DNA of 64,000 bases from the NCBI GenBank assembly GCA_039930785.1, contig JBDTTE010000001.1, positions 182 through 64,181 on the forward strand, in the 5' to 3' direction. The DNA is from Betaproteobacteria bacterium. GTDB lineage: Bacteria > Pseudomonadota > Gammaproteobacteria > Burkholderiales > JACQAP01. Numbering within the stretch: the first letter of the stretch is position 1; the number at the start of each line of letters is the position of its first letter. The notes below the pieces were generated by a model. That model was not told the origin of the DNA, did no database searches, and was given only the letters and a program-made list of their open reading frames with translations. Made by a program: the position numbers and the translations under genes. Shown here piece after piece: positions 1 through 64,000 of this stretch.

Positions 1-509
1 TCGATGCCCACTTCGCATGGACCGCCATCGAGTACGAGATCAACGGCTGCGCCGAGTTCCTCGCGCACGTGCGCGGCGGTCGTCGGTGACAGGCGCCCGA
101 AGCGGTTCGCCGAGGGCCCTGCGATGCCGCCATTGAAGGCTCTCAATAGTTGCTGCGCGACTGGATGCGATGGCACGCGTACCCCCACCGTGTCCTGCCC
201 GCCGGTGACGAGATCGCTGACGTGCGATGCGCGCTTGAAAACCATTGTCAGCGGCCCCGGCCAGAATTTTTCCGCGAGCACCCACGCCGATCGCGGCACT
301 TCCAGCGCCCAGTGCTTCAGCTCGCTGGTGTCCGCGATATGCACGATCACCGGATGGTCGGCCGGCCGACCCTTCGCCGCGAAAATTTTCCGGACGGCCG
401 CTGGATTGGAAGCATCGGCACCGAGGCCGTAAACCGTCTCGGTCGGAAACGCGACGAGGCCGCCTTTGCGCAGGATCTGGACGGCTTGCTCGATTTCCTG
501 GTCAGACAT
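1..509 (-). CDS. tsaC: L-threonylcarbamoyladenylate synthase, TsaC/YrdC/Sua5 family (N-terminal part only; C-terminus runs off the left edge)
   Basis: Manual reverse translation from the ATG (rc of 507-509) gives MSDQEIEQAVQILRKGGLVAFPTETVYGLGADASNPAAVRKIFAAKGRPADHPVIVHI...GPSANRFGRLSPT, a YrdC-domain pattern. It is absent from the ORF track because no stop lies inside the window. Confidence 0.85.
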   Translation of the reverse strand, partial: MSDQEIEQAVQILRKGGLVAFPTETVYGLGADASNPAAVRKIFAAKGRPADHPVIVHIADTSELKHWALEVPRSAWVLAEKFWPGPLTMVFKRASHVSDLVTGGQDTVGVRVPSHPVAQQLLRAFNGGIAGPSANRFGRLSPTTAAHVREELGAAVDLVLDGGPCEVGI

Positions 510-520
510 CGAAATCAACT

Positions 521-659
521 CTCACCGCGGAGGACGCAGAGGACGCGGAGGAAATCCAAACAAGAAAGTGGATGGTGATCGGCAAGCTTGATACTGAGGA
601 CACCCATTGAGAATCCCTGAGTTGTACTACTCTGCGTCCTCCGCGTCCTCCGCGGTGAG
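521..659. repeat. Imperfect inverted repeat (about 30-bp arms, 79-bp spacer) in the purC-tsaC intergenic region; MITE/REP-like element or structured RNA
   Basis: Left arm 521-550 is ctcaccgcggaggacgcagaggacgcggag. The reverse complement of 630-659 is ctcaccgcggaggacgcggaggacgcagag, matching at 28 of 30 positions. Each arm is built from GAGGACGC(R) 9-mers. Confidence 0.8.
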
Positions 660-668
660 TGCGTTTCT

Positions 669-1577
669 TTATTGCGTGAGGAGCTTGAGCGCTTCTTCGT
701 ACTTTTCGCCGGTCTTGCGCAGCACTTCGTCAGGCAGCGCCGGCGCCGGCGGTTTCTTGTTCCACTTGTGTGCTTCCAGCCAGTCGCGGACGAACTGCTT
801 GTCGAACGACGGCGGATTTGTGCCAACGCGATAACTGGCCTTCGGCCAGAAACGCGACGAGTCCGGTGTCAGCGCTTCGTCGATGAGATAAAGCTTGCCG
901 GCGGGATCCTGCCCGAACTCGAACTTGGTGTCGGCGATGATGATGCCACGCGTCGCCGCGTAAACGGCCGCTTCGGTATACAGCTGTACGGCCTTGTCGC
1001 GCACCTGTGCGGCGAGGGTTGGCTCGACCAGCTTTTCCATTTCTGCGAACGAGATGTTTTCATCGTGCGAGCCGAGTGCCGCCTTGGACGATGGTGTGAA
1101 CATAGGCTGCGGTAGCTGCTGTGCTTCCTGCAGGCCGGCGGGGAGCGCGATGCCGCAGATCATCTGCGTCTTCTGGTAATCCTTCCAGCCCGAACCGGCG
1201 ATGTAACCGCGCACGATGGCCTCGATCGGCAGCGGCTTGAGCTTTCGCACCACGAATGCACGACCTTCCACCTGGTCGCGCTCGTTGGCCGCGACCACGC
1301 TTTCCGGCGCCACGTCGAGCAGGTGATTGGGAATGACATGGCCGAGCTTGCGAAACCAGAAATTCGACATGGCCGTCAGCACGCGGCCCTTGCCAGGAAT
1401 CGGGGTCGGCAGAATGACGTCGAACGCGGACAGGCGATCGGTCTGGATGATCAGCATGCGGTCTGCGTCGATCTCGTAGAGGTCGCGCACCTTGCCTCGG
1501 TGGAGTAACCGCAGTGATTGCAAACGCGTCTCTTGCACGGCGGAATGGGTGTCCATGGAAGGGGTCTCCTGTCTCAC
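669..1577 (-). CDS. purC: Phosphoribosylaminoimidazole-succinocarboxamide (SAICAR) synthase, long form
   Basis: 302-aa ORF with [33 protein letters not shown] and later conserved blocks. Shares a 4-nt overlap with purK. The start could be the internal Met at 1556. Confidence 0.93.
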
Positions 1578-2734
1578 GCTGCGCCGGCTGCACGGCGCAC
1601 CTGCGCCTCCGACAGCAACAGGGTCTTGATCTCGATCGCGCTGGCGAGCGCCTGGCCGACGTCATCGCCGAGCACGGTGTAATGGCCCATCTTGCGACCG
1701 GGCCTTGCCTCGGTTTTACCGTACAGGTGCAGCTTGGCGCGGCGGTGACGCAGCACGTGCTCCCATCGCGGCTCGCCGGCAGCCCACAGGTCACCGAGCA
1801 GGTTGACCATCACCGCGGGACAGTGCATCGCGGTGTCGCCCAGCGGCAGGCTGCACAACACGCGCGCCTGTTGCTCGAACTGCGACGTCACGCAGGCGTC
1901 GATGGTGTAGTGGCCGCTGTTGTGCGGCCGCGGCGCGATTTCGTTCACCACCAGGCGGCCGCCGGCCAGCACGAAGAATTCAACGCAGAGCACGCCGCGA
2001 TAGTCGAGGCGTTCCGCGACCCGGATGGCCGCCAGGCGCGCCTGGTCAGCCAGCGCCGGCGCGATGCGCGCGGGCACAATGCTTATGTCGAGGATGCCGT
2101 GCGCGTGCTGGTTCTCGGCGACCGGGAAGGTGACGACTTCGTCGTCGAAGGCGCGTGCCACCACCACGGATACCTCGCGCTCGAGCGCGAGGAATTTCTC
2201 CAGCACGCAGGGCTTGCGGCCGAGGGTGGCAAAGGCGGCGCGCACGTCGTCAGGCGTAGCCACGCGCACCTGGCCCTTGCCGTCGTAACCCAGGCGCGCG
2301 ATCTTGAGAATGCCCGGCAGCAACGGGGCGATGCGGGCGTCGGCAAGGTCGGCTTCGCTGGCGACCACCGCGAAGGGTGCGACGTCGAGGCCATTATCGG
2401 CAAGGAAAGTCTTCTCGCGGACGCGATCCTGCGCGATCGAAACAGCCCGCGCCGACGGGCTCACGATGGCACGTTGCGCCAGGAAGTCCAGGCTATCGGC
2501 GGGCACGTTCTCGAACTCCGTGGTCGCCGCCGCGCAGTGCGAGGCCATCTTGCGCAGCGCATCGAAGTCCAGGTAGTCGGCGCGCAACTGCTCGTCGGCA
2601 ACGCTGCCGGCCGGGCTGTGGTCGCCTGGATCCAGCACCATCACCCGGTAGCCCATGCTCTGCGCCGCCATGGTGAACATGCGGCCGAGCTGGCCGCCGC
2701 CGAGCAGGCCGAGCAGGGCCCCGGGCGCGATCAT
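1574..2734 (-). CDS. purK: N5-carboxyaminoimidazole ribonucleotide synthase
   Basis: 386-aa ORF with an ATP-grasp N-terminus ([13 protein letters not shown]). Sits in purE-purK-purC operon order with 4-nt overlaps on both sides. Confidence 0.93.
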
Positions 2735-3261
2735 CGGCGCGGCGCTACGACGGGCAGCTTCATCGCCTTGACCTTCGCAACCTGCTTGCGGCGGAAGGCG
2801 GCGAGCTTCGCGGCGAGCCGCGGCTCATCGAGCGCGAGCATCGCCACGGCGAACAATCCCGCGTTGGCCGCGCCGGCTTCGCCCACGGCAAAGGTCGCAA
2901 CCGGTATGCCGCGCGGCATTTGCACGATCGACAGCAGCGAGTCGAGGCCTTGCAGCGCTCGCGAGGTGACCGGCACGCCCAGCACGGGAATCGTGGTCTT
3001 GGAGGCGATCATGCCGGGCAGGTGCGCGGAGCCACCGGCCCCGGCGATGATGCAGCGCAGCCCGCGCGCGGCGGCAGCCTCGGCGTAAGCGAACATGATG
3101 TCGGGTGTGCGGTGAGCGGACACTACCTTCGCCTCATGCGCAACGCCGAACGACTCGAGCATCTGCGCCGCGTGCTGCATGACACCCCAGTCGCTGTCGC
3201 TGCCCATGACGATGCCGACGCGCGGAGCGGTTTTACTGATGCGTTTTGCCTTGGTAGCCAC
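2731..3261 (-). CDS. purE: N5-carboxyaminoimidazole ribonucleotide mutase
   Basis: 176-aa ORF containing [39 protein letters not shown] and [11 protein letters not shown]. Confidence 0.95.
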
Positions 3262-3273
3262 TTTCCTGCTTCC

Positions 3274-3732
3274 TTATTCGTTGCCTGGTTGCGCCTGGGT
3301 ATCGACTGAGCGCCCCGCATCCTCGGCGTAGGGGAACCGCACGTGACCATAGCGGATGACGAGAACCGCGAGCGCAATCAGAAGGACCGAGCCCGACACC
3401 GCCAGCATGCGCCAGACATCGAGATCCTTGATGTCGAGGATCAGATAGCGCGCCAGCGCGACCATGGCTATATATAGTGGAAATCGCACCGGCAACTTGC
3501 CGGAGTTGTAATACAAGCCGACCATGGTCAGCACTTCCAGGTAAAGGAACATCAGCAGCAAGTCGGCCAGCGTGACTTTGCCGTTTGCCACCATCAGTGC
3601 CACCTCGTGGTAGCCGGCAACGACGGTGGCAAGGCCGATGATGATCAGGCCGATGTTCTCGATTACCTCGAGTCCGAAGACGGCGTAGCGGGCGGTCCTG
3701 GTTTTGGTTGGCATCTGTCTGAATTCCTGCAC
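3274..3732 (-). CDS. PsiE-family (phosphate-starvation-inducible E-like) inner membrane protein
   Basis: 152-aa ORF with four hydrophobic segments. The FLYLEVLTMVGLYY...FPLYIAMVALARYLILD pattern resembles PsiE. Confidence 0.65.
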   Translation of the reverse strand: MQEFRQMPTKTRTARYAVFGLEVIENIGLIIIGLATVVAGYHEVALMVANGKVTLADLLLMFLYLEVLTMVGLYYNSGKLPVRFPLYIAMVALARYLILDIKDLDVWRMLAVSGSVLLIALAVLVIRYGHVRFPYAEDAGRSVDTQAQPGNE

Positions 3733-3884
3733 GCCCCTTCGATCGGCGGGCCGCGAGTGGGTATTTTAGTGAATGACTGCCCTGATTTCGACCCAGGCTT
3801 TCAATCTCGCGACCTCGTCCGCAATGGTATCAAGCGGATACCGCACCTGATTAGCCAGCGTGGCCGCGCCGATCCCTGCGCCGC

Positions 3885-5339
3885 TTAGGTGTGAATCCGC
3901 TCCGGTGACCTGAGCCCGTCGCCTACCTTGACGATTTTCATGGTGTTGGTGCCCCCGGGCGAACCGATCGGTTCGCCGAAGGCGATGACGATCAGGTCGC
4001 CTTTCTGCACCAGCCCGGCAGCGACGAGCTGGTCTTCGGCTTCCTGCAACAGGAAGTCGCGATCGTGCCCGACGTACTTGATCATCAGCGGAAAAACATC
4101 GCGGTACAAGCTCAGGCGATAGCGCGTGGAAACTTCAGGCGTCAGCGCGTAAATCGGCACGCCGCAGTTCAATCGCGAAATCCACAACGCCGTCGACCCC
4201 GATTGCGTCAGCGCCGCGATCGCCTTGACCTTGAGGTGATACGCCGTGAACAGCGCAGCCATGGCGATCGACTGGTCGACACGGGTGAATACGCGATTCA
4301 GGAACTCGCGCTCCAGGGTCAGCTCGGCCGACTTCTCCGCTTCAATACAGATGCGCGCCATCGATTCGACGGTCTCGACCGGATACTTCCCGCTGGCGGT
4401 TTCCGCCGAGAGCATGACGGCGTCCGTCCCGTCGAGTACCGCATTGGCGACGTCGGATACTTCCGCGCGCGTCGGCACCGGGCTCGTGATCATCGATTCC
4501 ATCATCTGCGTGGCGGTGATCGTCAGCTTGTTGCGTGCGCGCGCCGTACGGATCATGCGCTTCTGCAACGCCGGTACCGCGGCATCGCCGACTTCCACGG
4601 CGAGGTCGCCGCGCGCCACCATGATGCCGTCGCAGGAATCCATGATTTCGTCCATGGCGACAATCGCCTCGGTGCGCTCCATCTTGGCTATCAGCATGGA
4701 ATGGCCGCCGGCCGCGCGCATCAGTTCGCGCGCCATGTACATGTCTGCGCCACTTTTCGGAAAGGACACCGCCATAAAATCGGCCTTCATGGAGACGGCC
4801 GTCTTGATGTCTTCCATGTCCTTGGCGGTCAGTGCCGGCGCAGTCAACCCGCCGCCCTGGCGGTTGATGCCCTTATTGTTCGACAGGTCGCCGCCGACCC
4901 TGACCGTGGTGGTGATGCGGCTGCCCTGCACTTTTTGCACGTCGAGCACGAGGCGCCCGTCATCGAGCAGCAGCACGGCACCCGGGCTCACATCGCGCGG
5001 CAGTTCCTTGTAGTCGAGGCCGACCATTTCCTGGTTGCCCATCTTGCATTCGGCATCCAGGGTGAAGGTGTCGCCCTTGTTCAGCGTCACCTTGCCGTTT
5101 TCGAATTTGCCGACGCGAATTTTCGGGCCCTGCAGGTCGCACATGATGCCGACGGTGCGTCCCAGTGCACGCGACACGTCGCGCACCAGCTCGGCACGCG
5201 CCATGTGCTCCTCTTTCGTCCCGTGCGAGAAATTCATGCGGACCACGTCGACGCCGGCGGCGATCATGCGTGTAAGCACGTCCCGGTCGCTCGAAGCAGG
5301 GCCAAGTGTTGCAACGATCTTCGTGCTTTTTTGCGCCAT
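3885..5339 (-). CDS. pyk: Pyruvate kinase
   Basis: The ORF track gives 3885..5639, but the first 100 codons are Arg/Ser-rich junk overlapping pgk. The conserved N-terminus MAQKSTKIVATLGPASSD begins at the ATG rc of 5337-5339, giving 484 aa. Confidence 0.93.
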   Translation of the reverse strand: MAQKSTKIVATLGPASSDRDVLTRMIAAGVDVVRMNFSHGTKEEHMARAELVRDVSRALGRTVGIMCDLQGPKIRVGKFENGKVTLNKGDTFTLDAECKMGNQEMVGLDYKELPRDVSPGAVLLLDDGRLVLDVQKVQGSRITTTVRVGGDLSNNKGINRQGGGLTAPALTAKDMEDIKTAVSMKADFMAVSFPKSGADMYMARELMRAAGGHSMLIAKMERTEAIVAMDEIMDSCDGIMVARGDLAVEVGDAAVPALQKRMIRTARARNKLTITATQMMESMITSPVPTRAEVSDVANAVLDGTDAVMLSAETASGKYPVETVESMARICIEAEKSAELTLEREFLNRVFTRVDQSIAMAALFTAYHLKVKAIAALTQSGSTALWISRLNCGVPIYALTPEVSTRYRLSLYRDVFPLMIKYVGHDRDFLLQEAEDQLVAAGLVQKGDLIVIAFGEPIGSPGGTNTMKIVKVGDGLRSPERIHT

Positions 5340-5355
5340 ACGAGGATCCTTGTGT

Positions 5356-6537
5356 TTATCGGGCCGCGCGGGCCTCGAGAATTTCGACGGCGGGAAGTTT
5401 TTTGCCCTCGAGGAATTCGAGGAAGGCACCGCCGCCGGTCGATATGTAGCCGATCTGGTCTTCGATGCCGTATTTCGAAATGGCCGCCACTGTATCCCCA
5501 CCGCCTGCGATCGAGAACCCCGCTGAAGCGGCGATCGCTTTCGCCAATGTCTTCGTGCCTTCGCCGAAACGATCGAACTCGAACACGCCCACCGGGCCAT
5601 TCCAGACGATGGTGCCGGCCTGGGCGATGATGGCCGCAAGCTGCGCCGAGGACTTCGGCCCGATGTCGAGGATCAAATCATCCGCGGCCACGTCCTTCGC
5701 ATTTTTTACTGTCGCCTCCGCATCGGCCGCGAACTGCTTGGCGCAGACGACATCGACCGGGATCGGCACGCTGCCGCCCTTGGCCGCGATATCGGCCATG
5801 ATCTTGCGAGCTTCGCCGACGAGATCGGCTTCCGCCAGCGATTTGCCGATCGGCAGGCCGGCCGCGAGCATGAAGGTGTTGGCGATGCCGCCACCGACGA
5901 TCAACTGGTCGACCTTGGTTGCAAGCTGCCCCAGGATCGTCAGCTTGGTCGAGACTTTCGAGCCGGCGACAATCGCCACCAGCGGACGCTTCGGTTCGCG
6001 CAGGGCTTTGCCGAGCGCGTCGAGTTCGGCGGCCATCAGCGGACCGGCACAGGCGACCGGCGCGTACTTGGCGATACCATGCGTCGTCGCTTCCGCGCGA
6101 TGCGCCGTGCCGAATGCATCATTGACATAGATATCGCACAGCGCCGCCATTTTCCTGGCGAGCGCGTCATCGTTTTTCTTCTCGCCCTTGTTGACGCGGC
6201 AGTTCTCCAGCAAGACAAGCTGGCCCGGCTTGACGTCGACCCCATCGACCCAGTTCGCCTTTAACGGCACCGGCATGCCCAGCAACTCGGCGAGGCGCTT
6301 CGCCACCGGCGCCAGTGAATCCTCAGGCTTGAATTCACCTTCGGTCGGCCGGCCCAGGTGCGAGGTCGCCATGACAGCGGCGCCTTTGTCGAGCGCAAAA
6401 CGCAGCGCGGGAAGCGAAGCGCGTATGCGGGTGTCGTCGGTGATCGCGCCGGCGTCGTCCTGCGGCACATTGAAATCGGCGCGGATGAAAACCCGCTTGC
6501 CGCGCAGATCGAGATCGGTCATCCGCAATATGGGCAT
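5356..6537 (-). CDS. pgk: Phosphoglycerate kinase
   Basis: 393-aa ORF containing [18 protein letters not shown] and the C-terminal [14 protein letters not shown]. Confidence 0.96.
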
Positions 6538-6573
6538 GGCATCAGAATTCCGTAAGCATGGTCCGGAAATCGA

Positions 6574-6616
6574 AGGGCACAGATGGACGGGCGCGCGCCT
6601 GTCGTCTCTGTGCCCT
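6574..6616 (-). terminator. GC-rich stem-loop between gap and pgk (attenuator or mRNA-stabilising hairpin; weak U tract)
   Basis: agggcacaga (6574-6583) pairs with tctgtgccct (6607-6616). The near-palindromic core gacgggcgcgcgcctgtc lies between them. Confidence 0.35.
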
Positions 6617-6639
6617 CGGGCCGAAGCCGATTGATTCGG

Positions 6640-7653
6640 TTACTTTGCGTTTACCAGTGCGACAGTGGTATCCAACATGCGATTACTGAAGCCCCACTCA
6701 TTGTCGTACCACGAGCATACCTTGACCAGTGTGCCTTCCGAAACCTTGGTCAGGGTCGAATCGAATACAGACGAGGCCGGGTTGTGGTTGAAGTCCACGG
6801 ACACCAGCGGATCCTTGTTGTATTCGAGGATGCCCTTGAGTTCGGCTTTCGACGCCTGCTCGACCGCAGCGTTGACTTCTTCCACCGTGGTCGCGCGCTT
6901 TGCGACGAAGGCCAGATCGACGATGGACACGTTGATCGTCGGCACGCGCATGGCGTACCCGTCGAGTTTGCCGTTCAGCTCGGGCAGCACCAGCCCTACC
7001 GCAGCGGCTGCGCCGGTCTTGGTCGGAATCATGGACATCGTCGCCGAGCGCGCGCGCCGCAAGTCCGTGTGATAGACGTCCGTCAGCACCTGGTCGTTGG
7101 TATAAGCATGGATCGTGGTCATCAGCCCGTTGACGACGCCGATGCGGTCGTTCAACGCCTTGACCATCGGCGCCAGGCAATTCGTCGTGCAGCTGGCGTT
7201 GGAGATGACGGTGTGGGTGCTCTTCAACGTGTTGTGGTTCACGCCGAAGACGACCGTGGCATCGACGTCCTTGTCGCCGGGCGCGGAAATGATGACTTTC
7301 TTCGCACCCGCGGTCAGATGGGCGCCCGCCTTGGCCTTGCTGGTGAACAAACCGGTGCATTCGAGCACCACGTCGACGCCCAGTTCCTTCCACGGCAGTT
7401 CGACCGGATTGCGCACGGCGCAAACCCGGATCTTGTCGCCATTGATGACCAGGGAGTCGCCCTCCACCACCACCGTGCCGGGGAATTTGCCGTGCGCCGT
7501 GTCGTACTTGGTCAGGTGGGCATTGATCTTGGCATCGCCCAGGTCGTTGATCGCAACGATTTGAATGTCATGCTTCTTTCCGCCCTCGTAGTGGGCGCGC
7601 AGAATGTTTCGGCCGATGCGGCCATAGCCGTTTATTGCAACGCGAATGGTCAT
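6640..7653 (-). CDS. gap: Glyceraldehyde-3-phosphate dehydrogenase (type I)
   Basis: 337-aa ORF with [28 protein letters not shown] and [11 protein letters not shown]. Confidence 0.96.
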
Positions 7654-7867
7654 TGACGATCCCCCTGGTTGAAACCGGATTTTACTGTAGACAGCCGCCC
7701 ATCACATCGTGGCCGCCGCATTGGTGCGCTGCTGAGGCCGCTTGGGCGTCGCCTCCTCGGCGGCAGCCTCCTATAGTGGATAAGAGACGACAGATCGATC
7801 ATGCAAAAAGAAGGCCGGCGGCGTCCCCCATTCCTGCACCAGCAAACGCATGGGCTAGAGATGCGTT

Positions 7868-8137
7868 TTAGCGGTTGCCGCTGTAGCGGATTTTCAGCGC
7901 GAGAATGGTCAGCGTTAACGCCAGGGTGACGGCGTTAGCCAGGATGATCGGCAGCGATTGCAGCAGGATTCCGTAATACAACCACAACATAATGCCGATG
8001 CTGAATATCGTGAACATGCGCGCGGAGATATCCCGGCCGGATTTGGTGCGGTACATCTTCAGGACCTGCGGGACGAAGGCAATCGTCGTCAGCAGGCCGG
8101 CGAGCAAGCCGATGACGTTGATGAAAAGAGTATTCAT
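7868..8137 (-). CDS. SemiSWEET (PQ-loop) sugar transporter
   Basis: 89-aa ORF with three TM segments. The PQ motif (AFVPQVLKMYRTKSGRDIS) and the ILANAVT...KIRY tail are typical of bacterial SemiSWEETs. Confidence 0.8.
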   Translation of the reverse strand: MNTLFINVIGLLAGLLTTIAFVPQVLKMYRTKSGRDISARMFTIFSIGIMLWLYYGILLQSLPIILANAVTLALTLTILALKIRYSGNR

Positions 8138-8155
8138 GTAGTTGGCTCGACTTCG

Positions 8156-9103
8156 TTAGAAAAGTGTGGCCAGGCCGCGCAGGGCCGGGGTCTGCGCGAG
8201 GATCACATAGGTTGGCACGGCTGCAACGTACGCCGAAAATCGACCCTTGGTCTCGAAGCTTTTACGAAACGGCGAACGCGCAAAATAATCCCCGAGCCGC
8301 GGCACGATACCCCCGCCGATGTAGCAACCTGCCCTGGCGCCGAGGACAACGACGAGGTTCGCGGCCGCCGTGCCGAGGATCGCACAAAACATTTCGACCG
8401 CCGCCGAGCACTGCGCATCCGTGCCGGCGAGCGCGGCTGCGGTGATCTTATCCGGCGTCAGTGGCGCGGGCTGTACGCTATCGAGCGCGCACAATGCCTG
8501 GTAGAGATTCTCGAGGCCCATGCCGCTCAACACGCGCTCCATCGAGACGTGCTCGTAGCGTTGCTGCAACCAGAGCAGCACCCGGGCCTCGCGTTCATTC
8601 ATCGGGCTGAATGCCGTGTGACCGCCCTCACCCTTCAACGCGACGTAGCGCCCTCCCGAGGGAATCAGGCCCGACACGCCGAGACCGGTGCCGGCGCCGA
8701 TGACGGCAATCGGGGTGCCGGCTACGGCAGTACCGCCGCCGATGCGTTGCAGTTCCTGCGGCGTCAGCGCCGGTACGCCGAGCGCGAGCGCGGTAAAGTC
8801 GTTGACGACCTGGAGCCGATCGAGTCCGAGCGCGACGCGCGTCTTCTCGATCGAGAAACCCCAGGGACCGTTCGTGAGCTTGATGAAATCGCTGGTGGGA
8901 TCGACGGCGACATCCACCGCGGCTTCCTTCACGACCGGATTTCCGTGGTCCCGCAGATACTGTCGCGCCGCAATTTCGAGGCTGGGAAAATCCGCGCATT
9001 GCACGGTTTTCTCGTGCAGCGGTTCGAGCGAACCGGGTTCGACCAACGCGAACCTCGCGTTGGTTCCACCGATGTCCACGACCATTCGCATCGCTTGCGT
9101 CAT
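8156..9103 (-). CDS. glk: Glucokinase
   Basis: 315-aa ORF with a ROK-less Glk N-terminus (VVDIGGTNARFALV) and later GGGIVPRL. Confidence 0.9.
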   Translation of the reverse strand: MTQAMRMVVDIGGTNARFALVEPGSLEPLHEKTVQCADFPSLEIAARQYLRDHGNPVVKEAAVDVAVDPTSDFIKLTNGPWGFSIEKTRVALGLDRLQVVNDFTALALGVPALTPQELQRIGGGTAVAGTPIAVIGAGTGLGVSGLIPSGGRYVALKGEGGHTAFSPMNEREARVLLWLQQRYEHVSMERVLSGMGLENLYQALCALDSVQPAPLTPDKITAAALAGTDAQCSAAVEMFCAILGTAAANLVVVLGARAGCYIGGGIVPRLGDYFARSPFRKSFETKGRFSAYVAAVPTYVILAQTPALRGLATLF

Positions 9104-9145
9104 ATGCGTGTCCTCAACACCCTACCCGCCCGTCTTGGCGGTGAA

Positions 9146-11131
9146 TCACAGCAGGCGTTTTGCCGCGTCGACGACTGCCTCGGCGGTGATGTTGAAGAAT
9201 TTGAACAACTCGCCCGCCGGCGCCGATTCGCCGAAGCGATCCAGTCCGATAACGGCGCCGTCGAGTCCCACATATTTACGCCAGTAGTCGGTGACGCCGG
9301 CTTCCACTGCCACACGCTTCATCGATTTCGGCAGCACGGATTCGCGATACGCCGCGTCCTGGCGGTCGAACACGCCAGTGCATGGCATCGACACGACCCG
9401 GCTCGGGATACCGGCATCGGCCAGCTGCTTTTGCGCGGCCATCGCGAGCGAGAGTTCCGAGCCGGTGCCGATGAGGGCGATTTTCGCGCCGGGCGCATCG
9501 GACAGAACATAACCGCCACGGGCAATCTGCTTGATGCGCTCGGCGTCGCGCGCCTGGAACGGCAGGTTCTGGCGCGAGAACAACAGGCACGACGGGCCGT
9601 CGTGCCGTTCGACGGCCGCGATCCAGGCGACCGCGGATTCCACGGAATCGCAGGGACGCCAGACGTCCATGTGCGGAATCAGGCGCAGGCTCGCCGCATG
9701 TTCGACTGACTGATGCGTGGGGCCGTCTTCGCCGAGGCCGATGGAGTCATGCGTGAATACGAATACCGTGCGGATTTTCATCAGCGCGGCCATGCGCAGC
9801 GCGTTACGGGAATAATCCGAGAAGGTCAGGAAGGTGCCGCCGTAGGGAATCACGCCGCCGTGCAGGGTGAGGCCATTCATGATCGCCGACATGCCGAATT
9901 CGCGCACGCCGTAGTAGACGTAGTTGCCACCGCCGACTTTGTGCACGCCCTTCGCCGCCGGCCACAGGGTGAGGTTAGAGCCCGCAAGGTCGGCGGATCC
10001 GCCTACCAGTTCGGGCAACCCCGCTGCGAGTGCCTCGATCGCATTTTGCGACGCCTTGCGACTGGCAATGGTCTCGGCTTTGGCATTTACTTTGGCTACA
10101 AGCGCGTCGGCCTGCGTACGCCAGTTGGCCGGCAAGTCACCTGCCATGCGGCGCGTGAACTCAGCCGCCTCTGTCGGAAATGCCTTGGCATACGCGGCGA
10201 ACTTTGCGTTCCACTCTTTCTCGAACGCCGCACCTTTGGCCTTCGCGTCCCACCCCGCATAGACGTCGGCGGGAATTTCAAAAGGCGGATAGTTCCAGCC
10301 GATGTTGATGCGCGTCGCGGCCACTTCCTTTTCGCCCAGCGGCGATCCGTGACTGTCATGGCTGCCGGCCTTGTTCGGCGAGCCCTTGCCGATGATGGTC
10401 TTGCAGCAGATCAAGCTGGGCCGGTCGGTGACTTTCTTGCTCTCTTCGATGGCGGCGTGGAGTGCGTTGACGTCGTGGCCGTCGACGTGGGGCACGACAT
10501 GCCAGCCGTAAGCTTCGAAACGCTTCGGCGTGTCATCGGTGAACCAGCCTTCGACATGGCCATCGATGGAGATGCCGTTGTCGTCATAAAACGCCATCAG
10601 CTTGCCCAGGCCCAGCGTGCCCGCCAAGGAGCAGCTCTCGTGCGAAATGCCTTCCATGAGGCAGCCATCGCCGAGAAAAACATAAGTGTGGTGATCGACA
10701 ATCTCGTGGCCGGGCCGGTTGAATTCCGCAGCCATAAGCCTTTCCGCGAGCGCCATGCCGACGCCGTTGGCCAGGCCTTGTCCCAGCGGACCGGTCGTCG
10801 TCTCCACACCGGGGGTCATGCCGAGTTCCGGATGTCCCGGCGTCATCGAATGCAATTGCCGGAAGCGCTTGATCTCGTCCATCGGCAACGCATAGCCACT
10901 CAGATGCAACAGCGCGTATTGCAGCATCGAACCGTGGCCGTTCGAAAGCAGGAATCGATCGCGATCGGGCCATTTTGGATTGGCCGGGTTGTGCCGCAGA
11001 TGGTGGTTCCATAGTTCTTCGGCTATTTCGGCCATCCCCATGGGCATGCCGGGGTGCCCCGAATTGGCTTTCTGTACCGCGTCCATGGCCAGCGCGCGGA
11101 TGGCGTTGGCGAGATCGTTCCTTGTAGCCAT
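9146..11131 (-). CDS. tkt: Transketolase
   Basis: 661-aa ORF with [27 protein letters not shown], a [12 protein letters not shown] ThDP motif and a conserved C-terminal domain. Confidence 0.97.
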
Positions 11132-11248
11132 GACTTCCTTGTGTATCGAGGGATCGTGGAGGTCCGGCGCGAGCAGCGCGGGACGGGAAAGCTAGTTTAG
11201 CCGAGGACGGCGGCGTTTATTTGTCAGTACCGCTATTCCTCGGCGCGG

Positions 11249-12508
11249 CTATTCATCGGCCCGGCGCGGCAGCCTGACACCGAGCTGCTTGAGTTTGCGA
11301 TAAAGGTGCGTGCGTTCCAGACCGACCCGCTCGGCGACCCGGCTCATGTTTCCGCCTTCGCGATTCAAGTGGTATTCGAAATACACGCGCTCGAAGGCGT
11401 CGCGCGCTTCGCGCAACTCGCGATCGAGCGGAAAGGTTTGCTCGGGACCTGGCAGCGGTGCATCCAGCATTGCCAGCGCACTGGTCACGTCCGCCACCCC
11501 TATTTCGCTATCGAGTGCGAGCTGGGCGACGGTTTTCACGACGCTTTCGAGTTGCAGCAGGTTGCCTGGCCAATGGTAATTGCGCAGCGTGTTCAATGCC
11601 GCGGTGTTGAACGCGCGCGACGGCACCTCTTTCGCCTCGATTGCGCGCGACAGCACCAGCTTGGCAAGCTCGGGAACGTCTTCCGCCCGCTCGCGCAGCC
11701 CGGGAACGCGCACGATCACGCCGGTCAGCAATGCATACAGCCGGGGCTCGAATTCCCCTTTCGCCACAAGCTCCGCGAGGTCCACCGAACTCGAGGAAAG
11801 CAACCGCGTGTTGTATCGTTCGAGCTTGAGCGCCTGGCTGAGCAGGGTTCGCTGCTGCGTACGTGTCATCTCCCTGACCTCGGAAAGGAACAGGACGCCT
11901 TCCGCGGCCTGCCCCACGAGATTGTTTCCCGGTTGGTCCAGCACTGCGTAATCGTCCGGCGCAACCCACGCGGTATTAGGCTGGTGCAGCAGTTTCGCGC
12001 ATTGCTCCATGCCGGCACCGGGTTCGCCGACGAGTAGTGCAGAAGATTTCAAGGTGCGCAGCCGCTCGAGTTGCGCGCGAAGTTGTTCGACGGCCTGGGA
12101 CTTGCCTACCGTGACCGGTACCGCGGGAGCATGATTCTTGAGCGAGCCCTGCTTGAGGGCCGTGCCGACCGTACTCAGCAGTTTCTGCAAGGCAATCGGT
12201 TTTTCGAGGAAGGCATAGGCACCGATGCGGGTAGCCTCGACGGCCGTATCGATGGTTCCGTGACCGGACATCATGACGACCGGCATCGTCAATTGGCCTG
12301 TGCTGGCCCATTCCTTGAGCAGGGTGATGCCATCGGTGTCGGGCATCCAGATGTCGAGCAGGACCAGGTCCGGTCGCAGCCTTCCGCGTATCTGTCGTGC
12401 TTCGCCGGCATTCTGCGCAAGCCGCACCTGATGGCCCTCGTCGCGCAGGATTTCGGAGAGCAATTCTCTTATGCCGACTTCGTCGTCGACGACCAGTATC
12501 TGGCTCAT
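11249..12508 (-). CDS. ntrX: NtrX-type response regulator (REC + degenerate AAA+ + Fis-type HTH)
   Basis: 419-aa ORF with a REC domain (ILVVDDE...LLDIWMPDTDG), a degenerate AAA+ core and a C-terminal HTH (GNMSRVAERVGLERTHLYRKLKQLG). Shares a 4-nt overlap with ntrY. Confidence 0.85.
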   Translation of the reverse strand: MSQILVVDDEVGIRELLSEILRDEGHQVRLAQNAGEARQIRGRLRPDLVLLDIWMPDTDGITLLKEWASTGQLTMPVVMMSGHGTIDTAVEATRIGAYAFLEKPIALQKLLSTVGTALKQGSLKNHAPAVPVTVGKSQAVEQLRAQLERLRTLKSSALLVGEPGAGMEQCAKLLHQPNTAWVAPDDYAVLDQPGNNLVGQAAEGVLFLSEVREMTRTQQRTLLSQALKLERYNTRLLSSSSVDLAELVAKGEFEPRLYALLTGVIVRVPGLRERAEDVPELAKLVLSRAIEAKEVPSRAFNTAALNTLRNYHWPGNLLQLESVVKTVAQLALDSEIGVADVTSALAMLDAPLPGPEQTFPLDRELREARDAFERVYFEYHLNREGGNMSRVAERVGLERTHLYRKLKQLGVRLPRRADE

Positions 12509-14733
12509 ATGCCCGCCAACCTGTTCTGGCGAAATTCCACGACTTTGGCGGTGGTCGGCGGCAACACCATGGTGACGCTGGCGCCGCCCGCCGGGTGGTT
12601 GGTGAGGGTAACCCTGCCATTGTGCTCCTCCACGATCTTGCGCACGATGGCCAGGCCGAGCCCGGTGCCCTTCGATTTCGTGGTGACGTACGGCTCGAAC
12701 AATTGGTCCATCAATGCCTCCGGAAAACCGGCGCCGTTATCGCGCAAGGTCAATTGCACCCCGGCATCGGTCGCTTCGGTTCGCACGACTATCCGCGGCG
12801 CGACGACGTCCGCAACGGCCTGCTCCGCGTTTTGCAACAGATTGTGGATGACCTGCCTGAGCTTTGCCGTATCGCCAGCGACCAGCGGCAGATCCGCGGC
12901 CAGTTCGAGTTGCATCGCCGGCCGCGACGATTCGTACAAGCCCAGCACCTCGCGGATCAGCTGGTTCAGGTCGAGCGGTTGCAGGTCCGGGACCGGCGAG
13001 CGTGCGTACAGGCTGAATGCGTCGACCATCGCCTTCAGCGCGGCCACCTGGTTGACGATGGTCTGCGTGGAACGCTGCAGGATTTCAGCATCCGGCGCCG
13101 ACAGCTTGTCGGACAATCGGTGCTGTATCCGCTCCGCGGACAGCTGGATCGGGGTGAGCGGATTCTTGATCTCATGCGCCAGTCGCTGCGCAACCTCGCC
13201 CCAAGCCGCAAGGCGCTGCGCCTGGCGCATGCGCGTTATATCGTCGAACACCAGCACCATTCCGGATTGGGTGTCGGCGGACAGGCTCGATCCGCGCAGC
13301 AGGAGAACTTGCGGACCGCTGGCGCCGGGCAACTCCACCTGCGTCTCGCACGGTTCGTCGCGCGCCTTCTCCAGGGTTTCGCGCACCGCTCGGCCCACCG
13401 CACCCAGCCGACGGTCGCGTTGCGCCCACTCGTCCGGATGGGTCGCGATCAAGTCGCGAACGTCCACGCCGAGGATGCGTTCGGCACTGGGGTTGGCCGA
13501 GCGCAGGCGCAGCTCCGCATCGAAGGACATCACGCCGGCGGAGAGATTGCCGAGCACGCTTTCGAGGTAGATCTTGGCGGCGGCCACCTGCTCCTGGTTG
13601 CGCTGCGCATCGGCCTGCGCGTCCGCTAGCTGCATGGTCATGATGTTGAAGGATTCGGTGAGCATCCCGAGTTCGTCATGCGATTTCACCGTATGGCGCT
13701 GGCTGAAATCGCCTTGCGCAACCGCACGGGTGCCTGCAGCCAATACGCCCAGCGGGGCGGAAAGGCGGCCGCTGAACAGGATCGCGAGCAGCAATGCGGA
13801 AAGCAGCGCCAGCAGCAACGATAGCGTCAGGGTCAGCGCGTACATGCGCTTCAATCCGAGCCGGGATAACGACAGTTCCTGGTAGTCGCGATAGATCTCC
13901 TGCACGGTTTGCGCGTCGCGCGCCAGCGCAGTCGGCACCGGCTGTATCAGCTGCAAAAGGAGGGTTGCACCGCTCATGTCGTTGACCGGAACCAGCACCC
14001 GCAATTGCAGTCCGCGTTCGGCGAGCGCCTCGATTGCGCTGTACGGTTGTTGCATGCGCACCCTGCGCACCACGGAGGGCGACGGCAATTCCGGAACCAG
14101 GCTGGTTGAATCGGCGCTGGAAAAGGTAATGACCGAACCATCCGTGCGCAGCAACGTTGCTTCATTCACGGCGAACTGCTCGCGCAGTCCGTTCAACGTC
14201 GCCAGCTGCCGCGACGAACTGCGTTCCGCGAGCGCGAGCGTCATCGAATCGGCCTTGCTGCGCAATTCCTTGAGCATGTTGTCGAGGTTCACGCGCCCCA
14301 GGCTCAAGCCACCCTCGAGCGCCTTTTCCACACGCACGTCGAACCAGGATTCGATGGAACGCGACAGGAATTGCACGGACACGGCGTACACCAGCGCGCC
14401 AGGCAATACCGCCACCAGCGCGAACAGCAGGACCAGCCGCAACGTCAGCTTCGAGCCGAATACACGTGCGATCAAACGCCGGCGCAGTAACAGCAATTGA
14501 TAACCGACGACGAGCATCAGGATCAGGACCAAGCCCGAGCCGAGGGCGAGCAACATCGGCAGGTCGCTCGAGAACCAGGTCTTGTTCACGCTGGCGCTGG
14601 CACCGGACAGCAGGTAGAGCATGACGGCGCCGAGCGAAAGCACGAACGTGATCAACACCTGCATGCCTCGGCTGCGCAGGGACCGGCGGACGATACGCGC
14701 GAGGTTCATTGCGGTATCGTCCAGCGAAACCAT
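12505..14733 (-). CDS. ntrY: NtrY-type sensor histidine kinase (TM, HAMP, PAS, HisKA, HATPase)
   Basis: 742-aa ORF with N-terminal TM helices, an H-box (AHEIKNPLTPIQLSAERI) and ATPase G-boxes (DNGAGF, GTGLGLAIV). Confidence 0.88.
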   Translation of the reverse strand: MVSLDDTAMNLARIVRRSLRSRGMQVLITFVLSLGAVMLYLLSGASASVNKTWFSSDLPMLLALGSGLVLILMLVVGYQLLLLRRRLIARVFGSKLTLRLVLLFALVAVLPGALVYAVSVQFLSRSIESWFDVRVEKALEGGLSLGRVNLDNMLKELRSKADSMTLALAERSSSRQLATLNGLREQFAVNEATLLRTDGSVITFSSADSTSLVPELPSPSVVRRVRMQQPYSAIEALAERGLQLRVLVPVNDMSGATLLLQLIQPVPTALARDAQTVQEIYRDYQELSLSRLGLKRMYALTLTLSLLLALLSALLLAILFSGRLSAPLGVLAAGTRAVAQGDFSQRHTVKSHDELGMLTESFNIMTMQLADAQADAQRNQEQVAAAKIYLESVLGNLSAGVMSFDAELRLRSANPSAERILGVDVRDLIATHPDEWAQRDRRLGAVGRAVRETLEKARDEPCETQVELPGASGPQVLLLRGSSLSADTQSGMVLVFDDITRMRQAQRLAAWGEVAQRLAHEIKNPLTPIQLSAERIQHRLSDKLSAPDAEILQRSTQTIVNQVAALKAMVDAFSLYARSPVPDLQPLDLNQLIREVLGLYESSRPAMQLELAADLPLVAGDTAKLRQVIHNLLQNAEQAVADVVAPRIVVRTEATDAGVQLTLRDNGAGFPEALMDQLFEPYVTTKSKGTGLGLAIVRKIVEEHNGRVTLTNHPAGGASVTMVLPPTTAKVVEFRQNRLAGI

Positions 14734-15320
14734 TCGGACGCAAGGTTCCAGTCGCGCGAGGCGAGCGCGTTGATCTGGAACGGCTTGGGCAGTTGCGACA
14801 CGTCGAGTCGCATGCGAATGGTCGCTTCGTAAGCCTTGCCTTCATCCAGCAGGTCGGTGTCACCCACAAAGCGCGGGCGCACGCGGCCGAGCAGCGCCAG
14901 CGCTTCGTCGAGCGAATCGAAATTCTGATGCAACGCGCCAGTCGACAGGCGGTACTGGCGCGTCAACGCGTTATAGGAAAGGCGGGACTGCTGGCGGAAC
15001 TCCAGGACGGACTTGTTCCACAGGTACAGCGTGTACCAGCGCGGTTTGATCAGTTCAAATTCGACAATGAAATGCAGGGGCAGGCCCTTGTTGAGGGCGT
15101 CCTCGAGCGTATGCGTAAGCCCGACTTCAAAATTCGCATCCAGATAGTACTCGTTGCCATTGCGGGAGAGTTCCGCGGATTGCACATGGATGCCTTCACC
15201 GGCCGCCGCCGTGCCGCACCAGGCGAAGCACAGCACCAGCAGCCAGCGCAGGAAATCATTCCTTGCGCAGCAGGGCGTAGTAGAAACCATCGTGCTCGTG
15301 GTCCGGGAGAAGCAAGCCAT
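14706..15320 (-). CDS. DUF4390-like secreted protein
   Basis: 204-aa ORF with a signal-like FLRWLLVLCFAWCGTAAA. It lies between rsmB and ntrY, a position where I recall a DUF4390 gene in betaproteobacteria. The start is uncertain (alternative Met at 15290). Confidence 0.6.
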   Translation of the reverse strand: MACFSRTTSTMVSTTPCCARNDFLRWLLVLCFAWCGTAAAGEGIHVQSAELSRNGNEYYLDANFEVGLTHTLEDALNKGLPLHFIVEFELIKPRWYTLYLWNKSVLEFRQQSRLSYNALTRQYRLSTGALHQNFDSLDEALALLGRVRPRFVGDTDLLDEGKAYEATIRMRLDVSQLPKPFQINALASRDWNLASEWFRWTIPQ

Positions 15321-16521
15321 CGCGTCCCGGCATTCCTCCCAGAATGTGCGCGTCGGCGTGGCGCGTCGCGAAATCGTCGGTCATCGCGCGATCCTCCTCG
15401 GTGAAAACCGAACAGGTCGCGTAGAGCAATTTACCACCACGGGCCAGCACCTTCCACAAGGCATCGAGCAACTGTCGCTGCTGATCGGCGAACGCCGCGA
15501 TGTCCTGCGGCCTGCGCAGCCATTTGATGTCGGGATGCCGCCTCACAACGCCTGAAGCCGAGCAGGGTGCATCGAGCAGCACGCGGTCGAAGGGCTTGCC
15601 GTCCCACCACGCGTCCAGCCGTGCGGCATCGGCAGCCTGCAAGCGCGCCGCCAACCCGAGACGATCCAGCGTGGCGCCCACGCGTTGCAATCGCACGGCG
15701 TCGGCGTCGAGCGCGGTCATGTCGACATTCGCCATTTCCAGTATGTGTGCGGTCTTTCCGCCGGGCGCGGCACACGCGTCCAGTATGCGCAAACCGTCCT
15801 GGACATCCAGCAGGCGCGCCGCGAGTTGCGCGCCGGCGTCCTGGACCGAAACATCACCGTCGCTGAATCCCGGCAACCGCTCGACCGGTACCGGTCGCGT
15901 CAGGATCAGCGCTTCGTTTTCCAGGTGCCGCGCTTCGAGACCTGCGTCCTGCAGTCGTGACAGGTATGTGGGCGCATCGACGCGCCGCCTGTTGACGCGC
16001 AATGTCATCGGCGGATGCAGGTTGCCTGCTGCCAGCACACCGTCGGCCTCGGCACCGAGCTCCTGCCGGATTTTTTCTATCCACCACGGGGCGTACGAAT
16101 AGCGACCCGCGTCGCTGGCCTCCGCGTGCGCCAGTAACGCGTCGCGGCGGCGCTGGAAGTTGCGCAATACCGCGTTGACGAACGGGCGCGCGCGCGCGCC
16201 GCCGAATTGCTCCGCGCATTCGACGGCATGATCGACGATGGCGTAAGGCGCCGCCTCGCTGTACTGGAGCTGGTAGATCGCAGCAAGGAGCAGGGATTTG
16301 AGTTCCGGTGTCGCAATCGGCCTGGGCGCGAGCTCGTCGAGAATGGTGCGTAACTTTCCGAGGTGCCGCAACGTGCCGTAGGAGATATCCTGGATTGCGC
16401 CGCGCTCGGAAGCGCTCAGTTGCCGGTTGCCTTTCCAGGTTGCATCCAGGACCGCGGTGAGACTCGCCCCCGCGAGGACATTCGTCACGGCCTGCGCGGC
16501 GCAGAGCTGGATTTGCAGCAC
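15256..16521 (-). CDS. rsmB: 16S rRNA (cytosine967-C5)-methyltransferase
   Basis: 421-aa ORF with a NusB-like N-terminal domain and a SAM MTase core (ILDACAAPGGKT, DRVLLDAPCSASGVVRRHPDIKW). Confidence 0.92.
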   Translation of the reverse strand: MLQIQLCAAQAVTNVLAGASLTAVLDATWKGNRQLSASERGAIQDISYGTLRHLGKLRTILDELAPRPIATPELKSLLLAAIYQLQYSEAAPYAIVDHAVECAEQFGGARARPFVNAVLRNFQRRRDALLAHAEASDAGRYSYAPWWIEKIRQELGAEADGVLAAGNLHPPMTLRVNRRRVDAPTYLSRLQDAGLEARHLENEALILTRPVPVERLPGFSDGDVSVQDAGAQLAARLLDVQDGLRILDACAAPGGKTAHILEMANVDMTALDADAVRLQRVGATLDRLGLAARLQAADAARLDAWWDGKPFDRVLLDAPCSASGVVRRHPDIKWLRRPQDIAAFADQQRQLLDALWKVLARGGKLLYATCSVFTEEDRAMTDDFATRHADAHILGGMPGRDGLLLPDHEHDGFYYALLRKE

Positions 16522-16533
16522 GGGGTCTTGCGC

Positions 16534-17463
16534 CTAGGTGCCGAAACGCGCGCCCGTGGGCAGCGTAGTGCCGCGCAGGAAGCTCGCGATGGACAGGCGT
16601 TTACCGCCTGCCTTTTGCAGTTCTGTAACGTTGAAAATGCCGCTGCCGCAAGCCACTTCGAGGCTGTCCGCCGTGCAGCGCAAGACCTCGCCCGGCGTTC
16701 CACCGCTGCCGGCGCCGGTGTGTCCCCGCCAGACCTTCACCGGCTCGCCACCGAGGCGGCTGAATGCGCCGGGAAACGGATTAAAGGCGCGAACCGCCCT
16801 GTCCACGTCCAACGCGTCGCGCTTCCAGTCGATCTCGGCTTCAGCCTTGATGATCTTGTTCGCGTAGGTAATGCCGGTTCCGGATTGCGGCGAGGCGGTC
16901 AGCTCACCACGCTCGATGCGCGGCAACGCTTCGACGATGCAACGCCCGCCCAGCTCGGCCAGTTTGTCGTGCAGCGACGCGGCAGAGTCTTCCGCCAGCA
17001 ACTCAATCGTCCTTGAGAAGTAAACCGGGCCGGTGTCGAGCCCCTGTTCCATGTGCATGATCGAGATGCCGGTTTCACGATCGCCGGCCAGGATAGCGCG
17101 CTGGATGGGCGCGGCCCCGCGCCAGCGCGGCAGCAGTGATGCATGGATGTTGATGCAACCAAACGGAAACGCATACAGGACGGCCGCAGGCAGGATCAAT
17201 CCGTACGCCGCCACAACCAGGGCATGCGCACCGCTCGCTCGCAACGACGCGGGGAGATCGTCGTTGCGCAGGTGGGGCGGCTGCGCGATTGCCAGCTTTT
17301 GCCGCAGGGCAAGTTGCTTGACCGCACTCGCGGACTCCTGCAGGCCGCGACCCGCCGGACGATCGGGCTGCGTCAGTACCAGCGCAATATCGAACTTTGC
17401 GTCGATCAAGTTTTGCAGCGCAATGGCCGCAAATACAGGCGTGCCCGCAAAAGCGATACGCAT
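16534..17463 (-). CDS. fmt: Methionyl-tRNA formyltransferase
   Basis: 309-aa ORF with [32 protein letters not shown], and def-fmt synteny. Confidence 0.96.
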   Translation of the reverse strand: MRIAFAGTPVFAAIALQNLIDAKFDIALVLTQPDRPAGRGLQESASAVKQLALRQKLAIAQPPHLRNDDLPASLRASGAHALVVAAYGLILPAAVLYAFPFGCINIHASLLPRWRGAAPIQRAILAGDRETGISIMHMEQGLDTGPVYFSRTIELLAEDSAASLHDKLAELGGRCIVEALPRIERGELTASPQSGTGITYANKIIKAEAEIDWKRDALDVDRAVRAFNPFPGAFSRLGGEPVKVWRGHTGAGSGGTPGEVLRCTADSLEVACGSGIFNVTELQKAGGKRLSIASFLRGTTLPTGARFGT

Positions 17464-17966
17464 CAGAGAGTTTGCCGTTGCTGTTTTTTGAGCTTGTCGG
17501 CTATGCGCTTTTGCTTGAGCTGCGATAAGTACTCGACGAAAACCCTGCCTTTCAGGTGATCCATTTCATGCTGCATGCAGACCGAAAGCAGGCCATCGCT
17601 TTCGACTTCGAAAATTTTTCCGTCCAGATTCAGGGCCTGCACCCTTACCCATTCGGCGCGTCTGACATTCTCGAAAATGCCGGGGACGGACAGGCAGCCC
17701 TCCTCGCAATCCGACTCGCCGCGGGACGCCAGGATTTTCGGGTTGATCAACACCAGCAGGTTGTCATGGGTTTCCGAGATGTCGATGACGATCACCCGCT
17801 TGTGGACATCGACCTGGGTAGCTGCAAGGCCAACGCCGGGGGCGGCGTACATGGTTTGCGCCATGTCGCGCACCAGGGTGCGAATTTCGTCGTCCACCGC
17901 CATGACCGGGGCGGCAATCTTGTGCAGCCTCGGGTCGGGATAGTGAATGATTGGCAGAAGGGCCAT
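17463..17966 (-). CDS. def: Peptide deformylase
   Basis: 167-aa ORF with the [14 protein letters not shown] and HEMDHL motifs. Confidence 0.97.
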
Positions 17967-18086
17967 AAATGCTTGCTAATTTAACAAACTATCTTCAGAA
18001 TTTAATGCAAAATATCGATTGTGTGCCAAATTCGCGTTGGCGCTTGCGCAAAGCGGAATTCCGGAACGAGGAAATGGGGGCCTGAG

Positions 18087-19178
18087 ATGGGCAAATCAAT
18101 TATATCGCTGCTGATCGTTGCAGCCTGGACTTGCAGCGCCTGGACTTTGGGAGCTCAGGCAGACGAAATCCAGATTGCCGAGAACGCTCCCGACCGTTAC
18201 GTCGTGGTCAAGGGCGATACGCTGTGGGGCATCTCCGGGAAATTCCTCAAGGATCCGTGGCGCTGGCCCGACGTGTGGGGACTGAACAAGGACGAAATCA
18301 AGAATCCGCACTGGATCTATCCGGGCGACGTGGTAATTCTCGATTTCACCGGCAAAACCCCGCGTCTGCGTAAGGACGGCAGCCCCGGCGGTAGCGACGG
18401 CGAAGGCAGCAATGTCGATTGGCAACTGGTCAATTCCAAACTGAGTCCCTCTATTCGCCGGCAGTCGCTGGCAGTCGGGGCAATCAGCAGCATTCCAACT
18501 TCAGCCATCCGTCCCTTCCTCGGCAGGCCGCTGGTAATGGGAGAAGACGAACTGAAGGTGGCACCAACCCTGATCGCAGGGCAGGAAACACGTGTGGTGC
18601 TATCGGCCGGTGACACGGCTTTCGCCAAAGGTGTGGTTCGGGAAGAGAACAATGCGTGGAACGTCGTCCGGCCCGGCCGCACACTGACGGATCCCGACAG
18701 CAAGGAAGTGCTGGGCCTCGAGTTGATCTACCTTGGCGATGCCCAGGTCACCGAATTCGCGGACGTCAGTACCGTTGTGCTGACCAACGCAAGGCAGGAA
18801 GTCGAACCGGGTGACCGGCTGGCGCGAACCCCCCCGATGGAAGGGGTGGCTTACGTTCCGCATGCACCGAGCGGGACCATCAAGGGTCGCGTGATTGGCG
18901 GTCCGGACGACAGCTTCTCCGAAATTTCTTCCAGACAGGTCGTAATCATCAATCGCGGCGCCCGCGAAGGTGTCGAGGTCGGTCACGTGCTGGCCTTGTA
19001 TCGCGATCGGCCGTCCGTTAAGCCGGCCAACGCGGTCGATCCGAAGGAAAGGGTCAAACTGCCGGCCGAGCGCTATGGCGTTGTCTTCGTGTTTCGAGTT
19101 TTCGACAAGCTTTCTTACGGCCTGGTGCTGAATTCAACACGGCCGGTCAACGTTCTCGACGTCGTCCAGAATCCATAG
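18087..19178 (+). CDS. LysM peptidoglycan-binding domain protein (secreted)
   Basis: ORF track start is 18021. The likely start is the ATG at 18087 (MGKSIISLLIVAAWTCSAWTLGAQA signal peptide). LysM block: YVVVKGDTLWGISGKFLKDPWRWPDVW. The position upstream of dprA is a common synteny. Confidence 0.85.
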   Translation: MGKSIISLLIVAAWTCSAWTLGAQADEIQIAENAPDRYVVVKGDTLWGISGKFLKDPWRWPDVWGLNKDEIKNPHWIYPGDVVILDFTGKTPRLRKDGSPGGSDGEGSNVDWQLVNSKLSPSIRRQSLAVGAISSIPTSAIRPFLGRPLVMGEDELKVAPTLIAGQETRVVLSAGDTAFAKGVVREENNAWNVVRPGRTLTDPDSKEVLGLELIYLGDAQVTEFADVSTVVLTNARQEVEPGDRLARTPPMEGVAYVPHAPSGTIKGRVIGGPDDSFSEISSRQVVIINRGAREGVEVGHVLALYRDRPSVKPANAVDPKERVKLPAERYGVVFVFRVFDKLSYGLVLNSTRPVNVLDVVQNP

Positions 19179-19193
19179 GGTCCCGACCGGCAA

Positions 19194-20276
19194 ATGCCGA
19201 CTGACCAGGAAGTACTTGCCTGGCTTCGGCTGGGCCTGGTCGCAGAGTTAACGCCGTCGGGCTTTCGCCAGCTCCTTGCCGCCCTTGGTAGTCCCGAAGC
19301 GATCTGCTCGGCGGACCGGGCGACCCTGTCGCGCACGGTGGCGCAGGATGTCGCCGCCGCCATAGTTCGCGGACCTGATGCGTCACGATTGCAGGCTGGT
19401 TTCGAATGGTTGCGGGATCCCGCCAATCGCATCGTCACGCTCGCCGATGCCGCCTACCCGCGACTGCTCCTCGAAATAACTGACCCGCCGCCCCTTCTCT
19501 ACGCGAAAGGCAACGTCGAACTGCTCAATCACGCGGCGCTCGCAGTCGTCGGCAGCCGCAATGCCACGCCGCAGGGAATCGACAACGCACGCGCATTTTC
19601 GCGCGAGCTTTCCGTGGGCGGGTTCAGCATCGTGAGCGGACTCGCGCTCGGGATCGATGCGGCCGCCCATGAGGGCGGACTCGAGGCGCCGTCCTCGTCG
19701 ATCGCAGTGGTCGGTACCGGCCTCGACATCGTTTACCCCGCTCGCAATCGAGATCTGGCACATCGCCTTGCCCATCAGGGCCTGATCATTTCCGAATTCG
19801 CGCTGGGAATGCCGGCACTTGCTTCAAATTTTCCGCGTCGAAATCGCCTGATCAGCGGCCTGTCCCGAGGTTGCCTGGTGGTCGAAGCGGCCTTGAAGAG
19901 CGGTTCGCTGATTACGGCGCGTTACGCCCTGGAACAGGGTCGCGAAGTATTCGCAATCCCGGGTTCCATCCATTCGCCGCTGTCGAAGGGTTGTCATCTG
20001 CTCATCAAGCAGGGCGCAAAACTTGCCGAAAGCGGCCGCGACATTCTCGAAGAACTAGGCACCGTTTCGAAAACGCTGCCGGCTGGCCACGCACCGGGCG
20101 AAAGCGTCCCGGAGAATCCATTGCTGACCGCGCTGGGATACGATCCGGTGGATCTGGATACGTTGTGCGAACGCAGTGGCTTGACTGCGGATAGCGCTTC
20201 GGCGATGCTGTTGACGCTGGAACTCGAAGGCGTCGTGAGCCGCGTTCCGGGCGGCAAGTTCCAGCGCTTGCGCTAG
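19194..20276 (+). CDS. dprA: DNA-processing protein DprA
   Basis: 360-aa ORF with a Rossmann-like core (VVGSRNATPQG...SGLALGIDAAAHEG...VVGTGLDIVYP...FPRRNRLISGLS). Confidence 0.93.
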   Translation: MPTDQEVLAWLRLGLVAELTPSGFRQLLAALGSPEAICSADRATLSRTVAQDVAAAIVRGPDASRLQAGFEWLRDPANRIVTLADAAYPRLLLEITDPPPLLYAKGNVELLNHAALAVVGSRNATPQGIDNARAFSRELSVGGFSIVSGLALGIDAAAHEGGLEAPSSSIAVVGTGLDIVYPARNRDLAHRLAHQGLIISEFALGMPALASNFPRRNRLISGLSRGCLVVEAALKSGSLITARYALEQGREVFAIPGSIHSPLSKGCHLLIKQGAKLAESGRDILEELGTVSKTLPAGHAPGESVPENPLLTALGYDPVDLDTLCERSGLTADSASAMLLTLELEGVVSRVPGGKFQRLR

Positions 20277-20313
20277 CGTTAGGAGCGCCCCACTCCAGTC
20301 AAGACGGAGGATC

Positions 20314-20769
20314 ATGTTCGACATACTCGTCTTCCTGTTCGAAAACTATTTCCACGCCGGTGCGTATCCCGATCAAGATACGCTTTCCAAACGGCTCTCC
20401 GCGGCGGGTTTCGACAGCCGCGACATTTCGCAGACCCTGGTCTGGCTCGGCGGCCTGGAACACGCCGGCACCCGCAATCGTTCCGTTCCCGTTCCAAGCA
20501 CCGGTTTGCGTTTTTATGCGGAATCGGAACTGAGTTCGCTGACGGCGGAAGCGCGTGGATTTCTGCTGTTCCTGGAAAGCGCCGGCGTAATCAGCCAGGC
20601 GCAACGCGAGTTGATCATCGAACGTGTGATCGCTCTTGAAGAACCGGCGGTCGACCTCAATAAAGTCAAGCTGATCGTGGTGATGGTGCTGTGGAGCCAG
20701 AACGAAGCGCTGGATTCACTGGTGCTCGAAGAACTGATTTCACCCGACCAGGAACGTTACCTGCACTAG
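20314..20769 (+). CDS. smg: Smg (DUF494) protein
   Basis: 151-aa ORF starting MFDILVFLFENY, between dprA and topA. Confidence 0.88.
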   Translation: MFDILVFLFENYFHAGAYPDQDTLSKRLSAAGFDSRDISQTLVWLGGLEHAGTRNRSVPVPSTGLRFYAESELSSLTAEARGFLLFLESAGVISQAQRELIIERVIALEEPAVDLNKVKLIVVMVLWSQNEALDSLVLEELISPDQERYLH

Positions 20770-20869
20770 TCGCGCAATACCCTGCACGCGCGACGCGCGC
20801 GCATTGCGGTGCTTGCTCAGCCGCCGTCAAGTTCTTATCATGCGGCCTCCTTTCCAGGCCGGAAGCTCA

Positions 20870-23488
20870 ATGTCCCAAAGTCTCCTGATCGTCGAGTCGC
20901 CTTCCAAGGCCAAGACTCTGAAGAAATATCTCGGCCGCGGCTTTGAAATAGTCGCGTCCTACGGACACGTGCGCGACCTGGAAGCCAAGGAAGGTGCGGT
21001 CGACCCGGCCGACGACTTCCACATGCGCTACGCGCTGGTGGAGAAGAACAAGAAGCACGTGGACGTGATAACGAAGGCGGTGGCGAAAGCGACCAATATC
21101 TATCTCGCGACCGATCCGGATCGCGAAGGCGAGGCGATCGCGTGGCATCTCGCGGAGATATTCAAGGAAAAGAAGCTGCTGAAGAACAAGAAGCTGAATC
21201 GCGTGGTGTTCTACGAAATCACCGAGTCTGCGGTGAAGGATGCTGTCGCAAATCCACGCTCCATATCCATGCCGCTCGTGAACGCGCAACAGGCGCGTCG
21301 CGCGCTCGATCACCTGGTCGGCTTCAACCTCTCTCCGTTGCTATGGAAGAAGATCGGCCCCAGCTTGTCCGCTGGTCGCGTGCAGAGCCCGGCGCTGAGA
21401 CTGATCGTCGAGCGCGAGCTGGAGATCGAGAAGTTCAAGAGCCGCGAATACTGGTCGCTGCATCTGGATAGCCACAAGGACAAGCAGAAGTTCATCGCCC
21501 GCCTGACGCACTACCGCGGAGAAAAGCTGGAACAGTTTTCGATTGTCAGCGAAGACGAGCACAGCAAGATCGTCGCGGATATCGAGAAGATAGCGAAGGG
21601 CACGGCCACGGTCGTCAAGGTCGAGCGCAAGCCGAAGAACCGTCAACCGGCCCCGCCCTTCACCACCTCCACGCTGCAGCAGGAAGCCGCGCGCAAGCTC
21701 GGCATGAGCACACGCGGTGCGATGAGCACCGCCCAGCAATTGTACGAAGGCGTTGAAATCGACGGCGGAACGGTCGGCCTGATTACCTACATGCGAACGG
21801 ACTCTCTGGCGCTCGCCAACGAGGCGCTGGTGGAAATCCGCGACTACATCAAGAGAAAATTCGATCCCGGCTATTTGCCGCAAGCCGCGGTGGAGTATCG
21901 CAATAAATCCAAGAACGCCCAGGAAGCACACGAAGCAATTCGTCCGACTTCGATCGAACGCACGCCGGACTCGATCCGAAAGTATCTGACCGCCGATCAG
22001 GACGCCCTGTACGAGATGATCTGGAAGCGCACGCTGTCCTGCCAGATGACCGCGGCGAAATACGATACGACGTCAGTGGACCTTTCGGCAGGTCGCGCGG
22101 ACACGCTGTTTCGCGCCAGCGGACAGGTTCTGGTCTTCCCCGGTTTCATGGCCGTGTACCTCGAAGACAACGACGACGCCGAGCAGGAACAGGACGCGCG
22201 CCTGCCGGTACTCGAGGAAAAAGAGATCGTCCCGGTCGACCGCATCTTCGGCGAACAGCATTTCACCCAACCGCCGCCGCGCTATACGGAAGCCAGCCTG
22301 GTCAAGACACTCGAGGAATACGGCATCGGCCGCCCGTCTACCTACGCGAGCATTATTTCGACACTGCAGGATCGCGGCTATGCGCTGCTCGAGAAGAAGC
22401 GCTTCATGCCGACGGATATCGGGCGCGTCGTGAATGGATTCCTGACGTCGCATTTCAATCACTACGTCGACTACGGTTTCACCGCGCGACTCGAGGAAGA
22501 ACTCGACGAGATTTCCAATGGCGAACGCGAGTGGGTGCCGGTACTGAGGGAATTCTGGAAGGACTTTGCACTCACGCTGAAGTCGAAGGAGAAAGTGGCG
22601 CGCGGCAGTCCCCTCGAGGAAGAATGCCCGAAGTGCAGCAAGCAGCTATTCCTGCAGAACAGCCGGCGCGGCCTGTTCGTGGGTTGCAGCGGCTATCCGG
22701 ATTGCGACTACACGCGCCCGTGGGGCGACCAGCCCGCCGGGCCGACAATCCTCGGCAAGGATCCGGCGACCGACCTGGATATTTTGTTACTGAAAGGACC
22801 CTACGGGTTCTACGTGCAGCTTGGGCCTACGCCGGAAGACAAAACGATCAAGCCGAAACGGGCGGCGTGGCCGAAGAGCATTCCCGTCGCCGCGGCCGAG
22901 ATCGAAACAGCGCTGAAGATGCTCGCGCTGCCGCGCCAGCTCGGCAACCACGCAGAGACGGGCAAGCCTGTCGAGGCGAACATCGGTCGTTTCGGACCGT
23001 ATGTGAAGCACGACGGCATGTTCAAGTCGATCCCGAAGGCGGAAAGCGTCCACGACATCACGCTCGCCCGCGCGGTGGAATTGCTCGCGGAGAAAAAAAC
23101 CGGTGGCGGCGGTGGTCGGTCATTGGGTACGCATCCCGGTGACAACAGGACCGTGGCGGTATTCAGCGGGCGTTACGGCCCGTATGTGAAATACGGCAAG
23201 ATCAATGCAACCATTCCGGCTTCGATCGACCCGGAGAAGATTACGCTCGACGAAGCGCTCGAGCTGTTGTCGACAAAATCGGCCAAGGGCGCAAAGACCG
23301 CGAAACCGCGCAAGGGCGGAAAAACGGGCAAAGCCGTCAAGGCCGTGAAGGCGGAAAAACCGGGAAAATCCGTGAGCACGGTCTCACCTGCTGCGGCCGC
23401 GATCGCGAAGAAAGTACCGAAGAAGAAGCCGAAGAGCCCCGCGAAGAAAAAAACTGCCGCCAAAACTACCAAACGCAAGGCAGCCTGA
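20870..23488 (+). CDS. topA: DNA topoisomerase I
   Basis: ORF track start is 20804. The conserved N-terminus MSQSLLIVESPSKAKTLKKYLG starts at the ATG at 20870. Has TOPRIM, active-site region, Zn-ribbon repeats and a Lys/Ala-rich C-terminal tail. Confidence 0.96.
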   Translation: MSQSLLIVESPSKAKTLKKYLGRGFEIVASYGHVRDLEAKEGAVDPADDFHMRYALVEKNKKHVDVITKAVAKATNIYLATDPDREGEAIAWHLAEIFKEKKLLKNKKLNRVVFYEITESAVKDAVANPRSISMPLVNAQQARRALDHLVGFNLSPLLWKKIGPSLSAGRVQSPALRLIVERELEIEKFKSREYWSLHLDSHKDKQKFIARLTHYRGEKLEQFSIVSEDEHSKIVADIEKIAKGTATVVKVERKPKNRQPAPPFTTSTLQQEAARKLGMSTRGAMSTAQQLYEGVEIDGGTVGLITYMRTDSLALANEALVEIRDYIKRKFDPGYLPQAAVEYRNKSKNAQEAHEAIRPTSIERTPDSIRKYLTADQDALYEMIWKRTLSCQMTAAKYDTTSVDLSAGRADTLFRASGQVLVFPGFMAVYLEDNDDAEQEQDARLPVLEEKEIVPVDRIFGEQHFTQPPPRYTEASLVKTLEEYGIGRPSTYASIISTLQDRGYALLEKKRFMPTDIGRVVNGFLTSHFNHYVDYGFTARLEEELDEISNGEREWVPVLREFWKDFALTLKSKEKVARGSPLEEECPKCSKQLFLQNSRRGLFVGCSGYPDCDYTRPWGDQPAGPTILGKDPATDLDILLLKGPYGFYVQLGPTPEDKTIKPKRAAWPKSIPVAAAEIETALKMLALPRQLGNHAETGKPVEANIGRFGPYVKHDGMFKSIPKAESVHDITLARAVELLAEKKTGGGGGRSLGTHPGDNRTVAVFSGRYGPYVKYGKINATIPASIDPEKITLDEALELLSTKSAKGAKTAKPRKGGKTGKAVKAVKAEKPGKSVSTVSPAAAAIAKKVPKKKPKSPAKKKTAAKTTKRKAA

Positions 23489-23497
23489 ACGCCGCGA

Positions 23498-27014
<3,517 letters not shown>

Positions 27015-27120
27015 TCTTTAAACCTTGATAGTAGTAATAGAGTTGGGGAAGTCTGTTAGCACAGCGGTAAAAGTGAATGCTGTCAGTCACATCGCGCGAT
27101 GTATAAACCGCGTAATCGCG

Positions 27121-27182
27121 GTGGATGAATTGTGGATGAATTCCGGTTCCGGACGATTCATGAAGTTATTAACAATTCATCC
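27121..27182. promoter_or_regulatory. DnaA-box-like repeat cluster in the dnaA-dnaN intergenic region
   Basis: Perfect tandem 11-mer GTGGATGAATT occurs twice (27121-27131 and 27132-27142). TGTGGATGA (27131-27139) matches the TGTGGATAA consensus at 8 of 9 positions. An inverted GGATGAATT copy lies at 27174-27182. Confidence 0.5.
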
Positions 27183-27190
27183 CGGGCTTA

Positions 27191-28528
27191 TCAACCGCGT
27201 AAAGTTTGTAGCAGCGCGACGAAGTCACGTGAAATCTCCGGATTGGTGCCGCGCAATTCCACGATCTTGCGGCAAGCGTGCAGCACCGTCGTGTGGTCGC
27301 GACCGCCAAAAGCATCTCCGATGTCCGGCAGACTCAATTGCGTGAGTTCCTTTGCCAGCGCCATGGCCATCTGCCGCGGGCGGGCGATGGCGCGCGAGCG
27401 CTTTTTTGCGTACATGTCCGAAACCTTGATTTTGTAGTATTCCGCGACGATGCGTTGGATATTGTCGATCGAAACCTGCCTGACTTGCACGGCCAGCAGG
27501 TCCTTCAGGGCTTCGCGGGCCAGGTCCAGCGACACTTTCTCGCCGGCGAACTTGGCATAGGCCAGTACGCGCTTTAAACCGCCCTCCAGCTCGCGTACGT
27601 TCGACTGGATATGGTTTGCGATAAAGAACGCCACGTCCTCAGCGAGATTCACGCGCTCGGCTTCGGCCTTCTTGAGCAGGATGGCGACCCGCATCTCGAG
27701 TTCCGGTGGTTCAATCGCCACCGTGAGGCCCCAGCCGAAACGCGAAATCAAACGATCTTCTATTCCGGCGATTTCCTTCGGATAGCTATCGCAGGTGATG
27801 ATGACCTGTTTATGCGCTTCAATCAGGGCGTTAAAGGCGTAGAAAAACTCCTCTTGCGTGCGGTTTTTTCCATTGAAGAACTGGATATCGTCGATCAGCA
27901 GGAGGTCCAGCGAGTGATAGTACTTCTTGAAACCGTCAAAAGCCTTGTGTTGGTAGGCCCGGACGACATCCGATACGTACTGTTCCGCATGTATATAGCG
28001 TACGTTCGCCGAGGGATTCAGCTCGATCAGCATGTTGCCGATGGCCTGGATCAGGTGCGTTTTTCCCAGTCCGACGCCGCCGTAGACGAACAACGGGTTA
28101 TAGGCGACGCCAGGGTGCTCGGCTACCTGTATGGCCGCGGCACGGGCAAGCTGGTTTGCCTTTCCCGTAACGAATGTGTCGAATGAAAAAGACGGATTGA
28201 GCCGCGTTTGTTCGCGAATCCTGGGCTTTGCCGGCGGCGCCTGCAGGTTTGCTTTCGGCTCTTCGACTGGCTCCGGGGCGTGCGCTGCGACCTTTTCTCC
28301 GAGGCTCAAAACAACCTCGACGGGTTTGCGCAAAAATTCAGCTGATAGCCGTTCGATATCGCTGAGGAACTTGTCCTTGACCCATTCCAGAACAAACCGG
28401 TTCGGCGCCGCTATGACCACGCTTTCGCCGTCAAGGCGGGCGTGAAGGGGCTGAATCCAGGTTTTAAATTGTTGCGCCGGAAGGGCTTTTTCGAAATGAC
28501 GAAGACAATGGTTCCATAAGCTATCCAT
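27191..28528 (-). CDS. dnaA: Chromosomal replication initiator DnaA
   Basis: ORF track start is 28600. The conserved N-terminus [28 protein letters not shown] starts at the ATG rc of 28526-28528 (445 aa). Has AAA+ ([10 protein letters not shown]) and a C-terminal DNA-binding domain ([12 protein letters not shown]). Confidence 0.97.
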
Positions 28529-28609
28529 CGGCGCGGGATTTTTGTGAGAGGTTGCGGCCGTGGGTGGCCCCCTGAAAGGAGCGTTGCAGTGTACCAGCAC
28601 GGGGTCGAG

Positions 28610-28618
28610 TTATCCACA
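28610..28618. promoter_or_regulatory. Perfect DnaA box (TTATCCACA) upstream of dnaA
   Basis: Exact 9-mer TTATCCACA read at 28610-28618, about 80 bp upstream of the dnaA start. Confidence 0.75.
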
Positions 28619-28706
28619 GCGTTGTCAGGCGAAATCTAGCGGATCGCAGCACGAGTAAGCACCCGGTCCGGGTTGGCATCGCACAGTAATGTTTGGCTCG
28701 GAAGAA

Positions 28707-28736
28707 TTGACAACCATGCGGGAAAAAGCGTGTAAT
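28707..28736 (+). promoter_or_regulatory. Putative sigma70 promoter of rpmH-rnpA
   Basis: TTGACA (28707-28712), 18-nt spacer, TGTAAT (28731-28736), about 40 bp upstream of the rpmH ATG. Confidence 0.45.
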
Positions 28737-28774
28737 ACCGCGCTTTTTCCGCCAGTTATCGGAGCCTGATTGCC

Positions 28775-28909
28775 ATGAAGCGCACATACCAACCCTCCAA
28801 AACGCGCCGCGCGCGTACGCATGGTTTCCTCGAGCGCATGAAAACCCGGGGTGGCCGTGCCGTCATCAACGCCCGCCGCGCCAAGGGGCGTGCACGTCTG
28901 GCAGTCTGA
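28775..28909 (+). CDS. rpmH: 50S ribosomal protein L34
   Basis: Manual translation gives [44 protein letters not shown] (44 aa). It is too short for the ORF track. Shows the classic rpmH-rnpA-yidD-yidC synteny. Confidence 0.97.
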
Positions 28910-28947
28910 AGTCGCCTGCGCGTAACCGTTTTCCTCGCCAAGCGAGG

Positions 28948-29253
28948 TTGTCGGGACGCGTGCATTTCACTGGTGCGTTTACTTCGAGACGGCAGGGAAA
29001 ATATCTTGTCGTCCTGGGTAGAAGTAACGTGAATACCGGCCCGGCCCGATTGGGTATCGTAGTCGGCAGACATACCGCCCCGCGATCAGTAACGCGTACC
29101 CTGATGAAGCGCACCATTCGAGAAGTTTTTCGGCAGTTGCGCTCCCAGCTTGGTTCGTTCGATGTTGTCGTTAGAGTCCGCCAATCCGCGGCAAGGGTTG
29201 AATTGCCAGCGGTCCGTCACGAACTGGAAAAACTGCTGCGAGAAACTTGCTGA
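28948..29253 (+). CDS. rnpA: Ribonuclease P protein component
   Basis: 101-aa ORF from a TTG start. The in-frame upstream sequence encodes FPRQARL, the conserved RnpA N-terminal motif, so the true start is probably upstream (CTG at 28906). Confidence 0.85.
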
Positions 29254-29462
29254 TGCGGGCCACGCTGCTAGTCCTGATCCGGTTTTACCAGTTTCTGCTG
29301 AGCCCCTGGGTGGGAGGCGGCTGTCGCTTTCATCCGACTTGCTCCGAGTACGCGAAGGGCGCGATCGGGAGACATGGGGCGGGACGCGGAAGCTGGCTGG
29401 CGACGTTGCGGATCCTTAAGTGCCATCCCTGGCATCCGGGTGGAATCGACCCGGTGCCGTGA
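29247..29462 (+). CDS. yidD: Membrane protein insertion efficiency factor YidD
   Basis: 71-aa ORF with [26 protein letters not shown]...[16 protein letters not shown]. Confidence 0.93.
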
Positions 29463-29478
29463 AACAAGAATAGAGTCG

Positions 29479-31131
29479 ATGGATAGCCTTCGTTTATTTG
29501 CGGCACTCGTGTTCGCGGTCTCGGTTTTCCTGTTGTTCGATGCCTGGAACAAGGACAGAAATCCGGTCCCTCCTGCATTGGATCAAGCGGCACAGCGCGC
29601 GGATTCGGCAATGCCATCGCCGACGCTGCCGCCCCAGGCCGGCGCGCCAGCAACCGCCACGACGACTGCGGCGCCAAATGCCGTGGCGAGCGCCAACCTG
29701 CCTCCCATAGTCGTGCGCACCGACGTGCTTATTGCGGAGATCGATCCGGTTGGCGGAAGTCTGCGCAGGCTCGAATTCACCCGGCACAAGGAAAAGCTGG
29801 ATAAAACCAGGAATTTTGTCCTGTTCCAGAAAGACGCTACGCATACCTATGTTGAGCAGAGCGGACTCATAGGTAATGAGCTGCCGAATCACACGACGAC
29901 GTATGCGTCGGGCGCTTCAGCGTACGAGCTAAAGGACGGGAGTGACACGGTGGTCGTGCCGCTGACGGCGACAACCAAAGAGGCAGGCGTAACCAAGACC
30001 CTGACCTTCCGTCGCGGCAGCTACGTAGTAGATGAATCCCTGCAGATCGCCAATCGTGGTGCTGCGGAGATCAAGCCGTTTGCGTATTTTCAGCTCGTGC
30101 GTGACGGGACGCCAGCTGCCGGTGATTCGAAGATGGTCCCGACCTATACGGGTGCCGCCGTGTACACCGACCAGTCGAAATTCCACAAAGTGGCCTTCGG
30201 CGACATCGACAAGGGGAAAGTCGACTATCCCAAACACGCAACGGACGGCTGGATCGCAATGCTTCAGCATTATTTCGTTGCGGCCCTGCTGCCGACCGGA
30301 AACGTCGATCGCGAGTTCTATACGAAGTCGCTCGGTGGCGGTCTGTACACGGCGGGAGTGATTCTGCCCGTCGGTAGCATCGCTCCGGGAGCGACGGCGA
30401 CTGTGGACATGCGCTTGTACGCTGGTCCGGAAGAACAGGACAAACTTGCAGCGTTGTCACCGGGACTGAACCTGACCGTCGACTACGGCTGGCTGACCAT
30501 CATCGCCACCCCGCTGTTCTGGGTTTTGTCCGAGATCCACAAGTGGAGCAGCAACTGGGGGGTTTCGATCATCCTGTTGACCGTGCTGATCAAGCTGATC
30601 TTCTTTCCCCTATCGGCGGCGAGCTACAAGTCGATGGCGAAGATGCGGCTCATGGCGCCCAAGATGGCGAAATTGAAGGAGCAGTACGGCGACGATCGCC
30701 AGCGCCTGAACCAGGCCATGATCGAGATGTACAAGACAGAAAAGATCAATCCGCTTGGCGGATGTCTTCCGATAGTCGTCCAGATTCCGGTGTTCATTGC
30801 GCTTTACTGGGTGTTGCTCGCCAGCGTGGAATTGCGCAATGCGCCGTTCATCTGGTGGATCAAGGATCTGTCTGCACAGGATCCCTATTACATCCTCCCG
30901 GTGCTGATGGGCGCCACGATGATCATTCAGACTTTTCTGAATCCCACGCCGCCGGATCCGGTGCAGGCGAAAGTAATGAAGATCATGCCGGTGGCATTCA
31001 GCGTATTTTTCTTCTTCTTTCCTGCGGGCCTGGTGCTCTACTGGCTGGTGAACAACATCCTGTCCATAGCGCAGCAATGGCAGATCACGCGCATGATCGA
31101 GCGGCCTAAATCCGCTCATGCTGGCCGCTGA
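29479..31131 (+). CDS. yidC: Membrane protein insertase YidC
   Basis: ORF track start is 29374. The likely start is the ATG at 29479 (MDSLRLFAALVFAVSVFLLF TM1). Has a large periplasmic domain and a conserved C-terminal core (PLGGCLPIVVQIPVFIALYWVL). Confidence 0.95.
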   Translation: MDSLRLFAALVFAVSVFLLFDAWNKDRNPVPPALDQAAQRADSAMPSPTLPPQAGAPATATTTAAPNAVASANLPPIVVRTDVLIAEIDPVGGSLRRLEFTRHKEKLDKTRNFVLFQKDATHTYVEQSGLIGNELPNHTTTYASGASAYELKDGSDTVVVPLTATTKEAGVTKTLTFRRGSYVVDESLQIANRGAAEIKPFAYFQLVRDGTPAAGDSKMVPTYTGAAVYTDQSKFHKVAFGDIDKGKVDYPKHATDGWIAMLQHYFVAALLPTGNVDREFYTKSLGGGLYTAGVILPVGSIAPGATATVDMRLYAGPEEQDKLAALSPGLNLTVDYGWLTIIATPLFWVLSEIHKWSSNWGVSIILLTVLIKLIFFPLSAASYKSMAKMRLMAPKMAKLKEQYGDDRQRLNQAMIEMYKTEKINPLGGCLPIVVQIPVFIALYWVLLASVELRNAPFIWWIKDLSAQDPYYILPVLMGATMIIQTFLNPTPPDPVQAKVMKIMPVAFSVFFFFFPAGLVLYWLVNNILSIAQQWQITRMIERPKSAHAGR

Positions 31132-32461
31132 CACAATTGCGGCGATAGCGACTGCGCCGGGTCGCGCCGGTATCGGGGTTGTGCGCGTCTCCGGGCCTGG
31201 GACGCGAAGTATCGCGACTGCGATCCTGCAGCAGGATCTGAAGCCACGACTTGCAACGCTCAGTTACTTCGTCGATGCGGATTCCACGCCGCTCGATCGC
31301 GGCATCGCGATCTACTATCCCGCACCAAACTCGTATACCGGTGAAGACGTGCTGGAACTGCAGGGGCACGGCGGCCTGGCGGTCGTGCAGCTTGTCCTTC
31401 GGCGATGTCTCAATCTCGGGGCGCGACATGCGGCACCGGGGGAATTCACGCAACGCGCTTTTCTGAACGACAAACTCGATCTTGCCCAGGCGGAAAGCGT
31501 CGCCGACCTGATCGATGCCAGCTCGGCAATGGCCGCACGTGGAGCAATGCGTTCCCTTGCTGGCGAGTTTTCAGACCGCGTCAGCCGCTTGGTACGCGAA
31601 TTGATCCAGCTTAGAACCTACGTTGAAGCGACCCTGGATTTCCCCGAGGAGGAAATTGATCTACCCGAGCGCGAGAAATTCATGGCCCGGCTGGATCGGT
31701 TGAGTCACGACGTCAAAGTGTTGCTGGCAGAAGCAACACAAGGAAAACTCCTCCGCGACGGTATCAGGCTGGTTTTGATTGGTCGTCCAAATGTGGGGAA
31801 ATCAAGCCTGCTCAATCGACTCGTAGAGGACGAGGTCGCGATTGTGACGGATACGCCGGGCACCACACGCGATCCGCTCCACCATGAGCTGGTGTTCGAG
31901 GGCATCCCGATTCACGTCGTCGATACCGCGGGTCTGCGGGATGGCGCCGAATCGATAGAGAAAATCGGGATCGAGCGCACCTGGCGCGAGATTCATCAGG
32001 CCGACCTCGCGCTATTTCTGATCGACGCGAGTGCAGGCATCACCGAGGCTGATACCTCAATACTTCAGGACGAGTTTCTCGAGAAGTTAAATAAAATATT
32101 TGTATTCAATAAGATAGACTTGATTGACCAACTTCCTGCGATTGTTTCCGGGGAGAATGGATTGCAGGTTCATTTGTCTGTAAAAACGGGCGCTGGGCTC
32201 GATCTCCTGCGGGAGGCGGTACTCAAGAGCATGGGGTGGCATCCCACCATGGATGGAACGTTCAGTGCACGCGAGCGTCATCGCCAGGGCCTCTTCCTCG
32301 CAAGCCAATCGCTCGATCGAGCGATTGCCGCGTCGGGCAGTACCGAATTGATGGCGGAGGAATTGCGGGCGGCGCAGCAAGCTTTCTCGCAATTGACCGG
32401 AGAATTCACTTCGGACGACCTGCTGGGTGAGATCTTCTCGAAGTTCTGCATCGGCAAATAG
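31118..32461 (+). CDS. mnmE: tRNA uridine-5-carboxymethylaminomethyl modification GTPase MnmE
   Basis: 447-aa ORF with DTIAAIATAPGRAGIGVVRVSG, G-domain motifs GRPNVGKSSLLN, DTAG and NKIDL, and a C-terminal CIGK. Confidence 0.96.
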   Translation: MLAADTIAAIATAPGRAGIGVVRVSGPGTRSIATAILQQDLKPRLATLSYFVDADSTPLDRGIAIYYPAPNSYTGEDVLELQGHGGLAVVQLVLRRCLNLGARHAAPGEFTQRAFLNDKLDLAQAESVADLIDASSAMAARGAMRSLAGEFSDRVSRLVRELIQLRTYVEATLDFPEEEIDLPEREKFMARLDRLSHDVKVLLAEATQGKLLRDGIRLVLIGRPNVGKSSLLNRLVEDEVAIVTDTPGTTRDPLHHELVFEGIPIHVVDTAGLRDGAESIEKIGIERTWREIHQADLALFLIDASAGITEADTSILQDEFLEKLNKIFVFNKIDLIDQLPAIVSGENGLQVHLSVKTGAGLDLLREAVLKSMGWHPTMDGTFSARERHRQGLFLASQSLDRAIAASGSTELMAEELRAAQQAFSQLTGEFTSDDLLGEIFSKFCIGK

Positions 32462-32464
32462 CGC

Positions 32465-33244
32465 ATGATCGAAATTGCGCTCCTGTGTGGCTTTGCATTT
32501 GTCGCGGGATTGATCGACGCGGTTGCCGGCGGAGGCGGCCTGATCCAGGTGCCAGCGCTCTTTGCGGTGTATCCGTCCGCACCCCCGCCGTTGCTGCTCG
32601 GAACCAACAAGTTCTCTGCGTTGGCGGGCACCACCCTGGCCACCATTCGTTATGGCGCCTCCGTGCCGATTCCGTGGCGCGCCCTCCTTCCCGCTGCGGG
32701 AGTCGTCGCAGTGGGGGCACTGCTGGGCGCAAAGACGGTGACGCTCGTCGATCCCTCCGTCCTGCGGCCGTTGCTAGTCATCCTGCTTGCGACTATGGCG
32801 GCATATGTTCTTTTACGACCGAACTTCGGGGAGGGCGCCGCGCAGCCGAGAAAACTCGGCGGACTGTTTTTTGTGACGGTGGCGATTTTCGGATTTTACG
32901 ATGGGTTCTTCGGTCCGGGCGCGGGTAGCGTTCTGATGTTTGTACTGGTTCGATTCTTCGGCCATGACTTTCTCCGCGCGGCGATGACCACGAAGGTCCT
33001 CAACTGGACATCGAATTTCAGTGCGCTGGTCATTTTTGCTCTATCGGGAAATGTGCTCTATGCAGCGGCTATTCCCATGGCGCTATTCAATACTGCCGGC
33101 GGATTCATTGGCGCTCATCTGGCAGTTCGACGCGGGCGCAAATTCATTCGTGGCATATTCCTGCTTGTCGTCCTGCTACTTCTAGCGAAACTGGTCGGAG
33201 ACGAACTGAGGCCGCTCTGGGCAATGTTTCACGTGAAACCATAG
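32465..33244 (+). CDS. TauE/SafE-family (DUF81) anion exporter-like membrane protein
   Basis: 259-aa polytopic ORF with GLIDAVAGGGGLIQVPAL near the N-terminus, typical of the family. Confidence 0.8.
   Translation: MIEIALLCGFAFVAGLIDAVAGGGGLIQVPALFAVYPSAPPPLLLGTNKFSALAGTTLATIRYGASVPIPWRALLPAAGVVAVGALLGAKTVTLVDPSVLRPLLVILLATMAAYVLLRPNFGEGAAQPRKLGGLFFVTVAIFGFYDGFFGPGAGSVLMFVLVRFFGHDFLRAAMTTKVLNWTSNFSALVIFALSGNVLYAAAIPMALFNTAGGFIGAHLAVRRGRKFIRGIFLLVVLLLLAKLVGDELRPLWAMFHVKP
33225..33240. other. parS centromere-like site (15 of 16 match to TGTTTCACGTGAAACA)
   Basis: TGTTTCACGTGAAACc read at 33225-33240, a palindrome apart from the last base. It lies inside the last codons of the TauE-family gene, about 2.7 kb upstream of parAB. 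Confidence 0.8.
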
Positions 33245-33325
33245 GTTTTGGGACCGGTAATCGGGTGAATCCGCAGGGACCTTCCGGTATGATCTCGCGC
33301 TCAGTTGATCCAGCTAGCGGCGAAA

Positions 33326-35266
33326 ATGCGAAATTCCAATCAATATGATGTGATCGTCGTGGGTGGCGGGCACGCCGGGACCGAAGCCGCGCTTGCATCG
33401 GCTCGCATGGGATGCCGCACGCTGTTGTTGACGCACAATATCGAAACGTTGGGTCAGATGTCATGCAATCCCTCGATAGGAGGGATCGGAAAAGGACATC
33501 TGGTCAAGGAAATAGACGCGCTCGGGGGCGCTATGGCGGCCGCCACTGACGAAGCCGGCATCCAGTTCCGGATCCTGAATTCCAGCAAAGGTGCCGCGGT
33601 TCGCGCGACCCGCGCCCAGGCCGATCGGGTGTTATATCGCCAGGCCATCCGCCGCCGGCTTGAGCAAAGTGAGAATTTGGCGATCTTCCAGCAAGCCGTG
33701 GACGACCTTATCGTGGAGAACGGAACGATAACAGGCGTCACAACCGAGCTCGGTATCAGCTTTTGCGCACCGACTGTTGTTCTTACGACCGGGACTTTTT
33801 TATCTGGTCTCGTCCATGTTGGGTTGAAGAACTATCAGGCTGGCAGGGCGGGCGATCCCCCGGCAATTCGCCTGGCGCGTCGACTGCGCGAACTGGATTT
33901 GCCGGTGGGACGCTTGAAGACGGGAACGCCGCCTCGCATCGATGGCCGCACGATCGATTATTCCGTAATGACCGAGCAGCCTGGGGACAACCCGCCACCG
34001 GTGTTTTCATTCATGGGTTCGGTTTCCCAGCACCCGCGACAACTGCCTTGCTGGATCACGCATACCAATGAGAAGACCCACGAGATTATCCGTAACGGGC
34101 TAGACCGCTCGCCGATGTTCACCGGCGTCATTGAAGGAATCGGTCCGCGTTACTGCCCGTCGATCGAAGACAAAATAACCCGGTTTGCGGATAAGTCTTC
34201 TCACCAGATCTTTTTGGAACCGGAAGGCCTGACCACCCACGAAGTCTATCCTAACGGGATCTCAACCAGTCTTCCCTACGACGTTCAGATCGACTTGGTT
34301 CGTTCGATAAAAGGCCTTGAAAATGCGCAACTTACGAGGCCCGGCTATGCCATCGAATACGACTATTTCGACCCGCGTGGACTCAAAGCCTCGCTCGAAA
34401 CGAAGCCGATTCGGGGACTGTTCTTTGCGGGCCAGATCAATGGCACGACGGGCTATGAGGAAGCGGCTGCCCAGGGATTGCTCGCCGGGCTAAATGCCGC
34501 GCTACAGGTCCAAGGCAAGCCGTCGTGGTGTCCGCGGCGCGATGAAGCCTATCTCGGCGTGCTTGTCGATGACCTGATTACACGCGGTGTGACCGAGCCG
34601 TACCGCATGTTTACGAGTCGTGCGGAATATCGCCTTAGTCTGCGGGAAGACAATGCGGATCTGCGCCTGACGGAGATCGGCCGAACGCTGGGACTCGTTG
34701 GCGATGTGAGGTGGAAGGCCTTCGAGGAAAAGCGCGCCAGCGTTGGTCTCGAGCGGGCACGCCTGAAGACTACCTGGCTGAGCTCGAAGCTGATGTCGCC
34801 TGAGGATATGCAGGGCAAGTTTGGCCAGATCCTCGATCGCGATTTCACCCTCGAGGAGCTGCTACGCCGTCCCGGTATTCACTATGTCGACCTCGCTGAC
34901 CTCCCAGACGCGGCACCCGGTCTGACGGACCCGAAAGCCGCCGAGCAGGTCGAAATCCAGATCAAGTACGAGGGCTACGTCGACAGGCAGCGCGAGGAAG
35001 TCACGCGCCAGGCGCGCTTCGAGTCAACCAACCTGCCGGTGGACCTCGACTATCGCTCCGTGCGCGGCTTGTCGATCGAGGTCCAGCAAAAGCTCAACAA
35101 GCAACGCCCCGAAACCCTCGGGCAGGCTGCGCGCATATCCGGAATTACGCCTGCGGCGATTTCTCTCCTGCTGGTGCACCTCAAGCGCGGATTTGCCGTC
35201 GCTTCCGCCAACGACGAACGCGTCGGCGCCTTCCAACAGGACGGGCAAACACTATCGAAAAGTTAG
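33326..35266 (+). CDS. mnmG: tRNA uridine 5-carboxymethylaminomethyl modification enzyme MnmG (GidA)
   Basis: ORF track start is 33305. The likely start is the ATG at 33326 ([25 protein letters not shown] motif). Conserved throughout. Confidence 0.96.
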
Positions 35267-35331
35267 CCTCACTGCTGGAGGAGGGCGTCGCGCGCCTGGA
35301 CCTGGAGCTTCCAGAAAAGGCGGCGGCCCAG

Positions 35332-35898
35332 TTGCTCGCGTATCTCGCACTCCTGATCAAGTGGAATCGCATTTACAACCTCACGGCCATTCGCGATGAA
35401 GAGCGGATGGTGAGTCATCACATACTCGACAGCCTTGCTGTGCTGAGGCACTTGCCCGATGGCAGTGTCGTGGATGTAGGCAGCGGTGCGGGCCTGCCCG
35501 GCATTCCCATTGCGATCGCCAGCGTCGGGCGTCCAGTGACCCTGCTGGACTCGAACCATAAAAAGAGCGCATTTCTCAACCAGGTCGTGGCGGAGCTGCG
35601 CTTGCCCGATGTACGCGTGGTGACGGAACGAGTGGAAAACTATCATTCCCGGCAACCGTTCACGACGGTCATATCTCGAGCATTCGCGGAGCTGGCGGAC
35701 TTCGTAAAACTGGCGGGGCATCTCTGCGCTGCGGATGGTGCGCTAATCGCCATGAAGGGGCTTCATCCGGACGCGGAGATCGCGCTACTGCCCTCGCCGT
35801 GGGAAGTAGAGAAGGTTGAGCGTCTCGAAATACCCGGCCTCGAAGCAACGCGTCACCTGATTTTCTTGCGCCAGTCTGCAATTACTGTCACGGCCTGA
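35332..35898 (+). CDS. rsmG: 16S rRNA (guanine527-N7)-methyltransferase RsmG (GidB)
   Basis: 188-aa ORF from a TTG start, with KWNRIYNLTAIRD and VVDVGSGAGLPGIPIAI. The conserved N-terminal helix continues in frame upstream, so the start is probably CTG 35272 or 35275. Confidence 0.88.
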   Translation: MLAYLALLIKWNRIYNLTAIRDEERMVSHHILDSLAVLRHLPDGSVVDVGSGAGLPGIPIAIASVGRPVTLLDSNHKKSAFLNQVVAELRLPDVRVVTERVENYHSRQPFTTVISRAFAELADFVKLAGHLCAADGALIAMKGLHPDAEIALLPSPWEVEKVERLEIPGLEATRHLIFLRQSAITVTA

Positions 35899-35903
35899 CT
35901 CGC

Positions 35904-36668
35904 ATGCCACGAGTGTTAGTAATTACTAACCAAAAAGGTGGGGTCGGCAAGACCACGACGACCATCAATCTCGCGGCGAGTTTGGCGACGGCAGGTCGTC
36001 GGGTGCTGCTGGTCGACCTCGACCCACAAGGCAACGCGACCATGGGGAGCGGCATTGAGAAGCGGGGACTCAAAGCTACGATCTATCAGGTGTTGCTCGG
36101 CGAAGCGCGAATCTCGGCTGTCAGATTGAAAAGTCAGAGTGGGGGATTCGACGTCATTCCTGCGAATCGAGACCTGGCCGGGGCAGAAGTGGAGATGGTC
36201 GATTTGCCCGAGCGCGAAAGCCGGTTGAAGGCAGCGCTGGCCGAAATCAGCGCCGAGTACGATTTCGTGCTGATCGATTGCCCACCGGCATTGAACCTCC
36301 TGACCGTGAACGGGCTATGCGCCGCCGACGCGGTGGTTATTCCGATGCAGTGCGAGTACTACGCGCTGGAGGGATTGAGCGATCTCGTGCAGACGATAAA
36401 AAAGGTGCGCGCCAATCTGAATCCCAATCTGGAGATCGAAGGCCTCTTGCGCACCATGTACGACCCGCGGAATTCGCTCGCGCAGCAGGTATCCGACCAG
36501 CTACAGCAGCATTTCGGCGACAAGGTTTACCGAACCGTCATTCCCCGCAACATTCGTCTCGCGGAGGCGCCGAGTCACGGGCTTCCCGTGCTCGCATTCG
36601 ATCGACAGTCGAAGGGCGCACTGGCTTATCTGGCGCTTGCCGGCGAAATGATCAGTCGCAACGCCTAG
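35904..36668 (+). CDS. parA: Chromosome partitioning ATPase ParA (Soj)
   Basis: 254-aa ORF with the deviant Walker A (VITNQKGGVGKTTT). Confidence 0.95.
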   Translation: MPRVLVITNQKGGVGKTTTTINLAASLATAGRRVLLVDLDPQGNATMGSGIEKRGLKATIYQVLLGEARISAVRLKSQSGGFDVIPANRDLAGAEVEMVDLPERESRLKAALAEISAEYDFVLIDCPPALNLLTVNGLCAADAVVIPMQCEYYALEGLSDLVQTIKKVRANLNPNLEIEGLLRTMYDPRNSLAQQVSDQLQQHFGDKVYRTVIPRNIRLAEAPSHGLPVLAFDRQSKGALAYLALAGEMISRNA

Positions 36669-36672
36669 GAAA

Positions 36673-37548
36673 ATGAAAATGGCAAAACTTAAAGGACTCG
36701 GACGAGGTCTCGACGCACTGCTCTCCCGCGATGAAGAGGTACCCGTAACTTCGAATTCAACGGCAGAGTTGGCGGTCGGCCTGTTGCGGCCTGGCAAATT
36801 CCAGCCGCGCACGCGGATGGATCCCCAGTCGATCGCCGAGCTGGCTGATTCGATCAAGGCGCAGGGGGTCATCCAGCCCGTCCTGGTACGTCCCGTCGAA
36901 AACGGACAGTTCGAGATCATTGCAGGCGAACGGCGCTGGCGTGCCGCGCAACTTGCCGGCCTCACGCAGATTCCCGTCGTGGTGCGCGCCGTGCCGGACA
37001 AGTCCGCGCTTGCAATGGCACTGATCGAGAACATTCAGCGCGAAGACCTGAATCCGCTCGAGGAAGCCACCGGCATTCAGCGCCTGATAAGCGAATTCGA
37101 CATGACGCACGAGGTCGCGGCCGAGGCCGTTGGCCGTTCGCGAAGTGCCGTCACCAACTTGCTGCGACTGTTGAATCTGTCCAAAGCGGTGCAGGAATTG
37201 CTGATGCAGGGCAGGTTGGAGATGGGGCACGCCCGGGCACTGCTGGCCGTTTCCGGTCCGCGGCAGGCTGAACTGGCGCATCAGATCATCAGCCGCAACC
37301 TCTCGGTGCGGGAAGCGGAACACTTGGTGGGACAGCGTGAGTCTTCCGCACCCAAGTCACCGCGCAAAACGGCAAGAAAGGATCGCGATCTGCTGGCGCT
37401 GGAAGAAGAGCTCTCGGATCTGCTGGGAACGACAGTCGCAATGAAGCCCTCGCGCGGGGGAAAAGGCGTCCTGTCAATTGCCTACGCCAGCCTGGATCAG
37501 CTCGATAACTTGCTGTCGCGCTTGCGAGGGACGGGCGGAAGCCGATGA
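36673..37548 (+). CDS. parB: Chromosome partitioning protein ParB (Spo0J)
   Basis: 291-aa ORF with GLGRGLDALL, the GERRWRAA box and an HTH region. Confidence 0.95.
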   Translation: MKMAKLKGLGRGLDALLSRDEEVPVTSNSTAELAVGLLRPGKFQPRTRMDPQSIAELADSIKAQGVIQPVLVRPVENGQFEIIAGERRWRAAQLAGLTQIPVVVRAVPDKSALAMALIENIQREDLNPLEEATGIQRLISEFDMTHEVAAEAVGRSRSAVTNLLRLLNLSKAVQELLMQGRLEMGHARALLAVSGPRQAELAHQIISRNLSVREAEHLVGQRESSAPKSPRKTARKDRDLLALEEELSDLLGTTVAMKPSRGGKGVLSIAYASLDQLDNLLSRLRGTGGSR

Positions 37549-37575
37549 AATCTACGCAAATTATCGGCGCCGGCG

Positions 37576-37605
37576 TTGACCGGGAAACTTGCGGCCGGGT
37601 AGAAT
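37576..37605 (+). promoter_or_regulatory. Putative sigma70 promoter of the atp operon
   Basis: TTGACC (37576-37581), 18-nt spacer, TAGAAT (37600-37605), about 57 bp upstream of atpI. Confidence 0.45.
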
Positions 37606-37662
37606 CCGCAGGTTTTGCGATTCGCCAATCGCCCCGGTTGTAACCTGGTTCAGCGGTAAATC

Positions 37663-38049
37663 ATGCTCTCCCTGCAATCTGCCTGGGCAAATCGTCCGGC
37701 TCGAACGGTCTTGCGCTGGCAGGCCATCCTGACCGGAATCGCGGTCCTGATGGGCGCGTATTTTGCTGGGCTGCACGGCGTGATATCAGCAGGTGCGGGC
37801 GGCGCGATCAGCATGGCGGCGGCAGTTCTATTTGCTTCGATCGCCTCGGTGCGCAGGGGTATTTCCGCGGACGATGTGCTGATCACCGCCTTCAAGGCCG
37901 AAGGCGCGAAACTCGTATTCATAGTGATTGCGCTGTGGCTGGTTATGGCGGCGTACAAGAATGTAGTACCCGTATTTTTGATCGGAACGTTCATCGCGAC
38001 AGTGCTGGTTTCCAGCATGGCATTTTTTGTCGGCGACAAACGGAACTGA
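37663..38049 (+). CDS. atpI: F0F1 ATP synthase subunit I
   Basis: 128-aa hydrophobic ORF, first in the atp operon. Confidence 0.8.
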   Translation: MLSLQSAWANRPARTVLRWQAILTGIAVLMGAYFAGLHGVISAGAGGAISMAAAVLFASIASVRRGISADDVLITAFKAEGAKLVFIVIALWLVMAAYKNVVPVFLIGTFIATVLVSSMAFFVGDKRN

Positions 38050-38084
38050 AGACAAGCGAATAAATAATCGAGTCCCGCAGCACT

Positions 38085-38888
38085 ATGGCCGCCGAACAGC
38101 TCACCCCGACCGAATACATCAATCATCATTTGGCGTTCATGACCAAGCCCCTCGGTTCGGGCGGGTTCTGGAGCATCAACGTCGATTCGCTGGTTGTCTC
38201 CGTCCTCCTCGGCATCATCGGAGTGGGGTTGTTCTGGCTGGTCGCACGCAAGCCCACAGCCGGCGTGCCGGGCAAGCGTCAGGCCTTTGTCGAACTGGCC
38301 TTCGAATTCATAGACGAGCAGGTCAAAGGCATCTTCCACGGCGATCGCCATAAATTCATCGCGCCCGCCGCGTTCACCGTTTTCTTCTGGGTGTTGCTGA
38401 TGAATTCGATGGACTTCCTGCCGGTGGACATCATCGGTTTGGGCACCCATCACATTTCCGAGCACGGCTTCCGCATCGTCCCCACGGCCGACATCAACAC
38501 GACCTTCGCGCTGGCGCTGTCGGTCTGGTTGATGATGATTTACTACTCGATCAAGGTGAAGGGCCTCGGCGGCTGGATCCACGAGTTGTTCTGCACGCCG
38601 TTCGGTTCCAACCCCCTGCTGTGGCCGGCCAATTTCCTGTTCAACCTGGTCGAATACATTTCCAAACCGCTTTCCCACTCGCTGCGGCTGTACGGAAACA
38701 TGTACGCCGGCGAAATCATTTTCCTGCTGCTCTGGCTGTGGGCCGCAACCGGGCTGGTCGGTGTCGTGGCCAGCGTCGTGCTCGGATTGGGCTGGTCGAT
38801 CTTCCACATCCTGATCGTCGTATTGCAGGCTTACATTTTCATGATGCTGACCGTCGTGTACCTGTCGATGGCGCATGAGAGCCATTAA
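38085..38888 (+). CDS. atpB: F0F1 ATP synthase subunit a
   Basis: 267-aa ORF containing [13 protein letters not shown]. Confidence 0.96.
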
Positions 38889-38900
38889 TTCTTCTGTTAA

Positions 38901-39206
<306 letters not shown>

Positions 39207-39242
39207 AAGCAGCCTGGCTTTGTCCCGATCAGGGAGAGGAAT

Positions 39243-39716
39243 ATGAATCTCAATTTTACGATGGTCGCACAGGGACTCGCGTTCCTGCTGTTCATCGGCT
39301 TCACGATGAAGTTCGTATGGCCGCCGCTGTTGAAGGCCATCGAGGCACGCCAGAAGCAGATCGCGGAAGGTCTCGCGGCGGCTGAGCGCGGCAAGCAGGA
39401 TCTCGAACTCGCTGCGAAGCGCGCGGGTGAGGAACTGCAACGTGCGCGGTTACAGGCTAACGAAATCGTCGCGCAGGCGGAAAAGCGCGGCGCGGCGGTA
39501 GTGGAAGAGGCCAAGGGTGCGGCCAAAGCGGAAGCCGACCGCATCGTCGCGGGGGCAAAAGCCGAGATCGAGCAGGAAGTCTTCCGCGCCAAGGAAGCGC
39601 TGCGCGCCCAGGTATCCGTACTGGCAGTTACCGGCGCCGAGAAAATCCTGCGACGCGAAGTCGACGCCAAGACGCATGCACAATTGCTGTCCGGCCTGGA
39701 AGCGGAGCTCAAGTAG
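39243..39716 (+). CDS. atpF: F0F1 ATP synthase subunit b
   Basis: 157-aa ORF with an N-terminal TM helix followed by a long charged helix. Confidence 0.93.
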
Positions 39717-39718
39717 CA

Positions 39719-40255
39719 ATGGCTGAACTCGCCACAATCGCCCGTCCTTACGCCGAAGCGGTCTATCGCACCGCAAAGCAGGGCAATGCGCTGCAGGAAT
39801 GGTCCGATGCGCTGGGACTGATCGCCGGCGTCTACAGTGATCCGCAGATGCAGGCGGCGATTGCCAACCCGAAGGTTGGCGCCGCCGACATCGAACGACT
39901 GCTACTCGCCATTTGCGGTGAGCGTGTCAACGCGGTGGCGCGTAACCTGATCCAGTTGCTCGTCCACAATCGCCGGCTCACGGTGGTGCCGGAAATTCGC
40001 GAGATGTTCGAGCAGCTCAAGCTGCAGGACGAAGGCAAGCTGGACGCGAAGATCAGCTCCGCCTATCCGATGGATGACGGCCAGCGCGACCACGTCGTGA
40101 AGATGCTGTCGACGCGCTTCAAGCGAAAAATCAATGCCACCGTGACCGTGGACCCCGAGTTGATCGGCGGTATCAAGGTCGAGGTGGGCGACAAGGTCTG
40201 GGATGCCTCGGTGCGAGGCAAGCTGCAGACCATGGCCGCAACCCTTACGAAATAG
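39719..40255 (+). CDS. atpH: F0F1 ATP synthase subunit delta
   Basis: 178-aa ORF starting ARPYAEAVY, in OSCP position. Confidence 0.93.
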   Translation: MAELATIARPYAEAVYRTAKQGNALQEWSDALGLIAGVYSDPQMQAAIANPKVGAADIERLLLAICGERVNAVARNLIQLLVHNRRLTVVPEIREMFEQLKLQDEGKLDAKISSAYPMDDGQRDHVVKMLSTRFKRKINATVTVDPELIGGIKVEVGDKVWDASVRGKLQTMAATLTK

Positions 40256-40267
40256 GAGTTCCAATCC

Positions 40268-41809
40268 ATGCAGTTGAACCCGTCCGAAATCAGCGAGCTG
40301 ATCAAGAGCAAGATCCAGAATCTCGCGACTTCATCCGAGGTGCGCACGCAGGGCACCGTCGTCTCCGTGACTGACGGCATCTGCCGCATCCACGGCCTCG
40401 CCGATGTGATGCAGGGTGAAATGCTGGAGTTTCCGAATAATACCTTCGGCCTCGCACTGAACCTCGAGCGCGATTCGGTCGGCGCCGTGGTGCTGGGTGA
40501 GTACGAACACATTTCCGAAGGCGATCCGGTCAAGAGCACCGGCCGCATCCTGGAAGTGCCGATCGGCCCGGAATTGCTGGGTCGCGTGGTTGATGCGCTG
40601 GGCCAGCCGATCGATGGCAAGGGTCCGATCAACGCCAAGTTGAACGACGTCATCGAGAAAGTTGCGCCGGGCGTAATCTGGCGCAAATCGGTTTCCCAGC
40701 CGGTGCAGACGGGCCTCAAGGCAATCGACGCAATGGTGCCGGTCGGCCGCGGCCAACGCGAACTGATCATCGGCGATCGCCAGACCGGCAAGACCGCGGT
40801 GGCGATTGATACCATCATCAATCAGAAGGGCAAGGACGTGTTCTGCGTGTACGTCGCAATCGGCCAGAAGGCATCGACCGTTGCGAACGTCGTACGCAAG
40901 CTCGAAGAGCATGGCGCGATGGCCTACACCATCATCGTCGCCGCGACCGCTTCCGAATCCGCAGCCCTGCAATATATCGCGCCGTATTCCGGCTGCACGA
41001 TGGGCGAGTACTTCCGCGATCGTGGACAAGACGCGCTGATCATTTATGACGATTTGACCAAGCAGGCCTGGGCGTATCGCCAGGTGTCTTTGCTGCTGCG
41101 TCGGCCGCCTGGTCGTGAAGCCTATCCCGGCGACGTATTCTATCTCCACTCGCGCCTGCTGGAACGCGCGGCACGCGTGAGCGAAGCCTGGGTCGAGCGC
41201 TTTACCGAAGGCAAGGTCAAGGGCAAGACCGGTTCGCTGACCGCGCTGCCGATCATCGAAACGCAGGCCGGCGACGTCTCGGCGTTCGTGCCGACCAACG
41301 TGATCTCGATCACCGACGGCCAGATTTTTCTGGAAACCGATTTGTTCAACGCCGGCATCCGTCCCGCCATCAACGCGGGCGTGTCAGTGTCCCGCGTGGG
41401 CGGTGCCGCGCAGACTAAAATCATGAAGCGCAAGGACACGGGCGGCGGCGCACGTCTCGCGCTCGCGCAATACCGTGAACTCGCGGCATTCGCGCAGTTC
41501 GCCTCCGACCTGGACGAATCGACGCGCAAGCAACTCGAGCGCGGTCGCATGGTCACCGAGCTGATGAAGCAGCAGCAATACCAGCCGCTGCAGGTCTGGG
41601 AAATGGCGCTGACCCTTTTTGCGGTCAACAACGGCTATTACGACGACGTCGATGTGAAGAAGGCGCTCTCGGCCGAAAAGTCCATGCGTGACTTCATCAA
41701 GACCAAGTTCGCGGCGCTGGCGGGTCGCATGGACAAGGATCTGACCGGCGACGACGAGAAGGCCCTGAACGAGGCGATCAAGGACTGGAAAAAGAACGGG
41801 AGCTACTGA
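40268..41809 (+). CDS. atpA: F0F1 ATP synthase subunit alpha
   Basis: 513-aa ORF with Walker A GDRQTGKT. Confidence 0.98.
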
Positions 41810-41877
41810 TCAAGCGGGCGCACGGGTTGTGATCCGCACGCAAACGATGATTCCGTAAACCGAACTTAAAGCACACG

Positions 41878-44212
<2,335 letters not shown>

Positions 44213-44234
44213 GGCGGCTTAAGGGATCCATCAG

Positions 44235-44654
44235 ATGGCCAATACTCTGCACGTCGACGTCGTCAGCGCCGAACAGCACATTTACTCCGGTGAAGCGGAA
44301 TTCGTCGTGCTTCCTGGTGAAGCCGGCGAGCTCGGTATCTACCCGCGCCACACGCCGCTCATCACCCGCATCAAGCCGGGTGCCGTGCGCATCAAGCCCG
44401 CGGGCGGCGGAGAGGAAAACCTCATTTTCGTCGCTGGCGGCATTCTCGAAGTTCAGCCGTCCCTGGTGACGGTGCTGGCGGACACGGCGATCCGCGGCGC
44501 CGACCTGGACGAATCCAAAGCGCTCGAGGCGAAGCAAAAGGCCGAAGAATCGCTGCGCAATGCCAAGGACAAGCAGGAAATCGCCACGGTCGAAGCCGAG
44601 CTGTCGATGCTTGCTGCGCAGCTCGCGGCGATCCGCCGGTTGCGTCGCAAATAA
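44235..44654 (+). CDS. atpC: F0F1 ATP synthase subunit epsilon
   Basis: 139-aa ORF, last gene of the atp operon. Confidence 0.94.
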
Positions 44655-44674
44655 TTCCCGATCGCTTTAACAGC

Positions 44675-44702
44675 AAAGGCGGCCGCGTGCCGCCTTTTTT
44701 GT
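44675..44702 (+). terminator. Rho-independent terminator of the atp operon
   Basis: The stem aaaggcggc / gccgccttt has a cgcgt loop and is followed by a T-run, 20 nt after the atpC stop. Confidence 0.85.
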
Positions 44703-44730
44703 TGCCAGGCTTTTATCGACCTATGCCTCG

Positions 44731-44759
44731 TTGACAACCCCGTACCGGCTCAATAGGCT
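44731..44759 (+). promoter_or_regulatory. Putative sigma70 promoter of the ABC/M20/MdcDE/MatB operon
   Basis: TTGACA (44731-44736), 17-nt spacer, TAGGCT (44754-44759), about 60 bp upstream of the binding-protein ATG. Confidence 0.4.
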
Positions 44760-44820
44760 CATGTCTGCCCGATCATTCCCGTCGAACGCCGAGAAAATCA
44801 CCTGCAACGCGAGGTTCGCA

Positions 44821-45981
44821 ATGTCCCGTACCGAAAAAATACTGGCCTCTGTACTTCTGCTCGCGCTGTCGTGTTCTCCAGCATTCTCCAAAGAAACGGT
44901 GAAGCTCGTCTTCATCGGTCCGCTGACCGGCGGTGTGTCCGCCAACGGCCTGGGCGGACGCAATTCCGCCGACCTCGCAGTAAAACTGCGCAATGCCGAC
45001 GCGAACGCGAAATACACCTACGAACTGGTCGTGCTGGATGACGAATGCAAGCCGAACATCGGCGTGCAAGTCGCGACCAAAGCCGCGGCGGATCGCAAGA
45101 TCGTCGCCGGCGTAACGCACTATTGCTCGGCAGTCGCGATGGGCGCGATCGATGTCTATCACCGCTTCGGCTTGCCGGTCATCGTCTGGGGGGCGGTGCT
45201 CCCCGACATTACCTACGCGAACGACTACAAGGAAGTCCACCGCGTCAACGGCACCATGATCAACCAGAACGAAGTCGCCGCCGAGTTCATGACGGGGTTG
45301 AAGTACAAGAAGTGGGTTGTCATCCACGACACCACGGACTACGGCAAGGGCCACAACAAATACTTTTCCGCCGATCTGCAGAAGCGCGGCGGAACGATAC
45401 TCGGAACCTTCGGCGTCACGGCGGACCAGCAGGACTTCAATGCCGAGCTCACCAAGATCAAGGAACTCAAGCCGGAGGTCATCTACTTCGGCGGACTTAC
45501 GCCGATCGGCGTGCGCATTCGTTCGCAGATGGACAAGCTCGGCATCACCGCAGCGTTTCAGGGCACGTCCGGCATCGTGTCCGACGCCTTCATTGAAGGC
45601 CTCGGCCCGCTCGCCGAAGGCACGCTGGCTTTTCGGGAAGGCGCGCCTGCAGAGAAACTGCCAGGGGGCAAATTTTTTCTCGAGCAATACCAGAAACAAA
45701 ATTACGCAGAAGGGCCCGAGGCCTATGGTGCATTCGCCTATGCTGCAGCGAGCCTGATCATGGATACGGTCGAGAAGGTAGGGCCGGACCGCCAGAAAGT
45801 CATGGCCGAACTCGGGACGGTGAAAGACCACCAATCGATCGTCGGCAAGGTCACGTTCGACGACCATGGCCAGAACATGGTGCCGCTGATCACCAAATTT
45901 GTCGTTCAGGACGGCAAGTGGGTGGTCTGGGAAGATAGCGAATACGCGAAGGGCAAACGCAAGCTGCCACGCGCCCCGTAA
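44821..45981 (+). CDS. ABC transporter periplasmic substrate-binding protein, LivK/LivJ (type I PBP) family
   Basis: ORF track start is 44731. The likely start is the ATG at 44821 (MSRTEKILASVLLLALSCSPAFS signal peptide). Shows a Leu/Ile/Val-binding-protein family pattern. Confidence 0.88.
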   Translation: MSRTEKILASVLLLALSCSPAFSKETVKLVFIGPLTGGVSANGLGGRNSADLAVKLRNADANAKYTYELVVLDDECKPNIGVQVATKAAADRKIVAGVTHYCSAVAMGAIDVYHRFGLPVIVWGAVLPDITYANDYKEVHRVNGTMINQNEVAAEFMTGLKYKKWVVIHDTTDYGKGHNKYFSADLQKRGGTILGTFGVTADQQDFNAELTKIKELKPEVIYFGGLTPIGVRIRSQMDKLGITAAFQGTSGIVSDAFIEGLGPLAEGTLAFREGAPAEKLPGGKFFLEQYQKQNYAEGPEAYGAFAYAAASLIMDTVEKVGPDRQKVMAELGTVKDHQSIVGKVTFDDHGQNMVPLITKFVVQDGKWVVWEDSEYAKGKRKLPRAP

Positions 45982-46007
45982 AGCAACCGGTTCCGGATTC
46001 GTCTGAC

Positions 46008-46925
46008 ATGGACATCGGCGTTGCCGGGCAATACGTCCTGAACGGTTTGATGCTGGGCGTGATCTACGCAATGGTCGCGGTCGGCTTCACGTTGTTCTTC
46101 GGCGTCCTGGACGTCATCAAGTTTTCGCATGGCGACGTGGTAATGGTTGGCGCCTTTGTTGCGCTCGCGGTCTTCGCCGGCCTGCACACCGCTGGAATCT
46201 CCTCCCCCCTGATTCTTCTGCTGGCCGCCACCGTCGCGGCATTTGCTGCCATGGCGGCACTCGGAGCGCTGATTGCCCGGTTTCTGGTATTGCCGCTGCG
46301 CAAAGCGCCAGCGCTGAATACGCTGCTGATGACCCTGATGCTGGGCCTGGCGCTACGCGAAGCCGTTCGGCTGTTCTATCCGAACGGCTCCAATCCGAAA
46401 CCGTTTCCGCGACTACTGCCCGCGGATGCCTACGCATTCGGCAGTTTCACCCTGCGCCTCGATAGCCTGATCCTCCTCGTCGGCGGTGTGCTGGCCATTG
46501 TGGTCGTGCACCTGACCATCAACCGCACCCGACTGGGCCTGGCGATCCGCGCGGTCGCGCAGGATCCGGAAACCGCGCGCGTGATGGGCGTGAACTTCGA
46601 ACGCACGGTCATGATCACGTTCGGCATCGGCTCTGCGCTGGCGGCACTGGCGGGCATCACAGACGGGCTCTACTACAACGAGGTCAACTTCGGCATGGGT
46701 CTGCTGCTCGGCGTGATCGGCTTCAGCGCGGCGGTGGTGGGCGGCCTTGGTAACATCTACGGCGCAATCCTCGGCGGGTTCCTCTTCGCTGCGCTGCAGA
46801 CTGTCGGAGCAATCTGGTTCTCGGTGCCGGCTTACAAGGATGTTTTCGCGTTCGCCACAGTGATCCTGCTGATGGCGTGGAAGCCGACCGGCCCCATAGC
46901 CGAGCGAACGGCGGAGCGGGTATAG
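46008..46925 (+). CDS. ABC transporter permease, LivH family
   Basis: 305-aa polytopic ORF with QYVLNGLMLGVIYAMVAVGFTLFFGV. Confidence 0.9.
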   Translation: MDIGVAGQYVLNGLMLGVIYAMVAVGFTLFFGVLDVIKFSHGDVVMVGAFVALAVFAGLHTAGISSPLILLLAATVAAFAAMAALGALIARFLVLPLRKAPALNTLLMTLMLGLALREAVRLFYPNGSNPKPFPRLLPADAYAFGSFTLRLDSLILLVGGVLAIVVVHLTINRTRLGLAIRAVAQDPETARVMGVNFERTVMITFGIGSALAALAGITDGLYYNEVNFGMGLLLGVIGFSAAVVGGLGNIYGAILGGFLFAALQTVGAIWFSVPAYKDVFAFATVILLMAWKPTGPIAERTAERV

Positions 46926-46927
46926 GC

Positions 46928-48085
46928 ATGCGCGCCGAAACCACGTCACGATTGATCGTCGTTCTCGGTATCGCATTGTGTGCGCTGGCTGGCTGGCTGT
47001 TCCTCGACGTCGAATCCCAATGGAAGGTCGTGCTGCTCGCCGGCGTTGTCATTGCGACATTGCTAGTGGCAGAGCGAGCGGGATGGCGACAGCGCTTCGA
47101 AACCGCGTCATCCGAAAACGGGATACTGGCTTCCACGCTTGCGCTCGTTGCCGTCGCCCTCATCGCCGCCGTCCTGCACGAATCCCATTTCGCGCTGCTG
47201 ATGCTGGCGACAGTCGCGTTGTACGCCACCGCCTGTCTTGGCCTGACCATCCAGTTCGGCTATGCCGGCATCGCGAATTTCGCGGGCGCTGCGTTTTTCG
47301 GAATCGGTTGCTATACCGCTGCGATGCTGGGCACGCACACGTCCCTGCCGCACTTGCTGAATGTGCTCGCCGGTGGGGCGATGGCAGCGCTAATTGGCTC
47401 GATATTGATCCTGCCGATCCTGCGCACGCGTGGACATTACGCCGCATTGATCACCATCGCGTTCGGCATCCTGTTCAAGACGTTTCTCGAGGTCAACGAC
47501 ACGCTCGGTGGCCCGCAGGGGTTGAAAGTCCCGGGCATGAAGATCCTGGGCTGGTCGTTCAACGATCCCATCCACTTGCCCGGCGGCGTCGAGGCTTCGT
47601 TCTATCTGAACTACGTTGTGCTGGCCGTCGCGCTCGCATTCGCCGCTTACGTGCTGGTCAAGCGCCTCGAATCTTCCTGGATCGGATTGAGCTTCGACGC
47701 GCTGCGCCTCGACGAGACTGCTGCCGCCGTCTCCGGCATCGACATCGCGAAGTGGAAGATCCTCGCTTTCGTTCTGGGCAACTTCCTGGCTGGCACCGCC
47801 GGTGCGGTGTACGCGATGATGAGCGGGTTCATCGCGCCGAACAGTTTCACGTTCGGTGACTCGCTGATCCTGGTGTCGATCGTCATCCTCGGCGGCGTTG
47901 GCAATCCACTTGGCGTCATCCCGGCTTGCCTGTTGCTGCTGGTGCTGCCGGAAAAGCTCCAGGCGATCCAGGAATACCGTTTCCTGATTTACGCGCTGCT
48001 CGTGATCCTGATCCTGCTGTTCCGGCCTGACGGGCTGTTGCCGCGGCGCATGCGTAAGTATTCTCCCCCGCGGGTGGGTACGTGA
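46928..48085 (+). CDS. ABC transporter permease, LivM family
   Basis: ORF track start is 46877. The likely start is the ATG at 46928, directly after the LivH-like stop. Polytopic, with the GYAGIANFAGAAFFGIGCY pattern. Confidence 0.88.
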   Translation: MRAETTSRLIVVLGIALCALAGWLFLDVESQWKVVLLAGVVIATLLVAERAGWRQRFETASSENGILASTLALVAVALIAAVLHESHFALLMLATVALYATACLGLTIQFGYAGIANFAGAAFFGIGCYTAAMLGTHTSLPHLLNVLAGGAMAALIGSILILPILRTRGHYAALITIAFGILFKTFLEVNDTLGGPQGLKVPGMKILGWSFNDPIHLPGGVEASFYLNYVVLAVALAFAAYVLVKRLESSWIGLSFDALRLDETAAAVSGIDIAKWKILAFVLGNFLAGTAGAVYAMMSGFIAPNSFTFGDSLILVSIVILGGVGNPLGVIPACLLLLVLPEKLQAIQEYRFLIYALLVILILLFRPDGLLPRRMRKYSPPRVGT

Positions 48086-48855
48086 CCCCGATTCTCGCGG
48101 CGCAGGGATTGACCGTTCGCTTCGGCGGCCTGACTGCGCTGGATGCATTCGATCTGCAGTTGCATGCGCAGGAAATACTGGGGCTGATCGGGCCGAACGG
48201 CTCTGGCAAGACTACATTTTTCAACGCACTGACCGGCTTGTATCGCACAGCCGCAGGAAGTGTTCGTGTCGACGGCGCCGATCTCACCGGCGCGACACCG
48301 CAAGCGATCAGTCGTGCAGGAATGGCGCGTACGTTCCAGCGCTCACGCCTGTGCCTGCCGCTGTCCGTGTTCGACAATCTGATGATCGGCAATCACCGCA
48401 ATCTGGACCATGGACTGGTAGCGAACCTGTTCCAGCGCGGTGCGCTGCTGCGCCAGGTCGAGGAATGGACGATCAAGGCGGGCGACCTGCTGCGCATGTT
48501 CAGCGCGCCGCTTGCGGATCGGTTGCAGGATCCGGTGGCTTCGCTCTCGATGATCGACCGCAGGCGTATCGAAGTCTGCCGCGCATTGATTTCCGATCCG
48601 CGCATCCTGCTGCTCGACGAACCGTCCGCCGGAATGACGCATGACGAAACGCATGAACTGATGGACGACCTGCTGGCGATCAGGGACAAGCTGCCTTCGC
48701 TTGCCGTCATCCTGATCGAGCACGAAATGAACGTGATCGAACGGGTCACGGATCGATGTGTGGTGCTGAACTATGGACGCAAGATCAGCGAAGGCGTCTA
48801 TCGGGTCGTTGCCGCCGATGAAAACGTGCGCAAGGCCTATCTCGGTGAAGACTGA
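48082..48855 (+). CDS. ABC transporter ATP-binding protein, LivG family
   Basis: 257-aa ORF with Walker A GPNGSGKTT and Walker B LLLDEPSAGM. Confidence 0.92.
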   Translation: MTPILAAQGLTVRFGGLTALDAFDLQLHAQEILGLIGPNGSGKTTFFNALTGLYRTAAGSVRVDGADLTGATPQAISRAGMARTFQRSRLCLPLSVFDNLMIGNHRNLDHGLVANLFQRGALLRQVEEWTIKAGDLLRMFSAPLADRLQDPVASLSMIDRRRIEVCRALISDPRILLLDEPSAGMTHDETHELMDDLLAIRDKLPSLAVILIEHEMNVIERVTDRCVVLNYGRKISEGVYRVVAADENVRKAYLGED

Positions 48856-48856
48856 C

Positions 48857-49588
48857 ATGGCCGGATTGCGCAAGGGTAGTGGCCTGGTGCTGGAGAACCT
48901 GCGCGTGGGTTACGACCAGGCCGACGTTCTCACCGGCGTTTCGCTCGAGGTCAGGCCCGGCGAGATCACCTGCATCCTCGGCGCAAACGGAGCCGGCAAA
49001 ACCACGCTGATCCGAGCCATCCTGGCGTTAACGTCGCCACGTAGCGGCCGCGTCCTGCACGACGGCGAAGACATCACGTCACTGCCCACGCATCGCATTG
49101 CCGGTCGCGGTATCGCCTGCATTCCCGAGGGCCGGCGGATTTTTCCGCGCATGAGCGTGCGCGAGAATCTGCTGATCGGCGCGTACCTGGATCGAAGCGC
49201 GGACCTGCCGGCAAGAATGTCGGAAGTGTTCGAAACCTTTCCCCGGCTCAGGGAGCGGGCCGGCCAGCTTGCGGGTACCATGTCCGGAGGAGAGCAGGCC
49301 ATGTTGTCGATCGGTCGCGGACTGATGGCGGCACCGCGCGTCCTGATTATCGATGAACCGTCTCTCGGATTGTCGCCGCTGTTCGTGAAGGAAAATTTCA
49401 ACGTCATCCGCCGCATCAACGAGGCCGGCGTGACGATCCTGCTGGTGGAGCAGAACGTGAAACAGACGCTCGCCATTGCGCATCGCGGATACGTTCTGTC
49501 GCAGGGCAAGGTCACCGCGGAAGGCGAAGCCGCAGCGTTGCGGGAAAACGCCGAGGTTCGTGCCGCGTACTTCGGCAAAAAGAATTAG
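48857..49588 (+). CDS. ABC transporter ATP-binding protein, LivF family
   Basis: ORF track start is 48773. The likely start is the ATG at 48857, 1 nt after the LivG-like stop. Has GANGAGKTT, the signature MSGGEQ and IIDEPSLGL. Confidence 0.92.
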   Translation: MAGLRKGSGLVLENLRVGYDQADVLTGVSLEVRPGEITCILGANGAGKTTLIRAILALTSPRSGRVLHDGEDITSLPTHRIAGRGIACIPEGRRIFPRMSVRENLLIGAYLDRSADLPARMSEVFETFPRLRERAGQLAGTMSGGEQAMLSIGRGLMAAPRVLIIDEPSLGLSPLFVKENFNVIRRINEAGVTILLVEQNVKQTLAIAHRGYVLSQGKVTAEGEAAALRENAEVRAAYFGKKN

Positions 49589-49597
49589 GAGAGCAGC

Positions 49598-50728
49598 ATG
49601 GCAGCACAGACAAACGCGCTCGAACTGACGAAGCAGATCGTGCGCATGAATACGATCAATCCACCGGGCCAGGAAGAACAATGCGCCCGCCACCTCGGCG
49701 CCCTGCTCGAAACCGCCGGCTTCCGGGTCCGTTACCACGACCTGGGCCCCAAACGCGCGAACCTGGTCGCGACCATCGGTGGCTCAGCCGATAAAGCGCC
49801 GCTGTGCTTCACCGGTCACATCGATACCGTCCCGCTGGGCGCGGCGCAATGGAAGATGGATCCATTTGCCGCGGATACGCAAGATGGCCGGTTGTATGGA
49901 CGCGGCACCAGCGACATGAAGTGCGGCGTTGCGGCTTTTGTCGTCGCGTCGTTGAATCTCGCGAATAAACTGCAACGTTCGCCCGGGCTGGAACTGGTGA
50001 TCACCGCTGGCGAGGAGACGGGTTGCGAAGGCGCCTTCCATCTCACGCACAAGAGCGGCGCACTCGGGCGCGCCGGTGCGGTTGTGGTGGGCGAGCCGTC
50101 CTCCAACTTTCCCTTTGTTGGCCACCGCGGCGCTTTCTGGTTGAATGCGCGCACGCGCGGCGTAACGGCGCACGGCTCGATGCCCGAGAAGGGCGTCAAC
50201 GCCGTGTTCAAGGCGGCGCGCGCTGTTGCCATCCTGGAAAAATTCCGCTTCACGAATCCCCCGCACCCGCTGATGGGACAGGCCACGCTGAATGTCGGCA
50301 CGATCCACGGCGGGCTGAACATCAACTCTGTACCCGACGAAGCCGTCATCGGTGTCGACATTCGTACCATTCCCGGGATCAAGCACGCTGACCTGAGGGC
50401 CGAGCTCGTGCGCCAGCTCGGCACCGACGTCGAGCTTGAGACCCTGCTCGATCTTGAGAGCGTATTCACCGAGCCCACGCATCCCTGGATCCAGGAGGTC
50501 TTCGAGATCACGCGTCCTTTCCTCAGCGAGGCGCCGCAGGCCCGGGTTGCAACGTATTTCACCGACGCGGCCGCGCTGAACGTCGCCTACGGCACGCCGC
50601 CCACCGTCATACTCGGTCCGGGCGAAGCACAGATGGCGCACCAGACCAACGAATATTGCGTGGTGGATCGCATTTCCGAGTCGGTGTCGATCTACGAGGA
50701 GATTGCGCGGCGCTGGTGCGGCATCTGA
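49598..50728 (+). CDS. M20-family metallohydrolase (ArgE/DapE/ACY1-like deacylase)
   Basis: 376-aa ORF with HIDTVP, GRGTSDMKCG and the GEETG metal-ligand pattern. Confidence 0.85.
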   Translation: MAAQTNALELTKQIVRMNTINPPGQEEQCARHLGALLETAGFRVRYHDLGPKRANLVATIGGSADKAPLCFTGHIDTVPLGAAQWKMDPFAADTQDGRLYGRGTSDMKCGVAAFVVASLNLANKLQRSPGLELVITAGEETGCEGAFHLTHKSGALGRAGAVVVGEPSSNFPFVGHRGAFWLNARTRGVTAHGSMPEKGVNAVFKAARAVAILEKFRFTNPPHPLMGQATLNVGTIHGGLNINSVPDEAVIGVDIRTIPGIKHADLRAELVRQLGTDVELETLLDLESVFTEPTHPWIQEVFEITRPFLSEAPQARVATYFTDAAALNVAYGTPPTVILGPGEAQMAHQTNEYCVVDRISESVSIYEEIARRWCGI

Positions 50729-51993
50729 TGTCCGCAGAGGCGTTTTCCGCCACGCCGCCGGCGCAAAGGATCGCCGGGCTCTTCGACGCTGGTTCGATTG
50801 TGGACCCGCAAGCGCGATCGTTGGGTTCGCTCTGCGCCGGCGATGGCGCGATCGGCGGACGTGAAGTGACGATCGTCGCGACGGATCGGCAAGTCGCCGG
50901 CGGATCGCTCGGCGTCGCCGAGGCGACGGCGTTGTGCGCACTGATGCAACACAGCCATGAAGAGCAGCGAGCGTTCATTTTCTGCCTGGATTCCGCGGGT
51001 GCGAGACTGGATGAAGGACTGCCCGCCCTGGGCGCATTTCGTCAGCTCTATCGAACAATGCTCGACCTCCGGCTCGCCGGAATGCCGCTGCTTGCACTGG
51101 TAGGCAGGGACTGCTTCGGCGGCGCTAGCATGCTCGCCGCAACTTGCGAACATCGCGTCTACAGCGAAAATTCACGACTCGCGATGTCCGGTCCCGCCGT
51201 CATCCAGGCGCTCGGGGGACGGTCCGAACTCGATGCGTCGAACATCGCTGCGGTTACTGCGCTCATGGGCGGCGCAGCGCGCCGGCAACTCAGTACCACG
51301 GACACGTTAAGCAGCGACACGATCCTTGCGTATCGCACCGCGGCGCTGGACTGGATAGGCGATCGCACGCGCGTGGACAAACCCGACCTGATCCAGCAGC
51401 ACAATCGTCTCGGCACGCGCTTGATGGTGCAAGGCATGACGCCTTCCGCGCCTGTGGACGCCGGAGATAACCTGCCATCCATGCTCCAGGAAATCATTCC
51501 ACGGGACATCCAGGTGCACCGGACGGACGGCGTGCTCGTCGCTCGAAAGGGCGAAGGTACGTCGAACGCGTTTTTCGGATTCGTGGACCGCGAACCGGTT
51601 GGCGCGCTCGCAGCCTGGACCCTTGCGGGAGAATGCCTTGCGTTCGCCGACGAACGTCCGGGGGAGGCCGTGACGATTTTTCTGGATGCGCCGGGCCAGG
51701 CGCCTACCCTGCGCGACGAGCGGGTCATTCTTTCCGAGTACGTCGCGCATCTCGCGCTCGTACTGTCTGAATTGCGCATCCGGGGACATCGCGTGACCTT
51801 GCAGGTACTGGGCGACGCCGCTGGCGGAATTTATGTCGCGCTGGCCGCGCCGGCGGTTCGCGTGGTCGCGCTGCCCGGAGCCAACGTGCAGGTACTGCCG
51901 CCGGCGGCCGTGGCGCGCGTTCTTCGAGGGCGCGATGCAGCGAGTGGCGTCGAGGACTACATGCGCGCTGGCGTCATCGATACGCTTATATGA
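50728..51993 (+). CDS. Carboxyltransferase-like protein resembling a fusion of malonate decarboxylase beta (MdcD) and gamma (MdcE) subunits
   Basis: ORF track start is 50656. The likely start is the ATG at 50728, overlapping the M20 stop (ATGA). The N-terminal half (RIAGLFDAGS...GGSLG...LDSAGARLDEG...CFGGASMLA...RLAMSGPAVI) follows the MdcD pattern as I recall it. The C-terminal half (IFLDAPGQ...RDERVILSEYVAHLA...RGHRVTLQVLGDAAGG) follows the MdcE pattern. Confidence 0.65.
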   Translation: MSAEAFSATPPAQRIAGLFDAGSIVDPQARSLGSLCAGDGAIGGREVTIVATDRQVAGGSLGVAEATALCALMQHSHEEQRAFIFCLDSAGARLDEGLPALGAFRQLYRTMLDLRLAGMPLLALVGRDCFGGASMLAATCEHRVYSENSRLAMSGPAVIQALGGRSELDASNIAAVTALMGGAARRQLSTTDTLSSDTILAYRTAALDWIGDRTRVDKPDLIQQHNRLGTRLMVQGMTPSAPVDAGDNLPSMLQEIIPRDIQVHRTDGVLVARKGEGTSNAFFGFVDREPVGALAAWTLAGECLAFADERPGEAVTIFLDAPGQAPTLRDERVILSEYVAHLALVLSELRIRGHRVTLQVLGDAAGGIYVALAAPAVRVVALPGANVQVLPPAAVARVLRGRDAASGVEDYMRAGVIDTLI

Positions 51994-53492
51994 ACAACCC
52001 CAACTTATACGCGGCGGCTTCCGCTTCGATCGAAGCGGGACGGGATCGCGTGCTGATCGAAACGGACGACGGTCGCACATTTACCGGCGCGGACTTCGAA
52101 CGCGAATCGGCACGCTTCGCGGCGCTACTGATTGCGTCCGGAGCGGTACGCGGCGATCGCATCGCGGTGCAGGTCGATAAATCGCCGGCCGCGCTGTTTT
52201 TATATCTGGGCTGCCTGCGCGCGGGACTGGTTTTTCTGCCGTTGAATACGGCGTATCAGCGCGGCGAGCTGGCTTACTTTCTGAGCGACGCGCAGCCGTC
52301 CATCATCGTCTGCCGGCCACAATCCGCGCAGATAATGCGCGAACTTGTCGAGGAAAAAGCACGGCTATTCACGCTCGATGAAAACGGCGCCGGTTCGCTC
52401 GCGGACGCGGCGTCATCGCTGCCGACGGAATTCAAAACCGCGGAATCCGCGCCCGACGACCTCGCGGTGATCCTGTATACATCGGGCACGACGGGTCGAT
52501 CCAAGGGCGCGATGGTGACCCATCACAACCTGGTTTCCAACGCGCGGGTGCTGGTAGATCGGTGGGCATTCACCGAGCGTGACGTGCTGCTGCACGCATT
52601 GCCGATTTTTCATATCCACGGGCTCTTTGTCGCCAATCACTGTGCGCTGCTGTCCGGCGCGAAAATGCTCTGGCACCGCAAGTTCGATGCAAAGCTTGTG
52701 TTGCGCGATCTGGCGCGTGCGACGGTGATGATGGGCGTGCCGACGTTCTACACGCGACTTCTGGCCGAAACCACATTCGGGCGAGAAGCCTGCGGCGACA
52801 TGCGCCTGTTCATTTCGGGTTCCGCACCCCTGTTACTAGAGACGTTCGTCGAATTCGAGCAGCGCTCGGGACGGCGCATCCTCGAGCGCTACGGCATGTC
52901 CGAATCGGGCATGATTTGTTCGAACCCGCTGGAGGGAGAACGCCGTGGCGGCAGTGTCGGCTTCCCGCTGCCGGGCGTATCCTTGCGGATCGCGGACGAG
53001 TACGACAAGCCGCTGGCGCAGGGCGACATCGGCGGCATCCAGATCAAGGGCGAGAATGTATTTGCGGGATACTGGCGCATGCCGGAAAAGACGCGCGAGG
53101 AATTCACCTCCGACGGTTTTTTTCGCACGGGCGACGTGGGCACCATCGACAGCGACGGGTATGTCAGCATTGTCGGGCGCGCCAAGGATCTCATCATCTG
53201 CGGCGGCTATAACGTCTATCCAAAGGAAATCGAACTCGCCCTCGACGCGATGCCGGGCATAGCGGAATCCGCCGTCATCGGCGTGCCCCACGCGGATTTC
53301 GGCGAAGCAGTCGCCGCAGTTGTGGTCGCGAGGAAAGACGCAAAACTCGATGCCGATGCCATCGTTGCCGAACTGAAAAAGAACTTTGCGAATTACAAGG
53401 TGCCGAAGCGTTTGTACGTGGTGGACGATCTGCCGCGCAATGCGATGGGCAAGGTACAGAAGGTGCTGCTGCGCGAGCGTTATGGGAAATAA
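51990..53492 (+). CDS. matB: Malonyl-CoA synthetase-like AMP-dependent ligase (MatB family)
   Basis: 500-aa ORF, with its ATG overlapping the upstream stop (ATGA). Has the AMP-binding motif YTSGTTGRSKGA. The block DRIAVQVDKSPAALFLYLGCLRAGLVFLPLNTAY closely resembles rhizobial MatB as I recall it. Confidence 0.7.
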   Translation: MNNPNLYAAASASIEAGRDRVLIETDDGRTFTGADFERESARFAALLIASGAVRGDRIAVQVDKSPAALFLYLGCLRAGLVFLPLNTAYQRGELAYFLSDAQPSIIVCRPQSAQIMRELVEEKARLFTLDENGAGSLADAASSLPTEFKTAESAPDDLAVILYTSGTTGRSKGAMVTHHNLVSNARVLVDRWAFTERDVLLHALPIFHIHGLFVANHCALLSGAKMLWHRKFDAKLVLRDLARATVMMGVPTFYTRLLAETTFGREACGDMRLFISGSAPLLLETFVEFEQRSGRRILERYGMSESGMICSNPLEGERRGGSVGFPLPGVSLRIADEYDKPLAQGDIGGIQIKGENVFAGYWRMPEKTREEFTSDGFFRTGDVGTIDSDGYVSIVGRAKDLIICGGYNVYPKEIELALDAMPGIAESAVIGVPHADFGEAVAAVVVARKDAKLDADAIVAELKKNFANYKVPKRLYVVDDLPRNAMGKVQKVLLRERYGK

Positions 53493-53526
53493 GGCGTTGC
53501 ACAAACCGGGCTGACGGGAGAGAGCG

Positions 53527-54378
53527 ATGGATTGGGGAGGCGGCAGGCGCAGCGAGAACGTTGAAGACCGGCGCGGCATCGGCGTGGGTGGCATCGCCGG
53601 CGGCGGTATCGGTGTCGTGGTCATTGCGCTCATCGCGATGTTCCTCGGCGTGGATCCGCGGGTAGTCCTGCAGGAAATGGGACAAGGACAAACGCAGGCG
53701 CCGACAGAACATGCGGTGCCGGTCGATCCGGCGCAGGACAAACTCAAGGACTTCGTGTCGGTCGTGCTGGCCGACACCGAGGATACCTGGGGCGAAATAT
53801 TCAGTCGCGGCGGTTCGCAGTACGAAAAGCCGAAACTGGTGCTGTTTACCGGCGCGGTACGCTCGGCGTGCGGACTGGCGCAATCCGCGGTCGGTCCGTT
53901 TTATTGTCCCGGCGACCACAAGGTCTACATCGACCTCGATTTCTACAATCTGCTGGAGAAGCGCTTCGGCGCGCCCGGCGAATTCGCCAAAGCTTATGTC
54001 GTGGCCCATGAAATCGGCCACCATGTGCAGAATCTCCTCGGCATTTCCGCCAAGGTCCAAACTGCGATGCAGCGTGCCACCCCCGAGCGGGCGAATCAGT
54101 TGTCCGTGCGAATGGAGTTACAGGCGGATTGCTATGCGGGGATCTGGGCCAACCATGCCAATCGATCGCGCCACATCCTGCAGTCGGGTGACATCGAATC
54201 CGGTTTGAACGCGGCGGCCGCCATCGGCGACGACAAATTGCAAATGCAGTCGCGGGGCTATGTCTCGCCGGAAAGTTTCACGCATGGCACGTCGGCGCAA
54301 CGCGTGCAATGGTTCAAGCGCGGGCTCGAATCCGGTGAATTGTCGGCCTGCGACACGTTCAAGGCCGGACAGGCCTGA
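53527..54378 (+). CDS. ypfJ: YpfJ-family putative neutral zinc metallopeptidase
   Basis: 283-aa ORF with an N-terminal RRSENVEDRRG, one TM helix and an HEIGHH zinc motif. Confidence 0.85.
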   Translation: MDWGGGRRSENVEDRRGIGVGGIAGGGIGVVVIALIAMFLGVDPRVVLQEMGQGQTQAPTEHAVPVDPAQDKLKDFVSVVLADTEDTWGEIFSRGGSQYEKPKLVLFTGAVRSACGLAQSAVGPFYCPGDHKVYIDLDFYNLLEKRFGAPGEFAKAYVVAHEIGHHVQNLLGISAKVQTAMQRATPERANQLSVRMELQADCYAGIWANHANRSRHILQSGDIESGLNAAAAIGDDKLQMQSRGYVSPESFTHGTSAQRVQWFKRGLESGELSACDTFKAGQA

Positions 54379-54385
54379 GCCGCAG

Positions 54386-55195
54386 TCAGAGCGAGGACGA
54401 GAACAGCGACCACAGCATGCGGGTCGCCAGGATGAAGAGGATCACCGCGAAAATCTTCGTGAGCCGCGTGACCGGCATGCTGTGCGCCATCCGCGCGCCC
54501 CAGGGCACGGTGATGAAGGTCCCCACCACGATGCCCACGAGCGCGGGCAGGTAAACATAACCCAGGCTCAGCGGTGGCAGGTGATCTTTGCCCAGCCCGG
54601 TGGCGATGAAGCCGATGGAACCTGCAATCGCGATCGGCAGACCGAGGGCTGCGGATGTGCCGATGGCATTGCGCATCGGCACGTTGCACATCGTCATCAG
54701 CGGAATGGTCATGACGCCGCCACCGACGCCGACCAGCGCGGAGAGGATGCCAATAATCACACCCGCCACATTCATGCCCCATTTGCCCGGAAGCTGGCGC
54801 GATGGTTTCGGCTTGGTGTTCATCAGCATTTTCGCCGCGGAGTAATAGACGAAAATCACGAAAAACACAGCGAGGTAGCTCGACTTCAGGGAATCCGCAA
54901 CAACGGCGCCGAGCAATGTGCCGGCGACCAGCCCCACCGAAGACGCGCGCACGATGTCCCAGCGCACTGCGCCATGTTTATGATGTGCACGCAGGCTCGA
55001 TATCGAAGTGAAGACGATGCTGGTAATGGACGTGCCGAGTGCCAGATGGAGCAAGCGATCGGCGGGGAAGCCCTGCAGGTTGAACAGATACACCATCAGG
55101 GTGACGAGGATCAGGCCGCCACCGATGCCGAGCAGGCCGGCAAAATAGCCTACGAACAACCCCATCAGCAGATAAACGAGCCACCACCATTCCAT
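54386..55195 (-). CDS. TauE/SafE-family (DUF81) membrane protein, second paralog
   Basis: 269-aa polytopic ORF with GLLGIGGGLILV and GVGGGVMTIPLM repeats. Confidence 0.82.
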   Translation of the reverse strand: MEWWWLVYLLMGLFVGYFAGLLGIGGGLILVTLMVYLFNLQGFPADRLLHLALGTSITSIVFTSISSLRAHHKHGAVRWDIVRASSVGLVAGTLLGAVVADSLKSSYLAVFFVIFVYYSAAKMLMNTKPKPSRQLPGKWGMNVAGVIIGILSALVGVGGGVMTIPLMTMCNVPMRNAIGTSAALGLPIAIAGSIGFIATGLGKDHLPPLSLGYVYLPALVGIVVGTFITVPWGARMAHSMPVTRLTKIFAVILFILATRMLWSLFSSSL

Positions 55196-55207
55196 GGAGG
55201 CGCCCGC

Positions 55208-55663
55208 CTAGAGCAACTTCAGGATGAATTCCGCTTCATGCGCATCCACCGGTGTGATCGACAGGCGGTTGCCGCGCTGGAGCACGCGCATGGAAGCGAG
55301 TTGGGCGTGGGACTTCAACTCCGGCAGTCCGAGCACCCTGGTTTTTTTGACGAACGTAACGTCGACGTTGAACCAGCGGGGATTGTCGCGAGAAGCCTTG
55401 GGGTCGAAGTATTCGCTTTTGCGTTCGAACTGGGTTTCATCGGGATGGGCCAGTTTCGAAACCTTCGCGATACCGGCGATGCCCGGTTCCGGGCAGCTGG
55501 AGTGATAAAAAAATACGCCGTCCCCAACCGCCATCTGGTCGCGCATGAAATTGCGCGCCTGGTAGTTGCGCACGCCCCACCATGGCGCTGTCTTGCGCGG
55601 TGCCTTGGCGAGATCGTCGATGCCGAAAACATCGGGTTCGGATTTCATCAACCAGTAGTTCAT
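55208..55663 (-). CDS. EVE (PUA-like) domain protein
   Basis: 151-aa ORF with MNYWLMKSEPDVF...WWGVRNYQARNFMRD...GDGVFFYHS. Confidence 0.85.
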   Translation of the reverse strand: MNYWLMKSEPDVFGIDDLAKAPRKTAPWWGVRNYQARNFMRDQMAVGDGVFFYHSSCPEPGIAGIAKVSKLAHPDETQFERKSEYFDPKASRDNPRWFNVDVTFVKKTRVLGLPELKSHAQLASMRVLQRGNRLSITPVDAHEAEFILKLL

Positions 55664-55675
55664 GATCCGCTGTGC

Positions 55676-55706
55676 AAAAAAAAGAGTTCCGGACCGCCGG
55701 AACTCT
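55676..55706 (-). terminator. Rho-independent terminator downstream of the 6S RNA
   Basis: The minus-strand RNA has the stem agagttccgg / ccggaactct with a 4-nt loop, followed by an 8-U run (plus-strand A-run at 55676-55683). Confidence 0.8.
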
Positions 55707-55761
55707 ATCGGATTATCGACTCGCGCGCGAAGGCCCGTCGATCGATCCGTTTTATTTCAGT

Positions 55762-55942
55762 TGGGGTGCCCCCCGCGCTTCTCCGTCAGACCGAATCTTG
55801 AACCTGAGTTCAAGGCGGTCGCTTTCCGAGCACATCAGGCGCTTCCGCAGAGGGACGCGCACAACAGCGCTACATTAGGCAGCAACCAGGGTATACAACA
55901 TTGGCTCAAAGAATTACAGCCTGACGAATCACGCAGGGGACA
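55762..55942 (-). ncRNA. ssrS: 6S RNA
   Basis: Lies immediately downstream of zapA on the same strand (conserved zapA-ssrS synteny) and is about 180 nt long. The 5' CCCCUGCG...CGUCAGGC pairs with the 3' GUCUGACG...CGCGGGGG to form the closing stem. GAGCC on the 5' side and the CCUUGAACUCAGGUUCAAG hairpin on the 3' side mirror E. coli 6S elements (CCUGAGCC; CCUUGAACCAAGGGUUCAAGG). Ends are approximate. Confidence 0.75.
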
Positions 55943-55952
55943 TTGACTCGCG

Positions 55953-56273
55953 TCAGAACAATTCATCCTGACCGTTGATGGCCTGGTCGATGACTGCCTG
56001 CATGTCAAAGATTCTACGCTTAAACTCACCCACATCAAATCCGCCGTCCACGCGCGTGGAGAGGAATTCGTGCGCGATGTTGAGCGCCGCCATGATGGCG
56101 ATGCGCTCGACGCCGACGACTTTTCCGGCATCGCGGATCTCGCGCATTTTTTCGTTGAGGTAGTCGACGGCTTTCTGCAATTCCTGCTTGTCGTCCTCGA
56201 CGCAGGCGATGCGGAATTCGCGCCCCATGATGTTTACATCGAGGCCGCCAGCCTTGGCTGTCTGATTACTCAT
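55953..56273 (-). CDS. zapA: Cell division protein ZapA
   Basis: 106-aa ORF with VNIMGREFRIACVEDDKQELQKAVDYLNEKMREI...RIAIMAALNIAHEF. Confidence 0.9.
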   Translation of the reverse strand: MSNQTAKAGGLDVNIMGREFRIACVEDDKQELQKAVDYLNEKMREIRDAGKVVGVERIAIMAALNIAHEFLSTRVDGGFDVGEFKRRIFDMQAVIDQAINGQDELF

Positions 56274-56469
56274 TCGCTGCTTCCGGGATCTGGGCGAGCA
56301 GGGCTTCCAGCCGAACCTTCGCGCCGTCTACCTTTTCGGAGAGGTGCTTGTTCTCGTTCTGGATTAAAGCCAGATTCTGCCGCAGCTGGGAGTTGTCCTT
56401 GCGGAGCTTCTGCGTCAGCTGGATAAGTTGATTGATCTTGTCGTCGAGAGCGGTGAACTCGGCTTTCAT
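56266..56469 (-). CDS. Small coiled-coil protein (ZapB-like) upstream of zapA
   Basis: ORF track start is 56505. The likely start is the ATG rc of 56467-56469 (MKAEFTALDDKINQLIQLTQKLRKDNSQLRQ...). Heptad-rich, and overlaps zapA by 8 nt. Confidence 0.7.
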   Translation of the reverse strand: MKAEFTALDDKINQLIQLTQKLRKDNSQLRQNLALIQNENKHLSEKVDGAKVRLEALLAQIPEAANE

Positions 56470-56635
56470 GGGTACACTATAATTACGAAAAGTGTGGAAA
56501 GTCAACTGCTAACGCATATTTTTGAATGTATTTTGGCACATATACGGCGAGATGCTGAGAAGTTTCTGCTCGGCCCTGGCAATCCTTGCCATCGCCCAAG
56601 AAATCCGGCCGGCCCGGCCGATCCGGTAGAATCGG

Positions 56636-56862
56636 CCAACGTTCTCGGGTGCCCCGACCAATTTCTTTGGCGGGGTCAAACGGGAAACAGGTGCGTGCCG
56701 GGCGGTTCCAGTCATCGCCACGGCACAATTCCTGTGCTGCCCCCGCAACGGTAAGCGACTACGGGGTGCGCCACTAAGCCACTGTGCGGTTTGGCCAGGT
56801 CATCGGCAAACGCATGGGAAGGCGGCGTACCTCAAAACGCAAGCCCGGATACCGGCCCATTG
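56636..56862 (+). promoter_or_regulatory. Cobalamin (B12) riboswitch
   Basis: Read directly: GGUGCCCC...AAACGGGAAACAGGUG...CAAUUCC..GCUGCCCCCGCAACGGUAA...GCCACUG...GGGAAGGC...AAGCCCGGAUACCGGCC (B12-box-like). These follow the conserved cobalamin aptamer order, upstream of a TonB-dependent receptor. Confidence 0.8.
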
Positions 56863-56994
56863 GACGCGAACGGAGATTCCGCGCGGGGCGGGGCATCCGG
56901 TGTCGGCGTGTCCTTCACCAGCCTTTTCCTTCGTTGAACTCCCTTTTTAGAACTCGCGCCTGCGGCGGGCTTGCGCAAACAGGGAGTAGTAGTC

Positions 56995-59082
56995 ATGAAA
57001 TTGGGATCATATGTACTACTGGTCGGGCTCGTGGCCGGAGCCAGCGCTTACGCACAGTCCAACCCTGATCTTGTTGCGAATGAAGTCGTCGTGACAGCAA
57101 CAAGATTCGAAGATACCTCCGCCGACAAACCCCTCAACATCACCGTCATTACTTCAGACGACATCCGTCGATCCCCTGCGCGAACCGTGCCGGAACTCCT
57201 GTCCTATCAGGCCGGCGTCGGTGGCCGCGACCTCTTCGGCAACAACGCATCGCAGGCGACGGTCGATATAAGAGGGTTCGGCGCGACCGCTGCGCAAAAT
57301 ACCCTCGTGCTGCTCGACGGCAGAAAAATGAACGATATTGACCTGTCGGGGGTTCAATGGTCTGCCTTACCTCTGGATTCGATCGAGCGCATAGAAATCA
57401 TTCGTGGTAGCGGCGCCGTCCAATATGGCGACGGAGCCGTTGGCGGCGTCATCAATATCATTACACGCAGGCCGGGCAAGGACGGCCCGCAGGCGACGAT
57501 CGCCGCAGGTATCGGAAGTTTCGACACCTTCCAGACACGCGCGAGTGGCGAATTGGGAAACGACACCGTGGGATTACGTATCGCGGGGGCGTACTACGAT
57601 TCCCAGGGCTATCGTGACAACAATCGCGACATTCAATCGACCGCCTCAGCGGAAGGACGCTGGAATGCTCCGATCGGAGACATCTCACTACGCTTTGCAG
57701 GTGCTAGTGAGAACCTCCGGCTACCGGGAGCACGGACAATTCAACCAAGCATTGGTCTTGACGAACTTGAGACCGATCGTAAGGGGACGTCGACGCCAAA
57801 GGACTACGCGCTCAGAGACGACAATGTATTGCAGCTCGATTGGTCACGCTCGGATGGTGCAATTTCCGAGGTAGTGGGGGTCTCTTACCGCAAAAAAGAA
57901 CAAAAGTCCTATTTCGACTTCAACGGATTCCCCGACTACCGTGAGATCGACCTCGATGTCCTCGCCCTGACGCCGCGAATGCGCATTGATCATTCGGAAC
58001 TCGGGGTGAACGGAAACCTCGTGTTGGGATTCGACTGGTACACGTGGAATTATGACCTCGCGCTGTCCGCGTCGCCGACTACGATCGCCCAGCCCGTGCA
58101 CAAGGTCGACGCCCGCCAGGAAAACCGGGCGATCTATATCCTCGAATCGCTAAAGCCGGCAACCGGCACGACGCTTACCGCCGGGGCTCGTGTCGAGTGG
58201 TTCACTATCAATGCCAACGACACCTTCGACGCAACCGCGCCCAACCCGACTTTCATAAATGGCGGATCGCCGAGCGGAGACCAGAATGACCGGCAATTTG
58301 CCTGGGAACTCGGCCTGAGACAGGCATTGACCGAGCAATGGTCGGCCTTTAGCCGCGCGACGCGGGCCTACCGGTTTGCGACTGTGGATGAGACCTACGA
58401 GAGCACCGCACTGTTCGAGCAGTCGTTCCAGTTTCTGCGGCCGCAAACGTCCATCACGTACGAGGTTGGCGTCGACTGGCGGGTAGCAGCTGCGGACGCG
58501 CGTGTCGGCATCTTTCAGACCGATGTGAAGGACGAAATCCATTTGGACGCCTTCACTTCAGGCGTGGGTAACACGAATCTTCCGCCCTCCCGGCGCCGCG
58601 GCATCGAACTCGAATTGGGTGTGCAACCTGCGGAACGGGTGGACCTGAGATTTACTTACACTTATACGGATCCCAAGTTCAGGGACGGTGAATTTCCAGG
58701 CGGCCCTTTTTCCACCACCAACGTGAACATTTCCGGTAAGACGGTACCGCTGGTGCCGCGGCACAAGGCGACGTTCAACGCAAATTGGGGCATCACACCG
58801 TCGCTGAATCTATCGGGAGCGGTGGTCTATGTAAGCGAACAATTCATGGATAACGACGAGGCGAACGATCTTGGCGTGAAGATTCCCGCATACACCGTCG
58901 TCGACCTCAAGCTAGCGCAGCAGATAGGCGCCGCGCGCTTCGGCGTCGCGATCAACAATGCACTCGGCGAAAAGTACTATAACTACGCGGTTCGTTCGCA
59001 GTTCACTCCCGACCGTTATAACGTGTATCCACTCCCCGAACGTACGTTCATGGCATTCGTGGAATACAAGTTCGGCAAGTAA
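56995..59082 (+). CDS. TonB-dependent outer-membrane receptor, likely corrinoid (BtuB-like) given the riboswitch
   Basis: ORF track start is 56971. The likely start is the ATG at 56995, after the AGGGAG SD (MKLGSYVLLVGLVAGASAYA signal peptide). Has a plug domain (VVVTATRFED...) and a C-terminal aromatic beta-barrel end (YKF). Confidence 0.9.
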   Translation: MKLGSYVLLVGLVAGASAYAQSNPDLVANEVVVTATRFEDTSADKPLNITVITSDDIRRSPARTVPELLSYQAGVGGRDLFGNNASQATVDIRGFGATAAQNTLVLLDGRKMNDIDLSGVQWSALPLDSIERIEIIRGSGAVQYGDGAVGGVINIITRRPGKDGPQATIAAGIGSFDTFQTRASGELGNDTVGLRIAGAYYDSQGYRDNNRDIQSTASAEGRWNAPIGDISLRFAGASENLRLPGARTIQPSIGLDELETDRKGTSTPKDYALRDDNVLQLDWSRSDGAISEVVGVSYRKKEQKSYFDFNGFPDYREIDLDVLALTPRMRIDHSELGVNGNLVLGFDWYTWNYDLALSASPTTIAQPVHKVDARQENRAIYILESLKPATGTTLTAGARVEWFTINANDTFDATAPNPTFINGGSPSGDQNDRQFAWELGLRQALTEQWSAFSRATRAYRFATVDETYESTALFEQSFQFLRPQTSITYEVGVDWRVAAADARVGIFQTDVKDEIHLDAFTSGVGNTNLPPSRRRGIELELGVQPAERVDLRFTYTYTDPKFRDGEFPGGPFSTTNVNISGKTVPLVPRHKATFNANWGITPSLNLSGAVVYVSEQFMDNDEANDLGVKIPAYTVVDLKLAQQIGAARFGVAINNALGEKYYNYAVRSQFTPDRYNVYPLPERTFMAFVEYKFGK

Positions 59083-59193
59083 CAGGCCGTGATCCCGGGG
59101 AGACTCGCCTGCGCGGGTGTCCCCGGCCGCATCGTCCCATGCCCCGGGGCGGTCTCCTGTCCGTCGTCGCCGGGATTTGTTATCGTGCGGGCC

Positions 59194-60966
59194 ATGCAGC
59201 ACATGACCAGCACCCAGCTCTATGTCCGCCTGCTCCGTTACGTGAAACCGTACTGGGGCATTTTTGCGTTCTCCATTCTCGGCATGCTGATTACGGCCGC
59301 AACGGAAGTCGCGCTGCCCATGGCGGTCAAGCCTTTCCTCGACGGAACCTTCGTGCAGAAGGATCCGTTCCTCATCAAGTGGGTGCCGATCCTGATGATC
59401 TTGCTGTACATCGTCCGCGGCGCCGGCTCCTTCATCGGCAGCTATGCGAGCGCGTGGGTAGGCAACAAAGTGGTGATGGACCTGCGCGACCACATGTTCC
59501 GCCGCATGCTGTCATTGCCGCTGGGTTTCTTTCATGACAACACGACGGGCAACATGATCTCGCGGTTCACGTTCGATGCCGCGCAGGTTACAGCCGCGGC
59601 CACGAACGTCGTAACCGTGCTGGTCAAGGATTCCGTGATCATCGTCGGCCTGCTTGGTTACCTGCTTTACACAGATTGGAAGCTGACGTCGATCTCGCTG
59701 ATCATGATTCCGCCGATCGCAGTAGTCGTGCGCTATTTCAACGTGCGCCTGCGCAACATGAGTCGCAAGACACAGGACTCGATGGGCGACATCACCCAGG
59801 TGCTGCAGGAATCCATCGAATGCAACAAGGTCGTGAAAATATTCGGCGGCCAGGAGTACGAGGCAAAGCGCTTCTCCGAAACCAGCAATCGGCTGCGCCG
59901 CTTCAGCATGAAGCAGATTGCCGCGGCTTCCGCGAACGTGCCGGTGGTGCAATTGCTTGCCGCGATCGCTGTAGCGATCGTCGTCTATTACGCGACGCTG
60001 CAGGCGCAATCGGATGCGACCACGGTCGGCAGCTTCGTGTCCTTCCTCGCCGCAATGTTGCTGCTGACGCCGCCGCTCAAGCGCCTGACCGGCGTTTCCG
60101 AGTACCTGCAGCGTGGACTGGCCGCAGCCGAAAGTGTATTCGCGCTGCTCGACGAGCAAACGGAAAAGGACGAAGGCAAGATCGAACTCAAGCGCGCCAG
60201 GGGCGACATATCGTTTCGCAACGTCGGGTTTAGCTATCCTCGCGTGGACAGGCCGACCTTGAAGGAGTTGACTCTGGAAGTGCGTGCCGGCGAGACGATT
60301 GCCCTGGTGGGGTCGTCCGGTGGGGGCAAAACGACGCTCGCAAACCTGGTGCCGCGTTTCTATCATCCCGAGACCGGGACCATCTCAATCGACGGGCACG
60401 ACATCGAAACCCTGTCCCTTGCCAGCTTGCGTCGGAACATCGCGCTGGTGAGCCAGGAGGTCGCCTTGTTCAACGACACCGTCGCAGCCAACATTGCTTA
60501 CGGCGAATCCGCGGGCGCAAGCAGGGAGGCCATCGAACGCGCCGCCACGGGTGCGCACGCGCTCGAATTCATTCGCGCGATGCCGAAAGGATTCGATACG
60601 TTGATCGGCGAAAACGGCGTGCGACTGTCCGGCGGCCAGCGCCAGCGACTCGCGATCGCGCGCACGATCCTGAAGGACGCGCCGATCCTGATCCTGGACG
60701 AAGCCACTTCCGCACTCGACTCCGAATCCGAAAAGCATGTACAGGCGGCGCTCGAGGAATTGATGCAAGGGCGCACGACGCTGGTCATCGCCCACCGGCT
60801 GTCCACGATCGAGAACGCCGATCGCATCGTGGTGCTCGACCAGGGCGAGATTGCCGAGATGGGAACCCACAAAGAGTTGCTGGCAAAAGGTGGAATCTAT
60901 GCGAAATTGCACGGCATACAGTATTCCGGTAGCACGGCTGCTGCCGCAATGCAGGCGGTGGTATGA
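59194..60966 (+). CDS. msbA: Lipid A export ATP-binding/permease protein MsbA
   Basis: ORF track start is 59089. The likely start is the ATG at 59194 (MQHMTSTQLYVRLLRYVKPYWGIF). Has a 6-TM domain and an ABC domain (GSSGGGKTT, LSGGQRQRLAIAR, ILILDEATSALD). Confidence 0.9.
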   Translation: MQHMTSTQLYVRLLRYVKPYWGIFAFSILGMLITAATEVALPMAVKPFLDGTFVQKDPFLIKWVPILMILLYIVRGAGSFIGSYASAWVGNKVVMDLRDHMFRRMLSLPLGFFHDNTTGNMISRFTFDAAQVTAAATNVVTVLVKDSVIIVGLLGYLLYTDWKLTSISLIMIPPIAVVVRYFNVRLRNMSRKTQDSMGDITQVLQESIECNKVVKIFGGQEYEAKRFSETSNRLRRFSMKQIAAASANVPVVQLLAAIAVAIVVYYATLQAQSDATTVGSFVSFLAAMLLLTPPLKRLTGVSEYLQRGLAAAESVFALLDEQTEKDEGKIELKRARGDISFRNVGFSYPRVDRPTLKELTLEVRAGETIALVGSSGGGKTTLANLVPRFYHPETGTISIDGHDIETLSLASLRRNIALVSQEVALFNDTVAANIAYGESAGASREAIERAATGAHALEFIRAMPKGFDTLIGENGVRLSGGQRQRLAIARTILKDAPILILDEATSALDSESEKHVQAALEELMQGRTTLVIAHRLSTIENADRIVVLDQGEIAEMGTHKELLAKGGIYAKLHGIQYSGSTAAAAMQAVV

Positions 60967-61247
60967 GCGATCCTGACTGCAAGCATGACGCGGGCGCCTT
61001 CCGGCCGGTCATCGATCGCAATCGTTGCGAGGGCAAGAAAGACTGCGTGGTAATTTGTCCATACGACGTCTTTACCATGGACACCGTCCCGCCGGAACTG
61101 CGTCAGGGCCTCAGCTTCAGAGGAAAACTCAGAGGTTTCGCGCACCGCTGGCAACAGGCGTTCGCGACGAATGCCGATGCCTGTCATGCCTGTGGCCTTT
61201 GTGTTGCAGCCTGTCCTGAGAAAGCGATCACCCTCACCCGCAGCTGA
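60963..61247 (+). CDS. 4Fe-4S ferredoxin-type protein
   Basis: 94-aa ORF whose ATG overlaps the msbA stop (ATGA). Has a canonical CHACGLCVAACP motif plus an atypical CEGKKDCVVICP motif. Confidence 0.8.
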   Translation: MSDPDCKHDAGAFRPVIDRNRCEGKKDCVVICPYDVFTMDTVPPELRQGLSFRGKLRGFAHRWQQAFATNADACHACGLCVAACPEKAITLTRS

Positions 61248-61256
61248 AGGCGGGGC

Positions 61257-62474
61257 TTACTCGCTGACGTGGATTACGTCGCGCACGACCGGGTAGATAT
61301 TGTTGTTCCAGCGCTTGCCGCTGAATACGCCGTAATGCCCGACGCCGGCCTGGATGTAGTGGGTACGCATGTACGCACGCAGGCTCGCGCATAAATCCTG
61401 TGCGGCCAGCGTTTGGCCCAACGCGCAAATATCGTCTTTTTCCCCTTCGACAGTCAGCAGCGCGGTGCGCCGGATCGTGCGGGGATCGATGGTGCGGTCG
61501 CGCCACTTGAGCTTGCCTTGCGGCAAAGCGTGTTCCTGGAATACCTGGCTGACGGTTTCCAGATAAAACTCTGCCGGCAGGTCCGCCACGGCGAAATATT
61601 CCTGGTAGAAACGGCGCTTCGCGTTCGCCTTCTCGCTGTCGCCGCGCAGCAGGTCGTCATAGAACTCGCGAAACGAATTCACGTGGCGTTCCATGTTCAT
61701 GTTCATGAACGCCATCAGTTGCAGGAAACCCGGATACACCTGCCGCAATCCGCCCGGATAGCGCGCCGGCACGATGCCGATCAGGTTGTCCTCGAACCAG
61801 GCGATGGGCTTGGACATTGCCAGCTTGTTCACCTCGGTCGGGCTGATCCGGCAGTCGATCGGGCCGGCCATCAAAGTCAGGCTGAGCGGGGCGGCGGCAT
61901 GACCGTCCTCCGCCATCACCGCCACCGCCGCGAGCGCGGCCACGCAAGGCTGGCAAATGGCCACCATGTGCGCGCCCGGGCCCATGACCCCAAGGAATTC
62001 GATCAGGTGGTCGACGTACTCGTCGAGGCCAAACCGCCCGTCCGTCAACGGCACGTCCCGGGCGTTGTGCCAATCCGTGATGTAGACATCGTGATCGGCC
62101 AGCATGGTCCGCACGGTTTCGCGCAATAGCGTGGCGAAATGGCCCGACATCGGTGCAGCCAGGAGCACCCGGGGTTGGCTGACGGCCACGTCTTTCCGGA
62201 AATGCAGCAGCGTGCCAAACGGCGTGCGATGGGCTTCTTCTTCCCATACCGGCACTTCCTTGCCGTCGACTGTAACGCTTTCGATTCCGAACGCCGGGCG
62301 GCGGTGGGTGACGTCGGCCAAGGCAAAGACCTCATAGGCGGCGGCCAGCTTTTGCACGTAGGGATAGTCGCTCAGGCCCCATCGCATGTCGCTGAGCACA
62401 GGCACCACCGCAGTGGCCGCAACCCGGGAGAGCCACAACAAATCCTGCTGGGATTGATAGGTTTGATAGAGCAT
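61257..62474 (-). CDS. phaZ: Intracellular polyhydroxyalkanoate (PHB) depolymerase
   Basis: ORF track start is 62561. The conserved N-terminus MLYQTYQSQQD starts at the ATG rc of 62472-62474. The blocks APMSGHFATLLRETVRTML, VYITDWHNAR, ICQPCV, YPGFLQLMAFM and TVEGEKDDI match Ralstonia-type PhaZ as I recall it. Confidence 0.88.
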   Translation of the reverse strand: MLYQTYQSQQDLLWLSRVAATAVVPVLSDMRWGLSDYPYVQKLAAAYEVFALADVTHRRPAFGIESVTVDGKEVPVWEEEAHRTPFGTLLHFRKDVAVSQPRVLLAAPMSGHFATLLRETVRTMLADHDVYITDWHNARDVPLTDGRFGLDEYVDHLIEFLGVMGPGAHMVAICQPCVAALAAVAVMAEDGHAAAPLSLTLMAGPIDCRISPTEVNKLAMSKPIAWFEDNLIGIVPARYPGGLRQVYPGFLQLMAFMNMNMERHVNSFREFYDDLLRGDSEKANAKRRFYQEYFAVADLPAEFYLETVSQVFQEHALPQGKLKWRDRTIDPRTIRRTALLTVEGEKDDICALGQTLAAQDLCASLRAYMRTHYIQAGVGHYGVFSGKRWNNNIYPVVRDVIHVSE

Positions 62475-62636
62475 CGTTACGGTTCGAGAATGACGGGCCG
62501 GTTGCATCTCGACGCAACTTCCGCGCCAGAGCATGGCTCTTGGCACGGCCTTTGCGAACAACCCGGGACATCAAGTCAACGGCATCGGACCGGCGTTCGA
62601 CGGGAACGCTGCCGATCCATACGGGAGAAGCCCGCC

Positions 62637-63290
62637 ATGTCCAAAGCCACGCTGAGCATCAGCAGCAAGAACTATTCGTCGTGGTCGCTGCGCGGCTGGT
62701 TGCTTGCCAGGTTCTCCGGCCTCGATTTCGAGGAACTGGCGGTCGCGCCGGACGACGCCGATGCGCGCAAGGAACTGTTGCTGCTATCGCCGTCCATCCT
62801 GGTTCCCTGCCTGACGTACGAAGGCATCAAGGTATGGGATACGCTTGCGATCGCCGAATTCCTGAACGAGGTCCTCCCCGATGCCGGTCTGTTGCCGCGC
62901 GACCTGGCGGCACGCGCGCACTGTCGTGCCATCTGCGGCGAGATGCATTCCGGTTTCAGCAGCCTGCGCGCCGCGCTGCCGATGAACCTCAAGGCGCATT
63001 TTCCGGAACACAAGGTATGGGCCCGGGCGGTCGGTGACATCGAACGCATTACGTCGATATGGAAGGACTGCCTGTCGAAGTACGGCGGCCCGTTCCTGTT
63101 CGGGGAGCGCAGCATGGCGGACGCCATGTATGCACCCGTGGCTACGCGATTCACGACCTACGACGTCAAGCTCGACGCGACTTGCGCGGCGTACGCGCAA
63201 CGCATCCTCGCGCTGCCCGAGATGATCGAGTGGACGAATGCCGCCCGGCAGGAGGTCGACGAGATCGACGAACTCGACATGGATTTCTGA
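62637..63290 (+). CDS. Glutathione S-transferase family protein
   Basis: The long ORF 62139..63290 is mostly antisense to phaZ. The real start is the ATG at 62637, after GGGAGAAG (MSKATLSISSKNYSSWSLRGWLLARFSGLDFEE...LSPSILVPCL). Confidence 0.85.
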   Translation: MSKATLSISSKNYSSWSLRGWLLARFSGLDFEELAVAPDDADARKELLLLSPSILVPCLTYEGIKVWDTLAIAEFLNEVLPDAGLLPRDLAARAHCRAICGEMHSGFSSLRAALPMNLKAHFPEHKVWARAVGDIERITSIWKDCLSKYGGPFLFGERSMADAMYAPVATRFTTYDVKLDATCAAYAQRILALPEMIEWTNAARQEVDEIDELDMDF

Positions 63291-63435
63291 GTCGCCGATC
63301 CATTCTCAAGTACTGCGTCGTTGTTTGTCCGCCAGCGGCAGATCGCGGTGGCACGTCATTTGCAAATCTGGATCGTAACCGTACGGCGCGCATGCCCGCT
63401 TCGCCGGCGGCCCAAACGATTCAGGAGAAATAATC

Positions 63436-63513
63436 ATGGGTAAATACGTCCTTGGATGGCTGCTCGGCGTTCCGTTTTTTGTGCTCGTAATCATCTACAT
63501 CCTGTTTCACTGA
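63436..63513 (+). CDS. 25-aa hydrophobic micro-protein (single TM)
   Basis: Manual translation gives MGKYVLGWLLGVPFFVLVIIYILFH*, preceded by the SD AGGAGA 7 nt upstream. It is below the ORF-track size cutoff. Confidence 0.5.
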   Translation: MGKYVLGWLLGVPFFVLVIIYILFH

Positions 63514-63807
63514 TGCCATTTGCGCGGTGCCTGATTGCAGACTCGCGCAGGTCGGGCGAACGATTCGAATACCTGCAGTAAATTTTCCAGTCTGGCTGTA
63601 AACAATGCCGGGCAGCGCAGGCAAATCGATCGTTCGCGTGACGGCGCCCACTCGGTGACCCGCTTGTGGATCAAAGCGATAGCGACGGCCGCGCATGAGA
63701 TTCAGTTTCTGGCACAGCGATTGCAAATAAAAGCTCGCAAGCAATCATGGCCGACAAGGCGCTCACAACATCGATAGTCCAGATCGATCAAGTTCAGGAG
63801 GACGGCA

Positions 63808-64000
63808 ATGCAACAAGCAGAAAAGAACAACACCCCGCCGGCGTTTCGCATCGTTCGCAGCGCCAAAGGGCTCTGGGAAGTGATGGAAGAAGGCTTGAAT
63901 GACGCGGTGGCCCTGTTCAAGGCCCCGCAAGCGGCGCTATCCTACGCTTGCGATCTCGCTGCAGCCCGCAAAGGCTCGCTCGTGGTCGTGTTTGACAGAA
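63808..64000 (+). CDS. Hypothetical protein, N-terminal part (runs off the right edge); faint DUF2188-like pattern
   Basis: ATG at 63808 after the SD AGGAGG. Translation is MQQAEKNNTPPAFRIVRSAKGLWEVMEEGLNDAVALFKAPQAALSYACDLAAARKGSLVVVFDR, with no stop before the window end. Confidence 0.45.
   Translation, partial: MQQAEKNNTPPAFRIVRSAKGLWEVMEEGLNDAVALFKAPQAALSYACDLAAARKGSLVVVFDR

Follow-up and report, generated by a model that had tools for sequence, protein, structure and literature searches.

The question raised by this locus is whether the long inverted repeat lying between purC and sua5/tsaC is a device that serves these two genes or one copy of a dispersed repeat that has settled between them. 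The window, by which we mean the whole stretch of 64,000 nucleotides analysed here, carries both genes on its minus strand. The purC gene (SAICAR synthetase) occupies positions 669-1556, with its TAA stop codon at 671-669, and was identified by its Pfam SAICAR_synt match (2.8e-76) and by 295-aa homologues aligning with 100% coverage; the top PurC match in the protein collection shows 96% identity, and the named matches are uncultured 'Burkholderiales bacterium' MAGs. The 5' part of sua5/tsaC, a gene that extends beyond the window, occupies positions 1-509 (Pfam Sua5_yciO_yrdC, 1.8e-56), and its ATG start at 509-507 was placed by the N-terminal alignment of orthologues. Because the orthologues in relatives, which are 317-336 aa long, also have the Sua5_C domain, the window gene can be regarded as a long Sua5-type TsaC. 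No promoter-like site was predicted in or near the core of the repeat in a scan of window positions 1-3500, and sua5/tsaC, having no predicted promoter of its own, therefore probably depends on read-through from purC.

The spacer between the two genes measures 159 nt (510-668), and the palindrome, comprising foot, two arms and core, takes up 143 of these bases (519-661, including one additional foot pair at 519/661), its limits being set by inverted-repeat search, pair extension and RNA and DNA folds. Arm A, proximal to tsaC, lies at 521-550 and reads CTCACCGCG-GAGGACGCA-GAGGACGCG-GAG, and arm B, proximal to purC, lies at 630-659 and reads CTC-TGCGTCCTC-CGCGTCCTC-CGCGGTGAG; both are 30 nt long, stand 79 nt apart and are complementary at 28 of 30 positions (93%), forming the strongest inverted repeat of the whole window. 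Each arm is made up of CTCACCGC, two full GAGGACGCR nonamers and a partial third unit, the plus strand of arm A having just two T, both within the outer CTCA foot, and the most self-pairing available within one arm unit is a 4-bp CGCG/CGCG mini-stem, where R = G. Compared with the reverse complement of arm A, arm B shows two transitions, which leave one G.U and one A.C mismatch on either strand. The core, or loop (551-629, 79 nt), has a GC content of about 0.47-0.52, lower than the value of about 0.62 in the arms, is without significant structure when folded by itself (z = +1.0) and, as far as could be detected, is unlike the cores of other copies. The sense RNA of the spacer folds at -82.3 kcal/mol (z = -5.9, equalled by 0 of 200 shuffles), supporting the hairpin, and the element as DNA folds at -39.2 kcal/mol (z = -6.2). 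The SD-like GGUGAGAG (519-526, minus strand), 9 nt before the tsaC AUG, sits in the helix foot, where it is paired in the predicted fold with a CUCUCACC-like stretch at 654-661, and the tail UUGAUUUCG (510-518, minus strand) leads from the helix to the AUG. The architecture that the first-pass annotation had described from the letters, namely the 30-bp arms around a lower-GC core, the 9-mer tandem inside each arm, the near-filling of the spacer, the arm end 11 nt before the tsaC ATG, the tsaC-proximal arm as the place of the sole SD-like run and two spurious ORF ends (..LRVLCVLRGES and ..SASSASSAVS.., both present in the ORF list), was borne out throughout.

Within the 64-kb window the element has one copy, and neither further copies nor variants were found there: the 30-mer arm, with up to 3 mismatches, occurs at two places only, the arms themselves (0.00 expected, 100 shuffles), and the double nonamer GAGGACGCRGAGGACGC is confined to both arms (0.04 expected by chance). 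Elsewhere in the window, at 27123-27182, there is a 21-nt inverted repeat (GGATGAATTGTGGATGAATTC / GAAGTTATTAACAATTCATCC) that is 81% complementary, has 18 nt between its arms and is AT-rich for the genome.

An exact scan for GAGGACGCRGAGGACGCRGAG, conducted on one genome per species, extended the analysis to other bacteria. The double-nonamer pattern matched more than 120 stretches in species-representative genomes, and about half of the exact matches listed were coding acidic (EDA-type) repeats, most of which came from Actinobacteria and from viral contigs. In 61 of the 120 matches listed, the foot signature [AC]C[CGA][GA]C[AG] stood directly before at least two units, the foot pattern alone having an estimated chance probability of about 0.006 per site, and a stringent search yielded 59 complete hairpins from the first 120 matches listed and the window. 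The arm motif reaches at least 12 bacterial phyla. Among the matches listed, hairpins were present in Betaproteobacteria (Burkholderiales, Sulfuricella, Gallionellaceae and Hydrogenophilales), in Gamma- and Alphaproteobacteria, and in Planctomycetota, Acidobacteriota, Gemmatimonadota, Verrucomicrobiota, Chloroflexota, Cyanobacteria, Bdellovibrionota, Synergistota, Abditibacteriota and Vulcanimicrobiota. The plasmid collection added the cultured Gemmatirosa kalamazoonensis, with 63 places on two megaplasmids (36 + 27), as well as Bacteroides finegoldii and cyanobacterial plasmids, and the motif was found in 0 of 5,426 E. coli genomes. Carriage of the arm by phages was considered and rejected, the 33 matches in viral contigs being mostly coding acidic repeats (about 8 were hairpin-type) and the phage collection giving two weak matches in fecal contigs. 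Multiple copies were seen, among the matches listed, in Burkholderiales SMAG_U9439 (L022, L036, L075), in Sulfuricella (L031, L065, two at L066, L077) and in Sulfuricellaceae (L002, L004, two at L038, L059, L073, L103); judged from related loci the copy density is very roughly one per 50-60 kb, and the window itself has 1 in 64 kb. A single copy without homologues, the finding that the first-pass annotation had set against its own proposal, is thus not what we see, as the arm is multi-copy in Burkholderiales and Sulfuricella MAGs and occurs in many phyla. Because the search pattern was exact, and such a search favours copies identical to the query, the cross-phylum identity of the GAGGACGCR variant is partly an ascertainment effect, and what the different phyla truly share is the hairpin design.

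In this design the conserved unit is an arm of roughly 30-35 nt, consisting of a foot (T)TCACCGC, at least 2-3 tandem GAGGACGCR and a GAGGAA end, and two inverted arms enclose arbitrary DNA (consensus TTCACCGC-AGAGGACGC-GGAGGACGC-AGAGGAAA ... TTTCCTCT-GCGTCCTCC-GCGTCCTCT-GCGGTGAA). The foot was also seen as TTAACCGC or TGAAACGC, and the same genomes hold sister variants built of other 8-9-mers (GAGGCGCA, CACAGAGG, AAGGACGCC, GGCAGGAG, GACAGGATG). Multiple alignment of 12 long elements showed conservation in the arms alone, and comparison of the window core with loci L001-L124 (blastn-short) gave chance-level matches only. Cores are alike between orthologues or close paralogues and otherwise unrelated, and those of two copies lying 2.8 kb apart on one contig (L066a and L066b) are unrelated too. 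The arms occur as inverted pairs separated by less than 10 nt to about 280 nt, as apparent singletons (in cyanobacteria), as tail-to-tail pairs and in nested arrangements (L011, L107 and L125, from Bacteroides). At L055:1360-1434 and L078:2315-2407 there are apparent solo arms of 8 and 10 or more tandem nonamers, and because these solo arms are expanded the nonamer array would seem to grow alone, by slippage.

The history of this particular junction was examined in orthologous purC-sua5 junctions taken from encoding contigs, a metagenome scan and one genome match (L005). In related uncultured Burkholderiales the same spacer holds at least five hairpin alleles of like design, one deletion footprint, or 17-26 nt. 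Alleles of GAGGACGC type stand at the junction in the window, L005, L123 and L136; in the last three the cores are homologous to one another, the number of nonamers differs, and the foot GGUGAGAGG is followed, after 5-6 nt, by a GUG start. The closest relative (L121, PurC 96% identical over the compared C-terminal 120 aa) has in the same place an AAGGCGC allele, a hairpin with arms CACCGCAAAGGCGCGAAGGCGCAAAG and a matching 3' arm in which all the units of both arms are changed alike relative to the window, and in its core a weak similarity to the window core is left in the 3' part alone. A hairpin of CACGAAGG units occupies the junction in L122 and L133, a CGCGAAGG-type hairpin in L132 and a short hairpin of CACAGAGG type in L124. 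L127 represents a clean deletion of an L123-type element, CCGCAGAGG directly abutting TGTTCGTG, and L128-L131 have 17-26 nt between purC and sua5, with 15-25 nt in more remote lineages. A rough neighbour-joining tree of PurC and TsaC shows these filled, differently filled, deleted and short states interspersed with one another, and because of this interleaving we regard the junction as a turnover hot spot and the element as dispensable. In this Burkholderiales lineage, judged from the sequences compared, elements have settled at the purC-sua5/tsaC hot spot, returned to it and been lost from it many times. The element is not a locus-specific regulator, because relatives hold in its place other hairpin alleles, a deletion footprint or 17-26 nt; the junction carries it as an optional passenger.

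Some further details of these junctions deserve mention. At L124:3425-3470 the 3' foot and its flank are tandemly duplicated (GGTGAAATCGGTTTGATGG GGTGAAATCGGTCTGATGG) after the short CACAGAGG hairpin and just before the sua5 start, and the string GGTGAA(A)TCGGTTT follows both the L124 hairpin and a hairpin in a Sulfuricellaceae MITE. The 'empty' junctions L129, L131, L130, L145, L162 and L164 contain foot- or arm-like scraps (AACCGGACGTC, ACCGGCCGTG, GAACAACGGTTG, ACGGTGACG, GACGCAGAGCGCGAACGCC), which may be remnants of earlier elements. The sua5 orthologues at most hairpin junctions, and those of L127 and L137, have an apparent GTG or TTG start with one extra N-terminal residue; that of L124 has an ATG start with the extra residue, and ATG is found at the short junctions L128-L131 and in the window.

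The same junctions can be read in another way, in which a cis-acting RNA hairpin of the purC-tsaC operon is under selection as a stabiliser, an attenuator or an RNase III site that sets PurC:TsaC and conceals the SD of tsaC; any strong hairpin would then suffice, and the alleles could differ for that reason. Despite the sequence turnover, about 10 of the 15 closest sequences compared do have a hairpin here, the first paired base lies 7 nt past the purC stop and 9-11 nt separate the end of the helix from the tsaC AUG, the foot supplies an SD-like GGUGAGAG(G) in the window, L005, L123 and L136, and the tail after the stem, UUGAUUUC, is moderately U-rich (5 U in its first 8 nt). In addition, control of translation by REPs situated within 15 nt of a stop codon has been discussed for E. 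coli (PMC12306157). Against this stand the junctions of just 15-26 nt in L128-L131 and remoter relatives, the clean loss of the hairpin in L127, the presence of the same arms at many unrelated loci in many phyla, a core that is unstructured and unconserved, and the lack of a matching Rfam family for the element.

The pairing itself speaks to the level at which it is maintained. By rough ORF calls, 32 of the 59 hairpins lie between co-directional, 8 between convergent and 4 between divergent genes, and many are within about 30 nt of both neighbour genes, like the window copy. In co-directional contexts (again by rough ORF calls) transition mismatches on the sense strand comprise 35 G.U and 36 A.C, and because G.U equals A.C the pairing is apparently not kept by selection on one transcript. 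The 10 nt past the helix contain 3.8 T on the sense and 4.0 T on the antisense strand, by the same rough calls; a terminator-type orientation is not seen in the family. The equal mismatch counts suggest that pairing is maintained at the DNA level, and the mismatch and tail tests, combined with the way in which whole arms have changed in concert from one close relative to another, lead us to consider the element a DNA-level palindromic repeat. The lack of sense-strand bias likewise counts against a selected RNA hairpin, which we consider unlikely.

The first-pass annotation had also proposed that the helix could both terminate purC read-through and occlude tsaC translation. The element resembles intrinsic (Rho-independent) terminators in that its helix is GC-rich and, whichever strand is read at this locus, leads into a moderately U-rich tail, but differs from them in its 79-nt loop, its interrupted U tract, the missing sense-strand tail bias of the family and the presence downstream of an essential gene without a predicted promoter of its own. 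A terminator scan reported no site at the element, whose loop of 79 nt exceeds the 3-8 nt to which that scan is limited. With relatives that have no hairpin or unrelated versions of it, with 5 U in 8 nt of tail, and with neither a U-tail nor a G.U bias in the family, a dedicated terminator or occlusion device is not upheld, and we have removed the regulatory story for the purC-tsaC hairpin as unsupported.

Adopting the view that best accommodates these results, the element is probably one copy of a dispersed, non-autonomous REP/REPIN-like palindromic DNA repeat. The resemblance to REPs and REPINs is broad: these too are short extragenic repeats, occurring singly or in inverted doublets whose folding gives long hairpins, often co-transcribed and lacking target-site duplications, with site content that differs between strains and with spurious ORFs arising from them. 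REPs, known from E. coli and Pseudomonas, have been described as two super-families, GTAG and CGTC, whose neighbouring genes are mostly co-directional or convergent (Di Nocera et al. 2013, PMC3733652), and as species-specific (PMC6006769). The question is then whether the repeat is a canonical REP or REPIN that owes its mobility to a RAYT (TnpA-REP) tyrosine transposase whose gene lies at another place in the genome. Its multi-copy extragenic dispersal in related MAGs and Gemmatirosa, its inverted doublets forming a larger hairpin, its singletons and tail-to-tail pairs, the mostly co-directional or convergent placement known for REPs (PMC3733652) and the fact that no target-site duplication was seen would all agree with such an origin. 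The foot, however, lacks the GT[AG]G or CGTC tag, and the unit is not of the self-complementary kind: where a single REP folds back on itself as an imperfect palindrome of small size (stem of 7-20 bp and loop of 2-5 nt, or 8-9 bp and 4-5 nt), the present arm is a 30-35-nt tandem array of 8-9-mers, essentially T-free in the 5' arm and essentially A-free in the 3' arm. Unlike the species-specific REPs, moreover, the motif is common to many phyla, and no RAYT association was found at the 120 loci listed. The REP types of Di Nocera et al. (PMC3733652) and Quentin et al. (2018, PMC6006769), including class 3 with its CnGA foot, gave no match. These class 3 TnpA-Y1 'REPtron-like' repeats overlap with ours in their hosts (Planctomycetes, Acidobacteria, Proteobacteria), in reaching high copy number in some genomes and in an atypical, non-GTAG structure (PMC6006769), but the sequences given for them (CAGAGCCGCGACCGTAAGGGAGCG...) bear no relation to the GAGGACGC arms. 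Canonical REP status is, in our judgement, decidedly improbable.

No transposase family, Y1 or other, recurs within about 4 kb of the 120 loci listed when their ORFs are clustered all against all, the recurrent families there being the ubiquitous response regulators and kinases, ABC ATPases and SDRs. Neither a mobilising gene nor a caught insertion event was found in the loci compared, and it is the distribution of the repeat that points to its mobility. The target-site duplications that the first-pass annotation had suggested looking for were seen neither at the borders of about 60 copies, which are approximate borders, nor between filled and short orthologous sites. Rfam returned no match for window positions 1-3000 (E <= 1), and for ten related loci it returned only sub-threshold eukaryotic miRNA-precursor models, which are generic long hairpins. 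Sub-strings of the arm had no relevant match in open-access papers; the subscription literature might still describe such arms.

MITEs are known from operon spacers, as in the case of Chunjie in Geobacter and Nezha in cyanobacteria, and elements of the Correia and ERIC type are comparable. With these the present element shares a size of about 100-250 bp, inverted ends, tolerance within a transcription unit and the formation of RNA hairpins, and it could in principle be a classical MITE, that is, a deletion derivative of a DDE insertion sequence with the arms as its terminal inverted repeats. Terminal inverted arms are present, the interior varies from under 10 nt to about 280 nt, and nested arrangements occur (L011, L107, Bacteroides L125). 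In one case the hairpin travels within a MITE: the Sulfuricellaceae MAG SO_2016_LW3_62 contains an element of about 250 bp with a 20-bp TIR, CAGGGTAAATTTGTTCTCRG, which differs from the arms, and with a GAGGACGC hairpin near one end, in at least 4 full and 2 partial copies (L002, L004, L038, L073, L103). A classical MITE is nevertheless expected to show target-site duplications, a conserved interior and a related autonomous IS, and our copies lack flanking direct repeats, have interiors that are unrelated even on one contig (L066a and L066b) and have no autonomous element with such ends near the 120 loci listed; the variable number of nonamers in the arm would also be odd for a transposase-binding TIR. 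We hold this origin to be very improbable indeed. The suggestion that the element has the architecture of a REP- or MITE-type mobile palindrome accordingly survives in part, since the repeat is dispersed and polymorphic at its site, but it fails the features tested for formal membership of either class.

Returning to the reading of a REP/REPIN-like repeat, its behaviour may be pictured as follows. Arms would gain and lose nonamers through slippage, and they would be homogenised or replaced with the sequence of other copies, which would explain the concerted whole-arm differences between close relatives; an entire palindrome could be lost via deletion between short foot repeats. The window copy is probably co-transcribed with purC and sua5/tsaC as a very stable RNA stem-loop, and any effects on purC and tsaC expression are likely by-products rather than a selected switch. 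As a barrier, the stem might shield the 3' end of purC from 3'-to-5' decay. Being 7 nt from the purC stop, and hence inside the 15-nt range of the REPs mentioned above, the helix might interfere with terminating ribosomes, and it might partially attenuate read-through. The tsaC gene would be left with a weak and partly sequestered SD, GGUGAGAG, in place of the tight 17-26-nt junction of relatives. Mild attenuation, protection of the purC mRNA 3' end and damped tsaC initiation are thus plausible in the light of the predicted fold, and some occlusion of the tsaC SD by the helix foot is possible; relatives with 17-26-nt junctions do without these hairpin effects.

A wider reading can be offered tentatively, being in our estimate rather less probable than its negation. 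The arm would represent an uncatalogued pan-bacterial super-family of REP-like repeats, composed of RAGG(N)CRC(N) tandem 8-9-mers and a foot TNMAMCRC, whose units may include GAGGACGCR, AAGGCGCR, CACAGAGG and CACGAAGG and, more loosely, GGCAGGAG and GACAGGATG, and whose range may extend from Bacteroidota and Cyanobacteria to Planctomycetota, Acidobacteriota, Gemmatimonadota and Betaproteobacteria. Because the 5' arm is essentially T-free and the 3' arm essentially A-free, such arms are without stop codons on either strand. Their symmetry would be maintained by DNA-level slippage and by conversion between arms and between copies, and the same intergenic hot spots would be occupied repeatedly. 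If true, this range would imply either that a trans-acting enzyme which mobilises or homogenises the repeats has gone unrecognised, or that some universal cellular component recognises them. Provided that the family is truly uncatalogued, it would also give rise widely to spurious small ORFs (encoding peptides of FTAEDAEDAEE and SASSASSAV type), to false ncRNA candidates and to breaks in the assembly of environmental genomes. The object itself is of an ordinary kind, and the interest lies in the apparently uncatalogued pan-phylum arm design and in the hot-spot turnover. What merits follow-up is that the motif is conserved across phyla with no transposase known for it, and the orthologous series, with its five alleles, single deletion footprint and four short junctions from one family-level clade, provides a system for the birth, homogenisation and loss of palindromes.

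Other loci show how varied the arrangements of such hairpins can be. In the low-GC genome of Bacteroides finegoldii, between nudC and an ABC-F gene (L125:2440-2910), the palindromes are nested, a CACCACAGAGGACACGGAGGACGCAGAGG hairpin adjoining a second long palindrome (CCAGGGTGAGGGGTGGTGAGGGTAG...) and an outer inverted repeat, GCAACCGCACCAAAATTTGATTCAT, surrounding both. On Gemmatirosa plasmid 2 (L240:26648-26732 and 32614-32733) hairpins of the same design have other units, GACAGGATG/GACAGGACG and at least six tandem GGCAGGAG octamers per arm. In Desulfobacterales HSG2 (L112:5100-5500) there are at least three tandem copies of a unit of roughly 271 bp, each with a hairpin of GCGTCCTC-type arms followed by GCGTTAAAAAAA.

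Follow-up and report, generated by a model that had tools for sequence, protein, structure and literature searches.

A conserved operon of soil Betaproteobacteria in which a fused MdcD/MdcE-like protein most likely stands in for the usual malonyl-CoA decarboxylase beside MatB

What pathway is encoded where a MatB-type malonyl-CoA synthetase follows a Liv-type ABC importer, an M20 hydrolase and a fused MdcD/MdcE-like protein? This arrangement, for which we found no description in the literature, lies in a 64,000-nt stretch of betaproteobacterial DNA (hereafter the window; contig JBDTTE010000001.1, positions 182 to 64,181), and an earlier note had read it as a candidate malonate or malonyl-conjugate pathway. 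On balance, we favor a MatB-type malonate-catabolic operon in which a compact single-chain descendant of MdcD and MdcE replaces the unrelated MCD-family MatA, with possible conjugate import upstream.

Gene order and transcription signals

Open reading frames and profile searches place eight closely spaced genes at 44821–53492, downstream of the atp terminator, in the order substrate-binding protein (SBP), LivH, LivM, LivG, LivF, M20, MdcD/MdcE-like fusion and MatB (Table 1). All eight are on the + strand, and Pfam and NCBIfam uphold the families first assigned to them. Successive intergenic distances are 26, 2, −4, 1, 9, −1 and −4 nt. The starts at 48082 (livG, over the livM stop) and 51990 (matB, over the fusion gene) are each true 4-nt overlaps with the preceding gene; among the overlaps proposed earlier, 51990 thus stands, while 50728, where the fusion gene begins within the M20 gene, is a 1-nt TGATG overlap and 48855/48857 is a 1-nt gap. 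The first gene had been started at 44731, a TTG within the −35 box; its real start is most likely the ATG at 44821, favored by a GAGG ribosome-binding site and a signal peptide. Among the larger Pfam-scanned ORFs of the window we found no mdcA/B/C/G/H, matA or matC, in line with the earlier note, and the window's cluster holds no regulator gene.

Upstream, atpC ends at 44654, ahead of a terminator-like hairpin whose equivalent is found 3′ of atpC in all homologous loci. The promoter proposed behind this terminator is present in the sequence, with its −35 box at 44732–44737, and was not called by a consensus scanner because its −10 hexamer matches the consensus at only 3/6 positions, making it weak by that measure. 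TTGAC(A/T)-N17-TAnnCT nevertheless recurs in 8/11 atpC–SBP spacers examined (the window's own counted) that are otherwise divergent, which is a phylogenetic footprint. At the other end, ypfJ (above its 250-bit NF050010 cut-off) begins 34 nt after matB, has a GGGAGAG ribosome-binding site and is not separated from matB by a terminator. This spacing and the missing terminator point to co-transcription, so ypfJ is probably a ninth gene of the transcript, although just a subset of related loci (L002, L004 and L034) have it behind matB. A single promoter directly behind the atp terminator would then serve the eight genes and probably ypfJ.

Table 1. Features of the operon and its borders, in window coordinates
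Feature	Coordinates	Strand	Basis
Intrinsic terminator of atp operon	44675..44697	+	9-pair GC-rich hairpin, then TTTTTTGTT (T run)
Candidate sigma-70 promoter, TTGACA-N17-TAGGCT	44732..44766	+	Read directly from sequence
Periplasmic substrate-binding protein (SBP), Liv/HAAT-type importer	44821..45981	+	Pfam Peripla_BP_6, 7e-42
LivH-type permease	46008..46925	+	Pfam BPD_transp_2, 5.6e-46
LivM-type permease	46928..48085 (or GTG 46877 start)	+	Pfam BPD_transp_2, 4e-35; NCBIfam LivM, 6e-49
LivG-type ATPase	48082..48855	+	ABC_tran and BCA_ABC_TP_C; NCBIfam LivG, 1.6e-64
LivF-type ATPase	48857..49588	+	ABC_tran; NCBIfam LivF, 1.4e-71
M20 metallohydrolase, ArgE/DapE deacylase family, candidate demalonylase	49598..50728	+	TIGR01910, 243 bits
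MdcD-like and MdcE-like crotonase-fold fusion, 421 aa, proposed ACP-independent malonyl-CoA decarboxylase	50728..51993	+	NCBIfam, Pfam
MatB, malonyl-CoA synthetase	51990..53492	+	NCBIfam PRK07514, 785.5 bits
YpfJ-family neutral zinc metallopeptidase	53527..54378	+	NCBIfam NF050010, 384 bits

MatB and the fused MdcD/MdcE-like protein

The ligase, called MatB-like at first, is a true MatB: it scores above the 558-bit PRK07514 cut-off, its closest solved relative is Rhodopseudomonas palustris MatB (PDB 4fuq, E = 1.3e-166), and it shares 58–59% identity with Sinorhizobium MatB (58% with that of Sinorhizobium meliloti). Assignment of the fusion is less direct. Its nearest curated families are MdcD (8e-36, 123.7 bits) and MdcE (6e-28, 97.9 bits), but it misses both equivalog cut-offs (228 and 237 bits) and so lies outside these families; the label "MdcDE fusion" given to it earlier therefore holds for ancestry and fold, not for membership. 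AccA, AccD and MmdA are all weaker (56.6, 31.9 and 16.1 bits), the opposite of the AccA/AccD preference that the earlier note had named as counting against its reading. Pfam matches are to MdcE and Carboxyl_trans, and the per-domain profile score is 107.9 bits for MdcD versus 84.1 for the 12S transcarboxylase N domain. An AlphaFold2 model (pLDDT 91.9) has a two-domain carboxyltransferase fold.

Residue comparisons suggest what has been kept. In the fusion, Ala92 and Gly132 align with the oxyanion-hole residues Val121 and Gly162 of MdcD, and Gly91, Gly131 and Gly132 do not vary across 40 family members. Arg185, also family-invariant, is the counterpart of the Arg in the MdcD "GGEQR" motif, a position at which 12S transcarboxylase has Ala, and only Gln or His occurs at the position matching MdcE Gln100. 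Points against our best explanation include the missed cut-offs, a chain that falls ~130 residues short of MdcD and MdcE combined, rapid divergence, a variable transporter (see below), the chance that mdc or matA genes lie elsewhere in the genome, and an invariant Gly at the site of MdcE Ser142, a residue whose change to Ala lowers activity about tenfold. Canonical MdcD-MdcE alone decarboxylates malonyl-CoA in vitro (kcat 2.3 per second, K0.5 100 uM; PMC5534430).

Fusion and MatB genes are adjacent in 46/47 related metagenomic loci, and in two lineages an MdcDE-like protein and MatB form a single polypeptide: P0317 (WP_083439307.1, 899 aa) from the cultured Herbaspirillum autotrophicum, and P0313 (939 aa). 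Against the MatB model the ligase halves of these two proteins reach 711 and 715 bits, and they share 54–57% identity with the window's MatB. This adjacency and these one-polypeptide joins tie the fusion functionally to MatB, and its union with a CoA ligase in one chain points to a CoA thioester as the natural substrate. The Herbaspirillum fused gene is flanked by a divergent GntR/FCD regulator and dctPQM (a dicarboxylate-type TRAP transporter), a layout that mirrors the rhizobial mat clusters matR-matABC and matPQMAB (PMC5237526), and its product occupies the same place as MatA in those clusters.

MatB would thus turn malonate, ATP and CoA into malonyl-CoA, as expected by orthology. Acting directly on malonyl-CoA, the fusion would then yield acetyl-CoA and CO2 by decarboxylation, using a backbone-amide oxyanion hole conserved from MdcD and without requiring MdcA, the acyl carrier protein MdcC or biotin. 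We consider these two steps together likely. Put forward in the earlier note, they are well supported by the adjacency, the MatB fusions, the Herbaspirillum context and the family scores.

The M20 hydrolase and the importer

The M20 protein exceeds the TIGR01910 cut-off (217.6 bits), carries both Peptidase_M20 and M20_dimer domains, and has the metal-ligand and catalytic motifs GHIDTV, GTSDMK, GEETG, VGEPS and AHQTNE in its translation. Its top solved relatives are DapE and ArgE, and it falls under every cut-off of the NCBIfam DapE and ArgE equivalog models. For the SBP, the nearest solved structures are Leu/Ile/Val- and amino-acid-binding proteins (1e-25 to 1e-28), with Glu226, Thr102 and Tyr202 of LivJ aligned to Ser250, Val126 and Leu226; all five aligned amino-acid-binding homologues have Glu/Asp at the LivJ-226 position, where the SBP has no acidic residue. 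The LivH-type permease is under the cut-off for both NCBIfam LivH and UrtB.

Judging from gene order, the Liv-type system could import a malonate-containing amide, which the ArgE/DapE-type M20 enzyme could split into free malonate and an amine or amino acid. Likely substrates would include N-malonyl amino acids, for instance malonyl-ACC and N-malonyl-D-amino acids, which are plant conjugates. We propose this step only tentatively. It is favored because M20 occurs with Liv- or Dpp-type (amino-acid/peptide-type) importers but not with a dicarboxylate-type TRAP importer, and because the SBP lacks the acidic residue of amino-acid binders.

In a neighborhood survey, as the earlier note had proposed, tblastn queries against 80 metagenomic loci comprised only the proteins of the window and a few neighbors from locus L003. 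In 58/60 related loci the M20 gene directly precedes the fusion gene, with a gap of −1 to +30 nt in 56 of these 58, and the whole eight-gene order was found again in >20 related loci, far above chance. Identity across loci is 67–89% for M20, 71–90% for the SBP and 38–74% for the fusion, which evolves much faster than its neighbors; the M20-fusion-MatB order is retained even as the fusion falls to 38%. Nearly all related loci are syntenic (atpC ... TauE, EVE), so much of the co-occurrence could reflect vertical inheritance. The transporter is Liv-type, Dpp-type or missing depending on the locus and is not a fixed part of the M20-fusion-MatB unit: M20 lacks an adjacent importer in about 14 loci and is itself missing in 2–3.

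A rather unlikely alternative is that two modules share nothing but a transcript, with the fusion and MatB using or clearing free malonate that is endogenous or is imported by the Liv system or a transporter encoded elsewhere, while M20 and the importer process an unrelated N-acyl amino acid or peptide-like nutrient. Consistent with this, the transporter varies or disappears while the enzymes remain, Herbaspirillum-type and methylotroph-type clusters work without an M20 gene, and M20 homologues of ~50% identity occur in unrelated contexts, for example beside hydantoinase genes. Furthermore, one syntenic lineage accounts for every M20-containing locus except one, and Peripla_BP_6 binding proteins can bind organic acids. 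Against it, the tight abutment of M20 and fusion genes spans deep divergence, M20 is kept after importer loss (LivF relics persist in L011 and L045), the entire eight-gene unit has moved jointly to a context away from the atp operon in L090, and it is precisely the clusters with a dicarboxylate-type importer that lack M20. The −1 and −4 nt overlaps and the conserved promoter also speak for a joint operon.

Substrate alternatives and known systems

That the pair instead handles methylmalonate or an alkylmalonate, MatB making (methyl)malonyl-CoA and the fusion propionyl-CoA or another acyl-CoA, is improbable. R. palustris MatB reportedly accepts methylmalonate too, methylmalonyl-CoA decarboxylase alpha (MmdA, 2e-15) is the second-best curated match of the fusion's N domain, and a paralogous fusion clade adjoins a benzoate-CoA-ligase-family gene rather than MatB, so this diverse family is not uniformly malonate-specific. 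However, the window's ligase is far over the malonyl-CoA synthase cut-off and resembles the genetically defined S. meliloti MatB, and the Herbaspirillum context copies malonate clusters. Very improbable is a fusion serving an ACP-dependent Mdc complex or a biotin enzyme whose other subunits lie elsewhere in the genome: its NCBI name ("biotin-independent malonate decarboxylase subunit gamma"), the first rank of biotin-dependent carboxyltransferase beta subunits in Foldseek, and the scope of a 64-kb window on a 66-kb MAG contig leave room for it, but no mdcA/B/C/G/H, biotin carrier or biotin carboxylase was found in the window or among called genes of neighbor-annotated loci, the MdcD/MdcE cut-offs are missed with AccA/AccD far lower still, and the fusion is joined to a CoA ligase.

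Among known systems, MatR-MatABC of Rhizobium leguminosarum bv. trifolii and MatPQMAB of S. meliloti perform the same chemistry, malonate to malonyl-CoA to acetyl-CoA and CO2, through a malonyl-CoA synthetase and a malonyl-CoA decarboxylase, accompanied by a malonate carrier or TRAP transporter. MatB is orthologous, and the GntR and TRAP layout is kept in the Herbaspirillum relative; in contrast to their MCD-family MatA, the window has an unrelated double crotonase-fold decarboxylase candidate, along with a Liv-type importer (Dpp-type or none in relatives) and an added M20 deacylase. MdcABCDEGH of Klebsiella, Acinetobacter and Pseudomonas (structure 5vip) shares homologous MdcD and MdcE halves and the oxyanion-hole positions, but MdcD plus MdcE comprise about 550 aa in two chains, no MdcA, MdcC ACP, MdcB, MdcG or MdcH lies near the fusion, and activation is by ACP transfer rather than by a CoA ligase. 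DapE (N-succinyl-LL-diaminopimelate desuccinylase) and ArgE (N-acetylornithine deacetylase) have TIGR01910, motifs and dimerisation domain in common with the M20 protein, and DapE strips a dicarboxylic acyl group, chemically near malonyl removal; their context is lysine or arginine biosynthesis, whereas that of the window's M20 is malonate catabolism. Mammalian ACSF3 and MLYCD, which clear malonate, a succinate-dehydrogenase inhibitor, from mitochondria, follow the same two-enzyme logic of a MatB-type ligase and then a malonyl-CoA decarboxylase; unlike the window's operon, they include an MCD-family enzyme (MLYCD) and no importer or deacylase. The operon is conserved in soil Betaproteobacteria, where its fused MdcD/MdcE-like protein most likely takes the role of the usual malonyl-CoA decarboxylase and its importer and M20 hydrolase may release malonate from an imported conjugate.

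Operon layout and chromosomal setting

Pfam and NCBIfam assignments place eight plus-strand genes at 44.7-53.5 kb of the window, where an earlier note made from the sequence alone had located them; they encode a Liv-type ABC importer, an M20 hydrolase, a fusion of MdcD-like and MdcE-like halves, and a MatB ligase (see table). The intergenic distances across the eight genes are, in order, 26, 2, -4, 1, 9, -1, and -4 nt. The promoter that the same note had proposed upstream of the operon, TTGACA-N17-TAGGCT, is present in the sequence and was missed by a consensus scanner because its -10 hexamer fits the consensus at only 3/6 positions. We take it to be real, since TTGAC(A/T)-N17-TAnnCT is kept in 8/11 spacers between atpC and the binding-protein gene (the window and ten homologous loci) whose remaining sequence is dissimilar. 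An Rfam scan of the operon's 5′ region found no riboswitch and no leader RNA. The operon probably includes ypfJ as a ninth gene. A convergent TauE gene ends 7 nt beyond ypfJ, and in related loci the ypfJ slot holds either two YbjQ genes and an M48 peptidase or a 2OG-Fe(II) oxygenase.

Features of the malonate operon and its surroundings
Feature	Position	Strand	Assignment or evidence
gyrB, dnaN, dnaA; yidC	23498-31131	-; + (yidC)	
End of atp operon	44654		
Hairpin	44675-44697		9 pairs, followed by a T run
Binding protein	44821-45981	+	Peripla_BP_6; start most likely ATG 44821
Two permeases, LivH-type and LivM-type	within 46008-49588	+	Pfam/NCBIfam
Two ATPases, LivG-type and LivF-type	within 46008-49588	+	Pfam/NCBIfam
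M20 hydrolase	49598-50728	+	ArgE/DapE family, TIGR01910, 243 bits vs. cut-off 217.6 bits
421-aa fusion	50728-51993	+	N half resembles MdcD (8e-36), C half resembles MdcE (6e-28)
MatB	51990-53492	+	PRK07514 (NCBIfam), 785.5 bits vs. cut-off 558 bits
ypfJ	53527-54378	+	YpfJ-family zinc metallopeptidase; 34 nt 3′ of matB; ribosome-binding site; no terminator between
6S RNA	55766-55942	-	RF00013, 55.6 bits
zapA	55953-56273	-	
Cobalamin riboswitch	56631-56874	+	RF00174, 89.8 bits
Two ORFs after riboswitch	56971-59082, 59089-60966		one of 703 aa, one ABC_membrane/ABC_tran gene

The source is a MAG labelled "Betaproteobacteria bacterium" with a contig of 66 kb. Origin-proximal housekeeping genes (dnaA, dnaN, gyrB, yidC, mnmG, parAB, and the atp operon) lie upstream of the malonate operon, and TauE, EVE, zapA, and 6S RNA lie downstream. 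The dnaA/dnaN/gyrB/yidC set, together with a dip in G+C to 0.544 at 26-28 kb, indicates that the window covers the chromosomal origin region; the malonate operon is origin-proximal and directly 3′ of the atp operon. The 6S RNA lies just downstream of zapA, and zapA-ssrS is the classical arrangement. The cobalamin riboswitch and the two ORFs 3′ of it (56631-60966) presumably form a B12 uptake unit; in related loci the position of the 703-aa ORF is taken by a TonB-dependent receptor. Two further ORFs, at 54260-55801 (+, 513 aa) and 49784-50941 (-, 385 aa), were rejected as high-GC artefacts that lie across real genes of the opposite strand.

A single-chain relative of MdcD and MdcE beside MatB

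Sequence criteria assign the window ligase to the MatB malonyl-CoA synthetase family. It passes the PRK07514 cut-off, carries AMP-binding (8e-81) and AMP-binding_C (2.6e-16) domains in Pfam, matches Rhodopseudomonas palustris MatB (4fuq) over its full length (E = 1.3e-166), and is named "malonyl-CoA synthase" at NCBI. Its identity to Sinorhizobium MatB, a member of the matPQMAB cluster type that was defined genetically (PMC5237526), is 58-59%.

The earlier note had made its reading of the fusion depend on a comparison with AccA and AccD, and this came out in its favor: MdcD (123.7 bits) and MdcE (97.9 bits) are clearly the best curated NCBIfam families, ahead of MmdA (56.6 bits) and far ahead of AccD (31.9 bits) and AccA (16.1 bits). 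The fusion nevertheless falls short of the equivalog cut-offs of MdcD (228 bits for NF005530; 109.1 vs. 278 bits for TIGR03133) and of MdcE (237 bits for TIGR03134), is ~130 residues shorter than MdcD and MdcE together, and matches only positions 3-114 of the 196 in the Pfam MdcE model. A profile of the N domain from 40 family members scores higher on MdcD (5vip_B, 107.9 bits) than on the 12S transcarboxylase (84.1 bits). In the alignment, Ala92 and Gly132 of the fusion take the places of Val121 and Gly162, the oxyanion-hole residues of MdcD (PMC5534430), as befits an MdcD relative; Gly91, Gly131, and Gly132 are invariant in the 40 family members, as is Arg185, which is common to MdcD and missing from 12S. 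Of the MdcE malonyl-site residues, Gln100 corresponds to Gln324 (Gln or His throughout the family), and Ser142 corresponds to an invariant Gly366. The AlphaFold2 model (pLDDT 91.9) has a double crotonase-like carboxyltransferase fold. Foldseek against the PDB ranks PccB and AccD6 at the top with a global TM of only ~0.44, a ranking that does not discriminate between MdcD/E and carboxyltransferases of the PccB type, since targets holding both domains in one chain rank above half-length chains.

We weighed two other roles for the fusion. Dependence on an Mdc holoenzyme, the ACP-dependent malonate decarboxylase complex, was rejected on the missed equivalog cut-offs, on the natural joining of family members to a CoA ligase, for which a CoA thioester is the expected substrate, and on gene content: a Pfam scan of larger ORFs of the window gave no mdcA/B/C/G/H, matA, or matC, and no mdcA/B/C/G/H turned up among Pfam-annotated genes around individually looked-up relatives (the tblastn screen of 80 metagenomic loci covered homologues of the window proteins). 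A biotin-dependent carboxyltransferase was likewise rejected, given the lower AccA/AccD/MmdA scores and the lack of a biotin-carrier partner, the window and the annotated loci showing no biotin-carrier or biotin-carboxylase gene close by.

No curated model captures these proteins, and judged by sequence the fusion defines its own family. Databases give the enzyme a wrong name, either "malonate decarboxylase subunit gamma" or "acetyl-CoA carboxylase subunit"; NCBI calls the window protein "biotin-independent malonate decarboxylase subunit gamma". The family comprises ~90 clusters at 50% identity (E < 1e-30), with members nearly all from Burkholderiales-like metagenomes of soil, sediment, and rhizosphere. 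A scan of genome contigs with the single fusion protein as query gave one match, an unrelated protein of 26% identity from Bizionia, and tblastn of the fusion on PLSDB plasmids hit canonical mdcD/mdcE loci alone; the top one, in Cupriavidus sp. P-10, probably belongs to a classical mdc cluster in which D and E are separate genes, as judged by ORF sizes and order.

Conservation of the gene order was assessed in the 80 metagenomic loci, which a scan with a profile from an 11-sequence subset of the 40-sequence alignment had returned. This neighborhood survey, which the earlier note had called for, places M20 directly 5′ of the fusion in 58/60 and MatB directly 3′ in 46/47 of the loci where the position is visible. 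Adjacency of M20, fusion, and MatB is maintained while the fusion drops to 38% identity; across loci, identity to the window proteins is 67-89% for M20, 58-78% for MatB, and 71-90% for the binding protein. Evolutionary rates differ strikingly: in L008-L087 compared with the window, loci whose fusion is only 38-45% identical keep 67-72% for M20, 58-68% for MatB, and 71-80% for the binding protein. The surveyed loci occupy one common chromosomal slot (atpC ... M20-fusion-MatB ... TauE, EVE), and co-occurrence must therefore partly reflect inheritance rather than selection. The binding protein, LivHMGF, M20, and fusion genes recur in another context in locus L090, 3′ of DsrE, rhodanese-HTH, and fatty-acid hydroxylase genes, with 76% identity to the window for the binding protein and 31% for the fusion; there the fusion is followed by one ORF cut off at the contig end.

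MdcDE-like domains are also joined to MatB in single polypeptides. One is WP_083439307.1 of the cultured Herbaspirillum autotrophicum (899 aa), annotated merely as "AMP-binding protein", and the other is a 939-aa protein of a methylotroph-like bin (L094:7140-10820); the MatB model gives their ligase portions 711 and 715 bits, and these portions share 54-57% identity with the window MatB. The H. autotrophicum gene (L093:8001-10700, GCA_001189915.1) has a divergent GntR/FCD regulator on one side and dctPQM on the other. The rhizobial matR-matABC and matPQMAB clusters have the same layout with MatA, the usual MCD-family malonyl-CoA decarboxylase, at that place (PMC5237526); in H. autotrophicum the MdcDE-like domain stands where MatA would be. 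The gene from the methylotroph-like bin, which contains methylotrophy/H4MPT genes (Fae, 4HFCP synthase), adjoins an alpha/beta hydrolase. Joining to MatB of this second type may have arisen independently.

The recurrence in L090, the joining to MatB in two lineages, and the place of MatA taken in Herbaspirillum all favor a decarboxylase, and the most economical reading is that the fusion is probably an ACP-independent malonyl-CoA decarboxylase. Canonical MdcD-MdcE without its ACP decarboxylates malonyl-CoA with a kcat of 2.3 per second and a K0.5 of 100 uM (PMC5534430). The locus would thus resemble the Mat system in that MatB action is followed by malonyl-CoA decarboxylation, whereas its decarboxylase lies outside the MatA family: no MCD-family domain was found in the Pfam-scanned proteins of the operon or window, and the carboxyltransferase fold predicted for the proposed decarboxylase is unlike that family. 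Compared with the Mdc system, the window decarboxylase would be an Mdc descendant without the ACP machinery, and the fusion falls outside the MdcD/MdcE equivalogs. A full-text literature search, beyond whose reach one key comparative study lay, found no description of this gene combination, in keeping with the earlier note. Displacement of the decarboxylase is a solid, testable prediction, with a cultured organism at hand.

A paralogous clade broadens the picture. In a marine/freshwater MAG (L088:5124-14196), a fusion-family protein of 30% identity is encoded in the order benzoate-CoA-ligase-family gene (TIGR02262, 808 bits), binding protein, fusion, LivHMGF, alpha/beta hydrolase, SDR, without M20. 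Liv-type importers can therefore partner the fusion family directly, and the clade suggests that decarboxylation by the family extends to other carboxy-acyl-CoAs.

The importer and the M20 hydrolase

The importer has the five-part LIV-I/HAAT architecture, with a Peripla_BP_6 binding protein, two BPD_transp_2 permeases, and two ATPases, and misses all Liv equivalog and subfamily cut-offs (e.g., 138 vs. 477 bits for the binding protein). Amino-acid binders are the nearest relatives of its binding protein, which lacks the amino-acid-specificity features of LIV-I/HAAT. The position of LivJ Glu226, which we take to be the acidic residue pairing with the ligand's alpha-ammonium group, is Ser250 in the window protein and Glu or Asp in 5/5 aligned amino-acid binders; the positions of LivJ Thr102 and Tyr202 are likewise substituted. 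Transporters in the syntenic slot vary, with a Liv type in ~22 loci, a divergent Dpp/Opp type in ~13, and none in ~14. The binding protein of the Dpp-type arrangement resembles only 8vdx (uncharacterised), GsiB, and AgaA. M20 lies directly 3′ of atpC in the transporter-less loci and is missing as well in two or three slot loci. LivF-like fragments (37-42% identity, ~110 aa) remain 5′ of M20, between it and atpC or dppA, in L011, L021, and L045, loci without Liv genes, and suggest that an ancestral Liv arrangement was later lost or replaced.

The M20 enzyme, an "M20 family metallopeptidase" at NCBI, belongs to the ArgE/DapE family by score, by its catalytic and dimerisation domains (Peptidase_M20, 1e-29; M20_dimer, 1.8e-19; Pfam), and by its metal-ligand motifs; GHIDTV, GTSDMK, GEETG, VGEPS, and AHQTNE occur in the translation. 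All DapE and ArgE equivalog cut-offs lie above its scores (e.g., PRK08588, 247 vs. 289 bits; TIGR01892, 204 vs. 298 bits). A homologue search returned the same syntenic group only, at ≥74% identity. Homologues ~50% identical occur on plasmids in unrelated contexts that offer no hint of the substrate: the neighbors are hydantoinase A/B and an amidohydrolase in Variovorax RA8, a ring-hydroxylating dioxygenase in Variovorax SRS16, and, in Pantoea, a glutamine amidotransferase with a phosphotriesterase-like gene.

One possibility, which we rate below even, is that importer and M20 enzyme serve an N-malonyl-conjugate step, in which an N-malonyl amide would be imported and then cleaved by M20 to malonate. 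It is favored by the company M20 keeps, which includes amino-acid/peptide-type importers and excludes the dicarboxylate-type TRAP, by a binding protein that is near amino-acid binders yet has Ser250 in place of Glu/Asp, and by the presence of the desuccinylase DapE in the M20 family. It is disfavored by the persistence of M20 without an adjacent importer, by the unrelated clusters that its ~50%-identity homologues occupy, and by the L088 clade, which pairs a Liv importer with the fusion in the absence of M20. The rival account, in which two modules merely share one transcript, is itself somewhat unlikely. The conjugate step could also be part of a larger scheme, unlikely as a whole, in which the operon would be dedicated to scavenging N-malonyl amino acids (plant malonyl-ACC, N-malonyl-D-amino acids). 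Here a Liv-derived importer would have been retuned to N-acylated ligands, M20 would be the first bacterial "demalonylase", and the malonate would be burnt via MatB and a new family of single-chain malonyl-CoA decarboxylases that need neither ACP nor biotin. Of the two proposals for the locus, demalonylation is the more exciting one, and it is speculative.

Implications for malonate metabolism

Malonate, a classical inhibitor of succinate dehydrogenase, is plentiful in legumes and in rhizospheres, and bacteria have two textbook routes for it, MatAB and the ACP-dependent Mdc complex. The locus points to a third, a MatAB/Mdc hybrid in which CoA activation by MatB would be followed by a single-chain MdcD/E-type decarboxylase. 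The 421-aa decarboxylase and its natural joining to MatB could help control malonyl-CoA pools in metabolic engineering. For malonyl-ACC, no hydrolase has been identified (PMC4227472); if the M20 enzyme and importer do act on N-malonyl conjugates, the operon would provide a first molecular entry point to how microbes turn over the malonyl conjugates of plants.

Follow-up and report, generated by a model that had tools for sequence, protein, structure and literature searches.

The 421-aa protein encoded at 50728 to 51993 of the window, i.e. of the whole stretch of 64,000 nucleotides analysed here, carries an MdcD-like and an MdcE-like carboxyltransferase half on one chain. It is probably a CoA-dependent, ACP-independent and biotin-independent malonyl-CoA decarboxylase which displaces MatA. 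Of the two textbook routes by which bacteria use malonate, one relies on the MdcA-E holoenzyme and its special ACP, the other on MatB plus MatA. The fusion protein and MatB most likely represent an undescribed variant of the known malonate pathway. If this is true, the family is a hybrid in which the catalytic core of malonate decarboxylase (MDC), without the ACP machinery and contained in one chain, uses the CoA thioester made by MatB. A literature search covering few subscription journals gave no description of the family among work on MdcD/MdcE fusions, N-malonyl deacylases or malonyl-CoA decarboxylases of the carboxyltransferase type.

The fusion gene lies in a unit of genes which is parted from the preceding atp operon (end of atpC at 44654) by a terminator-like hairpin. 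The following features were assigned in this region:

44675 to 44697, forward strand: terminator-like hairpin after atpC (9-bp stem with 6 GC pairs, then a T-run)
44731 to 45981, forward strand: Liv-type ABC periplasmic substrate-binding protein, first gene of the unit (Peripla_BP_6, E 9e-42)
46008 to 46925, forward strand: ABC permease, LivH/UrtB-like (BPD_transp_2, E 5.6e-46)
46877 to 48085, forward strand: ABC permease, LivM-like, start codon uncertain (BPD_transp_2, E 4.1e-35; LivM, 167 bits)
48082 to 48855, forward strand: ABC ATPase, LivG-like (ABC_tran and BCA_ABC_TP_C)
48773 to 49588, forward strand: ABC ATPase, LivF-like (LivF model, 240 bits on residues 38-268)
49598 to 50728, forward strand: M20 deacylase of the ArgE/DapE family (TIGR01910, 243 bits, cut-off 217.6)
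50728 to 51993, forward strand: putative malonyl-CoA decarboxylase, single-chain MdcD-like plus MdcE-like, 421 aa (Pfam/NCBIfam, homologues, AlphaFold model)
51990 to 53492, forward strand: MatB-type malonate-CoA ligase (malonyl-CoA synthase; PRK07514, 785 bits, cut-off 558)
53527 to 54378, forward strand: YpfJ-type zinc metallopeptidase (Zn_peptidase, E 1e-117)

The closest solved relatives of the substrate-binding protein are Leu/Ile/Val- and amino-acid-binding proteins. Homologues of the LivF-like protein comprise 237-243 aa, and its real start is probably located downstream of 48773. The YpfJ-type metallopeptidase gene may be the last one of the unit and occurs in some related loci only, and the transporter is present, absent, or swapped for a divergent Opp/Dpp-type transporter in these loci. 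The fusion gene starts with the ATG at 50728, which overlaps the stop codon TGA of the M20 gene in the sequence TGATG, and its own stop codon (51991-51993) overlaps the start of the ligase gene by ATGA. The start at 50728 is supported by the fact that hundreds of full-length homologues span 417-424 aa.

The first-pass annotation had read the N-terminal half as MdcD-like and the C-terminal half as MdcE-like, which is borne out by the domain matches as well as by the structure model. Pfam places Carboxyl_trans (PF01039) on residues 34-180 (E 1.7e-19, 70.3 bits against a gathering score of 22.3) and MdcE (PF06833) on residues 288-399 (E 3.7e-21, 76.2 bits against 32.7). In NCBIfam, the MdcD-beta model covers residues 37-236 at 124 bits and the MdcE-gamma model residues 252-400 at 98 bits. 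The equivalog cut-offs are missed for MdcD (NF005530/TIGR03133, 124 vs 228 and 109 vs 278 bits) as well as for MdcE (TIGR03134, 98 vs 237 bits), annotated MdcD and MdcE share 31-33% identity with the halves, and the family is short of about 40 C-terminal residues relative to MdcD and of about 47 relative to MdcE. These missed cut-offs and absent segments count against the proposed activity. On sequence grounds the fusion protein is orthologous to neither MdcD nor MdcE and is assigned to a separate, shorter family of about 420 aa.

The MdcD-MdcE pairs known from P. aeruginosa (5VIP/5VJ1), Klebsiella and Acinetobacter are homologous to both halves, share the crotonase/carboxyltransferase fold with them, and their genes show the same beta-then-gamma order. 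They consist of two chains of about 290 and 235-265 aa, whereas the fusion protein is one chain of 421 aa. The single chain, previously proposed as a distinguishing trait, is real; as such it does not single out this protein, since canonical-type fused beta-gamma proteins of about 540-560 aa (P0203, P0184, P0207 and P0211) also exist. In contrast to the shorter family, these keep full-length halves and reach or nearly reach equivalog scores (410 bits for MdcD and 226 bits for MdcE in P0203).

A search for the same fusion in other genomes, as suggested earlier, did yield a family. Related loci were collected with a 10-sequence alignment of the family; a repeated homologue search with the family profile mainly returned the same close clade. 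All taxon names on these relatives except one are Betaproteobacteria or Burkholderiales, and the family is frequent among soil and freshwater metagenome contigs. The reading frame of the fusion gene is intact in hundreds of contigs. The genome-contig search with the single 421-aa protein gave as its sole match an unrelated protein in Bizionia (26%), and tblastn against plasmids detected nothing but canonical separate mdcD/mdcE genes. An unannotated Cupriavidus plasmid match was rejected as a family member, as it resembles an ordinary mdc operon.

The AlphaFold model of the 421-aa protein is compact and confident (pLDDT 93.5, pTM 0.94). Its best Foldseek matches are AccD6, PccB and transcarboxylase 12S (E ~1e-21, both lobes), so the presence of both carboxyltransferase halves holds at the level of the fold. 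With Pfam matches above the gathering threshold and two crotonase-like lobes in the model, the protein belongs to the crotonase/carboxyltransferase superfamily. Like the fusion protein, PccB, AccD6 and 12S contain two tandem crotonase-like domains per chain and show a similar Gly-Gly/Ala turn in the C-lobe. Unlike it, they form hexamers, depend on biotin and have their active sites between chains, and they exceed it in length by about 100 residues. The alignments to these enzymes, over about 430-490 columns, have TM values of only 0.37-0.44 and an rmsd of 17-20 A, and thus the lobes of the model are arranged differently from the intra-chain N- and C-domains of those enzymes.

The motifs quoted in the first-pass annotation were recovered by translation, including CFGGASMLA (residues 129-137), RLAMSGPAVI (residues 150-159) and YVAHLA; residues 319-331 read LDAPGQAPTLRDE. 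Four segments can be assigned to the putative active site:

50992 to 51006, forward strand: SAGAR, residues 89-93 (alignment to 5vip_B, hand count from PMC5534430, conservation and translation)
51112 to 51129, forward strand: CFGGAS, residues 129-134 (alignment, conservation and translation)
51691 to 51720, forward strand: PGQAPTLRDE, residues 322-331 (alignment, conservation and translation)
51811 to 51834, forward strand: GDAAGGIY, residues 362-369 (alignment, conservation and translation)

In MdcD-MdcE, Val121 and Gly162 of MdcD contribute the backbone amides that form the oxyanion hole (PMC5534430). In the alignment to 5vip_B, the backbone amide of A92 is equivalent to that of Val121 in P. 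aeruginosa MdcD, the first of the two, and G132 to Gly162, the second. Conservation was evaluated in 82 diverse members with a mean column identity of 37%, among which G91, G131, G155, P156, R185, E331 and G366 are invariant and G132 is kept in all but one (81/82). Of the MdcE sites defined by mutagenesis, where Q100E and S142A each cause an approximately 10-fold loss of activity (PMC5534430), the Gln100 position is retained as Q324, which is Q in 37/82 and H in 45/82 members and nothing else. Ser142 is swapped for the invariant G366, and this glycine at a position needed for full MdcE activity is an observation against the proposed function. Together with residue 367 (G or A), G366 forms a pair like that in the motif of carboxyltransferase C-domains. 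The family shares with MdcD-MdcE the oxyanion-hole glycine motifs, SGP, R185, R231, D320, E331 and the Gln100-equivalent position. Its own residues, with the canonical one in brackets, are E65 (H), G97 (A), R105 (S), S134 (G), R143 (V), S336 (N), G366 (S) and L390 (M).

The neighbouring CoA ligase, also pointed out in the first-pass annotation, proved to be a MatB orthologue, with a score of 558 bits against the R. palustris enzyme (4fuq) and 59% identity to MatB of S. meliloti. MatB adjoins the fusion gene in 60 of the 63 assessable loci, with fusion proteins down to 38% identity, and it is adjacent even at 30-34% identity in two unrelated contexts (loci L100 and L101). The M20 gene adjoins the fusion gene in 64/66 assessable loci. 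In a distant clade a gene of the benzoate-CoA-ligase family takes the place of MatB as partner, and in one locus no ligase adjoins the fusion gene; both cases count against the assignment.

In two lineages the MdcD-like, MdcE-like and MatB parts are found on one polypeptide of 899 or 939 aa, and with the MatB model these triple fusions reach 711-714 bits. In the triple fusion of Herbaspirillum autotrophicum (WP_083439307.1), MatB carries the fusion domain at its N-terminal end. Its locus encodes homologues of MatR (40%), MatP (36%), MatQ (33%), MatM (44-48%) and MatB (53%), and no MatA is present in this locus. The order of the malonate locus in S. meliloti is GntR / DctPQM / MatA / MatB (PMC5237526), and the triple fusion is located between the MatR and MatPQM homologues, i.e. 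in the slot of MatA. The fusion gene occupies the slot that matA holds in the rhizobial matRABC and matPQMAB arrangements, directly upstream of and overlapping matB, and the MatR-like GntR regulator and MatPQM-like TRAP transporter which neighbour MatA are matched around the Herbaspirillum fusion. MatA itself, which converts malonyl-CoA to acetyl-CoA and CO2 as proposed here for the fusion protein, is unrelated to it in sequence and fold; its replacement would be a non-orthologous displacement. No MCD Pfam match was obtained in the 421-aa protein, and tblastn with S. meliloti MatA found nothing in the window and 92 related loci (844 kb in total).

The MDC system includes the transferase MdcA, the ACP MdcC and the prosthetic-group enzymes MdcB and MdcG, whereas the fusion loci lack these and have a CoA ligase as partner instead. 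A tblastn search with MdcA, MdcC, MdcG, MdcB, MdcH, MadL and MadM from two annotated mdc operons gave no match in the 64-kb window and the 92 loci, in agreement with the earlier statement that no ACP partner is encoded nearby; in canonical mdc operons, mdcA, C, G, B and H are contiguous. A switch to CoA as carrier in place of the ACP, as postulated before, is thus supported by comparative genomics through the pairing and fusion with MatB, the lack of MDC genes in related loci and the MatA slot in Herbaspirillum.

We infer the substrate, the products, the lobe packing and the physiological role as follows. Malonate would be imported directly or freed from an imported conjugate, and the downstream, translationally coupled MatB would form malonyl-CoA from malonate, ATP and CoA. 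The fusion protein would then convert malonyl-CoA to acetyl-CoA and CO2. In the proposed mechanism the MdcD-like N-lobe holds CoA, and A92 and G132 polarise the thioester carbonyl through their backbone amides, while the MdcE-like C-lobe would set the free carboxylate beside Q324 (Q or H) and the G366-G367 turn. After release of CO2 the oxyanion hole would hold the enolate until its protonation. The two lobes may pack as in the MdcD-MdcE heterodimer, and the active site would therefore form inside one polypeptide. The protein would in this way stand in for MatA, an unrelated enzyme of the MCD family, in malonate utilisation of the matAB type. Canonical MdcD-MdcE from P. aeruginosa and A. calcoaceticus decarboxylates free malonyl-CoA in vitro (K0.5 100 uM, kcat 2.3 per s; PMC5534430), so that the chemistry itself is expected and the novelty lies in the system context.

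Alternative explanations differ in substrate, carrier or catalytic competence. With the same chemistry, the substrate could be a 2-substituted malonyl-CoA (methylmalonyl-, ethylmalonyl- or another alkyl- or amino-malonyl-CoA) supplied by a promiscuous MatB-type ligase. MatB enzymes accept methylmalonate, and the malonyl-binding residues of the family are unlike those of canonical MdcE (Ser142 to Gly, Tyr102 variable, Q or H at 324). The tie of the distant clade to a different ligase family implies that the substrate range varies inside the family. However, the ligase of the window scores far above the malonyl-CoA synthase cut-off, the S. meliloti MatB to which it is so similar is genetically defined, and the gene set in Herbaspirillum parallels that of the malonate-specific matR/matPQM/matAB locus; we regard this substrate as unlikely. 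A biotin-dependent carboxyltransferase of the Malonomonas MadC/MadD or the 12S/PccB type, with a biotin carrier from another locus as acceptor of the CO2 of malonyl-CoA, appears still more improbable. MadC and MadD of Malonomonas rubra are MdcD/MdcE homologues acting on a malonyl thioester; they cooperate with an ACP and a membrane decarboxylase and load the CO2 onto a biotin carrier. The invariant G366-G/A367 turn resembles the 'YGG' motif of acyl-CoA carboxyltransferase C-domains, and in single-sequence searches the N-half scores just as high against 12S, AccD6 and PccB as against MdcD. Profiles nevertheless favour MdcD/MdcE (124 and 98 bits) over mmdA (57), accD (32) and AccA (16), position 324 is Q or H like Gln100 of MdcE versus Phe in 12S, and, as in matAB, a ligase serves as partner. 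Genes for a biotin carrier, biotin carboxylase or membrane decarboxylase, the type of partner that MadC/MadD have, were absent from the called genes of the annotated neighbourhoods examined.

There is very little to recommend the view that a classical MDC holoenzyme uses the protein as its beta-gamma part, with MdcA, ACP and prosthetic-group enzymes encoded elsewhere in the genome. It agrees with the NCBI name of relatives, 'biotin-independent malonate decarboxylase subunit gamma', but has to face the lack of the otherwise contiguous MDC genes around 92 family members, the missed equivalog cut-offs, the absent C-terminal parts of MdcD and MdcE, and the conserved partner MatB, fused in some lineages. 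Equally remote is the idea of a decayed or non-catalytic carboxyltransferase-like protein, e.g. a malonyl-CoA-binding or regulatory one, riding along beside matB. Over 31 loci the fusion protein does evolve much faster than its neighbours, with an identity of 42% compared to 63% for MatB and 68% for M20. Yet the oxyanion-hole glycines, SGP, R185, E331 and G366 stay conserved across the 82 sequences, the reading frame is widely intact, the model is confident and compact, and in-frame fusion to MatB has happened twice.

For a malonyl-CoA decarboxylase, the current database labels within the family ('malonate decarboxylase subunit gamma', 'acetyl-CoA carboxylase alpha/beta subunit' and 'AMP-binding protein') would cause metabolic reconstructions to overlook malonate use or to posit a nonexistent holoenzyme. 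The family offers a small putative malonyl-CoA decarboxylase encoded by one gene, and the natural ligase-decarboxylase fusion could be of use in engineering malonyl-CoA levels.

The linkage to M20 and transporter genes may hint at catabolism of malonyl conjugates. That the unit also degrades malonylated nitrogen compounds, beyond malonate uptake, is a tentative and rather doubtful extension. The amino-acid-type ABC transporter (peptide-type in sister lineages) would bring in an N-malonyl conjugate, candidates being plant N-malonyl-D-amino acids, N-malonyl-ACC or ureidomalonate-like amides. Much as DapE removes succinate, the M20 enzyme might then serve as a demalonylase, and MatB and the single-chain decarboxylase would route the freed malonate to acetyl-CoA. 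A housekeeping role of the M20 protein as DapE or ArgE was rejected, as it remains below the equivalog cut-offs (131 vs 362 bits for proteobacterial DapE, 204 vs 298 bits for ArgE). Its paralogues occur in heterogeneous contexts, such as a hydantoinase cluster in Variovorax and a phosphotriesterase-like cluster in Pantoea, which give no hint of the substrate. In other lineages an orthologous alpha/beta-hydrolase adjoins the decarboxylase-MatB pair, which suggests a general module of hydrolase, ligase and decarboxylase for malonyl conjugates.

The reading of the window sequence yielded an intact open reading frame, for which the first-pass annotation had proposed that two subunits of biotin-independent malonate decarboxylase (MDC), MdcD (beta) and MdcE (gamma), are joined in one polypeptide:

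50728-51993, + strand: fusion gene, 421 codons

The start codon shares bases with the TGA of the gene before it (TGATG), and the stop codon with the ATG of the gene after it (ATGA). Every sequence motif named in that annotation was found in the translation exactly where it had been placed. Pfam matches to Carboxyl_trans (residues 34-180, E 1.7e-19) and MdcE (residues 288-399, E 3.7e-21), together with NCBIfam matches to the MdcD-beta model (124 bits, residues 37-236) and the MdcE-gamma model (98 bits, residues 252-400), lie far beyond chance and confirm the two halves, with both NCBIfam scores well short of the equivalog cut-offs (228 and 237). The proposed comparison with reference subunits gave 33% identity for each half in pairwise alignments. 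The N-terminal half covers residues 1-257 of a 297-aa MdcD and the C-terminal half residues 2-187 of a 234-aa MdcE, so the protein lacks the C-terminal segment of each subunit.

The accompanying statement that the two subunits are separate in described systems holds only in part, since canonical-type beta-gamma fusions of about 550 aa exist. One of these, P0203, reaches 410 bits with the MdcD model and 226 bits with the MdcE model; P0203, P0184, P0207 and P0211 (about 533-562 aa) pass or nearly pass both equivalog scores. Fusion as such is therefore not unique, and it is the shorter, divergent family that is distinct and unique.

An AlphaFold2 model of the fusion protein from an 82-sequence alignment (mean pLDDT 93.5, pTM 0.94) contains two lobes rich in beta-beta-alpha units, at residues of about 20-235 and 260-421, and both are predicted to have the carboxyltransferase fold. 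The top Foldseek matches in the PDB are AccD6, PccB, 12S and relatives (E about 1e-21). The superpositions extend over about 430-490 columns, yet reach a TM of only 0.37-0.44 with an rmsd of 17-20 A; thus the fold matches, but the lobes are arranged unlike the N and C domains within a PccB-type chain.

A word-indexed search retrieved hundreds of full-length relatives (417-424 aa, 59-89% identity), nearly all from soil and sediment metagenomes and, where named, from 'Burkholderiales bacterium'. Their database labels, 'biotin-independent malonate decarboxylase subunit gamma' or 'acetyl-CoA carboxylase alpha/beta subunit', are misleading, as are present annotations of the family in general. Among 1.84 billion cluster representatives searched exhaustively with HMMER, 90 matched at E < 1e-30, and the two-part architecture is common to those found down to about 28% identity, most of them 380-450 aa long. 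The family alignment of 82 sequences (37% mean column identity) shows G59, G62, G91, G131, G155, P156, R185, E331, G366 and L390 to be invariant, while position 324 is Q or H and nothing else. Set against 12 canonical MdcD+MdcE sequences, the family stands out by fixed residues of its own, E65 (canonical H), G97 (A), R105 (S), S134 (G), R143 (V), S336 (N), G366 (S) and L390 (M). Common to both groups are G59, G62, G91, G131, G132, S154-G155-P156, R185, R231, D320 and E331.

In the MDC of P. aeruginosa, the oxyanion hole is made up of the backbone amides of MdcD Val121 and Gly162; MdcD Arg180 is close to the CoA pyrophosphate, and MdcE Gln100, Tyr102 and Ser142 are close to the malonyl group (PMC5534430). 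Activity falls about 10-fold with either of the MdcE mutations Q100E and S142A, is unaffected by Y102F and is abolished in the double mutant Q100E/Y102F (PMC5534430). HMMER alignments to 5vip_B and 5vip_A and hand counting placed these residues in the fusion protein as follows:

MdcD Val121: A92, after G91, which is invariant in the family
MdcD Gly162: G132, kept in 81/82
MdcD Arg180: R150, R in 49/82
MdcE Gln100: Q324, Q in 37/82 and H in 45/82
MdcE Tyr102: P326, variable in the family
MdcE Ser142: G366, invariant in the family

The conservation of G91, G132 and Q/H324 indicates, at the level of sequence, that both the key polar residue and the machinery that polarises the thioester are kept.

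The gene belongs to a series of + strand genes with short gaps or overlaps, which begins 3' of the following element:

44675-44697: terminator-like hairpin, 3' of atpC

The series comprises a Liv-type ABC transporter (binding protein, two permeases, two ATPases), an M20 (ArgE/DapE-family) deacylase gene, the fusion gene, a ligase gene and a YpfJ-type peptidase gene. The ligase, described initially as a CoA ligase, can be specified as an orthologue of the malonate-CoA ligase MatB by its score on the malonyl-CoA synthase model (785 bits, cut-off 558), its match to R. palustris MatB (4fuq, 558 bits) and its 59% identity to S. meliloti MatB.

The suggested search for the fusion in other genomes found it widely. 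Tblastn with the window proteins was applied to 7 loci from exact-protein look-up and 80 metagenome loci, and gave a near-universal order of atpD-atpC, then a Liv-type ABC transporter, a divergent Opp/Dpp ABC transporter or nothing, then M20-fusion-MatB. MatB adjoins the fusion gene in 60/63 assessable loci, with three main-lineage loci as exceptions, and M20 does so in 64/66. Identity of the fusion protein falls to 38% across these loci; because they share a single chromosomal position, they represent one deep lineage and not many independent events. Within the metagenome loci (L010-L089), fusion-protein identities split into two groups (58-74% and 38-45%), and the protein evolves at a much higher rate than the products of the genes co-transcribed with it: mean identity to the window proteins over the 31 most distant loci is 42% for the fusion, 63% for MatB and 68% for M20 (tblastn), with atpD 85-95% identical in individual loci. 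M20 is entirely missing from L082, L078 and L067. In two long MAG contigs it is called in two pieces (L004 8848-9979, L005 8948-9996), as are some transporter genes, which reflects either frameshift assembly errors or decay of M20; decarboxylase and MatB are intact there.

Independent contexts weigh more than these loci. In Herbaspirillum autotrophicum, an 899-aa protein labelled 'AMP-binding protein' (WP_083439307.1) unites MdcD-like, MdcE-like and MatB parts (711 bits on the MatB model) in one chain, and its gene is flanked by a divergent GntR/FCD regulator on one side and a DctPQM TRAP transporter on the other. A different genome has a second such triple fusion, of 939 aa, beside an alpha/beta-hydrolase. 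Two further loci, L100 and L101, encode fusion proteins 30-34% identical to that of the window with a MatB orthologue (50-55% identical) directly 3', and L100 also has a MatR-like regulator. The S. meliloti order GntR / DctPQM / MatA / MatB, with MatA the malonyl-CoA decarboxylase, fits the matPQMAB and matRABC systems (PMC5237526). Tblastn with the six S. meliloti proteins detected homologues of MatR (40%), MatP (36%), MatQ (33%), MatM (44-48%) and MatB (53%) in the Herbaspirillum locus and none of MatA in that locus, the window or any family locus (844 kb in all); the exact slot of MatA is filled by the MdcD/MdcE-like module.

The simplest reading, which we consider probable from these sequence comparisons, is a non-orthologous displacement of MatA by a single-chain, CoA-dependent malonyl-CoA decarboxylase. 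The beta-gamma core of MDC would have been fused, trimmed and freed of ACP; MatB would make malonyl-CoA, which the fusion protein would convert to acetyl-CoA and CO2. What makes this activity credible is that malonyl-CoA is already a substrate of canonical MdcD-MdcE (K0.5 100 uM, kcat 2.3 per s; PMC5534430). A substituted malonyl-CoA as substrate is improbable. One aquatic Burkholderiales clade (30% identity, many contigs) does possibly use a different substrate, since MatB was not found at its locus (L092/L093 7037-15421). There a Liv-type ABC operon encloses the gene, which has among its neighbours a flavodoxin, a gene of the benzoate-CoA-ligase family (806 bits), a 3-hydroxybutyrate dehydrogenase and an alpha/beta-hydrolase; another exceptional locus has no ligase nearby at all.

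A biotin-dependent carboxyltransferase is very unlikely; the Gly-Gly/Ala turn that replaces the MdcE serine does resemble the C-domain motif of such enzymes. Still less is to be said for a subunit of a distantly encoded classical MDC: with queries from two annotated mdc operons, tblastn found no match to MdcA, MdcC, MdcG, MdcB, MdcH or MadL/M in the window and family loci (844 kb), and the absence of MdcC bears out the earlier remark that no ACP partner is nearby. Equally far-fetched is a non-catalytic relic, given the active-site positions kept throughout the family. For a malonyl-CoA decarboxylase of the kind favoured here, nothing is new in fold, chemistry or pathway logic; undescribed are a single-chain form that depends on CoA, the systematic pairing of this form with MatB or its fusion to it, and its taking the place of MatA, and we found no publication on the family or its MatB link within an incomplete coverage of the literature.

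The source of malonate is a more speculative matter. Three unrelated gene arrangements in other lineages have an orthologous alpha/beta-hydrolase beside the decarboxylase-MatB pair (72% identity between L099 and L100):

L099 8140-8967: alpha/beta-hydrolase
L100 7505-8359: alpha/beta-hydrolase
L101 1-831: alpha/beta-hydrolase

The hydrolase weakly matches esterases, MCP hydrolases and RutD, and may free malonate from an ester or an amide. The recurring pattern of hydrolase, ligase and decarboxylase suggests, as a rather doubtful possibility, release of malonate from a conjugate such as an N-malonyl amine. M20 passes the general ArgE/DapE deacylase model and no other, failing the DapE and ArgE equivalogs, with DapE and ArgE enzymes as closest solved relatives; paralogue contexts elsewhere were uninformative about its substrate. 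The binding protein of the window is nearest to amino-acid-binding LivJ-type proteins, and sister loci carry the peptide-type Opp/Dpp transporter instead.

The wider surroundings are typical of a region beside a chromosomal origin, with yidC, mnmE, TauE, gidA, gidB, parA and parB followed by the atp operon (29374-44654). The insertion site of the malonate unit, with atpC on one side and a TauE/EVE/ZapA block on the other, is shared by nearly all related contigs. Further features are:

32465-33244, + strand, and 54386-55195, - strand: two TauE/SafE-family membrane protein genes, flanking the atp-malonate region
55766-55942, - strand: 6S RNA (Rfam, 55.6 bits)
56631-56874, + strand: cobalamin riboswitch (Rfam, 89.8 bits)

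Directly 3' of the riboswitch lies a gene for a TonB-dependent receptor (56971-59082), probably one of the BtuB type for B12 uptake.
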